DNA from: a virus
Taxonomy: Duplodnaviria > Caudoviricetes
Length of the DNA: 64,000 nt
IMG/VR virus record: IMGVR_UViG_3300036971_000130
Strand: one strand, 5' to 3'
In this document: positions 1-64,000 of the stretch, in pieces
How positions within the stretch are numbered: the first letter of the stretch is position 1
Layout: each line of letters begins with the position of its first letter
The notes under the pieces: model-generated
The model's input: the letters and a program-made list of their open reading frames with translations, nothing else
Database searches by the model: none
Told to the model about the DNA's origin: nothing
Program-made: the position numbers and the translations under genes

Positions 1-1288
1 TCACGCCGAGTCCCACAAGATGGACCGAGTCATCATCACGGTGCCGTACATGGCGATCACCGAGCAGACCGCTGACACGTTGCGCTCGATCTACGGCGAC
101 GAGAACATCCTCGAACACCACTCGGGGGTGAGCGAGGCGAACGACACGCTACGTCGACGACTCACGTCCGAGCGTTGGGATGCCCCGGTCGTGGTGACCA
201 CCACCGTGCAGTTGTTCGAGTCCCTGTTCTCCTGCGAGATCCCGAAGATCCGGAAGCTTCACCATCTCGCCAACAGCGTGATCGTGGTCGACGAACCCCA
301 GACGATGCCGCCGCACCTGCTTCGCCAGATCCTCGATTCGCTGCGCTGGTTGGTCGAGCACGCCGGGTCCACTGTCGTCTTCCAGACAGCGACGCAGCCT
401 TCGTTCGGCCTGCTCGATCCGGCGTTCGAGAACGTCCCGGAGTGGGGCACGAACGACATCCCGTCAACGATGCGCCGAGTCGAGTGGAACTTCCAGGACT
501 GGTGGGATGACGACAAGATCGTCCGTGAGGTCGAGAAGCACGACCAGGTGCTCTGTATCGTGAACCAGGTTGTTGCCGCTCAACGGCTGGCGAAGTCGGT
601 TCCTGGGGCCATGTGCCTGACGACCTCGAACCATCAACAGGACCGCCGGAAGACGATCGCTGAGATCAACCGTCGTCTCGCTGCCGGGGAGCCGTGCACG
701 GTGTTCTCGACGCAGCTTGTCGAGGCTGGTGTCGACTTCGACTTCCCGGTCCTGTTCCGTTCGATGGCTCCGCTCACGTCGTTGACGCAGGCCGCTGGTC
801 GCTGCAACCGTCACGGCAAGATCGAGCGTGGAACGGTGACGGTCTTCGAGCACATCGGGTGTCACGGTCCGTCTTCTCTGGTCGGAGCCACGGAACTGAC
901 CAGGCAGATGATCAAGGCGGACAAGGACTTCGATCCGTTGGACACGAAGATCATCGACTTGTGGTACAGCCGCCTCTGGTCCTACGTGAACGCCGACGAA
1001 CATCCGATCGACAGGTCACGGAAGGCGCTGACGTACCGGGTGACCGACGATCTGTTCCGGATGATCGACGAGACCGTTCAGGTGGTCATCGACACTCCGG
1101 AGAGTCGGTCCGCCATGGACAGTGGTGACCACCGCAAGGTAGCTTCACTGACGGTGGCGATCCCACCGAAGATCGCTGCACAAGCAGCAAACCTCGGCCT
1201 TCTCATCGAAGAAGGCGACCATACGATCTGGGGTGGGAAGTACGACCCCGTGATCGGTCTGGTGAGACCTGAGACGGAAGACACATGA
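1..1288 (+). CDS. cas3: Cas3 helicase, type I-C (5' part outside window)
   Basis: SF2 motifs VVDEPQ, TATQP, STQLVEAGVDFDF, QAAGRCNRHG; frame open at window start; first gene of cas operon. Confidence 0.92.
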   Translation, partial: HAESHKMDRVIITVPYMAITEQTADTLRSIYGDENILEHHSGVSEANDTLRRRLTSERWDAPVVVTTTVQLFESLFSCEIPKIRKLHHLANSVIVVDEPQTMPPHLLRQILDSLRWLVEHAGSTVVFQTATQPSFGLLDPAFENVPEWGTNDIPSTMRRVEWNFQDWWDDDKIVREVEKHDQVLCIVNQVVAAQRLAKSVPGAMCLTTSNHQQDRRKTIAEINRRLAAGEPCTVFSTQLVEAGVDFDFPVLFRSMAPLTSLTQAAGRCNRHGKIERGTVTVFEHIGCHGPSSLVGATELTRQMIKADKDFDPLDTKIIDLWYSRLWSYVNADEHPIDRSRKALTYRVTDDLFRMIDETVQVVIDTPESRSAMDSGDHRKVASLTVAIPPKIAAQAANLGLLIEEGDHTIWGGKYDPVIGLVRPETEDT

Positions 1289-1905
1289 CCATTGACGTTC
1301 GCATGAGTTCTGAGTACGCATGCTTCTCACGACCGGAGTTCCCGGCGGAGAAGACCTCGTATCCGATCATCACCCCTCCCGCTGCTGTCGGAGCGATCTC
1401 GGCGGTCTTCTGGAAGCCCGAGTTCATGTGGAAGGTCCGTTCCGTGAAGCTTCTGGCCGAGCCGGAATGGATGACCTACCGGATCAACGGCGTGAAGGAG
1501 AAGCTCCCGGTCGGGCGCATCACCGACACCTTCGGGCAGATCGACGCCATCGCCAGTCAGACCCAGATCGGCCATCTCGTACTGGTGAAGCCAGCGTACG
1601 AGGTGACCTTCGACATCACCCTGAAGCCGTGGGCGACGAAGTCGAAGTTGGCGTACTTCGATCAGGCGCAACGACGACTCGATCGAGGGGCCTTCTTCAA
1701 GCCTCCGTACCTCGGGATGCGTGAGCACATGGCGGAGGTCGAACCTGGCACCGGTGAGGCCCCGGTCGCCTTCACCTTGCCGGTTGGTCCGATGGTCCAC
1801 TCGTACGAGTTCGACGCTGACGGGAACGTCTCGAAGACCCGCTTCTTCGATGCTAAGATCATCAACGGCGTGATGGATGTTCCGGATCGTGGTACCGCCC
1901 AGTGA
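1285..1905 (+). CDS. cas5: Cas5c/Cas5d
   Basis: YACFSRPEF..EKTSYPIITPPAAVG..SAVFWKPE, PYLGMRE; ATGA overlap with cas3. Confidence 0.93.
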   Translation: MTIDVRMSSEYACFSRPEFPAEKTSYPIITPPAAVGAISAVFWKPEFMWKVRSVKLLAEPEWMTYRINGVKEKLPVGRITDTFGQIDAIASQTQIGHLVLVKPAYEVTFDITLKPWATKSKLAYFDQAQRRLDRGAFFKPPYLGMREHMAEVEPGTGEAPVAFTLPVGPMVHSYEFDADGNVSKTRFFDAKIINGVMDVPDRGTAQ

Positions 1906-3527
1906 CGATCTACCGTGACCTCGTGGCGTGGACCCACACCGACGAAGGCAGAGAAGTCGCAGGTGAGACCCAGATCGGGTTCAAGCTGAAGACCCTCTCC
2001 GGGATCATCCACATCGAGTCCGCTCCTGATGGGGCGATCAAGGGCACTCCGACGATGACCTTCATCGACCCCGATGAGAAGGTCAGGGCGCTGATGCCTC
2101 ACGTCAAGAGGTCCGTGAACGTGGAGCCCGCTCTCGGTGACGACACCGTCGACTACCTGTTCGGTGGCTTCGTGCCGATGCCGAACGACTCTGAGGCGAA
2201 GATCAGCCGAGGGGCGGAACGGGCCGAGAAGCTTCACGAAGCTGCCGTAGCCCTCGCCCGCCGGTGGTCCGACGAGACCGACTCACCGATCGCCCGTACC
2301 GTCGTCGACTTCATGGAGGGCGACTGGGGGTTCGATCTCACGAACACCAAGAGCCGCTCGAACCCGTACCGACTGGTCGTGAACGGCGAAGTCGTGACCG
2401 AGACGGCCGAGTTCCGGACCTGGTGGTCCGACTACATGAGCCGGGATCTCGACACCGGGATCTGCTGGGCGTGTGACCGTGAAGCGAAGCTCGTGAGGCT
2501 GCTCACCCAGGTGACGATCCCTGGTGCCAGCACGACCGGCACGACCCTGTCGACGATCGACAAGACCTACGCCGAATCCTGGGGTCGCAAGGCCGCAGCC
2601 GACATCTGCGTCGACTGCGACAGCAGGATCAGCAAGGCGATCACCGGTCTGGCCCGAAGCAGAGACCACCAGCGCATCGTCGGTGGTCGAGTCATCCTCT
2701 GGTGGTCGATGAACCACGTCACCGAGTCGTTGATCCCGAACCTGATCTCCGGCGACCTCAGCTTCGGTGATCTCGTGAAGATGGCTGAGAACGGCCTCGG
2801 CGGGAACACGGACTTGGACGCACTACATGTCCTGGTCCTGAAGCCGAACGCTGGTCGCACCTCGATCTACGGGTATCAGACGATCACGTTCGAGCAGATG
2901 GTCGACAGGTTCGCTGAATGGTCTGAGATCGCCACTGTCGACGAGGTCAACTACCCGCTGTGGAAGATCGCCAAAGCGATCCCGACCAACGGCACGTCAG
3001 ATCCTCTCCCTGGCCGGTTCGAGGCCGAGATGTTGACGTGGATCATGTCCATGTCGAAGGGGTTCGAGATCAACCCTGCCGTCATCCGGCGCATCCAGAA
3101 CTTCGACCCGAAGCCTCTGACGGGACCGGAGATCATCCTCCTGAACGCCTACCTGAAGGACACCATGAACGAGCAAGCCGAGAAGTGGGGCGAGATGTTC
3201 TTCCTCTACGCCCAAGCTTCCTTCCGGGCGAACGGATCTGACCGCACGATCCTGAGCCGGTATCGCATGGCGATGAGGAACCCTCGTCGAGCGATGGTGG
3301 TGCTCGAACCTGGGTTCCAGCGGAATCTTCAGACGGCTCTCAGCCGAGGACGACCGTCCACGTTCCTCGCCAAGCGGATGGCGGAACTGTCGATCGACCT
3401 AGGTGAACTCCCATCGAACGCCGATGAGCGTTTCCAGTCAGCGTTCGTCCTCGGATTCCACTCCGCCAAGCACGCCCACTTCCAGTACATCCAGCAGAAG
3501 GACTCCACTGATGACCTCCCCGAATGA
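1902..3527 (+). CDS. cas8c: Cas8c/Csd1 large subunit
   Basis: Position between cas5 and cas7; CxxC pairs, ESWG, PNAGRTSI, AFVLGF. Confidence 0.85.
   Translation: MTIYRDLVAWTHTDEGREVAGETQIGFKLKTLSGIIHIESAPDGAIKGTPTMTFIDPDEKVRALMPHVKRSVNVEPALGDDTVDYLFGGFVPMPNDSEAKISRGAERAEKLHEAAVALARRWSDETDSPIARTVVDFMEGDWGFDLTNTKSRSNPYRLVVNGEVVTETAEFRTWWSDYMSRDLDTGICWACDREAKLVRLLTQVTIPGASTTGTTLSTIDKTYAESWGRKAAADICVDCDSRISKAITGLARSRDHQRIVGGRVILWWSMNHVTESLIPNLISGDLSFGDLVKMAENGLGGNTDLDALHVLVLKPNAGRTSIYGYQTITFEQMVDRFAEWSEIATVDEVNYPLWKIAKAIPTNGTSDPLPGRFEAEMLTWIMSMSKGFEINPAVIRRIQNFDPKPLTGPEIILLNAYLKDTMNEQAEKWGEMFFLYAQASFRANGSDRTILSRYRMAMRNPRRAMVVLEPGFQRNLQTALSRGRPSTFLAKRMAELSIDLGELPSNADERFQSAFVLGFHSAKHAHFQYIQQKDSTDDLPE
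3165..3527 (+). CDS. cas11: Probable internally translated Cas11 (in-frame within cas8c)
   Basis: AAGGA SD 4 nt before in-frame ATG 3165; 120-aa C-terminal product; known I-C arrangement. Confidence 0.6.
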   Translation: MNEQAEKWGEMFFLYAQASFRANGSDRTILSRYRMAMRNPRRAMVVLEPGFQRNLQTALSRGRPSTFLAKRMAELSIDLGELPSNADERFQSAFVLGFHSAKHAHFQYIQQKDSTDDLPE

Positions 3528-4362
3528 CCCGACTGTCCGCCACGACTTCACCTTGCTGGTGGAGGCCGTCGACGCCAACCCGAACGGTGACCCGGATCTC
3601 GACAACGAGCCCCGCCGTGATCCGACGACCGGCCACGGGCTCATCACCGACGTGTCCGTGAAGCGTCGCCTCCGTGACTTCGTCCTCGTCGCCAAGGACG
3701 GTGACGACAGGTTCGACATCCAGGTGAAGCGAGGGCAGGCCCTCAACACGATCTCCGAGGAAGCTCGGGCAGCGATCCCGGAGAAGGCCGAGGACCGGGC
3801 CGAGAAGATCGTCGAGTGGCTTCAGAACCGCTACTTCGACATCCGGATGTTCGGCGCTGTCCTCGGAACCGGCAACGCCAAGCCGAGGCTCCCGAGCCTC
3901 ACCGGCCCTGTCCAGATCGGCATGGGGCGCTCCGTCGACCCGATCGAGACCTACGACATCTGCATCACCCGTCTGGTCGTCACCGACGAGAAGGACAAGG
4001 AGAAGGAGCAGACGATGGGCCGCAAGTGGGTGACCCCGTACGGTCTCTACGTCGTCCACGGCACCTACTCCGGCATCCTCGGTGCGAAGTCGGGTGTCAC
4101 CGAAGAAGACCTCGACTGCATGTGGCAGGGTCTCTCCGGTCCCATGTTCGACCTGGCAGCGTCGACCTCGAAGTTCGGTGTCTCGACTCGTGGCCTCATC
4201 GTCCACTCGCACGAGACCCCGATGGGCAACGCTTCCCGTGCCGCTGTCCAGGCGACCACGAAGATCACCCCGAACCACGATGGCGCTCCCCGATCCTTCG
4301 AGGACTACACCATCACCTTCGAAGACATGCCGTCGAAGGTGACCCGGACGATTCTCGTCTGA
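3511..4362 (+). CDS. cas7: Cas7c/Csd2
   Basis: ANPNGDPD..NEPRRD, ITDVSVKRRLRD, DIRMFGAV, TMGRKW. Confidence 0.95.
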   Translation: MTSPNDPTVRHDFTLLVEAVDANPNGDPDLDNEPRRDPTTGHGLITDVSVKRRLRDFVLVAKDGDDRFDIQVKRGQALNTISEEARAAIPEKAEDRAEKIVEWLQNRYFDIRMFGAVLGTGNAKPRLPSLTGPVQIGMGRSVDPIETYDICITRLVVTDEKDKEKEQTMGRKWVTPYGLYVVHGTYSGILGAKSGVTEEDLDCMWQGLSGPMFDLAASTSKFGVSTRGLIVHSHETPMGNASRAAVQATTKITPNHDGAPRSFEDYTITFEDMPSKVTRTILV

Positions 4363-4514
4363 GTTGCGAGAGGTCCGATGACGACCCGACCGTTCACCGC
4401 ACCACCCCAGATCACAGACCTGCTGGTGAGGCAGATGATCAGTGAATCAGGGACCTCTCGCAACAACGGTCGTTCCCGCAGGTCAGAGATGACCGAAACC
4501 AGGAACGGTCGAAA

Positions 4515-4774
4515 CGCCGTCTACGGACGGCGAGGATTTCAACGGACGGCGAGGATCGGAACATCATCACGTCGATGCGACCGAGTCGCATTGCGCCGTC
4601 ACCAGACGGCGAGAATCGCAACAAGCCATCTGCCTCCGCAAGAGGTCCCGTCCCTACCGGGGCGGGAGAATTGGAACTACCCTGCCGAATCCACGTCGTC
4701 ACCAGGCGACGAGAATCGAAACATGGACCATGTCAACCCACTGTCCGCCGTCTCCGGGCGGCGAGGATCGCAAC
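4515..4774 (+). CRISPR. Degenerate type I-C mini-array: 5 full + 1 half repeat, intervals 16-31 nt
   Basis: Repeats 4515-43, 4544-62 (half), 4594-4622, 4646-77, 4694-4722, 4746-74: 7-9 bp hairpin plus tail resembling GAGGATCGCAAC. Confidence 0.85.
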
Positions 4775-4962
4775 ACCGACGGCAGGGACCACGAGAAGGA
4801 GACGATCGGCAGCCGGGACATCCCCGGTTACCGCCCAGTCAAGGTGGCCGACGACGAGGACGAGGACGAGGTGCTGGACGCCATCGGCCCCATCAGCATC
4901 CACGACCTGATCAACCAGTTCTTCGGCTGACGCCCGGTCAGATCCTCGATCTGACGTTTCGC

Positions 4963-4997
4963 ACGACGACCCCGGACGCTATGTTCGGGGTCGTCGT
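4963..4997. terminator. Long GC hairpin after the array, probable terminator
   Basis: ACGACGACCCCGGAC-gctat-GTTCGGGGTCGTCGT. Confidence 0.6.
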
Positions 4998-5112
4998 CGT
5001 TCACCACCCATGATGGGTGTGCACCATTCGCATCAACCAAGAGAGCCCGAAATCCAGACATAGCGCCCAGGCGGGGACATACCACCCATGATGGGTGGAG
5101 GAAAGCATCACC

Positions 5113-5916
5113 ATGAGCATCACCAAAGAGCGAGTCCCCATCAACCAAACACCCGTCGGACCACCGGAGTACCTCTCCCACTCGTCGCTGTCCGCCTACG
5201 ACTTCTGCCCCGAATCCTGGTGGCTCTCGAAGGTGGCGCACGTCGAATCGGAGGTCAGGGGCTCCGACATGGTCGGTCAGGCGATCCACCGTGTCTCGGA
5301 GACCGCCGGAACCGAAGAAGACGCAGAGAAGGTCATCGAGGACATCCTCGCCAGCACCGACGACGATGCAGTCGTCAGCGACTTCGAGGATGTCCTCCGG
5401 TCGGTGATGAACTGGGACATGACGAACCCGTTGGACAAGAGGGCCGAGACCGAGGTCCCGATCCACGGAACGATCGCCGGGTACCGGCTGCGAGGTGAGA
5501 TCGACTCCATCGTCGATGATCCGGACGGATGCCGTGTTATCGAGGATCTGAAGACCACGAAGCGTCTTCCCACGCCGGTCTCGAAGCTCGGGTACGGGGA
5601 CAACGAGTCCGATCCGATCTACGCCGCTCGGGTGACTCGCCAGGTGATGATCTACGCCCTGATGGCCCGATCGAACGGGCAGCGGATCGACAAGGTGAGG
5701 ATGCTGTACCCTCGGTACCAGCACGTCATCGAGGTGGACCTCAGGACGGAACGTGGGAAGAACCTCCTGATCGAAGCGGAACGCTTCGTCAAGGACAACG
5801 CTGACCGCATCAAGCGTTCGTGCCTCGAAGGTCGTGTGGTCGCAACCCCGACTCCTAGGAAGTGCGACTCGTGCAACGTGCGCCAGCACTGCACTGCCTC
5901 GATGGCATCGACCTAA
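5113..5916 (+). CDS. Cas4/RecB-like PD-(D/E)XK nuclease with 4-Cys cluster
   Basis: LSHSSLSAYDFCP, GEIDSIV, IEDLKT, QxxxY, CDSCxxxxxC; GGAGG SD. Confidence 0.8.
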   Translation: MSITKERVPINQTPVGPPEYLSHSSLSAYDFCPESWWLSKVAHVESEVRGSDMVGQAIHRVSETAGTEEDAEKVIEDILASTDDDAVVSDFEDVLRSVMNWDMTNPLDKRAETEVPIHGTIAGYRLRGEIDSIVDDPDGCRVIEDLKTTKRLPTPVSKLGYGDNESDPIYAARVTRQVMIYALMARSNGQRIDKVRMLYPRYQHVIEVDLRTERGKNLLIEAERFVKDNADRIKRSCLEGRVVATPTPRKCDSCNVRQHCTASMAST

Positions 5917-6236
5917 CCCAGAAGGAACGCCCATGAAGATCCCCGAAGCAACGCCTCGCTCGGTTCTGTGCGGGTCGGTCGGTGAACGAAAGCGCATCGC
6001 CATGCTGACGCTCTTGGCTGCGAACCCGAACGCTGTGGTCCTGAACCCAAGACCATGGACCTGACCCGGTAGCTCGGGTATGGTGGGCGGTCCGACTACC
6101 ACACCAAGGAATTCCATGTCTCCATCGACCGGTTACGCCGTCGGCATGTCTGGCCTCGCAAACTGACGGCGGTCCTCTACCGTCCAGTTGACCGGTGTGG
6201 CTATACTCGATTCACTCCCGACGGAAGGCATTCGAG

Positions 6237-6431
6237 ATGGCTGACAAGGAACAGAAGCAGCAGGAGGTCCAAGACTTCCTGGAAGGCAACGGTCGCTACA
6301 TCGTCACCGGGTTCGCCATCCTGATCGCCTTGGGTCTCGCCTGGACGGTCATCGACACAGGGATCGTCCTGTTCGTCGTGCTCGTGGCGATCGGAGCGAT
6401 GGCCTGGTACGTGTGGGGGACCAAGGAATGA
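6237..6431 (+). CDS. Small two-TM membrane protein
   Basis: Hydrophobic hairpin; coupled to next gene. Confidence 0.6.
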   Translation: MADKEQKQQEVQDFLEGNGRYIVTGFAILIALGLAWTVIDTGIVLFVVLVAIGAMAWYVWGTKE

Positions 6432-6982
6432 CGATGAACGTGCTCGGCAAGGTCGCCGGGTCCCTCAACGACAAGTCCGCTCGGAAGTGGGCGAAGAACG
6501 ACAAGGTCATCGAGGCTGGTGCCCGAGGCGAAGCCCGTACTGCCGATGCGCTCCTGAACGGGCGTGACGGAACCATCATGCACGACATGAGGATTCCTGG
6601 TGAGCGAGCCAACATCGACCACATCGTCGTGTCCGGCAACAAGGTCTGGCTCATCGACTCGAAGTGGTGGAAGGGCGGTCGGTACATGACCGTCTTCGGG
6701 AAGACCTACCGTGGCTTCACCCGTGTCCCCCACACCGAGAAGGACACGATGGCTCGGGCCTACGAGAAGGTCGAACGCCACCTGCACGAGAAGGGGGTCG
6801 ACTTCGACTTGCAGACGCCGATCATCGTCGTCTGGTCGCATGAGCCTCTGAAGCTCGGTCTCGCCAAGATCCCCGGTGCTCGCCTCATCGCAGGCGGCAG
6901 CTTCCGTGGTCAGGCCAGGAAGCTGTTCAAGGCCGACGCCAACAACGAGATCATCGACGCCCTGAGGGAACTCGTGATCTGA
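6428..6982 (+). CDS. NERD-domain nuclease-like protein
   Basis: GARGE, HDMRIPG, NIDHIVV, LIDSKWW. Confidence 0.85.
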   Translation: MTMNVLGKVAGSLNDKSARKWAKNDKVIEAGARGEARTADALLNGRDGTIMHDMRIPGERANIDHIVVSGNKVWLIDSKWWKGGRYMTVFGKTYRGFTRVPHTEKDTMARAYEKVERHLHEKGVDFDLQTPIIVVWSHEPLKLGLAKIPGARLIAGGSFRGQARKLFKADANNEIIDALRELVI

Positions 6983-9900
6983 TGGCACAGCCATTTCAGC
7001 AACCGTCACATGCACCTCTGATCATCGGCGTCTCCGCTCTGATCGGGTGCGGCTTCGCCTACCTCGGGTTCCCAGCCTTCGCCATCATCTGGCTGGGGTT
7101 CGTGGTCGCCGCCTACTTGGAACCACCGGTGATCCTCACCGGGAAGAAAGACCAGTACGGCTCTCCGACCCCACTCCACGATGGAGAGTCGAAGCGGCTC
7201 AGATCGTTTGCGTTCTGGCGTGAACTTCGCACGTCCCTTATTGTGCCGAATGCATCTTGGCTCCCAGGATGGCCGATCCTGGGTTCGTTCATCGGGGCTG
7301 TTGTAGCGGCACTCATCGGCTGGTCCTTGCCGGTGATGTTCGTTCAGCTTCAGCCGGTGAACGCTGTGTGCGGCTTCATCGTCATCTCGGCGGTCATGTC
7401 CGCTCGACGCAAGACGATGGCCGACGGCGACGTGTACGGAGGCGCTCGCCTCAACACCCTCGATGACTACCTGAAGGAGAATCGGCCGATCGCCGTGATC
7501 TCCGTGCTGCTGGGGATCGTCGTTGCAGTCCTCGTTGCAACGAAGGTGCCGCAGTGGCAGGAGACCTCCGCCAAGCAGGTGTTGACGGATCAGAAGACCG
7601 GTGAGGTTGTTCCTCACTCGGCTACGACCATGCCTCCGCCGCAGACGACCGAGGCGGGATCGCCACCGACGATCGAGTACGTGATCCCGACGGTCGACAT
7701 CACTCCGGACCCGAAAGCGACGGCAACGAAGAACCCTGACCTCATCGTCTCCGGTCTCGTCGATTACGGCACTCGATCCATCATCCCACTGACCATCGCA
7801 GGTTTCTTCATCGGGTTCTTCGCTCTGACCGCCCGGCCGTGGTCGAAGCGTTCGATCGAGCACTGGAAGGAGGTTGTCGCTGCCCGAGCGGAGTGGCAGC
7901 CTCGTTGGCGTGCCGCCGGGCTGAAGGACGACACCTTCCCGTGGCTGGTCGAACGTGAGCGGGTCGGCCAGTTCCAGGTGGACACGTTCATCGCTGATCC
8001 ATCGCTGGCCGCTCAGACGATCATCGACACGAAGGCGAACGCCATCAGGCCGACGATCGGCGCTGGCATGAACATGGTGGCCTTGTCGACCCCCGATGCT
8101 CGCAACGGTGAGCCGGTTCCCGGCACCGTGCATCTCCGTCGGTTCCAGATCGTCGTGTGGGACGGTGACCTCACGGACTTCTCGGACCCGGACGCCGACA
8201 TGGACGAGTTGACGCTCTCCGCCCGGATCGGGTTCGCTGAAGCGTGTGATGCTTCGGGGATGCTTCGCTCGGAGATCGTCGAGATCACCCCGATGCACGA
8301 CCTGTCCCCGGTCCCCTCGGACGAGGACGAAGACGACGAAGGCGATGACCTTCCGGCGATTCCCGACATCACCCCGCAGAAGAACTACGGTGCCGTCTGG
8401 GCTGTCCAAACCACGATGGGTGGCGCAACCCGGACGTTCCGGGAGAACTCCCGTGGGGCGATCGCAGGTCGCTTCGGAGTCGACTGCATCATCGACGACC
8501 GTCGCCCCGACCTGAACGGCGTCCTGTTCCTCGGGACCCTGCTCGAAGACGGCGTCACCGGACGTGACGTGCCCGAGCGGTTCACGATGCCGTCGCCTGA
8601 CCGTGAGCCCAACTGGCCGTCCATGTTCCGTCACATCGACATGGAGGACCACTACCGGACGACCTGGCAGCAGTTCCTCCCGCAGCCCGAGATGTACCCC
8701 ACCCCGCACTGGGACTTGGAGATGGACCGGGAGATCATCACGAAGAAGGGCAAGTCTGTCGTGCACGGCCTGGCCTTCGTCTGTCGCCAGGGTGTCCCGC
8801 CGAACACCTTCACGAACGCCAAGACGGAGAAGAACCTCGCCACCACCTGGGAGGCTCCGCTCATGGTCAACATGAACTCCTTCCGGCACAACATCGGCAC
8901 CGGCCAGTCAGCCAAGCGCCAGGACATCGTCAGCCACGCTCAGGCTATCTTCCTGTCCTGGTCGACCGATCACATCCCGTCCTCGATCGTCAACCTCCCG
9001 TTGCAGGTCCAGGGGAACTCTCCGGGCAGCACGTCGGTGAAGTACAGCGCCTCGGTGCCTTCGGAGCCGATCATCTGGGTGATCCAGCACTACGTGAACA
9101 AGGCGTTCGACCAGGTGAAGAAGCCTCGTCCGGACGTGATGACGGCGAAGTGCCTGACCCGCAAGGACTCGCCGGAAGCTCTCTGGGAGATCGAACTGAA
9201 GGTCGTCGGTGGCGAGACCATCGAGACCCTCCGTTCCGCCACTGAGCGTCTCCGAGTAGCTTTCCAGGTGCCGTGGTGCCTGGTGACCACCTGGGAGAGC
9301 GGTGTCACGATCTTCGTCGGAGGCGACCCGTTCAACCCGAAGACGAACCTGGTGAACCCTGACCGTGACGCTGCCCGCCTGAAGGGCTACTCGTGGGAGC
9401 AGGCGTTCATCTCCTGTGGCATCTCCGGCTCCGACGGTGTCATGCCGAAGTTGCAGGACTACAAGCTCCTACCGTCGAACAACGACATCGAGGTACTGAA
9501 GTTCTCGCTGCCGCCCGGCATTTCCCCGACGACGTTCAAGGAGAAGAAGGACAAGCTCTCCACAGCGAAGGGGTACACCTACATCGAGATCGTAGACTCG
9601 GCTGACCCGAAGGTTCTCGAAATGATGGTCTGCGCCGAAGATCCGACTCCGACGGCTGTGATGATCGGCCCCGCTGAACTCGACATCATCGAGAACTCGT
9701 CCGGCGTCCCGTTCGCCACGAACATCCTCGGTGAGGTCGTCGCCTACGACCCGAAGGAATCGCCTCACCTGCTCCTGGCTGGTTCCTCAGGAGGTGGAAA
9801 AAGCGTCTTGGCTCAGGTGTTGCTCTACGGCGCTCTGAAGCGTGGCTGGGACATCTACGTGATGGACCCGATGAAGGGCGCTGCCGACTTCAGCTTCACG

Positions 9901-11103
9901 AAGGACTACGCCCTCGGGTTCTGCACCACGTACTTCGAGGCAGCGGGCACGCTCATGCACATCTACGAGAACGTGGTTCGTGCTCGTGTGGCCTTGAACG
10001 GCCAGTACGGCGCTTCGTCGTTCATGGATCTGCCGGAGGAAGTCCGCCCGAACCGAGTGCTCATCTTCATCGACGAGTTCACGTCGCTCCTTCAGATGGA
10101 TGCAGTCCCGAAGGGCGATGACCCGGACACGATCCAGGAAGCCGAGATCATGTCCGAGCGCAACGAGGCTCGTCGGGCCATCTCGTCGATGGTCGGCAAG
10201 ATCGTTCGTGAAGCTCGATCCGCTGGTGTCACCATCGCCATCGGTGCTCAGGCGATGAAGTCCGACTTCCTGAAGACGCTCCCTGGTGGTGCTGGCATGA
10301 AGGACTCGATGGCTCGTATCCTCATGGGTAACGCAAGCCACGGCGAACGTGCGTCGGCGCTCCGGATGGGCCACAAGGCTCAGGCGATGCCGACAGCGAT
10401 CATCCCGAAGGGCCGAGGCTGGTGGGAGTCTTCCACGGCTGGTTCAGCTTCGGTCATCCAGGTGTGGTTCGCCACGCAGAGCACGTACGCTGCCGCTCTC
10501 GAAGGCATGCCTCTCGCTGACCCGGATCGGATCATCGACCAGGAGCAGTTCTCCGAGCCGGTCGTCCACTCGTTCATGCAAGAGGCCGAGGAAGGCACCT
10601 CGTTCACTGATGGCGTCTTCGTCGAGGACGATGACGAGGTCATCGAACTCGGTTCGTTCCAGGGGTTCACGATCCCTGACGCCCCGGATGACGAGCGTGT
10701 CGCTCCGTTCGTGATCGAGACCGTCGACGACGATGACGAAGGGTTCTCGTCCTTCGATGACCTCCCAGAGATCGTCGTCGACGAACCTGTCCGTCCGGCG
10801 GTGGTGACGGTCGGGTTCGCCGGTGAGGCTGGTGACGTGCAGATCCAGTCGATCGACGAGTTCCTGGCGTGGCTGGACACGGCTGTCGGTTCTGACGTGG
10901 TCGTGAACGTCGCCTCGGACCAGGCGGATGAACTGGTTGGCACGGTGGAGGCGATCTTCGGCCCTGGCATGGTCAGCTTCGTCGTGACCGAACCGGAACC
11001 AGAGCCCGAACCAGAACCGGTACGTCGAGTCTCGCCGTCCAGAATGACGTGGGGAGCCGAGATCGGCAACGGTGGGTTCGATGATGACGACTTCCTGTCC
11101 TGA
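6982..11103 (+). CDS. Membrane-anchored FtsK/SpoIIIE-family ATPase
   Basis: N-terminal TMs; PHLLLAGSSGGGKS, MDPMKG, IFIDEF, EARSAGV, PKGRG; acidic tail. Confidence 0.85.
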   Translation: MAQPFQQPSHAPLIIGVSALIGCGFAYLGFPAFAIIWLGFVVAAYLEPPVILTGKKDQYGSPTPLHDGESKRLRSFAFWRELRTSLIVPNASWLPGWPILGSFIGAVVAALIGWSLPVMFVQLQPVNAVCGFIVISAVMSARRKTMADGDVYGGARLNTLDDYLKENRPIAVISVLLGIVVAVLVATKVPQWQETSAKQVLTDQKTGEVVPHSATTMPPPQTTEAGSPPTIEYVIPTVDITPDPKATATKNPDLIVSGLVDYGTRSIIPLTIAGFFIGFFALTARPWSKRSIEHWKEVVAARAEWQPRWRAAGLKDDTFPWLVERERVGQFQVDTFIADPSLAAQTIIDTKANAIRPTIGAGMNMVALSTPDARNGEPVPGTVHLRRFQIVVWDGDLTDFSDPDADMDELTLSARIGFAEACDASGMLRSEIVEITPMHDLSPVPSDEDEDDEGDDLPAIPDITPQKNYGAVWAVQTTMGGATRTFRENSRGAIAGRFGVDCIIDDRRPDLNGVLFLGTLLEDGVTGRDVPERFTMPSPDREPNWPSMFRHIDMEDHYRTTWQQFLPQPEMYPTPHWDLEMDREIITKKGKSVVHGLAFVCRQGVPPNTFTNAKTEKNLATTWEAPLMVNMNSFRHNIGTGQSAKRQDIVSHAQAIFLSWSTDHIPSSIVNLPLQVQGNSPGSTSVKYSASVPSEPIIWVIQHYVNKAFDQVKKPRPDVMTAKCLTRKDSPEALWEIELKVVGGETIETLRSATERLRVAFQVPWCLVTTWESGVTIFVGGDPFNPKTNLVNPDRDAARLKGYSWEQAFISCGISGSDGVMPKLQDYKLLPSNNDIEVLKFSLPPGISPTTFKEKKDKLSTAKGYTYIEIVDSADPKVLEMMVCAEDPTPTAVMIGPAELDIIENSSGVPFATNILGEVVAYDPKESPHLLLAGSSGGGKSVLAQVLLYGALKRGWDIYVMDPMKGAADFSFTKDYALGFCTTYFEAAGTLMHIYENVVRARVALNGQYGASSFMDLPEEVRPNRVLIFIDEFTSLLQMDAVPKGDDPDTIQEAEIMSERNEARRAISSMVGKIVREARSAGVTIAIGAQAMKSDFLKTLPGGAGMKDSMARILMGNASHGERASALRMGHKAQAMPTAIIPKGRGWWESSTAGSASVIQVWFATQSTYAAALEGMPLADPDRIIDQEQFSEPVVHSFMQEAEEGTSFTDGVFVEDDDEVIELGSFQGFTIPDAPDDERVAPFVIETVDDDDEGFSSFDDLPEIVVDEPVRPAVVTVGFAGEAGDVQIQSIDEFLAWLDTAVGSDVVVNVASDQADELVGTVEAIFGPGMVSFVVTEPEPEPEPEPVRRVSPSRMTWGAEIGNGGFDDDDFLS

Positions 11104-11123
11104 CACATCCCTCGGTGAGCCTG

Positions 11124-11132
11124 CAATAGTTC
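11124..11132 (+). promoter_or_regulatory. Class II promoter motif CAATAGTTC (also 54934, 61623, 63239)
   Basis: Start codon begins exactly 13 nt after the motif's first base in all four copies. Confidence 0.7.
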
Positions 11133-11136
11133 AGAC

Positions 11137-11640
11137 ATGACGCAGACCTTCAACCCGAACGAACACCCACGGAACGCAGTCGGCAGGTTCACCGAGGCCT
11201 ACTTCGAGAAGGCGTCCGTCGATCTCGGCGCAACGCTGAATCCGATATTCGTCCCATTTGATCCGGAGCAGATCAACCGTGCTCAGACCCGGATCGCCGG
11301 GGCCGAGGACGCAAAGCTGAATCGGTTCGTGGCTCGCCGTGCCCGAGGCACGATGAGCGTTCGGAAGATGGAAGACCTGCTCGATCAGCGAGTGTCGATG
11401 CTCGTGCTTCAGGATGATGGCTCCGTCGAAGCGTGGGAGGGGACGCTCGTCAAGGGCGTTGGCTCGCTCTGGGGCTTCAAGAAGAAGCGTGAGCGGAACT
11501 TCGGTGGCCCCCGTTCGGTCCATATCGAGGGTGATGTCGACCGGGTATTCGCTATCGAGTCCGGCTACGGAAGCTCCGAGGCGATGACCCGGAAGTTCCA
11601 CCAGGATTCGGCCAAGTGGGACGAAGCAGGAGTTGGGTGA
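11137..11640 (+). CDS. Hypothetical protein with N-terminal HPRxxxGRF motif
   Basis: Leaderless ORF; MTQTFNPNEHPRNAVGRFT. Confidence 0.7.
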   Translation: MTQTFNPNEHPRNAVGRFTEAYFEKASVDLGATLNPIFVPFDPEQINRAQTRIAGAEDAKLNRFVARRARGTMSVRKMEDLLDQRVSMLVLQDDGSVEAWEGTLVKGVGSLWGFKKKRERNFGGPRSVHIEGDVDRVFAIESGYGSSEAMTRKFHQDSAKWDEAGVG

Positions 11641-11641
11641 A

Positions 11642-12238
11642 ATGGCAGACCAGACTGGCAAGACCAGGGATCAGCCCCGTGACTCGGGAAGGTTCGGGAA
11701 CAAGGATCGTGGCAGCGGACCGAACCTGACCCTCGACAGCCCCTCGCCTGGGTACGACACCGGTGGAATCAAGGTGGTACCGGACATCCCGGTCATCCTG
11801 AAGTTCGAGGAAGCCAAGTGGCAGACGCCGCACATCCGCCCAGTCGACTACCGGAACATCGACTCGTACTCGGGCTACGACGAGGACGACGCCGAGTGGG
11901 TCGGTGAGGTCATCGTGATGAACCACCCCCAGTACGGGCCTGTGGCCTTCCTCGCCAAGAGGCAGCGTCTCGGGTCTGTGTCCGGGACCGTCGTCTCCCC
12001 GGACGGCTACGTCAAGGGTGACGTGTTCTCGAAGGACCTGATCGACGAGCGTGGCGCTGCCGTCGATGGCTACCGCATCGGCAACATCGACAGCGATTCG
12101 ATCGCTGAACTCCGGAGCCAGATCGACAAGGACAGCGGCGGGTACGACCCGGACGACCCGTACACGCCTCCGCAGTCCCCAGCGGCAACCCAGAAGTTCT
12201 GGGGCATGGTCATGGAAGGGTGCGATCAGCAGGCATGA
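11642..12238 (+). CDS. Hypothetical protein with N-terminal QPRxxGRF motif
   Basis: MADQTGKTRDQPRDSGRFG; adjacent to previous gene. Confidence 0.65.
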   Translation: MADQTGKTRDQPRDSGRFGNKDRGSGPNLTLDSPSPGYDTGGIKVVPDIPVILKFEEAKWQTPHIRPVDYRNIDSYSGYDEDDAEWVGEVIVMNHPQYGPVAFLAKRQRLGSVSGTVVSPDGYVKGDVFSKDLIDERGAAVDGYRIGNIDSDSIAELRSQIDKDSGGYDPDDPYTPPQSPAATQKFWGMVMEGCDQQA

Positions 12239-12525
12239 ACGTCGACCTCGAAGACGCCATCTCCGACCACTCCTACCTTGGTGAAGACCATGTGGAGACC
12301 CTCCGGAACGAGGGCGGTGCGGTGTTCATCAACCAGGACGATGTCATCGAGTGTCGTTGGCGTGATGAGGACACCGGGGTCGTCTTCTCGGTGTGGTTCG
12401 AGTCGGGGCACTTCGAGACGTACTGGTGGTCGAAGGACGACGGCGTCTACGACGAGGTCGAGTCCGACTACGACTGCGACTTCGTCACCGTGATCCTCGA
12501 ACTGAGGTCTGACGGCGCAGGCTGA
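12235..12525 (+). CDS. Small acidic protein, paralog of next gene
   Basis: Shared ETYW.S...GV.DE motif. Confidence 0.6.
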   Translation: MNVDLEDAISDHSYLGEDHVETLRNEGGAVFINQDDVIECRWRDEDTGVVFSVWFESGHFETYWWSKDDGVYDEVESDYDCDFVTVILELRSDGAG

Positions 12526-12538
12526 CTATGCTGCGTGT

Positions 12539-12832
12539 ATGGAACCCACCGTCGAAGACATCGTCGCATCTCATCCCCATGTCACGGCCGAGGACATCGC
12601 CATGTTCAAGGCTGCTGGTGCTGGCGTGTTCGTCGGTGAGGACGGGCGCTCGATCAACCTTCGATGGTCGAGGCTGAAGCCTCGGCTGGTGTTCGATGCC
12701 CTGCTTCCAACAGAGGGGATCGAGACCTACTGGTTCTCCGAGGAACACGGTGTCCACGATGAGCGTGAAGTCGGCTACGATGGCTCCGTGATCGAGTCTG
12801 TCCTGCGGATCAAGGCTGATCGCAAGGTCTGA
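12539..12832 (+). CDS. Small acidic protein, paralog of previous gene
   Basis: ETYWFSEEHGVHDE; TATGCT -10-like upstream. Confidence 0.6.
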   Translation: MEPTVEDIVASHPHVTAEDIAMFKAAGAGVFVGEDGRSINLRWSRLKPRLVFDALLPTEGIETYWFSEEHGVHDEREVGYDGSVIESVLRIKADRKV

Positions 12833-12886
12833 CCGGCAGCGTTTCCCCAGGTCAGAGACCTATTTCTCAGAAAACGGAGAAATGGT

Positions 12887-12915
12887 TGGACAGGGAGGGC
12901 TCCACCACCCATACT
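12887..12915 (+). promoter_or_regulatory. Promoter of main tRNA array (class I)
   Basis: TGGACA-N17-CATACT, motif repeated >20 times in window. Confidence 0.75.
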
Positions 12916-13005
12916 GTTCACCGTCAGCCAGCAACCGCCGGTTTGACATCACCTCGGTGACCGACTAGTGTCACCGCCAACACCCACCAGAGAGACCCGC
13001 CTCAA

Positions 13006-13128
13006 ATGTTCACCATCTTCGCCGCCGAGACCATGGAAGGATCGCCCATCACGGGCATCACCTCCCATGTCTGTGCGTCGAAGCCGGTGAGCCGAGACTG
13101 GAATCAGCCGGAAAGGGTGGCGAAGTAG
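13006..13128 (+). CDS. Putative attenuator leader peptide, 40 aa, uses 18 amino acids (no Leu/Tyr)
   Basis: MFTIFAAETMEGSPITGITSHVCASKPVSRDWNQPERVAK; last codons overlap an antiterminator strand. Confidence 0.7.
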   Translation: MFTIFAAETMEGSPITGITSHVCASKPVSRDWNQPERVAK

Positions 13129-13159
13129 CAGAATCCGACCACAAGTCGATCTGATACCG

Positions 13160-13194
13160 AAGCCACTCCTTCCGGGGAGTGGCTTTCTGGTTTT
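13160..13194 (+). terminator. Intrinsic terminator (attenuator) upstream of tRNA array
   Basis: AAGCCACTCCT-TCCG-GGGAGTGGCTT then TCTGGTTTT; left arm can instead pair with 13108-13121. Confidence 0.8.
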
Positions 13195-13464
13195 GGAAAC
13201 ACACTGAAACAGATCGAACGGAACGAACGCCCGCTGGGAGCCAGAAATCTCAGCAACTCTCGAACTTGGAATCCCGAGCCGTGTGGAAGCGGCGGAGGTA
13301 GCTAGAGGGCATATGTACAGGACCAAGGGAAGCCAGGTTGGACCCGCTAGGAAGCCTCCCCAATGAGTCCGGGACTGTGCAGTAGAGACGCCACAAGGCA
13401 GGGGGTCAGGATGCCAGTCCTGACCCGTCTGCCAACCGGTCACCGGTTCGCCGGTGACCGTCCT

Positions 13465-13535
13465 GGGGGTATGTTCCAATGGTAGGATGACGGTCTCCAA
13501 AACCGACAGTCCGGGTTCGATTCCTGGTACCCCTG
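13465..13535 (+). tRNA. tRNA-Trp(CCA)
   Basis: Cloverleaf, loop CTCCAAA. Confidence 0.9.
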
Positions 13536-13712
13536 CAAAGGCGTGAGAATACGGGTGTCGAGGCCCGTCCGACTTCCCCAAGCTGTCGGTCATCTAAGGA
13601 AGATACACGTCACTATTCCTCTCTCGGTTGGCCGTCAACCTGATCGAGTAACGTGGAAGTCGTCGTAGGCGACAAGGCTCGTTCCGTGCCGAACGGAGCA
13701 GTTGACAGCCAT

Positions 13713-13786
<74 letters not shown>

Positions 13787-13788
13787 CT

Positions 13789-13865
13789 GGCGGGGTAGAG
13801 CAGTTTGGTAGCTCGACAGCCTCATAAGCTGTAGGTCACGGGATCGAAGCCCGTCCCCGCACCCA
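13789..13865 (+). tRNA. tRNA-Met(CAT), initiator-like
   Basis: 1:72 mismatch and fMet-type D arm, but no 3GC anticodon pairs; T loop ATCGAAG. Confidence 0.8.
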
Positions 13866-14178
13866 TCTCGTCATCGCCGGATCGGCAAAATCCGGGTCTC
13901 GGAAAACCGGGGTATGCTGCCAGCCTCACAGGCTGGTTAGCTCTCGGCCAGTACGAGGCAGATGACACAACCACAGCAACTCACTGCGTCCTTGCCAGGT
14001 GAGGTGGGTCGCTGTGGAAGTTCTCTGTCAGCCGGGACGGCAATCCCGGTGCTTGGAAGGGGACCCTGGTCGGCGCTTCGGCGTATCAGAAGGGGTCCCT
14101 GGTCCTGGCACGATAGGCAACCGAGCGAAGGAGGCTCCGCACTTGCCGGTGCGGAGCCGATCTCCCTCGGAAGTTCTT

Positions 14179-14251
14179 GGGGTCGTAGCTCAGTTGGTAG
14201 AGCACCTGCCTTGCAAGCAGGATGTCAGGGGTTCGATTCCCCTCGGCTCCA
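14179..14251 (+). tRNA. tRNA-Ala(TGC)
   Basis: loop CTTGCAA, G3:U70. Confidence 0.93.
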
Positions 14252-14533
14252 CAGGGACCGTGATGGTCCAAACAGAACAACCCGTCATCTCTTGCGTAGG
14301 GGTAAGTTGGCACTTCCTCAAAGCCACCGCTATCGGGCGGCAATGCTGGGGTCGGACCCAGCCCGGCGGCTGAAACCGTCGGTCGGCTAAATCGGACGTG
14401 GGAGAAGTCGTTTCGTCAGGGAACGACTACTGTCGAGCGTGAACCCAGGGCGATGTCCTGGGAGGTGTAGGAACGGGAATGGCTGACCGGAGGGTCGTAG
14501 ATGCCAAGCTACGGCCACTGGAAGGCCCCTCAT

Positions 14534-14611
14534 GGTGTTCGTAGCTCAGTTGGCTAGAGCGCAGCGTTGTGGTCGCTGAGGTCGCGGGTTCGAACCCCGT
14601 CGTTCACCCCA
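14534..14611 (+). tRNA. tRNA-His(GTG)
   Basis: G-1, loop TTGTGGT, CCA. Confidence 0.88.
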
Positions 14612-14748
14612 ATCGTCAGGTCGGAAGACCTTGGACGTAGAACATCCTGCATCGAAAGTGATCGAGCAGGTTGCTTCCTGACCGCCGACAGGGAAGCGTA
14701 ATGCCGTGGACAAGGGAGCTAGCCCCAACTCCACAAAGTCGGCTCCAT

Positions 14749-14821
14749 GCCCGGATAGCTCAGTTGGCAGAGCGTCCGTCTGAAAAGCGGAAGGTCACCG
14801 GATCGACTCCGGTTCCGGGCA
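14749..14821 (+). tRNA. tRNA-Phe(GAA)
   Basis: loop CTGAAAA. Confidence 0.92.
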
Positions 14822-14954
14822 CGCAAACCGGCCGCAAGCCGGTGGAGGTCGGAGGCATCCGACACAACGGGTTCGCTGACACCCCGTAGTCACGGTCGAC
14901 CGTGAAGAACTGGTCGGCGGGTAGGTATACCCGTCGATACGGAGTCAGTGCCAT

Positions 14955-15030
14955 GCGGTTGTAGCTCAGTCTGGTTAGAGCGTCTCGTTGCCAAAGAAGG
15001 TCGAGGGTTCGAATCCCTCCTGCCGCTCCA
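14955..15030 (+). tRNA. tRNA-Gly(GCC), anticodon stem defective
   Basis: TCTCG-TTGCCAA-AGA: 3' strand about 2 nt short. Confidence 0.7.
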
Positions 15031-15223
15031 TGACCCCCGCAAGGGAGCAGCGTCGGGTTGATCTCCGACAGGTGAAGGACCGTCGTAGTCCTTCGTGAGA
15101 CGGTGTCGAAACCGTCGACCATCCGTGAACGTGACGGGAAGGTGAAGTGGCCGTCTTGCACCGGTCCGGCTTCCGTAAGGGGGTCGAGATGAAGTGAAGC
15201 ATCGTCACCGATACGACACACAT

Positions 15224-15296
15224 GGGGGTGTAGCTCAGTTGGTAGAGCGCCTGGCTCTTAACCAGGATGTCGTGGGTTCGATCCCCTCCGCCCCTA
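15224..15296 (+). tRNA. tRNA-Lys(CTT)
   Basis: loop CTCTTAA. Confidence 0.92.
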
Positions 15297-15333
15297 CCGC
15301 TCTTGTGGACAGAGCCGAAACGTCCACCTTCCT

Positions 15334-15406
15334 TCCCAGGTAGCTCAACTGGTAGAGCATCCGGCTGTTAACCGGAGGGTTGCAGGTTCGAACCCTGCCC
15401 TGGGAG
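15334..15406 (+). tRNA. tRNA-Asn(GTT)
   Basis: loop CTGTTAA. Confidence 0.93.
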
Positions 15407-15557
15407 CTTGCAGTGATCTCCTTCACGACGGTGTTCCGCCATCGAAGTGAAGTCCGGTGAGCGACGACGTGAGAAACCGTTGCGATCCAACAAGGAACGT
15501 AGGTTCCTGGTATGCGGAGACAGGATGTCTCGATCCGGCCAGATCGAACGACCTGTA

Positions 15558-15635
15558 GTGTCTGTAGCTCAGTTCGGTCAGAGCGCCTGTCGTCGAGACA
15601 GGAGGTCGCTGGTTCGATTCCAGTCAGGTCCACCA
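15558..15635 (+). tRNA. Atypical tRNA, anticodon TCG (Arg?), G33, weak acceptor stem
   Basis: CCTGT-CGTCGAG-ACAGG; D and T arms normal; ACCA end. Confidence 0.6.
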
Positions 15636-15636
15636 T

Positions 15637-15710
15637 GCCGGTATAGCTCAGTTGGCTAGAGCGTCCCGCTCATAACGGGGAGGCCACTGGTTCGAGTCCA
15701 GTTACCGGTA
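15637..15710 (+). tRNA. tRNA-CAT (elongator Met or Ile2)
   Basis: loop CTCATAA. Confidence 0.88.
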
Positions 15711-15741
15711 CTGGTCCGCCGCAGACCTACTGCGACAACAA

Positions 15742-15818
15742 CGGGACGTGGCTCAGCTTGGTAGAGCGGGCGCTTCGGGGGCGTCAGGTCGTGGGTTCAA
15801 ATCCCGCCGTCCCGACCA
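15742..15818 (+). tRNA. tRNA-Pro(CGG)
   Basis: loop TTCGGGG. Confidence 0.9.
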
Positions 15819-15866
15819 AAGGTCAGTCGCAGACCTTGTGCCCATTCGGGCCAACTGCGACAACAA

Positions 15867-15941
15867 CGGGACGTAGCTCAGTTTGGCTAGAGCGGGCGCT
15901 TTGGGAGCGTCAGGCCGTCGGTTCGAGTCCGGCCGTCCCGA
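15867..15941 (+). tRNA. tRNA-Pro(TGG)
   Basis: loop TTTGGGA. Confidence 0.92.
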
Positions 15942-15977
15942 CAAGGTCAGCACGAACCTCGATCGTGCAAGGAACAA

Positions 15978-16051
15978 CCCTGGTTAGCTCAGAGGTAGAG
16001 CGCCGCCATGTCAGGCGGAGGTCAGTGTATCGAAAGCACTACTGGGGGCCA
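15978..16051 (+). tRNA. Atypical tRNA-Asp(GTC)-like, 6-nt anticodon loop
   Basis: CCGCC-ATGTCA-GGCGG; T loop ATCGAAA; GCCA end. Confidence 0.6.
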
Positions 16052-16052
16052 T

Positions 16053-16127
16053 GCACGTATAGCTCAGCGGCAGAGCGGCTCCCTTACAAGGAGTTGGTCG
16101 GGGGTTCGAGTCCCTCTGCGTGTACCA
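16053..16127 (+). tRNA. tRNA-Val(TAC)
   Basis: loop CTTACAA. Confidence 0.92.
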
Positions 16128-16226
16128 AAGTCAGCGGACAGGCTTCGGTATCCGCCATCCCCGGTGATGTCAAAATCCGGCGCTTCGTGGGAAGCGACAG
16201 CGTCCAGAAGGTCGCACCCACACTGA

Positions 16227-16300
16227 CCGGATGTAGCTCAATTGGAGAGAGTGCCTGACTACGAATCAGGAGGTTGGGGGTTCGAGTCCCTCCGTCCGGG
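16227..16300 (+). tRNA. tRNA-Arg(ACG)
   Basis: loop CTACGAA. Confidence 0.9.
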
Positions 16301-16467
16301 CTAGGGGGACCAGCGGGTCGCTACCGTTGGGCGCTCCTGAACCGACATGAATCGACGACTAGCTACCGTCAGCAACTCACCCCGCATGAAGGTGAGCTTC
16401 GGTGTGAGACCCGATGTCGGTACCATCTCCCGTCGAATGACGGCCCCGAGAGTGGCACTCTCAACAC

Positions 16468-16543
16468 GCCGCTTTAGCTCAGTTGGTAGAGCGCACCCAT
16501 GGTAAGGGTGAGGTGACCGGTTCGATCCCGGTAGGCGGCTCCA
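16468..16543 (+). tRNA. tRNA-Thr(GGT)
   Basis: loop ATGGTAA. Confidence 0.9.
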
Positions 16544-16544
16544 T

Positions 16545-16617
16545 TTCGGGATAGTTCAGTTGGTAGAACGCCTGGCTCTGAACCAGGAGGTCGGAGGTTC
16601 GAACCCTTCTCCCGAAG
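16545..16617 (+). tRNA. tRNA-Gln(CTG)
   Basis: loop CTCTGAA. Confidence 0.92.
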
Positions 16618-16674
16618 CAACGCTCGGCTTGTCCGGGCAGAACACCACCTTCTTGCTCGACGGGAAGGTCTCCA

Positions 16675-16751
16675 CGGGACATGGCGCAGCTTGGTAGCGC
16701 ACCGCTCTGGGGGAGCGGGGGTCGTCGGTTCAAATCCGGCTGTCCCGACCA
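16675..16751 (+). tRNA. tRNA-Pro(GGG)
   Basis: loop CTGGGGG. Confidence 0.9.
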
Positions 16752-16843
16752 AGAGGTCTGAAGGGCGATCGTGGGCACCCGTCAACGGTCGATACCACCA
16801 CCTCTGATCCAGCCGAAGGCCGAAGATAGGTTGGGTCGACCAT

Positions 16844-16919
16844 CACAGCGTAGCCAAGGTGGTCAAGGCAACCGTCTGCAAAACGGGAGATAGGGGTTCA
16901 ACTCCCCTCGCTGTGTCCA
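16844..16919 (+). tRNA. tRNA-Cys(GCA)
   Basis: loop CTGCAAA, U73. Confidence 0.9.
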
Positions 16920-16972
16920 AGGATGTCGAAGTTGGGCATCGTCTGCAATGCCACCCATGATGGGTGTATCAA

Positions 16973-17051
16973 GTCCTCGTAGCTCAGTCTGGTCCAGAGC
17001 GCCGCCCTGTCAAGGCGGAGGTCGCCGGTTCAAATCCGGTCGGGGACGCCA
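16973..17051 (+). tRNA. tRNA-Asp(GTC)
   Basis: loop CTGTCAA; internal promoter at 16933-16961. Confidence 0.93.
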
Positions 17052-17097
17052 TCCACATCTGGTGGTCGCTTGACGAGAGCGTATCTCGTCCCAACAT

Positions 17098-17173
17098 GCC
17101 CCGTTGGTCTAGTCAGGTTCAGGACGTTGGACTCTCAATCCAAAGGTCACGGGTTCAAATCCCGTACGGGGTA
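17098..17173 (+). tRNA. tRNA-Glu(CTC)
   Basis: loop CTCTCAA. Confidence 0.92.
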
Positions 17174-17207
17174 CTCAACGCCCGGCGAGAGCGCATCTTG
17201 CCAACAG

Positions 17208-17280
17208 GCCCCGGTCGTCTAGCGGCCTAGGACGCTGGCCTTTCAAGCCGGTAGCACGGGTTCGAATCCCGTTCGGGGTG
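17208..17280 (+). tRNA. tRNA-Glu(TTC)
   Basis: loop CTTTCAA. Confidence 0.92.
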
Positions 17281-17283
17281 CTA

Positions 17284-17361
17284 CGAGAAGTTCTGGTGAA
17301 GCAACTGGTGTTGCGGCCTCTCCGAGAGAGGTGCAGGCGGGTTCGATTCCCGTCACCTCGA
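17284..17361 (+). ncRNA. tRNA-like element with broken acceptor stem
   Basis: GCGGG-TTCGATT-CCCGT T arm, D-like and anticodon-like hairpins; only 4 contiguous acceptor pairs. Confidence 0.5.
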
Positions 17362-17512
17362 ACATCGTCAAGGCACGGCACGAGCCATTCCGATCGGATG
17401 GGGAGGGTCGTCGAGTAGGGCGTGAAGGCGATGGTCCACGACTGACCGCAGACCGTACATCTGCAACCTCCACGCACCCTCCTGCTCCGTTCCAGGCAGC
17501 CATGGAACCCTT

Positions 17513-17589
17513 GCGGATGTAGCTCAGTTGGTTAGAGCGTCTGGTTCCCAACCAGAAGGTCGAGGATTCGAGTTCCTCCATCCGCTCCA
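17513..17589 (+). tRNA. tRNA-Gly(CCC)
   Basis: loop TTCCCAA. Confidence 0.92.
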
Positions 17590-17591
17590 AT

Positions 17592-17682
17592 GGAAGGTAG
17601 GTCAGATATTGGTTTGCTGCGCCAGCCTCGAAAACTGGTTGGGTGAAAGTCCATGAGGGTTCGATTCCCTTGCCTTCCGCCA
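17592..17682 (+). tRNA. tRNA-Ser(CGA)
   Basis: long variable arm, loop CTCGAAA, GCCA. Confidence 0.88.
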
Positions 17683-17696
17683 TCTCAAACACCCTT

Positions 17697-17787
17697 GGAG
17701 GGTAGGCAACTGTTGGTTCGTTGCAACGGTCTGGAAAGCCGTGGGGTCTTCGGGCTCCCAAGGGTTCGATTCCCTTACCCTCCGCCA
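17697..17787 (+). tRNA. tRNA-Ser(GGA)
   Basis: loop CTGGAAA. Confidence 0.9.
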
Positions 17788-17795
17788 GACTTCTT

Positions 17796-17886
17796 GGAGA
17801 GTAGGCGTACTACTGGTTTGTCGCGCTCGGTTGCTACCCGAGTTGGGTGAAAGTCCATGAGGGTTCGATTCCCTTGCTCTCCGCCA
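17796..17886 (+). tRNA. tRNA-Ser(GCT)
   Basis: loop TTGCTAC. Confidence 0.88.
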
Positions 17887-17896
17887 TCGCACCCTT

Positions 17897-17986
17897 GGAG
17901 GGTAGGCAGATATTGGCGAGTTGCTGCGGCAGTCTTGAAAACTGTTTGGGTGAAAGCCCATGAGGGTTCGATTCCCTTGCCCTCCG
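17897..17986 (+). tRNA. tRNA-Ser(TGA)
   Basis: loop CTTGAAA. Confidence 0.9.
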
Positions 17987-18011
17987 CTCGCTTGGTGACT
18001 AGGTTGAGGCC

Positions 18012-18323
18012 ATGAAGTTCCTCGCCATCATCGTCGCATCTCTGGCTCTCGTTTCCTGCTCGTCAGGGACCGAGGCTGCGAAGCCGGACATCTGCACGAC
18101 CTCGTTGCGCTCCGGTGAGGCTATGTCCGCATCGGCCATCAAGGACTGCGGCTCCGACAGGATCATGGCCGACAAGATCGTCGTGTCTGAGTCCTGCGGT
18201 TCCGTGACCTGGTTCACCGTGCAGGACGACTCCGATGTCTTCCTGTTCCGTCAGGGTGTCCCAGCCATCCAACTTCCGGCAGGAACCGAGTTCTCGTTCC
18301 CAGACAAGACACCGGACTGCTGA
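18012..18323 (+). CDS. Small lipoprotein
   Basis: Signal peptide with lipobox LVSC. Confidence 0.7.
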   Translation: MKFLAIIVASLALVSCSSGTEAAKPDICTTSLRSGEAMSASAIKDCGSDRIMADKIVVSESCGSVTWFTVQDDSDVFLFRQGVPAIQLPAGTEFSFPDKTPDC

Positions 18324-18356
18324 ACAACCACCAACCGATCGAGAAAGGATCGCCCG

Positions 18357-18401
18357 ATGCTGAACGCCAAATCGCCCTCACGGGCGACCTCCTGCGTCTG
18401 A
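18357..18401 (+). CDS. Putative 14-aa leader peptide (AAA and CGG codons)
   Basis: GAAAGGA SD, MLNAKSPSRATSCV, directly before tRNA-Lys(TTT)/Arg(CCG). Confidence 0.5.
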   Translation: MLNAKSPSRATSCV

Positions 18402-18426
18402 CGCAGATCGTCCGTACTCCCGTCTC

Positions 18427-18502
18427 GGGGGTCTAGCTCCAATGGTAGAGCAGCGGACTTTTAATCCGACGGTTGAGGGTTCGACCCCCTCGGCCCCCAC
18501 CA
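18427..18502 (+). tRNA. tRNA-Lys(TTT)
   Basis: loop CTTTTAA. Confidence 0.9.
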
Positions 18503-18503
18503 T

Positions 18504-18580
18504 GCCTGCATAGCTCAGTTGGACAGAGCGTCTGGTTCCGGACCAGAAGGTCGGAGGTTCGAGTCCTCCTGTGGGCACCA
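18504..18580 (+). tRNA. tRNA-Arg(CCG)
   Basis: loop TTCCGGA. Confidence 0.92.
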
Positions 18581-19287
18581 GCCCGAAGACGGGAGGCAAG
18601 GGAGGCGGGTCTCCGTTCGAGCAGACCACAACCACCGGCAAGAAGCCGGTCCCGACGACCGCTGCCGAGCAGACCACGACTTCCGAGGCCACCACGACCA
18701 CCGAAGCCGCCTCCTACGACGAGAACTCGCCTTCCGCCGACCTCGATCGTGTGCTCACGAAGAACGATGTCGTCGCTGCGATCTCGCTCGTCGGTGACGA
18801 GGGCACGGATGTCAGCGAGTACCAGAAGATCGACTCCGACTTCGCTTCGCTGTTCGACATCTGCCCCGGCACCTCGGACGTGATCCCGAACGGGACGCTC
18901 GTCGGCAAGGAGTGGAAGAAGCCCTCCGGCGATGTCCTCCTGATCGTCGCTGGGATCGACTCGGACACGCTCGTCGATGACGACCAGAACGAGATCCTCG
19001 TCGACAAGTTCAACAACTGCAAGATCGACGGCGACGATGACGAAGGCAACAGCGTCTACGTGAGCGCCTTCGCCAACAAGTCCTACCAGGACAACTCGTT
19101 CTCGTGGGACATCTCCGCTCGTTCCTACCTGGTCGACGGCACCACCAAGAAGTTCGCCACGGACGGCTACTCGTTCCGCTACGGGAACGTCTCGGTCCTC
19201 GTCATGCGAGCCTCCATCGAGGATCGCTACGACCAGGATGTCACGGACATGGCACGGGAACTTCGTGCCGAGTTGGTGATGTCCTGA
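18571..19287 (+). CDS. Thr-linker extracellular-type protein, 5' end uncertain or truncated by tRNA
   Basis: Coding-like codon usage; no signal peptide; start overlaps tRNA-Arg 3' end. Confidence 0.55.
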   Translation: MGTSPKTGGKGGGSPFEQTTTTGKKPVPTTAAEQTTTSEATTTTEAASYDENSPSADLDRVLTKNDVVAAISLVGDEGTDVSEYQKIDSDFASLFDICPGTSDVIPNGTLVGKEWKKPSGDVLLIVAGIDSDTLVDDDQNEILVDKFNNCKIDGDDDEGNSVYVSAFANKSYQDNSFSWDISARSYLVDGTTKKFATDGYSFRYGNVSVLVMRASIEDRYDQDVTDMARELRAELVMS

Positions 19288-19340
19288 CCCACCACCCATG
19301 ATGTAGGTGTCCCGGTTTCGGCCGGGACCCGCATCATCCT

Positions 19341-19411
19341 GCGGGCGTAGCTCAATGGTAGAGCATCTGGCTTCCAACCAGAGTATGAGGGTTCGATTCC
19401 CTTCGCCCGCT
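19341..19411 (+). tRNA. tRNA-Gly(TCC)
   Basis: loop CTTCCAA. Confidence 0.92.
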
Positions 19412-19565
19412 CTCGGAACTGGCCGTGCGGCCCTTAACCAACGGCCGGTTCCTACTTTCGCCACATCGGTACGCCGATGGTCGTCGACCCTGAAGCCGAC
19501 GGGGGTCGTGAAGCGAGATACCCACCCACCCTGGTACCAAGGGAGGGATGGCACGTCGGCTCCAT

Positions 19566-19641
19566 GCCTGGTTAGCTCAGTTGGTAGAGCATCCCCCTCG
19601 TAAGGGGAAGGCCGTCGGTTCGATCCCGACACCAGGCTCCA
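19566..19641 (+). tRNA. tRNA-Thr(CGT)
   Basis: loop CTCGTAA. Confidence 0.93.
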
Positions 19642-19643
19642 AA

Positions 19644-20000
<357 letters not shown>

Positions 20001-20044
20001 TTCGACCTAGGACACAGGTCATCTCACCACCCATGATGGGTGAC

Positions 20045-20260
20045 ATGCAGACGACCTACGCATCACCCTTCCACCTTCGTGCCGGAGACAAGGTTCTCGA
20101 AACCGATGGTTCGGTTCTCGAAGTCATCAATGTCGGCCAGGTCTTCGATGTGATCACCTGCGGTCTGCACGCTAAGATCGAGCTTCGTGACCAGAACGGT
20201 GAGACCATCACGGAGAACGTGCCGGGCAACGCCAAGGTGAAGAAGGTCATTCCGGAGTAG
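20045..20260 (+). CDS. Small hypothetical protein; stop codon lies inside tRNA-Gln
   Basis: Leaderless after class I promoter. Confidence 0.65.
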   Translation: MQTTYASPFHLRAGDKVLETDGSVLEVINVGQVFDVITCGLHAKIELRDQNGETITENVPGNAKVKKVIPE

Positions 20261-20323
20261 TTCAACTGGCAGAACGACGGGTTTTGGACCCGTTTGTTGC
20301 GGGTTCGAATCCTGCCTCCGGAT
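20251..20323 (+). tRNA. tRNA-Gln(TTG)
   Basis: loop TTTTGGA. Confidence 0.9.
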
Positions 20324-20359
20324 CTAGGTTGGACATCGTCCAGCCCACCACCCATAATG

Positions 20360-20960
20360 GGTTCGTAAGATAGAGCGATCCGATCAGCTTCTTGCGGGAA
20401 GCTGTTAGGACGGCGGACCAGGCCGCAACCTGGTTGGGTGCCCAGCAATGGGGTCCGCCGCCGGTCAGCTTGATCCCCTTCGGGGTAGGGTTGGCGAGCA
20501 CGAACGGAGATACCTTCGACGATTCGTTCGTAGTACCAGTCGAGGGTCGGAGCGGTAAGCTCCGGCAGTCGGGTGTCATGGGCACGTAACGCCTTCGGCA
20601 CCCGACCGGAACACCCAAGTCGTCGCAGCGACTCAAAACAGTGCTTAGGCTGCGAGCGTTCGCTGAACAGCGAGGTGCACTGACCGATCGGATTGCAGTC
20701 CGAGAGGCGGTAGAACAGAGAGACTGCAATCTCTCCGTGATGCCGGTTCACCTGCGTGGTGAGCGAAGGGGTCCAGTCCGAATCCAAGGTCTGGGTCTAG
20801 TGACTTATCGGAGCAGTCCAAGTACATGGGCTGTGTGTGAAATCCCCCAGGGCGACCCCTGGGGGACGAAGCGAGATGGCTACATCACGAACCTAGACGG
20901 CAGTCGAAGTTCGAGGTGGGAGCCACAAACCGGGGGAGGACCCATGTCCTCCCCCGGTAC
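20360..20960 (+). ncRNA. Large structured ncRNA candidate (ROOL/GOLLD size class)
   Basis: Own promoter TGGACA-N17-CATAAT (20330-58); many nested helices; no credible ORF; closing hairpin 20929-58. Confidence 0.65.
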
Positions 20961-20967
20961 ATTTCAG

Positions 20968-21041
20968 GCCGAAATAGCTCAGTTGGCTAGAGCGGCCGTC
21001 TTGTAATCGGCAGGCCATGGGTTCGATTCCCATTTTCGGCT
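20968..21041 (+). tRNA. tRNA-Thr(TGT)
   Basis: loop CTTGTAA. Confidence 0.9.
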
Positions 21042-21259
21042 CAAACCGGTCCTACAGCGGAACTCTGTAGGGGTGTCAGGTGAAACCCAGCCGGGAAGAT
21101 GGTCCGAGAGGGCCGGACTTGCTGGTGGAACCACCTGGCTAGAATCGGAAGGTCGTCCCGATGGCTCCACGGAGCACAGGGCCATAGCACCGACACTCCC
21201 CGGATATGCTGGCGGGGAAGCCACCAACAGGACAGTCAACCCCTGGTGGTGGCACATAA

Positions 21260-21336
21260 CGACCCGTGGCTCAGCCCGGTAGAGCAGCACCATGACGCGG
21301 TGAAGGTCGGAGGTTCGAATCCTCTCGGGTCGACCA
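21260..21336 (+). tRNA. tRNA-Val(GAC)
   Basis: loop ATGACGC, ACCA. Confidence 0.8.
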
Positions 21337-21380
21337 ACTCCCCCTTCCAAGGGGAGTGAAGACGTGGCGTCTCTACTAGC

Positions 21381-21409
21381 TTGCCCTACATCACCAAGTG
21401 GTGTAGGGT
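21381..21409 (+). promoter_or_regulatory. Promoter of Y-RNA/Ro60 unit overlapped by palindrome
   Basis: TTGCCC-N17-TAGGGT; CCCTACAtCAC-caa-GTGgTGTAGGG. Confidence 0.6.
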
Positions 21410-21421
21410 GAGCAAGAACTC

Positions 21422-21568
21422 TCTGCGAGCCAAAGGTTCCCTGTTACCTACACTGCGAATGTACCCCAATCGGGGGACCATCAATCGCCCGCAGAACACT
21501 CTCAGATCAAGCCAAGATCGTCTGATTACCCTTCTGTCACCTCAGACCATCGCCATCGCCTGATCCGA
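21422..21568 (+). ncRNA. Two tandem Y-RNA-like units (21422-95, 21502-68)
   Basis: 5'/3' end pairing, shared AGCCAA..TTACC..ATCGCC; directly 5' of Ro60. Confidence 0.55.
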
Positions 21569-21635
21569 ACCCAACTGAACACCGCCAGGACACGCCAGAT
21601 CGGCGGTCCGAGCCACGATCCCAAAGGGACACACC

Positions 21636-23228
21636 ATGACGTACAAGAACCTCGCCACCCGCCCGCACCTCACTTCGACGCCGCAGACGAAGCAGTCCGA
21701 TCCTCGTCAGGTGAAGAACGCCGCCGGTGGCTACGTGTTCACGATCTCAGACGAAGACCTCCTGCGCCGGTTCCTGATCCTCGGGACGACCGCCGGGACG
21801 TACTACGTGAACGGCACGAAGCACACAGCCGACACGTTCGAGAAACTGCGAGGTGTTTTGGACCGCCTGGGTGCCCGGTTCGTGGACATCGTCGTCGAGG
21901 TCTCCGATGGAGGTCTCGCTCCGAAGAACGACGAAGCGATCCTCATGTTGGCTCTCGCCACCTCGGCGGAGGACCCGGTCGTGAGGAAGTACGCTCTCGA
22001 TGCGCTGCCGAAGGTGGTCCGCATCGGAACGCACATGTTCCAGTTCTCGACCTTCGTGCAGCAGTTCCGTGGCAACGGCCCGGCGCTGATGAAGGCCATG
22101 CGTCGTTGGTACACCGATCGTTCGCCGGAGTCCTTGGCGTACCAGTTGGTGAAGTACCAGCGTCGGAACGGCGTGAGCACGAAGACGGTCCTCGGGGTCG
22201 TCCGACCGAAGCCGAAGAACCCGGAACAGGGAGTCGCCTTCGAATGGGCTGTCGGGAAGCGTGGTGACCAGAAGACCGGTCTCCGTGCGATCGACGGCTA
22301 CATCGCCGCTCACACCGAGGGTGCGGACATCCCTGCTCTCGTCCGTGAGTTCGGACTGACCCACGAGATGCTGCCGTCGCAGTCACTCAGCGATCCCGCT
22401 GTGTGGGTCGCCCTGGTCGAGAAGATGGGCCTCACCGCTCTGATCCGGAACCTGGGTCGTCTCACGAAGCTCGGCGTCCTCGACGACCGTGCGATCCGTG
22501 CTGACGTGATCTCCCGCATCACCGACCACGAGAGCATCCGTGCTGCTCGTGTCCACCCGATCGCCTTCCTGTTCGCTCTCACGGCGTACAAGTCCGGTGC
22601 AGGGCGTTCCGGCACGGAGTGGACCCCGATCCCGTCGATCATCGACGCTCTGGACAAGGGCTTCGTCGAGGCGTTCGTGAACGTGGAGTCCACCGGGAAG
22701 CGTCGTCTCATCGCTCTGGACGTGTCCGGCTCGATGGGGATTGAGTTCATCGCCAACTCGAAGCTCTCCGCTCGGGATGCTTCGGCGGCTCTGACGAAGA
22801 TCGCTCTCACCGTCGACGACTGCGATGTCATCGCTTTCACCAGCGGTGATCGCCGAACCCACCGGGACGCTGTCGCTCCGTTGACGATCTCCGCCAACCA
22901 GCGGCTCGACGACATCATCGACGACATCTCGGACCTCCCGTTCGGTCACACGAACTGTGCTCTGCCGTTCGAGTGGGCTTTGGAGAACGACCGTGTCTAC
23001 GACTCGGTCGAGGTCTACACGGACTGCGAGACGTGGGGTGGGAACCAGCACGTCCACGAGGCGCTGGCGAAGTACCGTCGCAAGACGGGCGTCAACACCA
23101 AGCTGATCGTGGTCGGGATGACCGCCACCGATGCGTCGATCGCTGACCCGAACGACCCCGATTCGTTGGATGTCGTCGGGTTCGATGCGTCGGCTCCGGC
23201 TGCCATCTCCCGCTTCATCTCGGCATGA
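21636..23228 (+). CDS. Ro60/Rsr (TROVE + vWA) RNA-binding protein
   Basis: QVKNAAGGYVF, LRRFLILGT..GTYY, LAYQLVKYQRR, ALIRNLGR, ALDVSGSM, YTDCETW. Confidence 0.95.
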   Translation: MTYKNLATRPHLTSTPQTKQSDPRQVKNAAGGYVFTISDEDLLRRFLILGTTAGTYYVNGTKHTADTFEKLRGVLDRLGARFVDIVVEVSDGGLAPKNDEAILMLALATSAEDPVVRKYALDALPKVVRIGTHMFQFSTFVQQFRGNGPALMKAMRRWYTDRSPESLAYQLVKYQRRNGVSTKTVLGVVRPKPKNPEQGVAFEWAVGKRGDQKTGLRAIDGYIAAHTEGADIPALVREFGLTHEMLPSQSLSDPAVWVALVEKMGLTALIRNLGRLTKLGVLDDRAIRADVISRITDHESIRAARVHPIAFLFALTAYKSGAGRSGTEWTPIPSIIDALDKGFVEAFVNVESTGKRRLIALDVSGSMGIEFIANSKLSARDASAALTKIALTVDDCDVIAFTSGDRRTHRDAVAPLTISANQRLDDIIDDISDLPFGHTNCALPFEWALENDRVYDSVEVYTDCETWGGNQHVHEALAKYRRKTGVNTKLIVVGMTATDASIADPNDPDSLDVVGFDASAPAAISRFISA

Positions 23229-23734
23229 GCTACGGCCCGTATCCACCGTACCCTTAACAGTACGGCGGGTACGGGCCTTCTCACGTTCCGAAGCAACGTG
23301 ATCCGCTGTTGGCGTTCAAGGTGATCGCCGGTGTGTTCGGGGTGACCTGCCTGCTCGTTCTCGTCGGCTTGTTCGTGTACGGGTTCGCTGCGTCGATGAC
23401 GACTGGTTCTGACCGTGTCCTGGTCACGGCGAAGGGCGAGAGGTGCTTCGTCGACTACCGGTATCGGACGCCCCGTGACGACTGTGAGTACACGATCATC
23501 ACACGGAGTGGCGATGTCTTCATCGTGAACGGTCCGAAGTCGTCGTCTCCGGCTGGCCGGGCTGACTACGACGACTTCGTGGAGTGCTCGATCTACGAGA
23601 TCACCTACCGTGGGTTCGAGTCGAGCCGTGAGATCACGTCAGCCTCCCTCGTCGAGTCGGACAAGGCTTGGACGCCGACCTGCGCTGAGCCGGAGGTCAT
23701 CTCCCTGACGGCTCTCGCCACGGCGTTCGCCTGA
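23225..23734 (+). pseudogene. Membrane protein with in-frame TAA at 23255 (or TTG start at 23309)
   Basis: ATG overlapping Ro60 stop is in frame with the 23309 ORF. Confidence 0.5.
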
Positions 23735-23759
23735 AACATGTGTGGTAGCATGTAGGGCC

Positions 23760-24428
23760 ATGAAGCGCCTTGCAGCAACCATCACCGTCGCCGCCGCAGT
23801 TCTCCTGTCGGCGTGCCAGACGGGCACCGCACCCCTCGACAACCCGACCGGGTCGAAGGCTTCTCTTGCTGCAACACCGAGCGAGAAGAAGGCTTCGGCC
23901 CGGTCGTTCATCGCTCAGACCAAGGTCGGAGCGACCTCGTCCGGCAACGACTACGTTCGATCGAAGTTCGGTCCGTCCTGGCCGTCGATCAACGGCTGCG
24001 ACATGAGGAACGGGACCCTCACCCGTGACCTCACCGATGTGACTTACAACGACTCGAAGAAGTGCATCGTCAACACCGGCGTCCTCAACGACCCGTACTC
24101 GGGCGAGAAGATCAACTTCCAGCGGGGAGCCTCCACCTCGTCGAAGGTCCAGATCGACCACGTCATCCCGCTCTCCTACGCATGGAAGATGGGCGCACGA
24201 GGATGGACCGACACCCAGCGTCGGAACTTCGCCAACGACCCGCTGAACCTGATGGCGGTCAAGGGCTCCGTGAACGGATCGAAGTCCGACAGCGGCCCTG
24301 CTGAGTGGATGCCTCCGAAGCCCTCGATCCACTGCTCCTATAGCGTCAGGTTCGCTCAGGTCGCCCAGAAGTACAACCTCCCGATCCAGACCGTGGACCG
24401 TGCGAAGATGGACGCTTCCTGCCGGTAG
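23760..24428 (+). CDS. Secreted HNH (DUF1524-type) lipoprotein
   Basis: Lipobox LSAC; VQIDHVIPL, FANDPLNL, NGSKSD. Confidence 0.88.
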   Translation: MKRLAATITVAAAVLLSACQTGTAPLDNPTGSKASLAATPSEKKASARSFIAQTKVGATSSGNDYVRSKFGPSWPSINGCDMRNGTLTRDLTDVTYNDSKKCIVNTGVLNDPYSGEKINFQRGASTSSKVQIDHVIPLSYAWKMGARGWTDTQRRNFANDPLNLMAVKGSVNGSKSDSGPAEWMPPKPSIHCSYSVRFAQVAQKYNLPIQTVDRAKMDASCR

Positions 24429-24473
24429 CTCCATCGGTTAGTCTCCAAACGTCGACGACGAATGGAGACTGCA

Positions 24474-25373
24474 ATGTACACCTACGACGAGTACGAGGAC
24501 GAGCAGTTCGAGCGAGTCCCGAAGCGCAAAGCGAAGAAGCGGACCGCCCGGCGGTACGACAACCGGAAGGTCGAACGCCGCCGGTGCCCTCAGTCCGGCA
24601 AGGCGAAGTACGCCACGGAGGCTGAGGCCAACAAGATCGCCGCCGTCTACGCCGTCGAGTCACCGAAGGGCGTCTACCTCTGCCCGCTCTGCTCGTCGTA
24701 CCACCTGTACTCCATCCGTCGAGAGGACAGCGACGACGGGTTCCGACGTGGAGATCCCTACCGCTCCGCCATCGCCGGATCGGAGTTCACCGAGCACATG
24801 GACGTGAGGGAAGAACTCGGCAAGACCGATGTCGAAGCTCTGGCGGACCGACTCGGCATTGACGTGGTTGTCGAGGATCGGGAGGACTCGGTTCTCCGTT
24901 TCGATGGGGAGAAGTTCACCATCGTCATCAACGAGCAGACCGGACGATCGAAGCGGGTGACGATCGCCTGCGGGATCTCTCTCACGGAGGTCTCGGCCCA
25001 GCACGAGCCGGAGACCTCGATCTACGAACGCTCAGGCATCTCCGTCCACGTTCGAGCGTTCGCACGAGGCATCCTCGCTGACCCGACGCTCTTGGAGACC
25101 CTCTACAACCACAACCCAGCGTCCAAGAGACTCCTGATGAACCGCTTCGACGTGACGGAACGGGTTGCTTCGACGATGCTCAACCAGTTCCCTGCCGAGC
25201 GGCAACCCATGATGGGGGCACGAGCACCAAGAGGTACACCATCGCCATCATCGAAGTCGACGACGGAGATATCGAGCGTCCAGATCCGTTCATGGCCCAG
25301 GCAGCCGCCTAGTACCTGGCCGGGAAGACCAAGGGAGGCCGGGTCTCCTTGGAGTTCTACGGCGGAACGATGA
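24474..25373 (+). CDS. Zn-finger plus degenerate ImmA/IrrE-like protein (C-terminus doubtful)
   Basis: YLCPLCSSYHL; DVEALADRLGI..IVINE..RVTIA; no HExxH. Confidence 0.55.
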   Translation: MYTYDEYEDEQFERVPKRKAKKRTARRYDNRKVERRRCPQSGKAKYATEAEANKIAAVYAVESPKGVYLCPLCSSYHLYSIRREDSDDGFRRGDPYRSAIAGSEFTEHMDVREELGKTDVEALADRLGIDVVVEDREDSVLRFDGEKFTIVINEQTGRSKRVTIACGISLTEVSAQHEPETSIYERSGISVHVRAFARGILADPTLLETLYNHNPASKRLLMNRFDVTERVASTMLNQFPAERQPMMGARAPRGTPSPSSKSTTEISSVQIRSWPRQPPSTWPGRPREAGSPWSSTAER

Positions 25374-25444
25374 CCAAGAAGGAAGCCGAGGAAGCTGTCG
25401 CCGGACTCCAACGCAACGGCTTCACCGTGGTGCCGACCCGCTGA
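25220..25444 (+). pseudogene. Small gene with ACG at start position and internal TAG (25310)
   Basis: CATGAT+6 nt then ACG; coding-like frame continues past TAG. Confidence 0.5.
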
Positions 25445-25490
25445 GTTTGACACGAACGTGTTCGCCACCCATGATAGGATCGAGCAACAC

Positions 25491-25567
25491 GCCTCTGTAG
25501 CTCAGTTGGATAGAGCGTCCGCCTTCTAAGCGGAGGGTCACGGGTTCGATTCCTGTCGGGGGCACCA
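25491..25567 (+). tRNA. tRNA-Arg(TCT)
   Basis: loop CTTCTAA; promoter TTGACA-N17-CATGAT upstream. Confidence 0.93.
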
Positions 25568-25574
25568 AAATCTA

Positions 25575-25646
25575 GCCCCTGTGGTGAAATGGATATCGCA
25601 TCCCTCTCCTAAAGGGAAGTTCCAGGTTCGATTCCTGGCAGGGGCG
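25575..25646 (+). tRNA. tRNA-Arg(CCT)
   Basis: loop CTCCTAA. Confidence 0.9.
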
Positions 25647-25685
25647 CTCTTGGACGTGTCGTTGTCGACCATCCATGATGGTGAC

Positions 25686-25958
25686 ATGGACATCACCACC
25701 AAGGACATGCTGAAGATCCGAGGCTTCCTGGCTGACTTCCACGGAGTCGAGGTCACCGAGGACGAAGCCAGGGAAGCCTACCGGGGAGCCTGGAACTCGC
25801 CGGAGGACTTCGCTCTCTCGACCGTCGACGTTCCCGCCGAGGTCTTCGCCTTCGTCGACTGGACGAAGATGGCGGAGGACATGGTCGAGTCGGGCGACTA
25901 CTTCCTCGCCTTCGACGAGGAAGCCCTGACTCACCACGCCTTCCTCGTGGCCGACTGA
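25686..25958 (+). CDS. ArdA-like acidic antirestriction protein (short)
   Basis: YRGAWNSPEDFA..FVDWTKMAEDM..GDYF. Confidence 0.65.
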   Translation: MDITTKDMLKIRGFLADFHGVEVTEDEAREAYRGAWNSPEDFALSTVDVPAEVFAFVDWTKMAEDMVESGDYFLAFDEEALTHHAFLVAD

Positions 25959-26044
25959 TGGTTGCGGGGCACGCCCGCCCCGACTACATTTCTGAGAAGG
26001 GAGACCCTGACGGGTCTCCCTTCTTCGTTCAACGAGAGGACACC

Positions 26045-26344
26045 ATGTACGACCGTGACCCGGATGCGCTCCATCGGATCAACGAAGCCCATCGACGCTT
26101 CGTCGTGACAGGGCAGGTGTCCGGCTGGACCCTGCTCGATCGTCCGTTCACTCACGCCGAGATGAACCAGGTGACGAACGACGACGGGACCTTCGATGTC
26201 GTGCGCCTGGTTCCCGACGACACACAGGAGGCGGACCTCATCGGTCTCGTGACGGACGAGACGGCCAGGTTCCTCGGTCACCGCCGGATCGACCGGTCCA
26301 GCGGGATGGACATGGCCGTCGTGAGCGGTGTGGTGGTCCGATGA
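26045..26344 (+). CDS. Hypothetical protein
   Basis: GAGGA SD; related to 28965 and 30377 ORFs. Confidence 0.55.
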   Translation: MYDRDPDALHRINEAHRRFVVTGQVSGWTLLDRPFTHAEMNQVTNDDGTFDVVRLVPDDTQEADLIGLVTDETARFLGHRRIDRSSGMDMAVVSGVVVR

Positions 26345-26724
26345 GCTTCTGGCGTCGCTTCTGGTCGATCGTGGACCCGGTCGGAGAACGAAACCGGGAG
26401 TTCGACAACATGATGAGCGGCACCGCCAAGCTCGGAGGGGCTCGGCCGGAGAGGGTCGACTACTCGTTGATCCTCGCACCGCTGTCGACTGAGGAACTCG
26501 CCTCCTGGAAGCTTCATCGCTCTGGTGTGATCCGAGCGTCGGTGATGGTCGTCGAGCCGTGGAAGTTCTCCGCAGATTCCGTCCCGTCCCTGATCGCTCT
26601 CGAACCGTGGAGAGTCGAGATTGTGGAGGTCAAGCCGTTCATTCAGGCCCCTGGGAACGAAGGCCAGTTGTTCCACGTCCACTTCCGGTTCCATCTCGAC
26701 CCACAACCCATGCTGGGGCCATGA
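26341..26724 (+). CDS. Hypothetical protein
   Basis: ATGA-coupled ORF. Confidence 0.55.
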   Translation: MSFWRRFWSIVDPVGERNREFDNMMSGTAKLGGARPERVDYSLILAPLSTEELASWKLHRSGVIRASVMVVEPWKFSADSVPSLIALEPWRVEIVEVKPFIQAPGNEGQLFHVHFRFHLDPQPMLGP

Positions 26725-27167
26725 CCACCTCAGCATCCATCCTGAAGGCCGACGGCTCGATCGTCGAACTCGACTTCTACAGCCAGACTGACGCTGTCAC
26801 CGGTGATGTCGTCGTCTCCTGCCGAGGTCTCTACGCTCGGCTTCTCACCGAAGGAGATCCGGCGGAGACCGACTCCGTGCGACTCGCTGTCGATCTCGTG
26901 GACGATGTCCTGACGAACGGTGCCGAGGTCCCGATCATCGACTACTTCGACCAGGAGCACCTCACGGTGAACGACTGGCCGACGATCCGAGGTGACCTGC
27001 TCGACGGTTACCTCGGGACCTTCGCTGACACGGCGGAGGCTGCTCGATCCATCTGCCCACTCGACGGCGAGTTCATCGACTACGAGAAGGTGTGGGAGAG
27101 TGTGTCGTCCGAACACATCGTCGTCGATGCCGACGGACGAATCCATGTCTTCTGTTATCAGAGTTGA
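26721..27167 (+). CDS. ArdA-like acidic protein
   Basis: YLGTFADTAEAA..FIDYEKVW..GRIHVF. Confidence 0.55.
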   Translation: MTTSASILKADGSIVELDFYSQTDAVTGDVVVSCRGLYARLLTEGDPAETDSVRLAVDLVDDVLTNGAEVPIIDYFDQEHLTVNDWPTIRGDLLDGYLGTFADTAEAARSICPLDGEFIDYEKVWESVSSEHIVVDADGRIHVFCYQS

Positions 27168-27182
27168 GGTAGACTTCCCGGC

Positions 27183-27583
27183 ACGAAGAAGATCGCTCTC
27201 GCCATCATTGCCGTGTGCATCGCCTTCGGTGCCGCTGCCTGCAAGCCGTGGCCGTACTCGAACACGGCCACGCCGAACCAGTTCCAGTTGGAGAAGCACG
27301 TCCTCGAAGATCGGTTTGCGAACCACTGGGTCGACACCAAGGGCAAGGTGACCCGCAAGGTCACGTCCCAGCAGTCGAACACCGGCGGCTACGAGAAGCG
27401 GTACAAGGGGTACTGCACGGACTCCCGTGGTGTCCGCACCTATACTTCCAGTCGGACTACAACCTCGGCAGCAAGAAGACGAACGAGCTTTGGTTCGGGA
27501 AGACCCCGAGCAAGATGCTGTTCTACTCCCTCTACGGCAACGCCAACACCAATAGCTGGCAGCGGACCTGGACGCTCGTCTGA
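27183..27583 (+). pseudogene. Lipoprotein with ACG start and frameshift near 27441
   Basis: ACG AAG AAG ATC GCT CTC mirrors ATG AAG AAG ATC GCT CTC of 28473; paralog of 39856-40230. Confidence 0.6.
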
Positions 27584-27661
27584 CCTGGCTTTGACATCTC
27601 CCTGCTGACCATCCATGTTTATGGTCAGCAGGTGAAAGTCGCCTGAAGCAAGGAGACCGAG

Positions 27662-28351
27662 ATGTCGAAGTACGAGTGGGAGCGTGGCAGCATCAAGCTG
27701 TCCACCGTCGAGTGGACCAAGTTCCGCAAGGAGATGGAGCGGTACGCTCATCGTGCCTACGTGGAAGCGTTCGAGATGACCCAGAAGGTCTGGAAGGGCC
27801 TGAAGGCGTCCGACAAGGCCAAGGGCGATCTCAGGATCACCGACCACGTCAAGCGCCCCGTCTTCGGACGCTACAGTTCGGATGGCGAGGCGTTCTACGA
27901 CTGGGTCGTGGACCTCGCTGAGTTGATGTTCTGGCAGGCGAAGGTGAACGGCAAGTTGGCCCGCCCGCAGAAGACGAAAGTCGACTTCCCGACAAACAAG
28001 ACGACCTGCTTCATCCACGATGACGCATCCATCTCCTTCGATCGTACATCCAAGACCGTGACTTGGGACGTGGGCGAGAACAATCACGCCTGCGAGCGTG
28101 CTAGGGAGTCGGCTCTCGGCTCGAAGTTCTTCGGCCTGCTCAACAAGATCGTGTGGAGCCGTGGCACCGGTGGTGTCATCGTCGGCAACGACGAGTACAC
28201 CCGAGAAGCCGACTACGCCGGTGGCGGTGGCAACTACGTGGTCGCCGCCTACGGCCCGATCGGGGAGCGGTTGTACCCGCACCAGTTCGTGCCCTTCGTG
28301 GACACGTCCGGCAAGCAGCATGGCAAGCAGCATGGCACGCCGTGGCCGTGA
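27662..28351 (+). CDS. Hypothetical protein
   Basis: AAGGAG SD, class I promoter upstream. Confidence 0.75.
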   Translation: MSKYEWERGSIKLSTVEWTKFRKEMERYAHRAYVEAFEMTQKVWKGLKASDKAKGDLRITDHVKRPVFGRYSSDGEAFYDWVVDLAELMFWQAKVNGKLARPQKTKVDFPTNKTTCFIHDDASISFDRTSKTVTWDVGENNHACERARESALGSKFFGLLNKIVWSRGTGGVIVGNDEYTREADYAGGGGNYVVAAYGPIGERLYPHQFVPFVDTSGKQHGKQHGTPWP

Positions 28352-28472
28352 CCGACCGCATGGCACGCCGTACAAGCGATACGGCTACGGGATGTCGTCC
28401 TTCACCTGGTGATCAGAAGGTCCTGGACTCCGGTCTGGGGCCTTCGCCATCGGTGGCTGGTATGATTGCGGC

Positions 28473-28919
28473 ATGAAGAAGATCGCTCTCCTGCTCGTCG
28501 CTGTCGTGTCCATCGGCGTCCTCGCCGGTTGTCGGCAGACCCGTATCCCCTACGACGACACGCTCGTCACCAAGTCCATGAACTCGATCGCTCAGAGCGT
28601 CGGAGCCGGGAAGTGGTCCTGCGACTTCAAGAGCGAGAAGACCATCGGTGAGGACGGGGCACAGGTCGACATCAACTACCAGTGCAAGTCCCCGAGCGTC
28701 GCTGGTGCGAACTCCGTGAAGGCCACGTTCTACGAGAAGACCCTGAGTGGGCTGACGAAGGACAACAAGAGCTTCTCCTACAACGGCCGGGCAGGGATCA
28801 TCGTGTCGAAGAAGGTCGGCAACAAGACCCGTCACTGGATCGGGGACTGCTTCTACAAGATGTCCCCGAAGGGCCAGACCTGGACGCAGGTCTACTGCAC
28901 CCCGCTGGTGGTGCAGTAG
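28473..28919 (+). CDS. Lipoprotein
   Basis: Lipobox LAGC; paralog of 54304. Confidence 0.75.
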   Translation: MKKIALLLVAVVSIGVLAGCRQTRIPYDDTLVTKSMNSIAQSVGAGKWSCDFKSEKTIGEDGAQVDINYQCKSPSVAGANSVKATFYEKTLSGLTKDNKSFSYNGRAGIIVSKKVGNKTRHWIGDCFYKMSPKGQTWTQVYCTPLVVQ

Positions 28920-28964
28920 ACCTACTGATTGGACAGACCGTGGCCGACCACCCATGATGGTGGC

Positions 28965-29564
28965 ATGGACCTCACCGGCTTCGTCAACGTCAACGACCTG
29001 ATCTCCGTCACCAAGTCCACCGGTGGATGCGGAGCCAAGCCTCACGGTCACATCTTCGACTCACGGATGAGCGATGCCGATTTGGCGGCTCACACGGACG
29101 AGGATGGCGTCCTGACCTTCGCCTGCATGGTACCGGTCGACGGAGATCCCATCGTCTTCGATGTCGCCAACGAGGTCCGTCGGATCAGCGGCAACTCGGG
29201 GACGTACACATCTCGGGTCGTCGGTCACTTCGGTTCGGAGTACCAGATCATCCTGGCTCAGTTCGGCGGGGTCGACTTCCGACCGGTCATCTTCGAGGAT
29301 GTCGTTCTGGCGCAGATGGGGTACGACCAGGGGATTCGGAGGGGCCTTGCTCTGACCCGGAAGCCGATGACGAAGAAGGAGATCGAGGAACGGACCGAGA
29401 ACGGCCGGACCGTCTTCTACTTCTCGTCCGACCCGGAGCCGCTCGGCACCCTGACGATGCTCTGCTGGGAACTCGTCAGGGGAGAGCCTATGCATCTCCA
29501 CGTCGTCCCTGTCGGAGTGCTCAACGAGCAGATCGTGTACCGGGCCTCCTGCGAGATCCGGTGA
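28965..29564 (+). CDS. Hypothetical protein
   Basis: Leaderless after class I promoter. Confidence 0.65.
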   Translation: MDLTGFVNVNDLISVTKSTGGCGAKPHGHIFDSRMSDADLAAHTDEDGVLTFACMVPVDGDPIVFDVANEVRRISGNSGTYTSRVVGHFGSEYQIILAQFGGVDFRPVIFEDVVLAQMGYDQGIRRGLALTRKPMTKKEIEERTENGRTVFYFSSDPEPLGTLTMLCWELVRGEPMHLHVVPVGVLNEQIVYRASCEIR

Positions 29565-30358
29565 TCCGCACCTGCGAGTGCTGCGGCGACACCCACGAGG
29601 ATGTGGGTGAGTTCGACGGCATGATGCTCTGCTTCCTCTGTCAGCCGTGCGTCGAGTGCGGTGAGACCGGAGGCGACTGCGATCCGTACGGTGTGGGCGG
29701 GGGCGGCATCTGCTACCGAGGCAGCCCCAGGACCACCGTGGACCGAATCCTCGCCGCCGCCGGAGTCGACCGGATCATCGCCACCTTGGTGTCCGAGAGT
29801 GTCGTTCGGCGCATGGGGAGAAACAACCTCCCGTACCACAACATCTGGCACATCATCGACGTGCTGAACGAGGCGCTTCGTCTCTTGCCGTTCGAGCCGG
29901 AAGCGAACCAGATCGCTGTTCTGCTCGCCGCCGCCTACCATGACGTTGTCTATGACATCGACCTTCGGCACGGGGCCAACGAAGAAGCGAGCGCCGTTGT
30001 GGCTGTGGCCGAGTTGTCGGCGCTGAACAGCGGTCTGGTGGCCGAGGTCGGTCGGTTGATCCGGCTGACCGATGACCACAACATCGACCCTGCCGATCGT
30101 TCGGGTGCGGTCCTCGTCGATGCCGACCTCGGCATCCTTGCCGCCGATCCGACGGTCTACGCCGACTACACCGTGCGAGTGCGAGGCGACTACCGGAAGT
30201 TCAGCGACGAACAGTGGAAGGCCGGACGACCGGTGGTGCTCAGGAAGTTCCTCGACAACCTGGGCAGCTACTTCCTCGCTGGCCCCACCGAGGATCGACT
30301 GTTCCGTCGAGCTTCGGCCAGACGGAACATCGACTTCGAGTTGGTCAACTTCGACTGA
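29561..30358 (+). CDS. HD-domain phosphohydrolase with N-terminal Cys cluster
   Basis: YHNIWHI, AAYHDVVYD, NEEASA, DADLGIL. Confidence 0.85.
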   Translation: MIRTCECCGDTHEDVGEFDGMMLCFLCQPCVECGETGGDCDPYGVGGGGICYRGSPRTTVDRILAAAGVDRIIATLVSESVVRRMGRNNLPYHNIWHIIDVLNEALRLLPFEPEANQIAVLLAAAYHDVVYDIDLRHGANEEASAVVAVAELSALNSGLVAEVGRLIRLTDDHNIDPADRSGAVLVDADLGILAADPTVYADYTVRVRGDYRKFSDEQWKAGRPVVLRKFLDNLGSYFLAGPTEDRLFRRASARRNIDFELVNFD

Positions 30359-30376
30359 CCCACCCATGATGGTCGC

Positions 30377-30685
30377 ATGCAGATCCAAGACATCATCTCC
30401 GCCACCGAAGCCCACGAGAGCGGTCCTCGTCCTCGCAACGTCATGGTCCACACCCCGATGACCCGAGAAGAACTGGAAGCTCGGGTCACCAACCGTTCGG
30501 ACCAGACCGAGACCGAGGTCCAGTTCGTCATCCTCATCGACCCGTTCGACTACGACAGCGAGTCGATGTGGGACCACCTCAGCGACCTGGCTGGCACGAT
30601 CGTGAGCGCCTGGCATCTGACCCCGATCGGGGTCTACCAGGAGAACGTCGTCTACCTCGTCGACTGTGTCGTCGACCTGGACTGA
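30377..30685 (+). CDS. Hypothetical protein
   Basis: Leaderless; resembles C-half of 28965. Confidence 0.6.
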   Translation: MQIQDIISATEAHESGPRPRNVMVHTPMTREELEARVTNRSDQTETEVQFVILIDPFDYDSESMWDHLSDLAGTIVSAWHLTPIGVYQENVVYLVDCVVDLD

Positions 30686-30725
30686 AAACCTGGTTGACCT
30701 GGTCTTTCTCGGGTATCATCCCCGC

Positions 30726-31283
30726 ATGGAACAGACCACGACCGTCATCCCTCTGGGCGTCTTCGACCCGGACAAGAGGACCGTCATCTACCTCGATGTC
30801 GATGGCGTCCTCAACTCTTTCCAGTCGCCGGAGGTGCTGAAGAAGCACTGGCCGGACTTCGAGGTCGTCTCCAAGGAGTCGCCGGAGAGGTTCGTGTCGA
30901 TCTCGATGGTCCTGTCCCGTCGACTCGGGACAGCGATCCGGGCGTACGCCGAGACGATCGGAGCCGAGATCGTCTGGGCGACCTCGCACGGTTCCTACGT
31001 CGACATGTTCGATCAGGAGTCGGGTATGACCTCCCACATGCGCTCGATCGAGTGCTACGGCGAGGAAGTCGAACCCGGTCTGATCTGGAAGATGGGACCG
31101 GTGTCCGAGGACTTCGATGACCGGAACGTCATCTGGGTGGACGATGAACTCACCGAGGAAGACGCCGTCTACCTCACCCGTCAAGGTATCAGCGGCTTCC
31201 TGGTCATCCCTGACCCGTTCAACGGGATCACGAACGGTGACCTTGAAACGCTTGACGTGGTCACGGTCACGCCCCATGATTGA
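30726..31283 (+). CDS. HAD phosphatase (Swiss-army-knife RNA-repair type)
   Basis: IYLDVDGVLN, IVWATS, IWVDDE. Confidence 0.8.
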   Translation: MEQTTTVIPLGVFDPDKRTVIYLDVDGVLNSFQSPEVLKKHWPDFEVVSKESPERFVSISMVLSRRLGTAIRAYAETIGAEIVWATSHGSYVDMFDQESGMTSHMRSIECYGEEVEPGLIWKMGPVSEDFDDRNVIWVDDELTEEDAVYLTRQGISGFLVIPDPFNGITNGDLETLDVVTVTPHD

Positions 31284-31364
31284 GGTCTGGCGGAACACCT
31301 GACCTGTCGTGCATCAACCGACAGGTTGGACATCCCCTACCTCCCGACCCATGATCTGAGCACT

Positions 31365-31985
31365 ATGACCATGCAACGAGTCGAGGCGCTGAAGCTCCCC
31401 GACGATCCCGACACCATCATCGAGAACCTCCTGAAGAAGCTCGGCATCGCCATGCTCCCCCAGAAGGTGAACGCTCTCGAACTCCTGGACCTGCTCGGCG
31501 GTTCGGTCAAGCTGACCTCCGACCCAGCCCCGTACGACATCCACGTCTCAGCCCCCGGCAAGTTCGTCGCCCAGGTGGAGAAGAAGCGCACGGCCATGTG
31601 GGTGACCGCTCAGAACCGAGCGTGGATCGCTCGTGCCATCGTTCGGTACCTGCTCGGCTACGGCTGGGTCGGCGGCACCGGTGACCGGTACCTCCTGACC
31701 GTCGAGTCCGATGCAGCGGAGCGGCAGATCAACGCTCTCGTCGCCGCTCTCCTGATCCCGAACGACCTGTTTAAGATCGCCCACAAGAAGCTGAACCCGA
31801 AGGACGAGAAGGGCAACTACCTCGACGACCTCTGGGACCCCATCATCTTCGGCCCTGACGGCGAGTCCGATCGCTTCGACAAGCAGATCCGACGTGAGAG
31901 CAACGTGAAGGAGTTCGCCAAGATGTTCGATGTCCCGGCGAAGTACGTCGAGGCTCGCCTCTTGCTCAACGGGTTGCGCTTCTAG
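31365..31985 (+). CDS. Degenerate ImmA/IrrE-like protein
   Basis: AERQINALVAALLIP, FAKMFDV..VEARL; no HExxH. Confidence 0.55.
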   Translation: MTMQRVEALKLPDDPDTIIENLLKKLGIAMLPQKVNALELLDLLGGSVKLTSDPAPYDIHVSAPGKFVAQVEKKRTAMWVTAQNRAWIARAIVRYLLGYGWVGGTGDRYLLTVESDAAERQINALVAALLIPNDLFKIAHKKLNPKDEKGNYLDDLWDPIIFGPDGESDRFDKQIRRESNVKEFAKMFDVPAKYVEARLLLNGLRF

Positions 31986-32017
31986 TCGTCGACCTGGTAG
32001 AACTGGCCTACCTTCTC

Positions 32018-32121
32018 GGGGAGGTTGGATACTGGCAAATCCAGCCTTGGCACCCAAACCAACGGTCAGCATGTGACATCGAAGTCGCTGCATGGGGGTT
32101 CGAGTCCCTCCCTCCCCGCCA
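32018..32121 (+). ncRNA. Atypical 104-nt tRNA-like RNA
   Basis: GGGGAGG/CCTCCCC-GCCA acceptor, canonical T arm, bulged anticodon arm with 8-nt loop CACCCAAA, long variable arm. Confidence 0.7.
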
Positions 32122-32203
32122 GACTCACGAAGACCCGGACCGATCGGTCCGGGTCTTCTCGTTCCAGTTGGACATCCGTTTGGGTCCCACCCATACTGAA
32201 GGC

Positions 32204-32455
32204 ATGTCCCGCACCCTCGCTCACGCACCCAAGCAGGTCCAGCGCCGTCGAGCCGATCGAACTGGTCAGATCACCGATCGGACCAAGCTCGTCGAACTCG
32301 ATGATGCCACCACGCCTGCATGGAACAAGGCGGAGCGGAAGGTGCGCTACAGCGCATTCAAGTGCGGAGCTATCGACGCTCGGAGCCGCAACCGGACCCG
32401 TCGCCAGAAGGACCGTCAGGACCACATCAACGGCAATCTCGGAGAATGGGCTTGA
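32204..32455 (+). CDS. Small basic protein
   Basis: Leaderless after TGGACA-N17-CATACT. Confidence 0.6.
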   Translation: MSRTLAHAPKQVQRRRADRTGQITDRTKLVELDDATTPAWNKAERKVRYSAFKCGAIDARSRNRTRRQKDRQDHINGNLGEWA

Positions 32456-32486
32456 CACCAGTTGTCAGACCTGTAGGATGGCCGAC

Positions 32487-32576
32487 ATGAACACCGCAGC
32501 CCGCACCCTATCGAAGACTGGACGCCTGACCGGCGTTCGACTTCTGTGCGTCCTGCCGGGCCGCTTGTATCGCTGA
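32487..32576 (+). CDS. Putative Leu/Tyr-sensing leader peptide, 29 aa
   Basis: Leaderless after TTGACA-N16-TAGGAT; MNTAARTLSKTGRLTGVRLLCVLPGRLYR; codons CTA, CTG, CTT, TTG, TAT. Confidence 0.7.
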   Translation: MNTAARTLSKTGRLTGVRLLCVLPGRLYR

Positions 32577-32668
32577 TCTCTGACGCTCTCGTCGGGATTC
32601 GACGATAGAGCGAACGGGCAGGACGACAGTCCACGTTGGACCGAGCAGAAGCTCGTCGACCAACTCAT

Positions 32669-32744
32669 GTCTGCGTAGCCCAATGGCAGAGGCAACGGTC
32701 TGAGGGGCCGTTCAGTGGAGGTTCGAGTCCTCTCGCAGACACCA
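32669..32744 (+). tRNA. tRNA-Leu(GAG), short variable loop
   Basis: loop CTGAGGG, ACCA. Confidence 0.88.
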
Positions 32745-32745
32745 A

Positions 32746-32821
32746 GCTCACGTAGCCCAACGGCAGAGGCAGCAGGTTCAGGACTTGTTCAGTGGAGGTT
32801 CGAATCCTCTCGTGAGCACCA
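32746..32821 (+). tRNA. tRNA-Leu(CAG), short variable loop
   Basis: loop TTCAGGA. Confidence 0.88.
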
Positions 32822-32854
32822 CACATAGGCCGAGGAAACCCGGTCGTAGATCAA

Positions 32855-32939
32855 GCTGATGTATCCAAGAGGCGAAGGGCGCTGGCTGTAAACCAGTTAC
32901 GAAGACACACCGGGGGTTCGACTCCCTCCATCAGCACCA
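32855..32939 (+). tRNA. tRNA-Tyr(GTA)
   Basis: loop CTGTAAA, extended variable region. Confidence 0.88.
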
Positions 32940-32973
32940 ACACATAGACCGAGAACACCCGGTCGCAGATCAT

Positions 32974-33059
32974 GCTTCGGTAACCAAGCGGACGAAGGTA
33001 GCTGGCTGTAAACCAGTGACGTAGACACATCGCAGGTTCGAATCATGCCCGGAGCACCA
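32974..33059 (+). tRNA. tRNA-Tyr(GTA)
   Basis: loop CTGTAAA. Confidence 0.85.
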
Positions 33060-33060
33060 A

Positions 33061-33138
33061 GCCTGTGTAGCCCAATCGGCAGAGGCACCGGATTCAAACC
33101 CCGGAAAGGTGTGGGTTCAAGTCCCACTACAGGCACCA
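33061..33138 (+). tRNA. tRNA-Leu(CAA)
   Basis: loop TTCAAAC. Confidence 0.85.
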
Positions 33139-33149
33139 CATCACATCTA

Positions 33150-33226
33150 GCTCACGTAGCCCAATCGGCAGAGGCGACGGTCTGAGAGGCCGTTCAGTGG
33201 AGGTTCGAGTCCTCTCGTGAGCACCA
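33150..33226 (+). tRNA. tRNA-Leu(GAG)
   Basis: loop CTGAGAG. Confidence 0.88.
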
Positions 33227-33227
33227 A

Positions 33228-33300
33228 GCCTGCGTAGCCCAATGGCAGAGGCACCGGTTTTAGGTACCGGCCAGTGAGGGTTCGACCCCCTCCGCAGGTA
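33228..33300 (+). tRNA. tRNA-Leu(TAG)
   Basis: loop TTTAGGT. Confidence 0.88.
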
Positions 33301-33320
33301 CTCCGACCCATGATGGGACA

Positions 33321-33851
33321 ATGGACATCGAACGCCGCCCGAGGGCGACAACCATCATCAAGAACTTCACCCTGCCGCCGCTGGCGATCGCCGTCATCGT
33401 GGTCGGCCTGTTCGGGTTCCTGTCCGGGTCGTTCTCGTCGGAGCGGCTCAAAGCAGTGAGCTACGGCAAGAACAACAACATCGTGGTCGAGTCGACGAAG
33501 GGCGACACGATGACCTTCACGTCCAACGGCGTTCGATGTGCTGCGAAGTTCAGCACCACGAGCGGGAGCTACGTCTTCCGTGACTCGAAGTGCGAGGATG
33601 GTTCGACGCCGAGCCTGAAGCCGTCCAAGGTCGAGTACGTGTTCAACTTCGCCTCGTTGGTCTTCGGTGGGGTGGTTGCGCTCATCGGGGTGGTGCTTCT
33701 GGCGCTGACCCTACCGAGCCCACTTCGTGAGACGGGGGCGATCATCGCTCTGCTCATCGTCTTCATCCTCATAACGATCGTTGCGGAGATCGGTGTCGGC
33801 ACGTCCATCAGGTACTACGAGAGCGGCGACATCATCACCACGAACGAGTGA
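33321..33851 (+). CDS. Three-TM membrane protein
   Basis: Hydrophobic segments; leaderless. Confidence 0.65.
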   Translation: MDIERRPRATTIIKNFTLPPLAIAVIVVGLFGFLSGSFSSERLKAVSYGKNNNIVVESTKGDTMTFTSNGVRCAAKFSTTSGSYVFRDSKCEDGSTPSLKPSKVEYVFNFASLVFGGVVALIGVVLLALTLPSPLRETGAIIALLIVFILITIVAEIGVGTSIRYYESGDIITTNE

Positions 33852-34199
33852 TCAGTCGGTGACGGCTTCTCGGAACACCCCGACGATGGCGACGAACAGC
33901 TTGTCCTTCAACTTCTGGTCCTCGGGAAGCTCGTCGTAGGGGACCAGGGACGGATGCGTTCTCGCTTCCTCGTCCTTGGTCGGTCCGTAGACCCACCCGT
34001 CAGCGATCCTCTGGTCCATCCAGAGTTCGTGGGAAGCCTCCGGGTCGAGTGGGCCTTGGACGCCAGCCATCGTGAGCAGGCGGTCTTCTTCGCCCGTCTC
34101 GTCCCATCCAGCGGACACACCGATTGTCTCGTCCTTCTGGGACATCTGGATCGCACGGTTGGCTTCGTGAAGGACTCTGGCTGCCTGGTCGATGTCCAT
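33852..34199 (-). CDS. RyR-domain protein
   Basis: HELWM..GWVYG..HPSLVPYDELPEDQKLKD. Confidence 0.85.
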   Translation of the reverse strand: MDIDQAARVLHEANRAIQMSQKDETIGVSAGWDETGEEDRLLTMAGVQGPLDPEASHELWMDQRIADGWVYGPTKDEEARTHPSLVPYDELPEDQKLKDKLFVAIVGVFREAVTD

Positions 34200-34281
34200 G
34201 AACGGAACCGTACCATCCTGGTTGGTCCAACCGTTGACAACGGGTGTAACATGAGTGCGACCACGTCAAAGGAATGACCAG

Positions 34282-35559
34282 ATGAAGATTCTCAACCGGG
34301 GCTTCGGCGCTGCCGCCATCACCGCCGCTGTTCTTCTCGGAACCGCCTGCCCGAGTTCTGCGGTCGATGCCGTACCGAAGGACCAGTGGCAGAAGAAGGA
34401 GACGCTGATCTCCGCCAACCTCTACAGCAAGCGCAACACCAACTTCGAGGCCGACCCGGTCGTGGCGATCTACGCCCGTCAGGAGGCGAAGCTGTGGGCC
34501 ACCACGCTCGCCAACAACACCCCGAAGGTGGAGCAGTCCAGGATCAACACCTGGCGCTCGGGCCTCGGGGCCAGCAACATCAAGATGAACGTCGTCAAGA
34601 TCGCCGCTGACCAGTCGCCGGCCGCTGTCCACGCAGCGAAGGCTTCTGCCGCCGGAACCTTCCGTGACAACGCCATGTGGTCCTCCGGTCGCCGGTTCGG
34701 CATCGGCGTCTACCCCCACAAGAACGGCGGCTGGATTCTCGTCGAACTGTTCGTGGACGGTGGACCGACCTCGTCGAACCGGAGGATCAGTCAGTTCCGC
34801 ACCGCTGATGGGTTCCTCGCCCAGAACTACACCGACTTCTACGTCAAGGACGGCAACTGGACGATGGGCCGGGCACAGCCTGGCGTGAAGAACTCCGATG
34901 GACGTGACTGGGGCAACATCACCGGATCCATCTCCGGCAACACCGGGCGTGGCTCGAACGACGGTGCTCCCTACGCCCTCTGGGCCGACATCATCCTCGC
35001 TGGTCAGTCCGCTGGTGCCCAGTCGGTCGTGACGAAGTGCGCCGTGGGCAACACGAAGGCGATCCTCGCCACCACCGGTACCGCACCGAACAAGGCTGCG
35101 TACAACGACATGGTGAACTCCTGCCGTTCGGTGGCCCAGACCGTCCAGAACTACTCGGGCACCAACGCCTACAAGACGAAGTACCCGGCCTCGATGACGA
35201 ACGCCCAGTTCGTCATCGCCGTCTACAAGACCGTGAATCAGAACCAGACGCCGTCGACCGCATGGGTCAACGCTTCGGTCGCCAAGCTGAACGCTGGCAA
35301 GACCCGTCAGGCGTTCATCTCCGAGTTCGTGGTCTCCGCTGACGCCAAGAACGGCGGTCAGGCTCTCGTCTCGATCCTGACCGCCACGATGCTCGATCGT
35401 CCGGCCACCGCCGCCGAGCGGTCCAACGTCGACGTTCGGTCCTTTGACAACAACGGCAAGTGGAACCTCGCAAGCTGGGGCTTCGCCAAGCCGGTTCTGA
35501 ACAAGGTGCTCACCTCGAACGAGTACGCCACTCGGGCGAGCAACCTCGGCCTCCGGTAA
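34282..35559 (+). CDS. Secreted protein with DUF4214-like C-terminus
   Basis: Signal peptide; NAQFVIAVYK, LDRPA, SNEY. Confidence 0.7.
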   Translation: MKILNRGFGAAAITAAVLLGTACPSSAVDAVPKDQWQKKETLISANLYSKRNTNFEADPVVAIYARQEAKLWATTLANNTPKVEQSRINTWRSGLGASNIKMNVVKIAADQSPAAVHAAKASAAGTFRDNAMWSSGRRFGIGVYPHKNGGWILVELFVDGGPTSSNRRISQFRTADGFLAQNYTDFYVKDGNWTMGRAQPGVKNSDGRDWGNITGSISGNTGRGSNDGAPYALWADIILAGQSAGAQSVVTKCAVGNTKAILATTGTAPNKAAYNDMVNSCRSVAQTVQNYSGTNAYKTKYPASMTNAQFVIAVYKTVNQNQTPSTAWVNASVAKLNAGKTRQAFISEFVVSADAKNGGQALVSILTATMLDRPATAAERSNVDVRSFDNNGKWNLASWGFAKPVLNKVLTSNEYATRASNLGLR

Positions 35560-36343
35560 CCAGATCGACCTCTCCCGGTAAAGGGCCGGGAGAGGTCGAG
35601 GTCAACCGTCGACGCATGACCTCGATGGCTTCCGGGTTCGAGTCGATGAGCGTGAATGGCAGACCCCGCTTCTTCGCTGCGACCCCGGCCGTTCCCGAAC
35701 CGGCACAGAAGTCGAGCACCTCGCCGTCTGAAGCTGAAGCGGAAAGCGCCCTGTCGACAAGCTCCACCGGCTTCTGCGTCGGGTAGCCGGTCCTCTCGCT
35801 GCTCCTGGTCGGCACAATCGTCTGCCACCACACGTCGGTCGGAAGCTTCCCGGCTGCCAAGCGTTCCTCGGACTGCCAGCCCGGCGACATGTACGGGATG
35901 CGATCAACCGCCCCCTGGTCGAAGTGGTGGTCGCCCATCGACCTCGTGTACACGAGGATGCTGTCGTGCTTCCGAGGCCACGATGACCTGCCTCGACCGC
36001 CGAAGTCGTAGGCCCATATGATCTTGTTCAGGAAGTTCTCCCGACCGAAGACCTCGTCGAGCCAGACCTTGCAGTAATGCGACTCACGCTGGTCGATGTG
36101 GAAGTAGAGCGTGCCGTCGTTGCGAAGAAGACGCCGAGCTTCGATCATCAGCGGAACGATGAAGGACCGGAAGTCTCCGAAGCTGTCCTCGTAGGACGCC
36201 CCAGACGCCCCTGTCTGCCTCTGTCCGGTGTGGAACGGAGGATCGACGTAGATCACCTGGTAACGGCCGTCAGCAAGCTCAGGAAGCACCTGAGCGGCAT
36301 CACCGAGGATGATCTGGTCAGCCGCCCTTGTTCGGTCGGCCAC
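35510..36343 (-). CDS. N4/N6 DNA methyltransferase, beta class
   Basis: IYVDPPF, YPTQKP, VLDFCAGSGT. Confidence 0.9.
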   Translation of the reverse strand: MADRTRAADQIILGDAAQVLPELADGRYQVIYVDPPFHTGQRQTGASGASYEDSFGDFRSFIVPLMIEARRLLRNDGTLYFHIDQRESHYCKVWLDEVFGRENFLNKIIWAYDFGGRGRSSWPRKHDSILVYTRSMGDHHFDQGAVDRIPYMSPGWQSEERLAAGKLPTDVWWQTIVPTRSSERTGYPTQKPVELVDRALSASASDGEVLDFCAGSGTAGVAAKKRGLPFTLIDSNPEAIEVMRRRLTSTSPGPLPGEVDLVTGGRGCSPEWRTRSR

Positions 36344-36478
36344 TGTTGCGCTTGTGGGTCTTGGACTGGCGCTTCCGCTTCGTCTGAGGGTGAAGCGTCT
36401 GCCCTACCCATTCCTCCGGGATCTCGACGAGCTTGCTTCGCCGCATCCGGTAGAACTTGCCGTCCTTCTCGATCCGCT

Positions 36479-36763
36479 TCATCCGTACTCCTTGATCCTC
36501 TCGATGTCGTTCAGCAGAGCGTCCCCTTCCGGACCGATGAAGGTCACCGTGCGGATCTTCCGGACCATCAGGCACCCGCCGGAGAGCTTCACCGGCTCCG
36601 AGGTCGGCAGGAACCGGTAGAGGACCATGTGGATGCGGAGGCCCTCGTAGTAGCACGACGCCGAGAACCCCCGGCTGTCCCCTCGGTCCAGTCCGAACTC
36701 GTAGACCGAGTCGAAGATGGACCGGCGAGTCCTCATGTTCAGCTTGATCATTACGACCTTCAT
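36479..36763 (-). CDS. Hypothetical protein
   Basis: Coupled in operon downstream of AlkB. Confidence 0.5.
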   Translation of the reverse strand: MKVVMIKLNMRTRRSIFDSVYEFGLDRGDSRGFSASCYYEGLRIHMVLYRFLPTSEPVKLSGGCLMVRKIRTVTFIGPEGDALLNDIERIKEYG

Positions 36764-36968
36764 GCCGCCTCCTGAATCGACCTCATCAGAGGATACGGGT
36801 CAGGGCCATCCTCGTCCACACGGAGCTTTCGGCCCGTCAGGACCAGCGTCTCACCTCCGGAGAGTCGGAGCCGATCTCCCTCAGCAGTCGTAGGAGGATG
36901 CCTCAGACCGCCGTAGCACGCCGAGTAGACCGAGAAGAAGTTCTTGCCGGTGATCTTGACCGACTTCA

Positions 36969-37556
36969 TCAGACCGCCCGGTAACCACGGTAGGTGAGGC
37001 TGATCCGGGGACCGCACTTGAACGACGCCTTCGGGATGCGGTGGTAGTGCGTCTGCTGCATGCCGGGGAGCATGAACATGGCGGAGCCCGACCCGAGGCG
37101 GAAGCTCTCGATCAGCGGGCTGCCGATCCTCAGCATCCCGTCACGGTTGGCTTCGATCGAGGACACGAGGATGTCCCGCTCGGCACCGAAGGACACGGTG
37201 ACGACGGAACGCTCCGGGTCCATCTCGGGCGAATCGTCAGCGTGCCACCCGAGGGCGTTGCGCTCGTTCTCGTAGAGGTTGGCGAAGCAGACCTCGTATT
37301 CCTCACCTCGGACGCCAGAGAGCATGTCCCCGATCAAGGTGACGAGCGGGTGCGGGTCCTGCTGCTCGTAGGTGCGTGCTCGTTCGCCGGTGCCGTAGGT
37401 GTACGGGACCGGGACCTTGTTCGTGTACCACTCCCGACGAGCAGGGGTGACGCTCACCCACGGAAGCTCGTGGTACAGCGTCTCGAACGCCTGCTCGGCG
37501 TTCGGGTAGAAGTCGGGGACGTAGAGGACTGGGGCGGGTGGGTATTCGGTGCTCAT
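36969..37556 (-). CDS. AlkB-family 2OG-Fe(II) dioxygenase
   Basis: NLYE..LGWHADD, HRIPK, RISLTYR. Confidence 0.9.
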   Translation of the reverse strand: MSTEYPPAPVLYVPDFYPNAEQAFETLYHELPWVSVTPARREWYTNKVPVPYTYGTGERARTYEQQDPHPLVTLIGDMLSGVRGEEYEVCFANLYENERNALGWHADDSPEMDPERSVVTVSFGAERDILVSSIEANRDGMLRIGSPLIESFRLGSGSAMFMLPGMQQTHYHRIPKASFKCGPRISLTYRGYRAV

Positions 37557-37885
37557 GGGTTCTGGTTCTGGTTCTGGTTCAGGATTCGGTCGATGTCAGC
37601 CTGCAAGGCTTCTTCCCGATCGCTGCGACCCTGGGTCATGCGGGTGATGCGGATGGTGTGCTTCTCGAAGAAGGTGTCACGGGAGTGGATGCGGAGCTTC
37701 CACATGAACGCAGCGTCGAGGTAGAAGGACGGGTCGATGTTGCCTTCGCAACGCTCGCTGTCTCGAAGCCAGTCCATGAAGATGTCGAAGGTCTGCTCGT
37801 TCATCTCGAAGGTGGTTCTGATCAACTCGGTGAACTCGGCGTTCTCCGAGGCGAGGGGCTTCTGCGTCTTGCGGTTGCGGAACAT
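37553..37885 (-). CDS. Hypothetical protein
   Basis: GAGG SD, coupled to AlkB. Confidence 0.5.
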   Translation of the reverse strand: MFRNRKTQKPLASENAEFTELIRTTFEMNEQTFDIFMDWLRDSERCEGNIDPSFYLDAAFMWKLRIHSRDTFFEKHTIRITRMTQGRSDREEALQADIDRILNQNQNQNP

Positions 37886-38067
37886 CAGTTGACCTCGTGG
37901 TTGTTCAGGGCGGCGACGATGAAGTCGGCCCTGGCTTCCTTGGCGATCACGACGGGGTCCGTCAGATCGAGCGGTCCACGGTGGCGGTGGACGATGACGG
38001 CGAACTCGTCGTCGTCCTGGAGATCGTGATGATGGACTTGTTCGGGAGGGCAACTTCTCGATGTGCT

Positions 38068-38310
38068 TCACGAGAAGACCCCGGTCGGGATCGGCCACTT
38101 CAGGTTCCACCGGTCCGTGAAGGTCTTGGCCTGGTGATCGAACTTCCCGAAGTAGTCGGAGCCCGAGTAGACCATGTCCTTCTCGCCGGGAGCGCCGACG
38201 GCCGACGGGGTCTTCAGGAGGTACACGTACCCGTGGGGGTTCGGGCGGTTGCCGACGCTGCGGTCGACGTTGCCGAGGAACTCGTTGAGGGCTGCCTGGT
38301 CGATCTTCAT
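38068..38310 (-). CDS. Small hypothetical protein
   Basis: Leaderless after TGGACA-N17-CATGAT on minus strand. Confidence 0.6.
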   Translation of the reverse strand: MKIDQAALNEFLGNVDRSVGNRPNPHGYVYLLKTPSAVGAPGEKDMVYSGSDYFGKFDHQAKTFTDRWNLKWPIPTGVFS

Positions 38311-38705
38311 GGCACCATCATGGGTCGGTTCTCGTGGGCTGTCCAATCCTTCGTCCGAGATGCGACACGAAGGGACGGAGCGTGTCAGGACTCTGCTTCC
38401 GACCGATGAACCCGAACGACTGGACCGGTTCCCCGTCGAAGGAGATGGTTCCTCCGGTCTGGGAAGCCCACTTCACCTTGTCGAGCAACCTGACGACCTT
38501 CGACCACGCCTTCGTCCGGTAGAGCGATGCAGGTGTGCCATCGAAGGACAAGGAGAGCGTCCTCATCCGCCGGTCCATCGAGACCTCGAACCTGTCGGAC
38601 TTCCACCAGGAAGCCCCGACGTAGGGGGTCATCTCACGATCGAAGACCTTGTTGAGTTCGATCCGAAGTCTCGGAGCGTCGCTGTCGGGAACGACGAGCA
38701 TCATC

Positions 38706-39404
38706 GACGAGGACGATCGTGTCTGGTTGGTCCTGCACTCGGGTTCCCGTGGGCCGGGCAACCAGTTGGCTTCCGGCCACATCGCCAACGCCAAGCTCAT
38801 CGAGCGGCTCTACGCCGACGGCACCGAGGTCGACCCCGACCTCCGCTGGTTCGTGGAGAGCACGCCGGAGTTCGCTCACTACGTGGCCGACCTCCGTTGG
38901 GCTCAGGCGTTCGCCTGGGAGAACCGGGAGATCATGCTGGACAACGCTCTGGCATCGCTGTTCCGCTTCATCGGTCACGGTGAGGCTGACGAGCGGGTCT
39001 CCTGCCACCACAACTACGCCGAGTGCGAGAACCACGGTGGCCGTGACATGTGGATCACCCGCAAGGGTGCGATCCGTGTCGCAGAGGGCCAGCTTGGCAT
39101 CATCCCCGGCTCGATGGGCACGGAGACCTTCATCGTGCGTGGCCTCGGCAACCCCGAGTCCTACGAGTCGGCGTCGCATGGCGCTGGCCGTGTGCTCTCC
39201 CGCAACCAGGCTCGCAAGATCCTGACGGTGGAGTCGCTGCACGAGGCGATGGCGGGTCGTACGTGGCTCGACGGCAAGGCCGAGAAGCTGCTCGATGAGC
39301 ACCCGAAGGCGTACAAGGACATCCGGAAGGTCATCGCCCGCCAGGCGGACCTGGTGACCCCGGTCCACACGCTGAAGGCGGTGCTGAACTACAAGGGCGC
39401 TTGA
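38706..39404 (+). pseudogene. rtcB: RtcB RNA ligase, C-terminal half only
   Basis: HSGSRG, CHHNY, RKGA, IPGSMG, SHGAGR, AYKDI present; N-terminal DIGCG and GNHF motifs absent. Confidence 0.8.
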
Positions 39405-39465
39405 TGTTGGGATGGGGTCTCCACTCAGGAGGCCCCATCTTGACCACCCCAAGACCCGTGTGTTC

Positions 39466-39858
39466 ATGGCTGTCGCTGTTGCAGCGATCGCCGTTCTCGT
39501 GTCGGCGTGTTCGCCGTCCGGCGACTCGATCGAGAACGCCACCCTCGACCGTGTGATCTCTTGACGGAACCTCCCGGCGAGGTCGAACTGGGAGTACACC
39601 CAGACGAAGAACACCGTCTCGAACGGAGTCGGAACCCTGCTCCGGCAGTGCAAGCTGAAGTCCGATCCGTCCGAGACCATCTTCCTCGCCACCTTCTACG
39701 AGGGGCCGGGCAAGAGGACGCAGTCCCAGGCCGGATGGCACAACGACCCCGAGGGCTACGGCATCATCTTTGACTGGTCTCGTTCGGACGCTTCCGGCGA
39801 GCCAGGTCTACACGATGATCCCGAGAGGCGACTACCAGGGTTGCTCCTTCACCAGCTA
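39466..39858 (+). pseudogene. Disrupted lipoprotein
   Basis: Lipobox VSAC, in-frame TGA near 39562, probable later frameshift. Confidence 0.45.
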
Positions 39859-40230
39859 GAAGTCCCTCGGGGCGCAGCGGTAGAGCGACGTGCCCTTGTA
39901 GATGCAGTACGACTCGGTGTTCGTGTTGGCCTTCGGGGCGACGTACACCTCGTTGCCTCTGGTCGGGTTGTAGCCTGACGAGAAGAACCTGCGTCCCCAT
40001 GACGTGTCGCAGTACCCCTGGTACTCGATCTTGTAGTCCGTCGGCCGTGCTGCGGTCCGTCGGTTGCCGGTGACCTTGCAGTTCTTCGGTGTCCCGCCGT
40101 AGAAGAAGTCGATGGTGCGCTTCTCCAAGCCGAAGTTGTTGGGTGGCGTCGTCTTCTCGTACTTGGGTTCGCAGGCTGCGAGACCGGCGACGACGAGCAG
40201 GGCCATGAGCGGAACGATGAGCTTCTTCAT
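39856..40230 (-). CDS. Lipoprotein
   Basis: MKKLIV..LAAC. Confidence 0.75.
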   Translation of the reverse strand: MKKLIVPLMALLVVAGLAACEPKYEKTTPPNNFGLEKRTIDFFYGGTPKNCKVTGNRRTAARPTDYKIEYQGYCDTSWGRRFFSSGYNPTRGNEVYVAPKANTNTESYCIYKGTSLYRCAPRDF

Positions 40231-40241
40231 GGCGTTCGAGC

Positions 40242-40508
40242 CTACCATTCGGTGAAGTTGGAGGCCCATCGTGCGAGGTTCATGGTGTCGGCATCTTCTC
40301 CGAGCAGGGATGCGGCTTCGTTGAGCGACATCGCTTCGGTGTTCTTGACGGCGTTGTACGGGCAGCGGATCATCGCTGTGAGGAACATCATCTCGTGCCT
40401 GGTGAGACGATCGACGTTGAGGGCCGACCCGGTCATCCGCCGGTCGAAGATGATCGAACCGAGCTTGTCGTAGTCGATGGTGAACAGGACGTTCTTGTGC
40501 TCCGCCAT
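40242..40508 (-). CDS. Hypothetical protein
   Basis: ORF with typical codon usage. Confidence 0.5.
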   Translation of the reverse strand: MAEHKNVLFTIDYDKLGSIIFDRRMTGSALNVDRLTRHEMMFLTAMIRCPYNAVKNTEAMSLNEAASLLGEDADTMNLARWASNFTEW

Positions 40509-40564
40509 GCACGTTCTATCGGCACCTGAACCACTCTATGTGAGGTTTTCTCGCAGAAAGTGGT

Positions 40565-41311
40565 TCAGGCGACGGTGTGGATGCCGTAACCCGGTCCGTC
40601 CGTGAGGATGACGCCGACAGCACCCGGCAACGTGTTGGCCGACATCGTCTCGACCCTCGTGCCCTCGAAGAAGTTGGTGCGGCGCTGGTGCCAGTGACCG
40701 GTCACGAACAGCTTCGGCCTCGTGTTCCTGACCGCCTGCTGAAGCAGGTCGTTGACTGCATGGAGATCGTCGACGCAGTCCGCTGGGGGCCAGAAGGTCC
40801 GCTGAGGGAGAGCCCCGGTGATCGCTTCGTGAGCGATCAGGATGTCGAGCGGCTCATGGCCGAGACGTGCCAGGTCGCCACGGTGAGGCGCTTCATCGAG
40901 GAACACGCTGACTCCGAGAGGCCGACGGTTCCGGTCAGCGGACACCGCACCTCCGAGTCCACCGAAGCGGTGACCGTCGATGGTGAACCTGCCACCCCGA
41001 CGGATGTGGAACACCCCTGGAACGATCTCGCTCAGGTCTCGGTCGTGAGATCCGATGATCGGCCCGAGAAGGTCGTGGTTCTCGTGGTTGCCGTCGACCC
41101 AGTAGAAGGTGATCCCGTGCTCGACGCAGAAGTCCGAGATGTCGGTGATGTACGAAACGGGGATCTTCGGCATGGCGAACCCGAAGTCACCGACCTGGAC
41201 GACGTGCTTGACACCGAACGGAAGCAGGGCATCAAGGGAGCGCATCATGTCGACTCCGTTGCCGTGCATGTCTCCGATGACTCCGGCAACAACCTGATGG
41301 GTCTGGTCCAT
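40565..41311 (-). CDS. Calcineurin-like metallophosphoesterase
   Basis: GDMHG, VGDFG, DGNHE, GHWH. Confidence 0.9.
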   Translation of the reverse strand: MDQTHQVVAGVIGDMHGNGVDMMRSLDALLPFGVKHVVQVGDFGFAMPKIPVSYITDISDFCVEHGITFYWVDGNHENHDLLGPIIGSHDRDLSEIVPGVFHIRRGGRFTIDGHRFGGLGGAVSADRNRRPLGVSVFLDEAPHRGDLARLGHEPLDILIAHEAITGALPQRTFWPPADCVDDLHAVNDLLQQAVRNTRPKLFVTGHWHQRRTNFFEGTRVETMSANTLPGAVGVILTDGPGYGIHTVA

Positions 41312-41437
41312 CTTGCTCTCTCGATTCGGCGGCAAAGCGACATGGTAGCCTATCTGGACAAAGGCGACACGGACATGAAATGCCTGAGTTGTCCGTCATC
41401 GTCTTCTATGTCCGGTTAGGCCACCCATAGTGTAGGC

Positions 41438-42181
41438 ATGAAGAAGATCATCCCAGTCCTCATCGCTCTCGTCGCCATCACGATGACGGCAGCAGCATGT
41501 CAGCCCGGCAGCGCAGGACAGTCCTCGGTCGACAGGCCACCGAGTGGTGGAGCGAGGGTTCTCGTCCTCGGTGACTCGCTCACCGCCGAAGCCTGGAAGT
41601 CCGGCAGGCCCGAACTCACCCTGAAGTCCTGGAAGATGGACTGGGCCGGGTCGAAGTTCGGATCAACGGCATGCGACGGGTACGCCGTTGCCCGCAGCGT
41701 CCCGCTCCCCGATGTCGTCATCGTCTCCTACTCCGGCAACGCCGGTCTGTACTCCTGCGTGACGAAGGGCAACACCCTCTCGGAGAAGTACCAGTACGAC
41801 CTCAACCGGATCATCGACTTCTACAAGGGCAAGGGTGTCCGGATCGTCGTGGTCGGAGCACCGAAGCGTGCGACCGAGGGAACCGAGGCCGTGTACAAGG
41901 CGATGAAGTCGACGGCTGCCGCCAGAGGCGTGCCGTGGATGGACGGCGGCAACACGATCACCCCGAACCGAGCAGCAACCGTGCCTCGCACCGCAACCTG
42001 CCTCGCCGGTGAACCGTCGTGCCGGAGCAACGGCACGAACATCATCCGGAACGCCGACCTCACCCACTTCTGCCCAACGGATGTGGACTTCTACGGTCGC
42101 TGTGGTACATACTCGTCGGGTGCGTACCGTTTCAACCTCGCTCTCAACCACGCCGTGACCATCTCCAAGGCCGTGAAGTGA
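41438..42181 (+). CDS. SGNH/GDSL hydrolase lipoprotein
   Basis: Lipobox AAAC, GDSL, DxxH. Confidence 0.8.
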   Translation: MKKIIPVLIALVAITMTAAACQPGSAGQSSVDRPPSGGARVLVLGDSLTAEAWKSGRPELTLKSWKMDWAGSKFGSTACDGYAVARSVPLPDVVIVSYSGNAGLYSCVTKGNTLSEKYQYDLNRIIDFYKGKGVRIVVVGAPKRATEGTEAVYKAMKSTAAARGVPWMDGGNTITPNRAATVPRTATCLAGEPSCRSNGTNIIRNADLTHFCPTDVDFYGRCGTYSSGAYRFNLALNHAVTISKAVK

Positions 42182-42882
42182 CCGGACATCCGTTCCCCGG
42201 ATTCCAAGCCGAGATCACCTACTTGGGCGACCGTGTGCTGAAGCGGCATCACCACCACGGTGCGGCGCTCGCTGAGGTCGATGGTCTCCGTCGGTTCGAG
42301 CCCACCGGTGACTTCGTTCCCGTCCTGGACTTCGACGGCGACCGTCTGATCACGCTGGACTACGTCGAGCCGTTCCCCTACGAAGCTGCCAGCATCGGAG
42401 CGAACGTCTCCAACCTGATCCGCAAGATGTCGGAGGTCGACCCTCACGATCTCATGGAGACCCCGTGGCCGTTCCAGATTCCTGTGCTGAACTCGGAGTT
42501 CCACGTCAAGCTCGTGAACCAGGTGATGCGCCAGATCAAGGTCCCGAAGCAGAAGCCGGTCCCCGCTCACGGCGATCTGTGGCAGGGCAACATCATCATG
42601 GACGCCGACGGTGTGCTCCGCCTCATCGACCCGATCGCCTGCCTCCGCAAGCCGATCTTCTCGAAGGCGGAGTTCGCCGCTCGGGTCGTCGCCTATGACG
42701 GCATCAGCTACGCCGAGTTCGAGAAGCTGGCCGAGGACATGGGGGTCAGCGACATGCGGACCTTCAGCGATCTCGTCCTGGCGTTCTCCCTCGCCTCCTA
42801 CTTCTCGTACCAGCAGATGGACTGGATCGAGAAGATGAAGTCCTGGTCCACGGCTGTCGAGACCGTTCAGGGTTTGACCTGA
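42178..42882 (+). CDS. APH/fructosamine-kinase-like phosphotransferase
   Basis: HGDLWQGNII, LIDP. Confidence 0.75.
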   Translation: MTGHPFPGFQAEITYLGDRVLKRHHHHGAALAEVDGLRRFEPTGDFVPVLDFDGDRLITLDYVEPFPYEAASIGANVSNLIRKMSEVDPHDLMETPWPFQIPVLNSEFHVKLVNQVMRQIKVPKQKPVPAHGDLWQGNIIMDADGVLRLIDPIACLRKPIFSKAEFAARVVAYDGISYAEFEKLAEDMGVSDMRTFSDLVLAFSLASYFSYQQMDWIEKMKSWSTAVETVQGLT

Positions 42883-42908
42883 CCGTTCCAGCGACCCATG
42901 TTGACGAC

Positions 42909-43283
42909 ATGGCTTACTCGACGCTCACCAAGACCAACAACTTCGCTTCCGTCGGAGCCGTCAACCAGAAGGACGGCAGCAAGCGCATCCACATCTGCGA
43001 CCGCTGCCACTCCGAGGTCGTCTGGGTGAAGTCCGAGAAGACCGGGAAGTCCTACCTCTGCCTCGTCAGCAAGGGCTACCACGACCAGCGGTTCTACGTC
43101 GGCCGCAACTTCCACAACTGCGACGAGATCGTCGCCCGTCAGGAAGCGGAGACGGCCTTCTACGGTCGTGCGGAGAAGTCGGCTGAGTTCGTCACCGCCA
43201 TCCAGAAGGCGAACGCCGAAGGCGACACCGCCGAGGTGGAGCGCCTCATGGCCGAGTACGACGAGTGGGTCGAGTCGCTCTGA
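42909..43283 (+). CDS. Small Zn-binding protein
   Basis: CDRC..HNC; leaderless. Confidence 0.65.
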   Translation: MAYSTLTKTNNFASVGAVNQKDGSKRIHICDRCHSEVVWVKSEKTGKSYLCLVSKGYHDQRFYVGRNFHNCDEIVARQEAETAFYGRAEKSAEFVTAIQKANAEGDTAEVERLMAEYDEWVESL

Positions 43284-43315
43284 CGAAGAACGCCCGGCCG
43301 ATCGGCCGGGCGTTG

Positions 43316-43714
43316 TCAGTTCTGGGCGATGACGTGGGTCAGGTGGGAGATCGAGGCTGAGAGAAGCCACTCGACTCGGTCGTAGCCGTGGTCTCCGTGG
43401 TAGTCGCACTCGTGGCTGAGAGCGCATCGTTCGAGGTACTCGACCATGTGCGGGAAGTACCCGATCGCCTCGTCGAGATCCTTCTGACGGTTCGCCGGAT
43501 GGAACGCCACCAGGTTCACCCCGAGAGCCGAAGCGGCCACCATGAGGTTCATCCGAGCCTTCACCGGGTCGTCGTTCTTGACGGCATCGACGACCGCCGG
43601 GATCGAGATGACGGCCAGAGCGAGACCTTCTTCTCCGGTCAGCGTCTCGTCGATCTTCCTCATGGCCTCGGCTGACTCGTTCAGCTTCTTCGACCTGATG
43701 TCCAGTGGGATCAT
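43316..43714 (-). CDS. Hypothetical protein
   Basis: Leaderless after CATGAT. Confidence 0.6.
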   Translation of the reverse strand: MIPLDIRSKKLNESAEAMRKIDETLTGEEGLALAVISIPAVVDAVKNDDPVKARMNLMVAASALGVNLVAFHPANRQKDLDEAIGYFPHMVEYLERCALSHECDYHGDHGYDRVEWLLSASISHLTHVIAQN

Positions 43715-43767
43715 GTCACCATCATGGGTTGTGGTCGGACGACCTCGTTGTCGCCCGACCACTCACC

Positions 43768-44436
43768 CTACCGCATGACGTAGACGACTGCCGGACGGCC
43801 GCTGCCCGCCGGGTTCGGCCAGGTCTGACCGTTCGGCTCGATCCAGTCGAGCGAGTCCATCTTGCGACGGACGTTCGACGGGTCGACATCGGCTCTGGTC
43901 AGGACACGCTGGACCATCGCCACCCGGCTCGCTGTGGTGATCGGGTTCCCGTCGTCGTCGACCCCGATGTGTGTCAGGGAACGGAACAGGTCCGACTCGT
44001 TCCAGAACCGATCCCGGTACCAGGACATCACGTCGTCGACGATCCGGTGATGGTCGAACGCCAGACCGCTGTTGCGGTAGACGTTCTTCCAGAACCCCGT
44101 CTGCACTCCGGTTCCGACCTTCGGTGCGGTCACCACCGAGATCGACAGGACGTGACCTCGTGGGTCCCGGTCGTCACAGTCAGAGACCCCGACCTGCCGA
44201 ACCGACAGGAGGTTCTCGGGGCACAGACCGGCCTTGTTCAAGACCGCCCGATCGCTGGCGTTGACGATGGACTCACCACGGCCGAGGTAGACGCCGGGGA
44301 GGGCGTGAACACCGGCGAAGGGCTCCTGGTCACGGATGACGGTCAGGAACTCCAAGCGGTTGAGCCGCTCGTTGAACCTGAGGACCACAGCGTCGACGGT
44401 CACGATCGGACCGACGTAGGTGTCGTGCCCGCTCAT
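43768..44436 (-). CDS. nrtR: NrtR-family Nudix-wHTH regulator
   Basis: TVDAVV, degenerate Nudix box, RDPRG, LAFDH, DPSNVRRK, GRPAVVY. Confidence 0.8.
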   Translation of the reverse strand: MSGHDTYVGPIVTVDAVVLRFNERLNRLEFLTVIRDQEPFAGVHALPGVYLGRGESIVNASDRAVLNKAGLCPENLLSVRQVGVSDCDDRDPRGHVLSISVVTAPKVGTGVQTGFWKNVYRNSGLAFDHHRIVDDVMSWYRDRFWNESDLFRSLTHIGVDDDGNPITTASRVAMVQRVLTRADVDPSNVRRKMDSLDWIEPNGQTWPNPAGSGRPAVVYVMR

Positions 44437-45956
44437 CCGAGGGTTCCGTTGTGCAGGCCGACCCGGTCGACCACGTCCTCCCAGTCCTGCCACATCTTGA
44501 ACTTGCCGTTCTCGTAGGCCACGATGAACTGGTCGTCGGGGTCGTAGAAGGGCTGATCGGCCTGGTGCAGCGTGTAGACGCCGTCGTTCAGGTGGACGGT
44601 GAGGTAGCCACGGCCCGACTTCTTCGTGCCGTTGTCGGTGGCCGGGTCCTTGAAGATCGGCTTCCAGACGCCGTCGATCTTGACGAGGGTGGCCTTCATG
44701 GCGAAGCCGAAGGTGTCACGGGTGACGTACTGGTACGTGTAGCTGCCGATGCCGAAGACGACGTTGGTGCTGGCGTACCCGAGAGCCATGAGACCTTCGC
44801 AGATGGCCGTGGCCCGGTCGTAGGTGATGCTGTCGCCGTAGATGAGGCCGATGTGGGGGTCGAGTTCCTTGTACCCCTTGCTGTTGACGGTCGATCCGAA
44901 GATGCCGTCGAGCACCTGGATGCTACCGAGACGAGCGGGGCTGCCATCGGGGGCGTCGGGGTCACCGCAGATGATCTTGACCGGATCGCCCGAGTCGGGG
45001 CGGATGACGAGCTTGCCGTCACGGGCCATGATCGTGTCCTTGATGTCCGGGAGAAGCTCGGTGAGCACCTTCCAGTAGTCCCAGGTGTCCGAGACGACCG
45101 AGAGGATGCCAGCCGGGTAGGTGGCGAGCAGACGGAGGTACGTCTCCTTCTCGTCGTCCTTGCCACCGGCGCACATCACGGCGTGCTCGGTGGCCGGGAC
45201 GGTGATGCCGACGAGCCGATCGAGGTGGTTCCGGCCGTAGTAGTAGTCGATGTAGTCGACCGCTGCGACATCATCGGTGCCGATGAAGGCGGTGAGGTGA
45301 CCGACCGCCGATGCGACACCGGCTTCGCTGCCAGCCATCCCTCGGGCCGAGAAGTCGTGGCCCTGGATCGCCGCCAGGAACGGCACGTCCGAGGTCTTCT
45401 CGGCGTAGCCATCGAGCAGGGTCCGGAAGCGGTACGCCTGTGTGGCCGTGGTGATCGGCTGCCAGAGTTCCTGCGAGAGCCAGGTCTCGATGTAGTTCGT
45501 GAGCCAGAAGGTCTCGGGGACCGTGTTGCGGACCTTCAGCATCGGGACACCGATGGGTAGCTTCGTGCCGTCGGGCAGCACCTCGAAGCGAAGGGGAAGC
45601 TCCTGAAGGTCCCAGAGGAACTTGATGTGGTCGACCGGGAACTCGGCATCGCCCAGCATGTTCAGGCAGCGAGCCTTGTAGCGGGCCTCGACGACCTCCC
45701 ACGGGGTCTCGAAGAACCGTCGCCAGCCCTTGTCGAGTTTGACGAGGGTCGGCTGGACCATCGTGATGATGTAGTCGATCCCGGTGATCCGGCTGGTCCG
45801 GGCCGTGAAGTTCGACTCCACTACCTCGGTGCCCTCCGGGTACTGTAAGATGTGACCGAGCTTGTAGGCGTCGATCAGCATTTCGATGGGGAGGAAGAAG
45901 TCCTCGTCCAGCCGTGCCGGGCGGAGGTCTGCTTCGGGGTTGGTGGTGATCTGCAT
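44433..45956 (-). CDS. NAMPT-like enzyme (Namat/NadV)
   Basis: DAYKLGH..QYP, HDFSARG, PATEH, VSDTWD, IRPDSGDP, IYGDSI, TRDTFGFAMK. Confidence 0.93.
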   Translation of the reverse strand: MQITTNPEADLRPARLDEDFFLPIEMLIDAYKLGHILQYPEGTEVVESNFTARTSRITGIDYIITMVQPTLVKLDKGWRRFFETPWEVVEARYKARCLNMLGDAEFPVDHIKFLWDLQELPLRFEVLPDGTKLPIGVPMLKVRNTVPETFWLTNYIETWLSQELWQPITTATQAYRFRTLLDGYAEKTSDVPFLAAIQGHDFSARGMAGSEAGVASAVGHLTAFIGTDDVAAVDYIDYYYGRNHLDRLVGITVPATEHAVMCAGGKDDEKETYLRLLATYPAGILSVVSDTWDYWKVLTELLPDIKDTIMARDGKLVIRPDSGDPVKIICGDPDAPDGSPARLGSIQVLDGIFGSTVNSKGYKELDPHIGLIYGDSITYDRATAICEGLMALGYASTNVVFGIGSYTYQYVTRDTFGFAMKATLVKIDGVWKPIFKDPATDNGTKKSGRGYLTVHLNDGVYTLHQADQPFYDPDDQFIVAYENGKFKMWQDWEDVVDRVGLHNGTLG

Positions 45957-45988
45957 GGTGTTGCTCTTTCTGTTTGGGTTGGTTGGGA

Positions 45989-46807
45989 TTACAGGTAGTC
46001 GGCCGGGTTGAGGTTCACGACCTGGATGTCGACGCCGACGACATCGGCAGCACCCATGTCATCGGCGCTCTGGAACGAGTCGGTGCAGGCGATGGTGCTG
46101 AACCGTTCTGCGAGGGAATCGAAGCCCTGCGAGAAGATCCCGTGGGTGACCCACAGGGCGGTGTTCTCCCACGGGTGGTTCATGGCGTCGGCCAGACCGA
46201 GGAAGGTGCCGCCGCCGTCGCAGATGTCGTCGACGACGAGGACCAGACGGCCGGGGTCGATCTCGGGGCACGAGAAGCCGGTGAGCTTCCCGGTGAGACG
46301 GTCACGGATCTTGTCGGCCTGCACGGTCTCCACACCGAAGTGGTTGGCGACTCGGGTGGCCCGCTTCACCGCTCCCTTGTCGGGGATGACGATGACGGTG
46401 TCGGGCGTGACGAGGTCGGCGGGGATCACGGTCTCCGGCTCGATGACCTTGCGGCCGAGGATGCGACCAGGCATGTAGTCGCTGTGGGGGTCGACGCAGA
46501 TGACCTCGTCGAACTCGACGGTGTTGATGATCTTGGCGTAGACCTTGGCCGAGAGCGACGGGGCGTGGTCGCCTCGTGCGGCGGGGAGGTAGGGGGCGAA
46601 CAGGACGACCCGCTCGGCTCCGAGTTGGCGAACGGTCTCACCTGCGAGGCAGGCCGAGACGATCTCGTGCGAGTTGGCTCCACGGAGGTCGACGATGACG
46701 GTCTGACCGGTGAGGTCGGTGGCGGGGTCGACGTTGTAGTGGGGCTCCCCGGCGGGGAAGGTGACGTGCTCCATGTCGAGCGGAGCTTCGGTGATGATGG
46801 TGAGCAT
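45989..46807 (-). CDS. PRPP-synthetase-like enzyme (Adps-like)
   Basis: FPAGE, PYLPAARGD, DPHS, PDKGA, VDDICDGGGTF, VTHGIFS. Confidence 0.9.
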   Translation of the reverse strand: MLTIITEAPLDMEHVTFPAGEPHYNVDPATDLTGQTVIVDLRGANSHEIVSACLAGETVRQLGAERVVLFAPYLPAARGDHAPSLSAKVYAKIINTVEFDEVICVDPHSDYMPGRILGRKVIEPETVIPADLVTPDTVIVIPDKGAVKRATRVANHFGVETVQADKIRDRLTGKLTGFSCPEIDPGRLVLVVDDICDGGGTFLGLADAMNHPWENTALWVTHGIFSQGFDSLAERFSTIACTDSFQSADDMGAADVVGVDIQVVNLNPADYL

Positions 46808-46851
46808 GGCGTGTTCCTTTCGGTCGGGGTGACCTTATCATGGGTGGCGGG

Positions 46852-46872
46852 TAATGGTCAAGCTGACTGTTA
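46852..46872. promoter_or_regulatory. NrtR operator
   Basis: 21-bp palindrome TAATGGTCA-AGC-TGACTGTTA with GT-N7-AC core at predicted TSS of minus-strand promoter 46878-46906. Confidence 0.75.
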
Positions 46873-46924
46873 TTCCTAACATGGGTGGTGTGACACGGCC
46901 GGTCCAACCGCCCATGATGAAGGC

Positions 46925-47389
46925 ATGAGCATCCACATCAGCGACACCGAAGACCTGACCGCCGAACGAGAGATCGTCGGGGCTCTCGCCTCGGTCGCCT
47001 CCCTGATCGGTGAGGTCGAGAAGCGCAGCAACCCGACGAACGCCGCCAAGATCGAGAAGCTCCGCACCTCGATCCTGGCCTTCATCGAGAGGGGAGCGGG
47101 CTTCCGCAACGTCAGCGACCTCTCCGAAGAACTCGGAGACGGCTCCTGGACCCAGGGCACCGCCGAGCAGAACTCGACCGCCCTCGCCGCCATCGACATC
47201 CGAGAGATCGGGTTCTACGTCTCGAAGCAGGTCCGCAAGATCGCTCACCGTCGAGGTGTCCGGGCCAAGCAGCGTGACCAGATCATCACCATCGCTGACG
47301 AGATGAAGGCGTTGGCTCGTGAAGGCTTCGCTGCGATCCAGCCCGGCAACTACACGGGGACGATCTCCTGGGCCAAGGAGGAAGCGTGA
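46925..47389 (+). CDS. Hypothetical protein
   Basis: Leaderless from divergent promoter. Confidence 0.65.
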   Translation: MSIHISDTEDLTAEREIVGALASVASLIGEVEKRSNPTNAAKIEKLRTSILAFIERGAGFRNVSDLSEELGDGSWTQGTAEQNSTALAAIDIREIGFYVSKQVRKIAHRRGVRAKQRDQIITIADEMKALAREGFAAIQPGNYTGTISWAKEEA

Positions 47390-47808
47390 ACATCTACATC
47401 CGGTGCACCAACGGAACGCACCTCGATCAGTGGGGCCTTCCCCAGCAGGTCAAGGTCATCGAGGAAATCGACCTGTTCACGTACGGTCGAGACGACAACA
47501 ACGAGTCGATCGCCACGAGCGTGACCAACGGGAAGGTCATCCACACCTTCTCGATGTACGCCTACCACGATGGGGTCCGAGGTGAGACGTGGCAGCAGCC
47601 GATGTTCGAGCGGTACGTGTTCTTCGGCAAGCCGATGTCGTGCTTCGACATCCACCAGTTCGTCCGGGTGACCTTCGGCATCGAAGATCCGGAGCCGACG
47701 AACCTCCACGATCTCCGTCAAGCTCTTGTTGACGAAGCGCCCGAAGACACCTGGGTCGACTGTGTGAAGGTCCGTTGGCCGGACCTGGTGATCGAGGACT
47801 TGACCTGA
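47386..47808 (+). CDS. Hypothetical protein
   Basis: GTGA overlap, GGAGG SD. Confidence 0.6.
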   Translation: MNIYIRCTNGTHLDQWGLPQQVKVIEEIDLFTYGRDDNNESIATSVTNGKVIHTFSMYAYHDGVRGETWQQPMFERYVFFGKPMSCFDIHQFVRVTFGIEDPEPTNLHDLRQALVDEAPEDTWVDCVKVRWPDLVIEDLT

Positions 47809-48059
47809 CCTTCGAGGTCAGGTACCTTGTCCTGCAATCCGGAGCCGTCATGGGCTAAGGAGGGCCTACGGGCCACATCGGTACTCCAAAGCCGCCCCGC
47901 TTCTACTCACGATCTTGGGATGCTTGCCGGGTGAGTGTTCAGTGCCGAGAGGAAGGGAAGGCCACGGATGCGTCCGGGCCTTTTCTTCGTTTTCCGGTAT
48001 GTCCGAACTGCCCAAGATGGATGTTCTGAGCGGTTCGTCCGGTCTGCTATGCTGGCTCG

Positions 48060-48548
48060 ATCCACCCCACCAGACGAGCCACCCCTCTCGTCCTCATCGC
48101 CATGTTCCTCGTGTGCCTTCTTTCGGCATGCGACCCCGGCGTTGGGGACCCAAGCACCCGAGCACGGGCAGCTATCAACGTTCACGTTCCCCAGCGGCTT
48201 CGAGATAGCACCCCGTACCGACTGATGAACGTCCCCGGCCAGACCTCGTACTCGAACACGAACGGCACGATCAGTGTCAGCTACGGCCAGTTCGACGACA
48301 CCTGGGATCACGCCCGCTTCATCGCCTTGCACGAGTTCGGTCATCAGGTGGCGTTCCGTCACGGCGCTGGCCGATACCTCGGAGATCCACCAGCCGGGTT
48401 CCCGTACCGTGGTGTGAAGCCAGAGGAAGTCTGGGGCGAATGCTTCGCCACCGCACTCACCGGCGTTGTCTGGCCGAGCTACGGGTACCCGGCGTGCGAC
48501 TCCACGTCGCTCAGATGGACTCGCCAGTGGATCGACCGCTGGCGCTGA
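48060..48548 (+). CDS. HExxH metallopeptidase lipoprotein (start anomalous)
   Basis: Lipobox LSAC, ALHEFGH; ATC at expected start, first ATG 48102. Confidence 0.6.
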   Translation: MHPTRRATPLVLIAMFLVCLLSACDPGVGDPSTRARAAINVHVPQRLRDSTPYRLMNVPGQTSYSNTNGTISVSYGQFDDTWDHARFIALHEFGHQVAFRHGAGRYLGDPPAGFPYRGVKPEEVWGECFATALTGVVWPSYGYPACDSTSLRWTRQWIDRWR

Positions 48549-48563
48549 GGAAATCGTCGACCG

Positions 48564-49025
48564 TCAGGTCCCAACCTTGGCTCCGAGCCGATCGAGATGG
48601 GCCAGGACGGCTTCGATCTGATAGTGGGGGTCCTCGTGGTCCGAGCCGTAGCCACAGGAGCAGAAGGACGATGTGGTGTAGTCCTCGTTGGCGACGACCT
48701 CGATCCTGTGGCTCCGCATGAAGGAGGCGACCTTCTTGGTGATCTCGGAGGCACGGACCTTCTCGTCGATCAGGTTGTAGCGGTCCGCTGACGGCACCTC
48801 GGTCCACCGGAATCCAGGCTCATCCGGGCAGACGAAGAACGTGCCGTCTCGGACGAACTTCCGTCCTGGGTGGTCTCGGTCCACGATCTCCGTCTTGTCG
48901 GTCGTCGGGTCCCAATCGAATGCGAGGTGAGCGAGATCGACGATCTCCACGACGGGAACGGATACACCCCACTCATCGTGGTCGATGGTCGTGAATGACC
49001 TGACGATCGTTGGCGGCTGGTTCAT
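48564..49025 (-). CDS. CxCG..H family protein
   Basis: DEWGVSV..FCSCG..AH. Confidence 0.65.
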   Translation of the reverse strand: MNQPPTIVRSFTTIDHDEWGVSVPVVEIVDLAHLAFDWDPTTDKTEIVDRDHPGRKFVRDGTFFVCPDEPGFRWTEVPSADRYNLIDEKVRASEITKKVASFMRSHRIEVVANEDYTTSSFCSCGYGSDHEDPHYQIEAVLAHLDRLGAKVGT

Positions 49026-49486
49026 GCGTCCCCCTCGGATCGGTGGGCCTCGACTTCTTCGACGATCTGCTCGTAGGTCCGAGACTCGTAGAAGGCAGGA
49101 TGCCATCCGCAGGAGCAGACCAGGACGTAGTACCCGTCATCGTCGAGTTCGACCACGACCTGATGGCTGTCCTTGTACGCCCAGATCGCTTCGTAGACCG
49201 GCTTCACGTCAAGGACAGGTTCGCCCTTGTAGGAGTACCTGCTGTTCTCGAAGTCAGGTTCCTCCCAGCGGTCGATCGAGTAGTCGCCGGGCACATCCCA
49301 GACACCTTCGTCGACGCCTGCGAGTGTGACACCGTGTCGAGTCGTCACCAGTTGAGGTACGGCGTAGTTGGTCTGCTTGACGATGTCGTCGTCCTCGATG
49401 AAGTCCATGTCCTCGATGACCGTGACCGGGACTCGAACGCCGAACTCGTCTGGTGTCCATTCGGTGTGGCCTTGGATGATGAACAT
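49022..49486 (-). CDS. CxCG..H family protein
   Basis: DEFGVRV..VCSCGW..AH; AAAGGA SD. Confidence 0.7.
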   Translation of the reverse strand: MFIIQGHTEWTPDEFGVRVPVTVIEDMDFIEDDDIVKQTNYAVPQLVTTRHGVTLAGVDEGVWDVPGDYSIDRWEEPDFENSRYSYKGEPVLDVKPVYEAIWAYKDSHQVVVELDDDGYYVLVCSCGWHPAFYESRTYEQIVEEVEAHRSEGDA

Positions 49487-49496
49487 GGCGGTCCTT

Positions 49497-50090
49497 TCAG
49501 GTCCACTCGGTCAAGGTCGACTCGGCAGACTCCTTAATCGCCTGGATGGCGACCAGACGACCTTTCGTGAGGCGTTCCTTGCTCTCGAACCCCATGAAGC
49601 AGTTGTAGGCGTAGCGCAGGAACCCGAGGTAGAAGTCGGCGGTCGTTGTGAGGTGCAGCTTCAGACCATCGGCAGACATCCCGTCAGCGATCTTGACGAT
49701 GCGACGATCGGTGTTGCCGACGATGGTCGTCCAACCATCGAAGTCGAGGTCGGACGGCGGGTTCCAGGTCGTTTCGAGGTCCATCAGGCCGTTGGCTGAG
49801 GCTGACGGTGACGAGAACCGGATGCCGGTGTTCAGGAAGTCGGTGAACTCGACCATGACGAGCCGCATGGCCTCGCTGCGCCCCTTGCCGAGCTTCGTGC
49901 GGACCGACTTCACCGAGAGCATCTCGCCCATGAACTCGACCATCATCTCGATCACCGATGCGGTGGCGGAGATCGGGTTCTCACCGAGCGGGAGTTCCGA
50001 ATCACCTACGGACACGGGTTCGTCGGAGTGCCAGTCGACGAAGACTCGCTCGAAGGACTCAGCATCATGGATCTTGGTCGTGAACTGCAT
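49497..50090 (-). CDS. Hypothetical protein
   Basis: Leaderless after class I promoter. Confidence 0.6.
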   Translation of the reverse strand: MQFTTKIHDAESFERVFVDWHSDEPVSVGDSELPLGENPISATASVIEMMVEFMGEMLSVKSVRTKLGKGRSEAMRLVMVEFTDFLNTGIRFSSPSASANGLMDLETTWNPPSDLDFDGWTTIVGNTDRRIVKIADGMSADGLKLHLTTTADFYLGFLRYAYNCFMGFESKERLTKGRLVAIQAIKESAESTLTEWT

Positions 50091-50110
50091 GTCCGTCATC
50101 ATGGGTCGGA

Positions 50111-50572
50111 TCAGCCGACCTGTCCTGCGTGCAGGTTCGCCTCACGGACAGCGTCCTGGTTGTTGCCGAAGCTGAACAGGTAGGCGAAGTCACCACATGA
50201 GCACTGGAACCGGTGGGTGAACCCAGAGTCGTCCCGCTTGATGAGGGCGATCTCGTGGATGGACGAGCAAACCCGTTCGAGTTCTTCCTGAAGGCAGCGA
50301 CCATCCAACGGCCTCCCGTCGAACATGTACCTGTCTTCCTTTGGGAAGACCCACACCCCGTCGGCCTCGTCTTCTGGGACCAGGACGCCACCACCGTCGG
50401 GGAACGGTTCCAGGTGGAAGGCTCGGCCGACCGAGTTCACGTACAGGAGCGGATCATCGAAGTCGAACTGGTCGGCCTGTTCCAGCCGAGTGATCTTGGT
50501 GATCCGACGGACCTCGACGGTGCGCCCCCACGCATCGGTGTGATTGGAGAGGTCGAACTGGACAACGAACAT
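50111..50572 (-). CDS. CxCG..H family protein
   Basis: DAWGRTV..QCSCG..LH. Confidence 0.65.
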   Translation of the reverse strand: MFVVQFDLSNHTDAWGRTVEVRRITKITRLEQADQFDFDDPLLYVNSVGRAFHLEPFPDGGGVLVPEDEADGVWVFPKEDRYMFDGRPLDGRCLQEELERVCSSIHEIALIKRDDSGFTHRFQCSCGDFAYLFSFGNNQDAVREANLHAGQVG

Positions 50573-50601
50573 GGTGGCACCTTAGCCGTGGGGTGTGACG
50601 G

Positions 50602-50787
50602 TCAGCGGTCGAGCGCCTGACGTTCTGCGACCTCACAGTCGTGCTCACGGAGAGCCACAGAGATCCGGAGAACGTCGTAGATCCTCGCCCATCCGCAGAG
50701 ATCGCAGCGAACGAAGAACTGCTCCTGACCGACGATCACGAGGTGATCCCCAGGCTCAGGGTAATCGCTGGCGATGATCGTGCTCAT
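50602..50787 (-). CDS. Short CxxCG..H protein
   Basis: CDLCGW..REH. Confidence 0.5.
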   Translation of the reverse strand: MSTIIASDYPEPGDHLVIVGQEQFFVRCDLCGWARIYDVLRISVALREHDCEVAERQALDR

Positions 50788-50796
50788 CGCTCGATC

Positions 50797-51774
50797 CTAG
50801 CTCGGGTGCTTCACCCAGTCCACCTCGAAGGTGGACGTGCGAGGGTCGTTCCAATCGACTCGACGGATGTTGGCGGTCGGGCAGTTCGGCGGGAACTTGC
50901 CCCATGTCGAGCACCGGTTCAGGTTCGGGAGCAGCCCGAGTTCACCGTCAGGTTCGCCAGCCCAGTTGCCGCCCACGGCCATGTTGACGGCCATGTCCCA
51001 GGACTCGTTCGGGTCAGCGGTGTTCCACTTCCATGCGCTGTAGTCGACGTAGCGCATGGTCTCGACGCCATCGGTGTAGAAGATGAACCGGATGGCGTTG
51101 CCCTCGACCTTGCGGATGTCGACCGCCCAGGTGTGCCATCCGGGGCTCACCGTCGGAGCCTCGAAGGCGTCGTTGGTCTTGGCGATGTTCTGCTGACCGG
51201 CGAGGTGGAGCGTCTGGCTGGTCCTGCCGGGCGCTGCGCTGTGGAAGTATTCCATCACGTCGACCTCGGCAGTGGAAGCTCCGTAGCGGTGACGAAGCCA
51301 GAAGGCGGGCCACATGCCCTGTGCGTGAGGCACCTTCGCCCGGATCTCGTAGCGTCCCTCCAACGGGTAGTAGTTCCCGGTCTCACGGGAGCCGATGAAC
51401 CCGGACGTGTAGTTCCGCACCGCCCCGGAGGGGCACTTGACGGTCTCCTTCTTCGCTGCGATCTTCAGCGTTCCTCCGCTGACGATGAGGTTGTCCGGCG
51501 TCAGGCAGGCCATCTCCTTGTTTCCGTCGCCGTAGGTGTTGTGGTACGGCTTCCACTTCGACGTGTCCAGGGAGTCGCCGGAGAAGTCGATGGTCGTGGT
51601 CTGGCCTGGTGCCGAGGTCACGATCGTGGTCGTCGTCGCTGGTGCCGCTGTTGTCGTTGTGACCTGCGGCTTCGTTGTCGTCGACGGCGTCCCCGTCTTC
51701 GGCTGGCAGGCGGTGGTCGCTGCGACTCCGAGAACCAGAGCGAGCGAGATCAACTTCGACTTCAGGGCGGTCAT
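50797..51774 (-). CDS. GH16 glycoside hydrolase lipoprotein
   Basis: Signal peptide + Cys, Thr linker, YTSG, MWPAFW, EVDVME. Confidence 0.88.
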   Translation of the reverse strand: MTALKSKLISLALVLGVAATTACQPKTGTPSTTTKPQVTTTTAAPATTTTIVTSAPGQTTTIDFSGDSLDTSKWKPYHNTYGDGNKEMACLTPDNLIVSGGTLKIAAKKETVKCPSGAVRNYTSGFIGSRETGNYYPLEGRYEIRAKVPHAQGMWPAFWLRHRYGASTAEVDVMEYFHSAAPGRTSQTLHLAGQQNIAKTNDAFEAPTVSPGWHTWAVDIRKVEGNAIRFIFYTDGVETMRYVDYSAWKWNTADPNESWDMAVNMAVGGNWAGEPDGELGLLPNLNRCSTWGKFPPNCPTANIRRVDWNDPRTSTFEVDWVKHPS

Positions 51775-51973
51775 CGTGCGATGGTACTCCCATCCATGTT
51801 GAGATTCAACTACCGTCTGGACAAGTCGTCTCTGACCAGCAAGGATGGGGACGGTTTTGCCGTCCGCATGGAGGGTTTGACCTGTCCAGGTCGCCAACCC
51901 ATGTTGGGTAGGCCAGCGCAGCTACCTGCTGCATCCGTACCGATGCTCACCAAGAACGAAAGGAGGGAGCATC

Positions 51974-52489
51974 ATGTCAGTCCTCGTCCTCAACGCAGAC
52001 GGAACGCCGATCAACGTCGTCTCCGACCAGCGTGCCGTCGTCATGGTCCACGAAGACATCGTCTTCGTGATCGCCAAGAGCGACAAGGTGTTCCGCTCCC
52101 CGTCGACCACGATCGAGGTCCCCTCGGTCGTGATGGTGACCCGGTACATCCCGAAGCCCTACCGCCCCCTCGCCAACCTCACTCGGAAGAACCTGCTCGC
52201 CAGGGACAACTACGAGTGCTGCTACTGCGAGGCTCGGCGGGGTACCACCGTCGACCACGTCATCCCAAGAGCCAAGGGCGGCAAGCACGAGTGGGACAAC
52301 GTCGTTGCTGCATGCGAGCCGTGCAACAACAAGAAGTCCGACACCTTGCTGAAGGATCTCGGCTGGAAGATGCGGTTCTCGCCGTACCGCCCGACCCCGC
52401 TCGACGAGGTCAGGTGGGGGCGTGGCTGGACCAACCCGGACTGGCTGCCGTACCTGCCCGAGACGCAGAGGCCCAAGGTCAAGGCGTAA
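51974..52489 (+). CDS. HNH endonuclease (McrA-like)
   Basis: VLVLNA, ARDNYECCYC, TVDHVIPR, NVVAACEPCNNKK. Confidence 0.92.
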   Translation: MSVLVLNADGTPINVVSDQRAVVMVHEDIVFVIAKSDKVFRSPSTTIEVPSVVMVTRYIPKPYRPLANLTRKNLLARDNYECCYCEARRGTTVDHVIPRAKGGKHEWDNVVAACEPCNNKKSDTLLKDLGWKMRFSPYRPTPLDEVRWGRGWTNPDWLPYLPETQRPKVKA

Positions 52490-52527
52490 CGAAGAAGTCC
52501 CCGGTCGATGGCCGGGGGCTTCTTGTT

Positions 52528-52950
52528 TCAGGGCTTGGCGACTGCATCCTTCGGGGTCGACTTGGCGTGCTCACGCACCTTCGCTTCGACATCGCTGAAC
52601 ATCGTCGACTCAACGGTGAACTTCCACCCGCACATGCAGTTGAGGTAGGTCTTGCCGTTGCGGGTGCCGATCGACAGCGGATGGGAACGATCCAGATGGC
52701 GGAAGATCCGGTAGATGTCCGACTTCGTTTTCGGGTCACCCCGGTAGACGTAGTCGACTCCTGAGCGCACGGTCGTCCACTCACCGTCACCACGAACGAG
52801 ATCGTCATGGTCGTACTGGTTGCCGTTGTCGTCGTACTGGAATCCGTCTTCGTCCATCTCCACGTTCTTCGCTTCGAGCACGTCGAGAACATCAACTTCG
52901 ACGCCCCATCGGTCGACGAAGGTGGCGTGGTTGGTTCGGATGATCAGCAT
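52528..52950 (-). CDS. CxCG..H family protein
   Basis: DRWGVEV..NCMCGW..EH. Confidence 0.65.
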   Translation of the reverse strand: MLIIRTNHATFVDRWGVEVDVLDVLEAKNVEMDEDGFQYDDNGNQYDHDDLVRGDGEWTTVRSGVDYVYRGDPKTKSDIYRIFRHLDRSHPLSIGTRNGKTYLNCMCGWKFTVESTMFSDVEAKVREHAKSTPKDAVAKP

Positions 52951-53402
52951 GGCATCGACTTCCAGGTCGGGAGTCCACAGCGTGACAGGTGAGCGTTGGC
53001 GGACTCAATGATGCTGTCCAAGCTCTCCATGTCAATCTCGATGGAGAGGTCATGGAACGACCCACAGGAGCACCAGAGGCCGTTGGGAGAGAGGCGGATG
53101 GAGTGGGGAGCGACGTTCGCATCGAGATGGGCCAACAGGTCGTCGTAGACGATCGGTCGACCATCGAGCGAGTAGCGAACCTCTCTGCTGGGGGGCTTCC
53201 ACCTCGGCACCGGACTGACCCAGACGCCGTTCTCGACCCAGTCTCCGGTTCGATCGTCCCGTGAGAAGGCTCGTCCATGATCGGAGATGAGGCCGGACTT
53301 GGGCATCTCAACGATGCGGACCCAGGAGATCACGACGGCTTCGGTCGTCCTCCGGCCCCACTGGTCTTTGGTCTCTCTCGCGACTGAGTGAATCAGGTGC
53401 AT
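52944..53402 (-). CDS. CxCG..H family protein
   Basis: DQWGRR..WCSCG..AH. Confidence 0.6.
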   Translation of the reverse strand: MHLIHSVARETKDQWGRRTTEAVVISWVRIVEMPKSGLISDHGRAFSRDDRTGDWVENGVWVSPVPRWKPPSREVRYSLDGRPIVYDDLLAHLDANVAPHSIRLSPNGLWCSCGSFHDLSIEIDMESLDSIIESANAHLSRCGLPTWKSMPC

Positions 53403-53409
53403 GCCATCA

Positions 53410-54300
53410 TCATGGGTGGTCGAAGGTGATGATCTCATTCGTGAGCGGATGACGGCCTGACACGAACTTCTCCATCCCGTCGAATCTGTCGGGGCCGTGG
53501 ACTGCGCCGACGAGAGCACCGGCGATCGCAGCGACCGTATCGGTGTCTCCGCCTGCCATGATTGCCAACCTGATCGACTGAACGGGATGGCCTTGTGCTG
53601 TCTCGATCGCTCTCCAAGCTCCGATGAACGCCCCGAGAGCGGAGCCGTTGCCGGGGACCCGGAACTCCGGATCGAAGATCCTCGGCCAGACAGGATCGTT
53701 GACGAGATCGAAGGCCACCTCGGGGTGGTGGAACCGTCCGGTGGTGTGTCCGAGCCGGACCAACTCGGACCAGATGATGCACGCTTCGACAGCGTGAGGG
53801 TCAGGGTGGGTGAGTTTCGAGACTGCTGCGGCTGCGGCAGCGGTCTTCTCCCGGTCGTGTGGGTGACGGTACCCGACAGGCCAGGTCCGCATCAGGGAGC
53901 CGTTGCCGCTCTTGGCGAACCGCTTCTTCGAGTGGATGACCTCCGAGACCTCGGTCATCTTCGACGGGTCCTCTGTTCCACGGAAGACCGACTTGATGGT
54001 GCTCCCGATGTCGGGCGGGCCGTGGGACCGCCAGGTCAGGAAGTTCTCAGCGACCTTGGTGAGCGACTCCGGGGAGATCAGGTCACCTTCAGCTTCGAGG
54101 ACGCAGATCGACATGGCGGTGTCGTCGGTGAAGGTGCCAGCGGGATCGCCGGAGAGCCGCCCTGGCAGGAACACCGGGTTGCTCGTCCTCTCCCGTAGGC
54201 CCTCGTATCCAGCGCCGAGAGCGTCCCCGACAGCGCATCCGATGAGACTTCCTGAATGAGAAATTTCACCAGCGTATCTCACATATGTGATAGCGTCCAT
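53410..54300 (-). CDS. ADP-ribosylglycohydrolase (DraG/ARH), start uncertain
   Basis: GDALG, TDDT, GNGSLMR, GDTDT. Confidence 0.9.
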   Translation of the reverse strand: MDAITYVRYAGEISHSGSLIGCAVGDALGAGYEGLRERTSNPVFLPGRLSGDPAGTFTDDTAMSICVLEAEGDLISPESLTKVAENFLTWRSHGPPDIGSTIKSVFRGTEDPSKMTEVSEVIHSKKRFAKSGNGSLMRTWPVGYRHPHDREKTAAAAAAVSKLTHPDPHAVEACIIWSELVRLGHTTGRFHHPEVAFDLVNDPVWPRIFDPEFRVPGNGSALGAFIGAWRAIETAQGHPVQSIRLAIMAGGDTDTVAAIAGALVGAVHGPDRFDGMEKFVSGRHPLTNEIITFDHP

Positions 54301-54303
54301 CGG

Positions 54304-54726
54304 ATGAAGAAGACCGTGATCGTTCTCGTTGCTCTCGTCGCTGCTGTGACTCTCGCATCCTGTCGTCAGGACAAGATCCCGGTCAACGACAACGTCGCCT
54401 TCAGTGCGATGAAGACCGTCGAGAAGAAGCACGCTCTGGCGAATGCCAAGTGCTCATTCAAGTCCGAGAGGGCCACCGGCGATTACGTCGAAGTTCTGTA
54501 CTCGTGTGTTCGAGGCTCCGACAAGAACATCTCTATCCGAGCCCACTTCTACGCAGCGAAGCAACGTGGTTTCACGATCCAGGTCAGCGGCCAGAAGATC
54601 CCTGACCACCACGTCAGTGTCAACGTCTCGGCGTGGCGGGGGTCGACCAGAGACATCGGGGAGACCTGCTGGTACAACCGGGTCTCACCGACCTCCTTCT
54701 CGTTCATCCGCTGCGAACGGTTGTGA
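54304..54726 (+). CDS. Lipoprotein
   Basis: Lipobox LASC; paralog of 28473. Confidence 0.7.
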   Translation: MKKTVIVLVALVAAVTLASCRQDKIPVNDNVAFSAMKTVEKKHALANAKCSFKSERATGDYVEVLYSCVRGSDKNISIRAHFYAAKQRGFTIQVSGQKIPDHHVSVNVSAWRGSTRDIGETCWYNRVSPTSFSFIRCERL

Positions 54727-54950
54727 TCAAGTACCTGGGATCGAAGCGTCGCCTGGTCAACGTGATCGGTGCTGCCGCTGAAGGATCTTCGACGGCCCTC
54801 GATCTGTTCACGGGGACGACAAGGGTCGCCCAGCAGTTCAAGAAGCAGGGGATCGAAACAACCGCATGTGACATCGCCACCTACTCGGAGATGTTCGGGC
54901 GGTGCTACTCGGACCATTTCGTCGGTGAGCCGCCAATAGTTCTATTGTGA
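54723..54950 (+). pseudogene. N-terminal fragment of DNA adenine methylase
   Basis: IKYLGSKRRL, DLFTGT; ends after 75 aa without DPPY. Confidence 0.75.
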
Positions 54951-54974
54951 CGACCACCAGGACGAGGTGCTGAG

Positions 54975-56111
54975 ATGCCGCAGGTACGAGGAACGGATAT
55001 CGGGCTGGTTCGTCCGGGCGTGAGCGGTGGAGCTTTCGCCCCTGGGATGAAGGCCGACGGTCAGGTCGGCAACCTCGGAGGGCCATCGACGATCTACGTG
55101 ACCGACCCGGCCAAGATCAGCGACCTCATGGACTTCGAGCACGTCATCGTCGTCGACAACAACGGTGCCACGGACTACGACGGTCAGGACCCGAGGTTCC
55201 CGAACATCTACGCCCCCGAGGTCTACGGGGACGAGTTCTCAGACCCGGACTGGGAGCCAGTCACCGGCTACAGCAACCAGTACAGCTACAGCGGTCCGCT
55301 CATGCATCCGTCGGAGTTCATCGGCAGGGGAATGGGGGCGAGCATCCTCGATGAGCCTGGCGTTTACGTCACCGTCGTCGTGGAGTGCGACGGCTCCGAA
55401 TGCGACCCAGATGTCCATGACGAAGGTGGCTGCGATGCTGACGGCTGGATGCTCCTTCGCCACAAGAGGTACGGCGATGTGTCGCCGGAGGTGGCCGAGT
55501 TGATCGGCCCGGACGCATACGACCTCGAAGGTCAGTACGAGAAGCTCACGGAGCTTCGGGACTCCATCTTGGTCGACGCTCGCACCAACGAGGATCGGGC
55601 GATGCGCCAGGAGGCGTACTATCACGTCGTGGACAACACCGCTCGGATGTTCGCTCGCTACAACCTCGACTGCGACAGCCGTCTTCTTGCCGCCAGGGCT
55701 GCAATCACCGACCCGGCGGTCGTGCAGAAGCAAGCCGAGGTGGCAGCGGGCAAGGAAACTCTCCGTGCGATCAGGATGGCTGGCTCCGATGACGAAGCAA
55801 GGGACATCGCTCTGCGTCACGGACTGCTCCACCCATCTGCCGTAGCTGGCATGTCGAAGAACGAGATCGTCGACAGGGCAGAAGCATCTCTCGCATCGTC
55901 CAGGGACCCCGAGTCGTACCGTGAAGCCCTCGCTTCGATCATCGACCCAGTCGAGCGTCCTGGCTCTCCCCGCAAGGGTGACAGGGCGGCCTTCTTGTCC
56001 GGATACCAGCCTGTATGGGCAAGCGTCAGCGACGAAGACCACAGCAGTCTGAGTGAAGCTGTCCGTGCTCTCCCGATCGACGTGTTCGTTCGTCTGACGG
56101 AGGATCACTGA
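54975..56111 (+). CDS. Paralog 1 of RPGVSGGAF family
   Basis: Shared N-terminus and DPRF/DW/PGxY/LRH motifs. Confidence 0.75.
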   Translation: MPQVRGTDIGLVRPGVSGGAFAPGMKADGQVGNLGGPSTIYVTDPAKISDLMDFEHVIVVDNNGATDYDGQDPRFPNIYAPEVYGDEFSDPDWEPVTGYSNQYSYSGPLMHPSEFIGRGMGASILDEPGVYVTVVVECDGSECDPDVHDEGGCDADGWMLLRHKRYGDVSPEVAELIGPDAYDLEGQYEKLTELRDSILVDARTNEDRAMRQEAYYHVVDNTARMFARYNLDCDSRLLAARAAITDPAVVQKQAEVAAGKETLRAIRMAGSDDEARDIALRHGLLHPSAVAGMSKNEIVDRAEASLASSRDPESYREALASIIDPVERPGSPRKGDRAAFLSGYQPVWASVSDEDHSSLSEAVRALPIDVFVRLTEDH

Positions 56112-56112
56112 G

Positions 56113-57119
56113 ATGCCACCGATCAGAGGTAAGGATGTCGGGCTCGTCAGGCCCGGCGTGAGCGGGGGTGCGTTCGCCCCAACCGGCCACGGCTTCGGCC
56201 CCGTCCCCGATCTCGGCAACCATGACCCTGAACACGTCAGGATCGTTGCTCTCTTGCAGCCCGGTTACATGGTTGTCGTCTCGGACGTCTTCACCGGCGG
56301 GTACGGCCAGGGCAACGAAGATCCCCGGTTCGTCGGTGCCTTCGTCCCCACAGCCGAGAACGGCAGTGTCCACGATGAGGACTGGAAGGTCGTAGCCGAC
56401 TTGGTCGGTTCCGACGGCATCACCGATCGGGTGACCGACGAGATGAGGGCGAACCCCGGCCTCTACGCTCTGACCGAGAGCTTCAACAACCTCGGTGTCG
56501 AGGGATACGTCCTGGTCCGCCATGAGCGTTACAGGAACATCTCGCCGGAAGCAGCCGAGATCCTCGGACCGGACAATCACTACCGACCAGACCAGTACAA
56601 GTTGATCGAGAATCTCGCCGGACGGGATGACCCTGCTGGCCGAGAAGCGCACGACCAGGCGGTCAAGGACGCTGTCCGGATGATCGAGTCGGACATCCCG
56701 GATGCTGCTTCCCGAATCCGTGCAGCCGTGGATGCCATCGACAATCCGGGCATGGTTCGTAGACTTCGGGCCGCATCCGAAGCTCGGAAGATCATCTCGA
56801 AGGTGCAGTCCACTTCCGATCTGGAAGATGCAGCGGGTGTCGCTCGTGACTACGGACTCTCCCAGCACGACACGGAATGAACCACGACGAGGTGGTCCGG
56901 TTGGTCGTGAGGGAAGCTGAGTCAAGGGACAACCCGGAGAGGGCAGATCACATTCTCGCCATCTCCGTCAGTGAAATCCTCGAACCGGGATCTGGGTCCG
57001 GCTACACGAGGTACCGATCGACTGTCGGTCTGATCGACGAGGTTGACGACAAGCAACTCAGCCAAGAGGTGAAGAAGATGCCGACTTCGGTGTTCCGCAA
57101 GATGATGGAGGGTGATTGA
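56113..57119 (+). CDS. Paralog 2, split into 56113-56880 and 56877-57119
   Basis: Second piece carries the family C-terminal P..VF motif. Confidence 0.65.
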
Positions 57120-57120
57120 G

Positions 57121-58137
57121 ATGGCTCAGGTACGAGGCAACGAGGTTGGTCTGGTCCGACCGGGCGTGAGTGGTGGCGCTTTCGCTCCGGGGATGAAGGC
57201 CGACGGTCAGGTCGGTGATCTCACGACCGGTGTGAAGGACCAGGCGACCGACTGGACTGAACTCGAAGCGTTCATGTCCTTCGATCGGGTCGTGGTCAGG
57301 AACTCGGATGGCTCTCTTACCGAGTACGACGGGGAGGATGCCAGGTTCCCCGACCTCGAAGGTCCGTTCGACTACGACCGCTACACCGACGATGACGAGT
57401 TCATCACCGGTCGTGATTGGGTGCCTGTGAGGGTCCCCAATGCGACCTTCGACGGGAGGATGTCCGGCTCTGGCTCCGATCGTGACCAGCACTTCTACGA
57501 ACTCGGAGGGGCGATCCTGGATTCTCCGGCCAACGGGGTCTACGTCCGCATCGCTCTGGCAGGCGACGAATGGATGGTCCTCCGTCACCGCAGTGCTGGC
57601 GTCTACCCCTACGAGGTCACCGAGCTTCTCGGCCCTGAGCCGAAGACGATCGACGAGCACTTCGATCGGGTGAACCGGCTGCCGACCGAGTGGAAGAACA
57701 CCCCGGAGGATGTTGCTGGCAAGCTCGCTGTCGAAGGCGCAGAGCAGGCGATCCTCGATGAGTACCCGAACATCGACTCCGTCTACTGGGACGCCAGAAA
57801 CGGGCTGAACGACCCGTGGTCGACCATGTACCTCCGAGACGTTCAGAACTTCCGTGACGCCGAGGAAGCGGTCGTGATGAAGGCACGAGGTCTGGGTGTC
57901 GATGGCAACATCCGGGGCGGTCTGAACGCTCCCGACCTGGATCTCGACGACGAAGCTGCGGTCTCAGCAGCCATCCACCGCAGGGGTCGTGAGATCCACG
58001 ATCCGAAGGTCATCAGGGCCTTCCAGTCGCTCATGGCCGACCAGATGGACAGCCACGGAGACCATGACGAGGCACACGTCGTCCGACATGCTCCCTACGA
58101 CGTGTTCCGGAAGATCATGCTCTACTCGATGGGCTGA
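57121..58137 (+). CDS. Paralog 3 of RPGVSGGAF family
   Basis: As above. Confidence 0.75.
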   Translation: MAQVRGNEVGLVRPGVSGGAFAPGMKADGQVGDLTTGVKDQATDWTELEAFMSFDRVVVRNSDGSLTEYDGEDARFPDLEGPFDYDRYTDDDEFITGRDWVPVRVPNATFDGRMSGSGSDRDQHFYELGGAILDSPANGVYVRIALAGDEWMVLRHRSAGVYPYEVTELLGPEPKTIDEHFDRVNRLPTEWKNTPEDVAGKLAVEGAEQAILDEYPNIDSVYWDARNGLNDPWSTMYLRDVQNFRDAEEAVVMKARGLGVDGNIRGGLNAPDLDLDDEAAVSAAIHRRGREIHDPKVIRAFQSLMADQMDSHGDHDEAHVVRHAPYDVFRKIMLYSMG

Positions 58138-58204
58138 ATGTCTGATTCTCCCATGGCGACAGGCTAGAAGTCACACGTTCAAGTAGACCGTCTTAGGAGA
58201 TTCC

Positions 58205-60982
58205 GTGGCTACTGAACGTGCATCGTTGCCGATCCCGTCGAACTTCGACCCTGAAGTCCACATGGCTGCACTTCAGGAGCACGTCCTGAAGACGGCTGGT
58301 GAAGGCTGGAAGATCACGACCGTCGACATCGAGAACCACAAGGTGATGATCGAGCGTCCGTCCTCGGTCACGATGACCGACAAGGGCACCGGGCAGCAGC
58401 GCAAGGCCACGCTTCAGGAAGGCGTTAAGAAGACCGACGCCGAGAAGTGGAACGCCATCTTCGCAGCCGACAACCCCGGCTACTACATGGTCTCCTTCGA
58501 CCCTCATAACCGCCAGGCGATCTTGGAGCAGATGTCCCCGGAAGCTCACCGGTGCCGTCAGTCCATCGCCAACGCCCTCGGGGTGAAGGAGTGGGAGGTC
58601 TACATCCGGCAGCGCAAGGACGGCTTCGAGTTCAAGCTCCCGCCGAACTACGTACCGTCGAAGCACCTCGACAAGATCACCGAGGTCGCCCACGACGTGA
58701 TCGGCAACATCGGTTGGCGTGTCGTGGTCAACGCCGAGAAGTTGCAGGGTCGGTTCATCATCGGTGATCCGCCGATCTTCCCGAACATGATCCCGTACCC
58801 CTTCCCGAAGGAGGCTTGGCCCTTCGATCCGAAGGGCAACTGGGCGAGCCACGGCGTCGGCCACGTCCTCGGTGGCGAGGAATTCTCCATCGACTTCAGC
58901 GCCACCCCTCACGTCGCCGTCGCCGGTACCTCCGGTGGTGGTAAGTGGCAGCCATCGCACACTCCGATCCCGGTGCCGGTCTCGGAGAAGTTCCGGAGCG
59001 GATGGGCGACGATGGGTGAGATCGAGCCAGGTGACTACGTCTTCGACCAGTTCGGCGTTCCGACGCTGGTGATCGCCAAGACCCCCGAGACCGAGCACGA
59101 GATCATCGAGGTGTCTCTCGACGATGGTCAGGTCATCGAGGTCTCCGAAGGCCACCTGTGGCGTGTCAGCACCCAGAAGGACCGGATCAACGAACTCGAC
59201 AGGGTGATGGCTCTCCGAGGCCACAACCCGACCGCCGAAGCCATCAAGCTCGTCGGCTACGGCCACCAGATGATCGAGGCGTCCCACGAGTTCGCCGGGC
59301 GATGCCTGGACGGAACCCTCGACGATCTCGTCTCGGCGCTGCCGGACGAGATCCAGCCGATCGCCCTCGAAGCTCTCAGCGGCTCCGAGTTGGACAACGA
59401 TGGCGTTGTGTCCGTGTCCGAGTGCCTCTGGACGGTCGGCACCTACCTGACGAGGACGATCCCGAACGGTGACGAGAAGACCCGTGTCGTCTCGACCAAG
59501 AACCTCTCCCCGTCGATGGGCCACGCCATCCGCCTTCCTCGTGAGGCGCTCGGCAAGCGTGCGGTGCAAGTCCCGAGCGTCTTCGAGATCAAGTCCTGGC
59601 TCTCCGCCGGGAACCTGTCCGAGAACCCCGTTCACGGCATCTACGACCGTTCCGAGATTCTCGACTCGATCGTGGCGTCCTACCGCAAGGCCACGTCCGA
59701 CGGTTCGATGATTCTGGTGTTCGAGACCGCTGAGATCGCCAGGGACGTTGTCCGCTTCGTCCGTTCTCTCGGTCGGAAGGCTCTCGTTCAGGACTGCACG
59801 GTCGAGATCGTCCAGCCACAGACCGTCGAGAGCAACACGACGATGCGAGGCCCGGTTCTCAGCCGCACCTCCGTCGGAGCTTCCTCGGCAACTCACCTCC
59901 ACATCACCGACGTTCACGCCACCGGACGCACTGCCTCCGGTCACTGCATCATGGTCGCCAACCCGTCCGGCGTCTACCTGACCAACGACTACGTGCCGAC
60001 CCACAACTCCATCCTGGTGCAGTCGCTCATCGTCTCGGCCCTCACGAAGCAGTGGGGCCTCGTCATCGTCGACCCGGTCAAGGGTGGTGTCGACTTCGCC
60101 CCGTTCCAGCAGTACGTCCGTGACAGCGGATGGGGCTGTGAGTCCCTCGAAGAAGCGGTCACCGCTCTCGACATCGTCTACCAGGAGGGCGTCAAGCGGA
60201 AGAAGATGGTCAAGGACGCCGGGGTCCAGAAGTGGTCTGAGCTTCCGCTCTCCCTCGGCATCCGTCCGATCCTGGTCGTGACCGATGAGGTCTCGTCCAT
60301 GCTCATCCCGGAGACGGTTCCGAAGCTTCCGAAGGACGACCCCATGGTGATCGAGGTCACCAACCGCAACGCCTGCAAGTCCAAGATCGGCATTCTCATG
60401 GGCAAGATCGCCCGTGAGCTTCGATTCGTCGGAGTCCACCTCGTCGTGTCCTCCCAGGTCTCCCAGTCCGCAACCGGTGTCTCCACCGAGCTTCGATCGA
60501 ACCTCGGTACCAAGCTCCTGCTCGGCGTGAACCCGACCGACGGCACCCGTGCCCTGTCGCTCAACAACAAGGACGCTGTCCCGAAGGTCCCGCAGCACAT
60601 CGCTGAGGACAAGGTGATGAACCGTGGTGTCGGTGTTTTCGAGCGTGAAGGCACGCCGCCGGTCGGCGTGATGAAGGGCTACTTCGCCAGCATGGACGAC
60701 TTCACGAACTTCCTCGTGTCCATCGGCACGAAGAAGACGGCTGTGCCACGCCCCAGTGCCCGTGAGATCCAGAGGTCGTCTCCTGGTGGCATCTCGTCGA
60801 TGGACGAGGACTACAGTGGAGGCGGGGACGATGAGCCGCCGACCAGAACGTCCGGCTCCAAGCCGATCATGGCTTCGGTGTCCGCCCCGAAGCCCGAGGC
60901 CCTTGCACGTCCAGCCGAAGTCTGCTCGACTTGCGACGGCCCCATCAACCCGCTAACCGGTGAGTGCAACTGCTCAATCTAA
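58205..60982 (+). CDS. FtsK/SpoIIIE-family ATPase with intein
   Basis: PHVAVAGTSGGGK|S, VDPVKG, VVTDEV, ELRFVGV, RGVG; C-terminal CxxC..CxC. Confidence 0.88.
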   Translation: MATERASLPIPSNFDPEVHMAALQEHVLKTAGEGWKITTVDIENHKVMIERPSSVTMTDKGTGQQRKATLQEGVKKTDAEKWNAIFAADNPGYYMVSFDPHNRQAILEQMSPEAHRCRQSIANALGVKEWEVYIRQRKDGFEFKLPPNYVPSKHLDKITEVAHDVIGNIGWRVVVNAEKLQGRFIIGDPPIFPNMIPYPFPKEAWPFDPKGNWASHGVGHVLGGEEFSIDFSATPHVAVAGTSGGGKWQPSHTPIPVPVSEKFRSGWATMGEIEPGDYVFDQFGVPTLVIAKTPETEHEIIEVSLDDGQVIEVSEGHLWRVSTQKDRINELDRVMALRGHNPTAEAIKLVGYGHQMIEASHEFAGRCLDGTLDDLVSALPDEIQPIALEALSGSELDNDGVVSVSECLWTVGTYLTRTIPNGDEKTRVVSTKNLSPSMGHAIRLPREALGKRAVQVPSVFEIKSWLSAGNLSENPVHGIYDRSEILDSIVASYRKATSDGSMILVFETAEIARDVVRFVRSLGRKALVQDCTVEIVQPQTVESNTTMRGPVLSRTSVGASSATHLHITDVHATGRTASGHCIMVANPSGVYLTNDYVPTHNSILVQSLIVSALTKQWGLVIVDPVKGGVDFAPFQQYVRDSGWGCESLEEAVTALDIVYQEGVKRKKMVKDAGVQKWSELPLSLGIRPILVVTDEVSSMLIPETVPKLPKDDPMVIEVTNRNACKSKIGILMGKIARELRFVGVHLVVSSQVSQSATGVSTELRSNLGTKLLLGVNPTDGTRALSLNNKDAVPKVPQHIAEDKVMNRGVGVFEREGTPPVGVMKGYFASMDDFTNFLVSIGTKKTAVPRPSAREIQRSSPGGISSMDEDYSGGGDDEPPTRTSGSKPIMASVSAPKPEALARPAEVCSTCDGPINPLTGECNCSI
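58946..60007 (+). mobile_element. Intein (354 aa) in Walker A, class-3 signature
   Basis: Starts WQP, GEIEPGDYVF, HLW, HCIMV, YLT..THN|S. Confidence 0.88.
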
Positions 60983-61042
60983 CCATGGACCGAGCGTCTG
61001 TGTGTAGAGATACCGGATAGCCACAACTCCACAGGAGAACCC

Positions 61043-61618
61043 ATGTTCATCGCAGCCGAAGACATCAACGCCATCGAGGATCACCCGAAGGGTGGGCTCT
61101 GGCCGTTCATCGTCGCCTTCTCCGACCACATCTACGCCGGTGATGACCGGACCGAACTCATGGGGCTCGTCTACGACGCCCTGGTGGTCGACTCGGTCGC
61201 CTACGGTGACAAGACCGTCGACGAGGCGTTCGAGGCACGCTATGACGTGTCCCTGTTCGCTGCCCAGGCGGTCCAGACGGCCGCTCTGGTCGCCGCAGCC
61301 GAGGCCGACGTGTTCGACCCCGTCGAGTGGGCTGGTGATCCGGTCAAGGACCAGCAGATGCAGGCGTTGTTCGCTCCGAGGACCGACGTGTTCGAGGGCA
61401 CCTGGGACTCGGACGTTCCGCTGACCATCGTCTCGGCCCACTACGCCCCCTTCACGCAGGTTCCGCTTCCCGAGGGCGAGAACGTCATCTGCATCGACCC
61501 TCGCAACGACGAGACGATGCTGAACACCCTCGCCGCAGTCGGCCTCATCGAGTTCTTCGAGCACGAAGACCTCGATGCCGTCTATGACCAGAGCGACCTC
61601 GACGAACCCGGCGAGTAG
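61043..61618 (+). CDS. Acidic hypothetical protein
   Basis: AGGAG SD. Confidence 0.7.
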   Translation: MFIAAEDINAIEDHPKGGLWPFIVAFSDHIYAGDDRTELMGLVYDALVVDSVAYGDKTVDEAFEARYDVSLFAAQAVQTAALVAAAEADVFDPVEWAGDPVKDQQMQALFAPRTDVFEGTWDSDVPLTIVSAHYAPFTQVPLPEGENVICIDPRNDETMLNTLAAVGLIEFFEHEDLDAVYDQSDLDEPGE

Positions 61619-61635
61619 CCTCCAATAGTTCTCAC

Positions 61636-63051
61636 ATGGGAACTGATCCGAACCTCGAAGGCCGACGCCGTGGAAACGGCGAGTTCGGCAACGCTGAACA
61701 CGCCGACGGCAACCGACCGAACCTTCTCGGACCTGGTGAAGTCGCCTGTTCCGACTGTGGCACGCCGACGAAGCGGACCTCTGGTCTCTGCCGGAAGTGC
61801 GACCCCGCTCGGAAGAAGGGTGGGGCAGCAGCGGCGACCCCCACGAGGGCTCAGAAGCAGCCGAAGAAGTCGGCCATCGTCGATGACTCCAAGCCGTCCC
61901 TGACCCCCGATCAGGTCAAGCAGTGCGAGTACGGGAACGTCCCTGTCGTACGTCGTGGAGCGATCGTCGAGGGCCAGGTCCACCGGTGCAAGCTGGCGAC
62001 CACCGGAGAGTTCTGCCACCGCCACGGAGGCACATCTGGTGAGTCACTCGGTCGCACCTACGCCAAGGCGATGGCCGAGGCCGAACGAGGCCAGTGCTTC
62101 CCGCTGAAGGACGAGCACTGGGAGCAGACCGAGGAACGGATCGAGCTTGCCGCCGCCGACCTCGTCAACATGCTCGACACCGACTTCAGCGAAAGCATGA
62201 AGGCGATCCTGGCGTTCGCCCATGCCAAGCGCACGAGTGGGAGCGGGCGCTTCTCATACAACAACCAGATGTACATGGTGGTGCAGTACGTCCACCGTGA
62301 GCGCAGGAAGGGCACCGACGAGAGCGAAGCCTGGGATCGGGCGATCGAAGCCTTCTCCGAGCCGCACCACACGAAGAAGGACTGGGAGAAGCTCGGCCGC
62401 ACCGTGAACGATGACGCCCTCGGTGTCGGTGTCGTGTGGACCACGTCGGCACGGATCAAGGAAGAAGAAGACCCGAACGACCCGACGGCTGACCCTGTGC
62501 AGACCTTCATCGGGTCCAAGGTCGGGTACCTCAACCAGTTCCCGCTCTCGGAGACCGAAGGTGAGCCGTTCGACCTTCCCGAGTACCCCGAGTTCGCCAA
62601 CACCCCTGAAGGTCACGGCGACCCGGAAGCTGCCATCGACTCGTTCGTCGACCTCGCCCACGACCTCGGCGTCGAAGTCGAGTTCTCCGACAAGCCCGTC
62701 TACGTCGGGGCGAAGAAGGTCGACGGCTACATGGATGCCGGGGCTAAGAAGATCGTGGTCGACTCCACGGTCGCCGGTGGCCGTGCATACTCCGCTCTGA
62801 CGCTGGCTCACGAACTCTCGCACTTCTGGCTCGAACACGGCACGGACGGCCAGAAGGAAACCACGGTGAAGGACCAGGAGCTTGCCGCTGAGTCGGCCGC
62901 TCACCTCATGTGTCTCCACCACGGGATCGACACATCGGACATGTCCTCCCGCTACCTCTCAGGCCACAGCCGAGGCTACCGGGAGACCGGACTTGGGCCG
63001 TTCCGTTCCGCCCTGAAGCTGTTCGACGACTACCTGACCGCCATCGACTGA
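61636..63051 (+). CDS. ArdC-like ssDNA-binding + HExxH metallopeptidase protein with Zn fingers
   Basis: FSYNNQ, KDWEKLGRTV, LAHELSH, ELAAESAA, SSRYL. Confidence 0.8.
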   Translation: MGTDPNLEGRRRGNGEFGNAEHADGNRPNLLGPGEVACSDCGTPTKRTSGLCRKCDPARKKGGAAAATPTRAQKQPKKSAIVDDSKPSLTPDQVKQCEYGNVPVVRRGAIVEGQVHRCKLATTGEFCHRHGGTSGESLGRTYAKAMAEAERGQCFPLKDEHWEQTEERIELAAADLVNMLDTDFSESMKAILAFAHAKRTSGSGRFSYNNQMYMVVQYVHRERRKGTDESEAWDRAIEAFSEPHHTKKDWEKLGRTVNDDALGVGVVWTTSARIKEEEDPNDPTADPVQTFIGSKVGYLNQFPLSETEGEPFDLPEYPEFANTPEGHGDPEAAIDSFVDLAHDLGVEVEFSDKPVYVGAKKVDGYMDAGAKKIVVDSTVAGGRAYSALTLAHELSHFWLEHGTDGQKETTVKDQELAAESAAHLMCLHHGIDTSDMSSRYLSGHSRGYRETGLGPFRSALKLFDDYLTAID

Positions 63052-63251
63052 AAGGCTCTGGTGTGACCCATGAGCGACCTGAACCCAACCACGACCGACC
63101 ACGACGAGTGGACTCCCGAGAACCCCGACTTCAGCGAGCCGTCCGAAGCCCTGAACGAGTTCATCGAAGCCGTATCCCTTGGAGCAGCCGACGGCGAACC
63201 GGACGACTGAGAAGCTGACACAGCTTCTCGATCGCCGCCAATAGTTCAGGT

Positions 63252-64000
63252 ATGGCAAAGCACACCACTCGACGCAGGGACAACGGCAAGGTCGGAAACG
63301 GCGGCATGTTCGATAAGAACATGTACGGGTTCGGCAAGCTCGACGTTCTCACCACCGACGAGCTTGCTGCACGTCGCAAGCAGTTGGAGGACCGGGGCTA
63401 CGTTCCCGCTGTGTCGTCCTCGACCAGCCTCGACCCGACCAGCACCAAGCACCTCCGTGCCTGGTGGGACGAGAAGTTCGTGACCGCCGAAGTCGGAGGG
63501 GCGAAGGGCTCCTACGCCGTCATGCCCGACGACTACACGCCCGGCATGACCTCCGGCGAGGCCCTCTCCGGCCACCGTCGCACCCACCGCATGCTGTACG
63601 AGGGTGCTGGCGTCAAGCTTCGGATGCCGTCGGCCACGTCCATCAGGAAGTTCTCGAAGGAGAACGGTGATGGCCGCACCTTCGACGTTCCCGTCTCCGC
63701 CGAGTACGACGGCGGCACCGTGCAGGGCATGGTCCGTGTCACCCGTGTCGGCAAGGAGTACCACGTCGACGGTCTCGGCTTCTCCGACGCCGCCAACGAG
63801 CAGGTCGCTGAGGCTGTCTCGGCCGTCCTCGGTTCCCGCCGGGTGACCACCGCCCTGGCTCACGCTGGCAACCTGGCCGAGCGTCGTCGTGCTCGCATCG
63901 CCGACGAGGGCACCGCTCTCGTCGACCCCAAGTCCTCCTGGATCGAGGGCATGGGCTACGAGGACGACCAGGGCATGATGGTGATGACCACGAAGCCACA
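63252..64000 (+). CDS. Hypothetical protein, runs off window; possible KTSC-like domain at end
   Basis: Open frame from leaderless ATG; MAKHTTRRRDNGKVGNGGMF; SSWIEGMGYEDD. Confidence 0.7.
   Translation, partial: MAKHTTRRRDNGKVGNGGMFDKNMYGFGKLDVLTTDELAARRKQLEDRGYVPAVSSSTSLDPTSTKHLRAWWDEKFVTAEVGGAKGSYAVMPDDYTPGMTSGEALSGHRRTHRMLYEGAGVKLRMPSATSIRKFSKENGDGRTFDVPVSAEYDGGTVQGMVRVTRVGKEYHVDGLGFSDAANEQVAEAVSAVLGSRRVTTALAHAGNLAERRRARIADEGTALVDPKSSWIEGMGYEDDQGMMVMTTKP

Follow-up and report, generated by a model that had tools for sequence, protein, structure and literature searches.

A satellite cluster of seven Leu and Tyr tRNA genes is preceded in this DNA by a short ORF that carries Leu and Tyr codons of its own, which raises the question of whether the ORF reports on the supply of the tRNAs encoded behind it. 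The initial annotation had proposed this from the correspondence between codons and anticodons. In the window, that is, the whole stretch of 64,000 nt that was analyzed, we regard it as fairly probable that the leader ORF at 32487-32576 belongs to a class, seemingly not yet described, of codon-matched leader ORFs that control phage tRNA genes. The analysis demonstrates the sequence anatomy of the locus, matching codons that are modestly in excess, and, at other loci, a class of leader ORFs of this type. The main alternative, which we consider unlikely but the most serious competitor, is that a polycistronic pre-tRNA simply has an ordinary structured 5′ leader here, namely, a 182-nt processing, stability, or spacer RNA (for example, one that RNase III or RNase E takes as a substrate and RNase P removes), in which the ORF is incidental, perhaps pervasively translated, and regulates nothing.

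Promoter, leader ORF, and tRNA cluster

The seven tRNA genes were found by ARAGORN at 32669-33301, a satellite of 633 nt, and all lie on the + strand. They carry the anticodons TAG, CAG, GAG (twice), CAA, and GTA (twice), as had been read from the sequence before. The first two genes, tRNA-Leu(GAG) (32669-32744; A73) and tRNA-Leu(CAG) (32746-32821), are 76 nt long with a short variable region and an encoded CCA. They are followed by tRNA-Tyr(GTA) (32855-32939; 85 nt), which has a long variable arm and an encoded CCA, and by a further tRNA-Tyr(GTA) (32974-33059; 86 nt), the second copy of a tandem spacer-plus-tRNA unit. Next come tRNA-Leu(CAA) (33061-33138; 78 nt), with a short variable region and an encoded CCA, and a second tRNA-Leu(GAG) (33150-33226; 77 nt), which is a duplicate of the first tRNA (a 107-nt match at 89% identity). 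The last gene, tRNA-Leu(TAG) (33228-33301; 74 nt), is alone among the seven in lacking an encoded CCA. Its 3′ end leads into CCCATGATG, the −10-like sequence of the gene that follows, which has its ATG at 33321. No Leu-TAA tRNA was found by ARAGORN anywhere in the window.

The leader of this cluster begins behind a sigma-70/SigA-type promoter on the + strand at 32452-32479, composed of TTGACA (32452-32457), a 16-nt spacer, and TAGGAT (32474-32479). With a consensus score of 10/12, it is the top match within 31000-35000. An ATG at 32487 is spaced 7 nt from the −10 box, with C at −1 (32486) and A at +1 (32487), which is a Y/R arrangement. This geometry is in agreement with the leaderless 29-codon ORF that had been postulated, and we predict that the ORF on the + strand at 32487-32576 (29 sense codons, TGA at 32574-32576) is translated. 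The distance from its end to the first tRNA is 92 nt, and the whole leader comprises 182 nt. An AGGA located 8 nt 5′ of the ATG could possibly be used by read-through transcripts. Such transcripts can read into the leader from a second promoter at 32168-32197 on the + strand (element-type TTGGACA, N15, CCCATACTG), because there is no terminator in between. This promoter belongs to a family with eight copies in the window, five of which have an ATG starting 6 nt past the −10 box, and it serves an 83-aa basic orphan ORF (32204-32455, + strand) that is a gene call in public assemblies and shares part of its stop codon with the −35 box of the tRNA promoter.

The leader ORF contains six Leu codons and one Tyr codon. 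These are CTA (codon 8), CTG (codons 14, 20, and 23), CTT (codon 19), TTG (codon 27), and TAT (codon 28), each as previously listed, and five of the seven lie within the final 11 codons; TTA, CTC, and TAC are absent. The suggestion that the codons mirror the tRNA cluster stands insofar as all five codon classes for the five tRNA species are present. However, calling the match exact was an overstatement, as 22 of the 29 codons specify amino acids other than Leu and Tyr, and CTC is missing, which is both the main Leu codon of the element and the Watson-Crick partner of the anticodon in the duplicated GAG tRNA. The joint absence of a TTA codon and a TAA tRNA, which had also been pointed out, is correct but trivial, because TTA makes up only 0.2% of the Leu codons in this element and its lack is uninformative.

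To what extent the codon content exceeds chance was estimated in several ways. In stop-free 28-codon non-coding windows of this element, the probability of at least six Leu codons is 0.04 and that of at least one Tyr codon is 0.15, and all five codon classes occur together with a probability of 0.002 per window. In dinucleotide-shuffled leaders, with every ORF of 15 or more codons admitted, the codon match had a p of 0.019, and the pipeline applied to 190 other loci gave the leader a p of 0.0155 (compare 0.015 for locus L290 and 0.02 for locus L278). The codon match at this locus is modestly beyond chance, at about 0.02 per region, a value that, together with the post hoc choice of the match, leaves room for an ordinary pre-tRNA leader. 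The coding statistics also speak for an incidental ORF. Codon usage sits at the 59th percentile of non-coding frames, from which it is indistinguishable, and among real gene windows it ranks in the lowest 1%; the coding/non-coding likelihood ratio is 0.044. The stop-free state of the ORF is unremarkable because the ORF forms the end of a longer frame that has no stop over 183 codons. However, a regulatory ORF need not have gene-like codon usage, and an ordinary leader would require three coincidences, namely, an ATG at the predicted start, five matching codon classes, and the location of the sensor codons on a hairpin strand.

Leader RNA folding and the sister leader

In the minimum-energy fold, a first hairpin (32513-32544, + strand) lies within the ORF and covers codons 9-20. 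It is followed by a long irregular hairpin of 84 nt (32545-32628, + strand), the 5′ strand of which consists of ORF codons 20-24. This hairpin encloses the stop codon, its 3′ outer strand is 32617-32628, and codons 25-30 are paired inside it. Two small hairpins (32629-32655, + strand) come next, and then a 13-nt single-stranded 5′ leader with U at −1 of the first tRNA. The pairing of the Leu-codon stretch with a segment beyond the stop codon (about 32617-32629), recognized in the initial annotation, proved to be real. It joins 32544/32545-32557 to 32617-32629 through 4 bp, a bulged G, and 9 bp and constitutes the outer stem of the 84-nt hairpin. The fold of the whole leader has an energy of −77.8 kcal/mol, with z = −3.75 to −3.9. 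By itself, this structure proves little, because strongly structured spacers are common in the tRNA array of this element: 3 of its 16 spacers are equally structured (z ≤ −3.3) and contain no matching ORF. These spacers favor an ordinary pre-tRNA leader, as does the neighboring Arg(TCT)/Arg(CCT) tRNA pair, the promoter of which is followed by a leader of 9 nt that contains no ORF.

In constrained folds, a ribosome on any of codons 19-28 removes the 84-nt hairpin. Nevertheless, no mutually exclusive structure was obtained with a ribosome placed at six positions; the long hairpin was merely opened or closed, and no functionally recognizable alternative helix formed. A scan of the + strand found no intrinsic terminator within 31000-35000, and there is no T run in the tail 3′ of the leader hairpin, so that the earlier remark about the absence of a U-tract terminator is borne out. 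The leader also contains no convincing Rho-loading site, showing a weak C-over-G bias at its 5′ end (C/G of 1.47, about the 90th percentile). The absence of a terminator, a switch, and a Rho-loading site at the leader is a further point on the side of an incidental ORF. The 84-nt hairpin ends 40 nt before the first tRNA, compared with 0-11 nt in other leaders of this kind that lack a T tract.

The main tRNA array of the window has a leader of its own. At 13006, 5′ of this array, there is a 40-codon ORF with gene-like codon usage, and its set of amino acids equals the 18 amino acids of the array. That the two leaders complement each other, as had been claimed, is confirmed by the finding that the 13006 ORF lacks exactly Leu and Tyr, with a probability of 2.7e-4 per window and 0.0017 per region. 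The sole + strand intrinsic terminator in 12.5-26 kb sits 3′ of this ORF. In constrained folds, an antiterminator (−33.6 kcal/mol) gives way to the terminator (−22 kcal/mol) only with a ribosome at the stop codon. As modeled, the 13006 leader is thus a textbook ribosome-dependent attenuator with a clean switch, unlike the 32487 leader. The avoidance of exactly Leu and Tyr in the sister ORF is not expected if the ORF at 32487 is incidental. A candidate for a third, ‘mini-leader’ at 18357 (p = 0.14 with a loose rule and 0.008 with a strict rule for the match) was too weak to be counted.

Codon-matched ORFs before other tRNA clusters

For comparison, we used 190 non-redundant tRNA clusters from IMG/VR and metagenomes, which were fetched via a shared Leu-tRNA motif. 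Of the 190 clusters, 12 are preceded by an ORF that favors the amino acids of its own cluster at an empirical p ≤ 0.01 (1.9 expected), and 26 by one that does so at p ≤ 0.05 (9.5 expected). Among the GC-rich leaderless-type candidates, the peptide composition tracks the tRNA set of the same locus with z = 3.9, and none of 5000 label permutations reached the observed value. The p-values of these class statistics are optimistic because the set includes some related loci. A test for coverage of anticodons in 154 clusters gave Z = 2.4 (49 full coverages versus 36 expected); as the upstream regions contain real gene ends, which confound this test, the tests of enrichment and of label permutation are preferred.

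Several of these ORFs resemble the cluster they precede closely. Five Leu codons and one Tyr codon occur within 13 codons before Tyr-Leu-Leu in L277, and Tyr, five Leu, and three Gln codons are found ahead of Tyr-Leu-Leu-Gln-Gln in L290. In L257, Ser, Gln, and Leu account for 15 of 17 codons ahead of Leu-Leu-Ser-Gln-Ser-Leu, and the ORF preceding Asn-Arg-Arg-Glu-Arg-Arg-Glu-Pro in L237 is rich in Asn, Arg, Glu, and Pro. The homologous leaders of L233, L239, and L236 have kept the start, the stop, the length of 19 codons, the TAT and Leu codons, and the hairpin, while the remaining peptide is divergent. In Bixzunavirus, an unannotated 14-codon ORF rich in Ser and Leu lies ahead of one tRNA-Ser and three tRNA-Leu genes and is conserved in 207 records, and its frame survives a 3-nt indel in the Bixzunavirus phage Colt.

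The leader most similar to that of the window is the one of L192. It has the same TAGGATGG, followed by 5 nt and ATG, and an ORF of 30 codons, the C-terminal half of which holds the matching ones; its long hairpin extends from about codon 19 past the stop codon, and there is no T tract. Six leader ORFs of other phage contigs show the arrangement of −10 box, 7 nt, and start codon that is present at 32487. The subtype without a T tract, to which the window leader belongs, also occurs in L192, L233, L239, L277, L266, and Bixzunavirus. A hairpin followed by a T tract is found in L271, L139, L237, and L209. A simple terminator scan flagged only L271 and L209 as terminators; the T-rich tails of L278, L290, and L139 were judged by eye, the strict terminator scan having missed the hairpins of these loci, which have nested stems or long loops. 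Recurrence of the design on unrelated contigs well above expectation, with a near-identical architecture in L192, weighs against an ordinary leader with an incidental ORF.

Based on these loci, we propose to define the class by a start codon 6-7 nt past the −10 box, an ORF of 13-33 codons that ends <110 nt from the first tRNA and is enriched for the amino acids of the downstream tRNAs relative to shuffles, and a hairpin between the 3′ part of the ORF and the tRNA. The window leader has the corresponding values of 7 nt, 29 codons, and 92 nt, an enrichment of p = 0.0155, and a hairpin between the ORF and the tRNA. The general idea of the initial annotation, that the codons of a leader ORF match the downstream tRNAs, has gained independent support from the 13006 attenuator and from the recurrent ORFs at phage clusters. 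The recurrence of matched ORFs suggests that, in phages, the stalling of a ribosome reports a tRNA shortage and triggers the synthesis of the tRNAs that have run short.

We also considered a ‘tRNA-misfolding attenuator’, in which the RNA of the ORF would pair with the acceptor strand of the first tRNA unless masked by a stalled ribosome. This model looked attractive for Bixzunavirus, L266, L277, and L239. However, shuffled leaders mispair nearly as often, with fractions of 0.05 for Bonray, 0.17-0.38 for the others, and 0.80 for this window. Judged by these predicted pairings, the model is unsupported as a general mechanism, and it was rejected for the Leu/Tyr leader.

Proposed mechanism and comparison with known systems

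If the 32487 ORF is a codon-matched sensor, the locus may work as follows. The seven genes would form a self-contained tRNA operon, in which the strong promoter probably starts the RNA at or next to A32487, so that the RNA begins with AUG. This RNA would be translated as a leaderless 29-codon ORF that serves as a sensor of ribosome occupancy, not as a protein gene. The Leu and Tyr codons are concentrated at codons 19-28, on the 5′ strand of the predicted 84-nt hairpin that encloses the stop codon. If Leu- or Tyr-tRNA runs short, as it may upon attack by a host tRNA nuclease, the ribosome would stall there and hold the hairpin open. When decoding is fast, the ribosome would leave at the stop codon and the hairpin would close. 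The state of the hairpin may then set the amount of the seven-tRNA precursor that is made or matured, presumably with more of it under shortage. As a rough estimate for this output step, we give equal weight to factor-assisted or T-tract-independent termination or pausing and to an influence on pre-tRNA 5′ processing or stability, neither reaching an even chance, and half that weight to no effect at all.

A wider interpretation is that phages and mobile elements use tailored leader ORFs in many cases as direct shortage sensors, the stalled ribosome switching on the synthesis or maturation of the very tRNAs needed as replacements; host anticodon nucleases could be one cause of the shortage. The window would then hold a split system, in which the main array is served by an 18-amino-acid sensor and the satellite by a Leu/Tyr sensor, the latter acting through a second output mechanism that lacks a canonical terminator and has not yet been described. 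We see the arguments for and against this interpretation as evenly balanced. If it is true, the feedback loop would be very short, since the ribosome probes the tRNA pool and a deficit is answered with more of the tRNA concerned. It would explain how phage tRNA arrays can be kept silent until host defense depletes specific tRNAs, and it would link the identity of a cluster to the threats facing the phage. The class is easy to test and offers compact, programmable ‘tRNA-shortage’ switches. Among its members are the cluster C mycobacteriophages, a well-studied group that infects M. smegmatis and has 207 available genomes. Variants without a T tract, such as the 32487 locus, raise the question of how a leader hairpin could control a stable-RNA operon.

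It is improbable that the leader RNA or the 29-residue basic peptide has its own function unrelated to the sensing of tRNA supply, for instance as a stable small RNA that RNase P frees from the 5′ leader, as a decoy that host nucleases would attack, or as an RNA-binding peptide rich in arginine, since this suggestion, which draws on the very stable fold (z = −3.75 to −3.9), on five Arg and one Lys among the 29 residues, and on the richness of the element in non-coding RNAs and RNA-repair genes (RNase P RNA, Pistol ribozyme, Ro60, RtcB, and an HAD RNA-repair domain), is met by the lack of an Rfam family for the leader even at E ≤ 5, of a paralogue within the window, and of a homologue among 300 fetched loci, by a peptide composition such as an out-of-frame reading of GC-rich DNA gives, and by the recurrent matching of ORF composition and tRNA identity at other loci, which it leaves unexplained.

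Ribosome-mediated attenuation is textbook knowledge for amino-acid biosynthesis, as in the leu, his, trp, and pheA leader peptides. Like these attenuators, the codon-matched sensor proposed here combines a short promoter-proximal ORF enriched in the monitored codons with an RNA structure selected by the position of the ribosome. The 13006 leader, L271, L139, L237, and L209 fit the classical pattern fully, with a hairpin and a T tract. Unlike in the classical systems, tRNA genes and not biosynthetic enzymes are controlled; therefore, the sensed quantity is itself the product. The 32487 leader differs further in that its sensor codons are scattered and do not form a run, and in that it has no pair of T-tract terminator and antiterminator.

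Closer in several respects is Ms5788A, a mycobacterial attenuator with a leaderless polycysteine short ORF, for which the published model has stalled ribosomes block a duplex (bioRxiv 10.1101/834739). The two share an actinobacterial setting, a leaderless ORF of 90 nt (a predicted one at 32487), a 3′ UTR of about 95 nt, and the absence of an intrinsic terminator, and in both, nearly the whole leader is an exceptionally stable duplex in which the sensor codons in the 3′ part of the ORF pair downstream (10.1101/834739). However, the sensor of Ms5788A consists of consecutive Cys codons, unlike that of the 32487 leader, and its duplex hides the Shine-Dalgarno sequence of the next gene to give a translational output, whereas tRNA genes, with no ribosome-binding site, follow here (10.1101/834739). 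In the available part of its report, the short ORF toiL of E. coli is described as reporting stalling with no intrinsic terminator, through premature Rho-dependent termination (PMC12121999), and the title of a study on the whiB7 leader ORF of mycobacteria ties the whiB7 response to alanine starvation (10.1101/2023.06.02.543512). As far as these sources go, toiL and the whiB7 leader ORF, which work via Rho or respond to general translation stress, control protein-coding genes, unlike the 32487 leader, at which the evidence for Rho loading is weak.

Clusters of tRNA genes in phages and mobile elements have been described, in the portions of the literature available to us, as replacing host tRNAs lost to tRNA-targeting defenses, one case being the tRNA-Tyr that T5 makes against retron-Eco7 (PMC10264068, PMC11555353, PMC5966550, PMC12803027, PMC4758250). 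Within those portions, this counter-defense work names promoters and copy number, and no leader ORF that senses a shortage. No prior description of leader-peptide control of tRNA genes was found in the literature searched, and a possible precedent for the pheU/pheV genes of E. coli, for which no confirmation was found, was set aside.

Relatives of the locus were sought at several levels. The 83-aa ORF has no Pfam or PHROG family and no true homologue among 1.8 billion representative proteins, an exhaustive HMMER search yielding low-complexity matches only, and for the neighboring 205-aa and 176-aa proteins the query itself was the sole match in a search of 5.8 billion proteins. The DNA of the locus, a 25-kb stretch, and both flanking proteins gave only tRNA-level or unrelated matches in phage and plasmid collections, scans with four neighboring proteins revealed no syntenic locus in IMG/VR, and the other contigs with this DNA are 100% identical. 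We read the element as a GC-rich, actinobacterial-type mobile element or jumbo phage. The window contains 43 tRNA genes, 27 of them within the 4.5 kb at 13465-17987, a density that corresponds to a tRNA array unit as given in the part of the source at hand (at least 20 tRNA genes at no fewer than 2 per kb; PMC4758250). A perfect TTGACA is present in four + strand promoters of the window, and three of these, at 12943, 25447, and 32452, directly precede tRNA clusters.

The leader of the Leu/Tyr tRNA cluster

The seven tRNA genes at 32669-33301 (+ strand; Leu-GAG, Leu-CAG, Tyr-GTA twice, Leu-CAA, Leu-GAG and Leu-TAG, in this order) are preceded by a promoter (TTGACA, 16 nt, TAGGAT; 32452-32479, + strand, 10/12 match), which overlaps the stop codon of an 83-aa orphan gene, and by a 29-codon ORF on the same strand from ATG 32487 to TGA 32574-76. 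The ATG lies 7 nt past the -10 box; C occupies position -1 and A position +1. The Leu and Tyr codons of the ORF are CTA, CTG (three times), CTT, TTG and TAT. An 84-nt hairpin (32545-32628, + strand) has ORF codons 20-24 as its 5' strand and encloses the stop codon; the 182-nt leader folds with -77.8 kcal/mol (z = -3.75). On re-examination, all that the initial annotation had stated about the sequence of this leader (promoter, ORF, codons, tRNAs and pairing) was correct, and the absence of a U-tract terminator that it reported agrees with our + strand terminator scan, in which no T tract followed the hairpin. A long variable arm is the defining trait of bacterial tRNA-Leu; the five Leu tRNAs of the cluster are 74-78 nt long and have none. 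Leu-TAG (33228-33321 region) alone of the seven lacks an encoded CCA, and its 3' end reaches into the -10-like box of the leaderless gene that comes next.

Taken on its own, the locus makes the match of the ORF to the tRNAs suggestive and no more. Among stop-free 28-codon windows in non-coding frames of the same element, the probability of at least six Leu codons is 0.04, that of at least one Tyr codon 0.15 and that of all five codon classes 0.002, and in dinucleotide shuffles of the leader p is 0.019 once any ORF counts. The missing TTA codon, to which the initial annotation had drawn attention, is a real absence but meaningless as evidence, because TTA is almost unused in the element (0.2% of Leu codons). 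CTC is the chief Leu codon of the element (49.5%), yet the ORF contains none.

A serious alternative, which we nevertheless hold to be rather unlikely, is that the ORF is incidental and lies inside a structured pre-tRNA leader. It is favored by the modest local statistics, by the frequency of structured spacers in the tRNA array, and by the non-coding look of the ORF, whose codon usage is that of a typical non-coding frame and falls in the lowest 1% among gene windows. The frame stays open across 183 codons regardless. That the leader RNA or its peptide has a function unrelated to sensing is improbable.

Codon-matched ORFs ahead of other tRNA clusters

Neither the leader nor any of its three neighbor genes had a relative in DNA and protein searches of phage and plasmid collections and IMG/VR, or in a 5.8-billion-protein set or an exhaustive set of 1.8 billion representatives, and the further contigs that carry the leader DNA are all identical. 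The five Leu tRNAs of the cluster share a D-arm motif that is frequent in phages, and with this motif about 290 loci were retrieved from IMG/VR and metagenomes and annotated for tRNAs. None of them carries a homolog of the leader. In phage and metagenome contigs such short Leu tRNAs are a widespread feature, frequently as tandem genes (272 clusters among the retrieved loci), and in Bixzunavirus they are present and annotated.

Upstream of each small cluster, 250 nt were searched for a short ORF enriched in the amino acids of that cluster. Among 190 non-redundant clusters, empirical p was at most 0.01 in 12 (1.9 expected) and at most 0.05 in 26 (9.5 expected), and the matched fraction was 0.385 in those GC-rich candidates whose start codon follows a -10 box at 6-7 nt, compared with 0.287 +/- 0.025 for permuted cluster labels (z = 3.9; 0/5000 permutations), these statistics being somewhat inflated by related loci. 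What the data show is the anatomy of the Leu/Tyr leader and, at the level of the class, that the composition of the ORFs is associated with the identity of the tRNAs.

In the same pipeline the Leu/Tyr leader has p = 0.0155, adjoining two members of the class, L290 (7366-7431, - strand; one Tyr, five Leu and three Gln codons before Tyr-Leu-Leu-Gln-Gln) and L278 (Ser/Leu/Tyr-rich, before Ser-Tyr-Leu-Leu-Leu-Ser). It has the same geometry of -10 box, 7 nt and start codon as L277, L266, L233, L239, L236 and L099. A near-exact build of it is the 30-codon ORF of L192 (744-845, - strand; before Pro-Gln-Gln-Leu-Leu-Leu-Asn), where the same TAGGATGG is followed by 5 nt and ATG, the matching codons are those of the C-terminal half, there is no T tract, and a long hairpin extends from about codon 19 to past the stop. 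The Leu/Tyr leader differs in that its hairpin stops 40 nt short of the first tRNA, against 0-11 nt in the other leaders without a T tract, and in its more thinly spread sensor codons. On balance, we lean toward the 29-codon ORF being a functional member of this class.

The loci listed as the class are L277, L266, L233, L239, L236, L278, L290, L139, L192, L257, L237, L209 and L271. L277 (839-883, - strand) has five Leu codons and one Tyr codon in 13 codons before Tyr-Leu-Leu; in L257, Ser, Gln and Leu take 15 of 17 codons before Leu-Leu-Ser-Gln-Ser-Leu; L237 is rich in Asn, Arg, Glu and Pro before Asn-Arg-Arg-Glu-Arg-Arg-Glu-Pro; and the AT-rich L271 has 7 Leu codons in 21 before four Leu tRNAs. 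In L271, L139, L237 and L209 the hairpin is followed by a clear T tract, and in L278 and L290 by an interrupted T-rich tail; a strict terminator scan flagged none of L278, L290 and L139. Some members have only the hairpin, without a T-tract terminator.

The leaders of L233, L239 and L236 are homologous: promoter, start, stop, 19-codon length, TAT and Leu codons, and hairpin are kept, and the remaining peptide positions diverge, a pattern that, at the level of sequence comparison, is the signature expected of a regulatory ORF. Bixzunavirus carries an unannotated 14-codon ORF (Mycobacterium phage Bonray, L006:1096-1140) with Ser or Leu at 9 of 13 codons, flanked on one side by a ParB-like gene and on the other by tRNA-Ser(GCT) and three Leu tRNAs, and its region occurs in 207 phage records (Bonray and 206 more). 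In phage Colt its frame and composition are kept despite a 3-nt in-frame indel and many substitutions. Leaderless-type ORFs of this kind, including those of L099, L093 and L303, have 14-15 codons with Ser or Leu at 9-10 of 13.

Proposed mechanism and precedents

If the ORF acts as a sensor, the RNA would begin at A32487 and the 29 codons would be translated; a shortage of Leu- or Tyr-tRNA would stall a ribosome on codons 19-28 and so keep the hairpin open, and the closed hairpin would lower tRNA output. Constrained folds gave no alternative helix in this leader, and its Rho signal is a weak C-over-G bias. Mispairing of the ORF RNA with the first tRNA was rejected, being no better than with shuffled leaders. 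Among published systems, the nearest in design is the polycysteine leaderless ORF of mycobacteria, where a 90-nt ORF together with a 97-nt UTR folds into a duplex of exceptional stability, whose formation is blocked by stalled ribosomes (10.1101/834739). That duplex conceals a ribosome-binding site, a function that has no bearing on the Leu/Tyr leader. A literature search aimed at this question turned up no account of tRNA genes controlled by leader peptides, and the abstracts on phage tRNAs that it covered deal with counter-defense and promoters. We rate the finding as a known principle, ribosome-mediated attenuation, applied to the tRNA genes of mobile elements. The class can be tested in a standard phage-host pair.

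The sister leader and the tRNA region

The main tRNA array has its own predicted attenuator region (12943-13194), composed of a TTGACA promoter (12943, + strand), a 40-codon ORF (13006-13128, + strand) and an antiterminator/terminator pair. This ORF had been described as free of Leu and Tyr and complementary to the Leu/Tyr leader, and the amino-acid count agrees: its set is exactly the 18 of the main array, only Leu and Tyr missing (2.7e-4 per window, 0.0017 per region). Its codon usage is gene-like, and the intrinsic terminator downstream is the sole one on the + strand in 12.5-26 kb. Constrained folds yielded the antiterminator (-33.6 kcal/mol) by default and with a ribosome stalled mid-ORF, and the terminator (-22 kcal/mol) only with a ribosome at the stop codon. 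This predicted switching follows the classical logic, and ribosome-mediated attenuation of tRNA genes is therefore very probable in the element. A third mini-ORF (18357) is statistically weak, and only 9 nt of leader separate the Arg(TCT)/Arg(CCT) pair from its promoter.

Three array spacers fold far better than their shuffles (13866-14178, z = -5.0; 14253-14534, z = -3.4; 14823-14954, z = -3.4) and are candidate non-coding RNAs; the first, of 313 nt, contains no ORF of at least 10 codons. The window, with 43 tRNA genes, is part of a 233,542-bp metagenomic contig of 62% G+C. Inside the tRNA region the element encodes a bacterial type A RNase P RNA (19647-20001; 181 bits) and a Pistol ribozyme (20618-20680; 59 bits), and it also encodes type I-C cas genes, Ro60 and RNA-repair genes. 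Either side of the Leu/Tyr cluster (29564-31283 and 36969-39404; loci L002 and L003) lie RNA-repair-type genes for an HD phosphohydrolase, a 'Swiss Army Knife' RNA-repair HAD domain, a 2OG-Fe(II) oxygenase, RtcB and a RyR-domain protein.

An extended promoter (TTGGACA, N15, CCCAT(G/A)(A/C)T) occurs in eight copies, at 12886, 20329, 25650, 28929, 31326, 32168, 38346 (- strand) and 46907 (- strand), and the two closest to the tRNA leaders share a CATACT variant. Leaderless mRNAs appear to be common in the element, because ATG lies exactly 6 nt past the -10 box in five cases (25650, 28929, 32168, 38346 and 33309-33321, the last comprising only the -10 part). A 104-nt tRNA-like RNA (32018-32163; 30.7 bits with the tRNA model of Rfam, without an ARAGORN call) combines an oversized anticodon arm with a long variable arm and a G73-CCA 3' end, and is directly followed by a hairpin with a short T-rich tail (TTCTCGTT) that the terminator scan did not flag. 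The tRNA at 15978-16051 has an anticodon loop of 6 nt, for which ARAGORN gives a 2-base anticodon in an Asp-like GUC context, and an atypical T arm.
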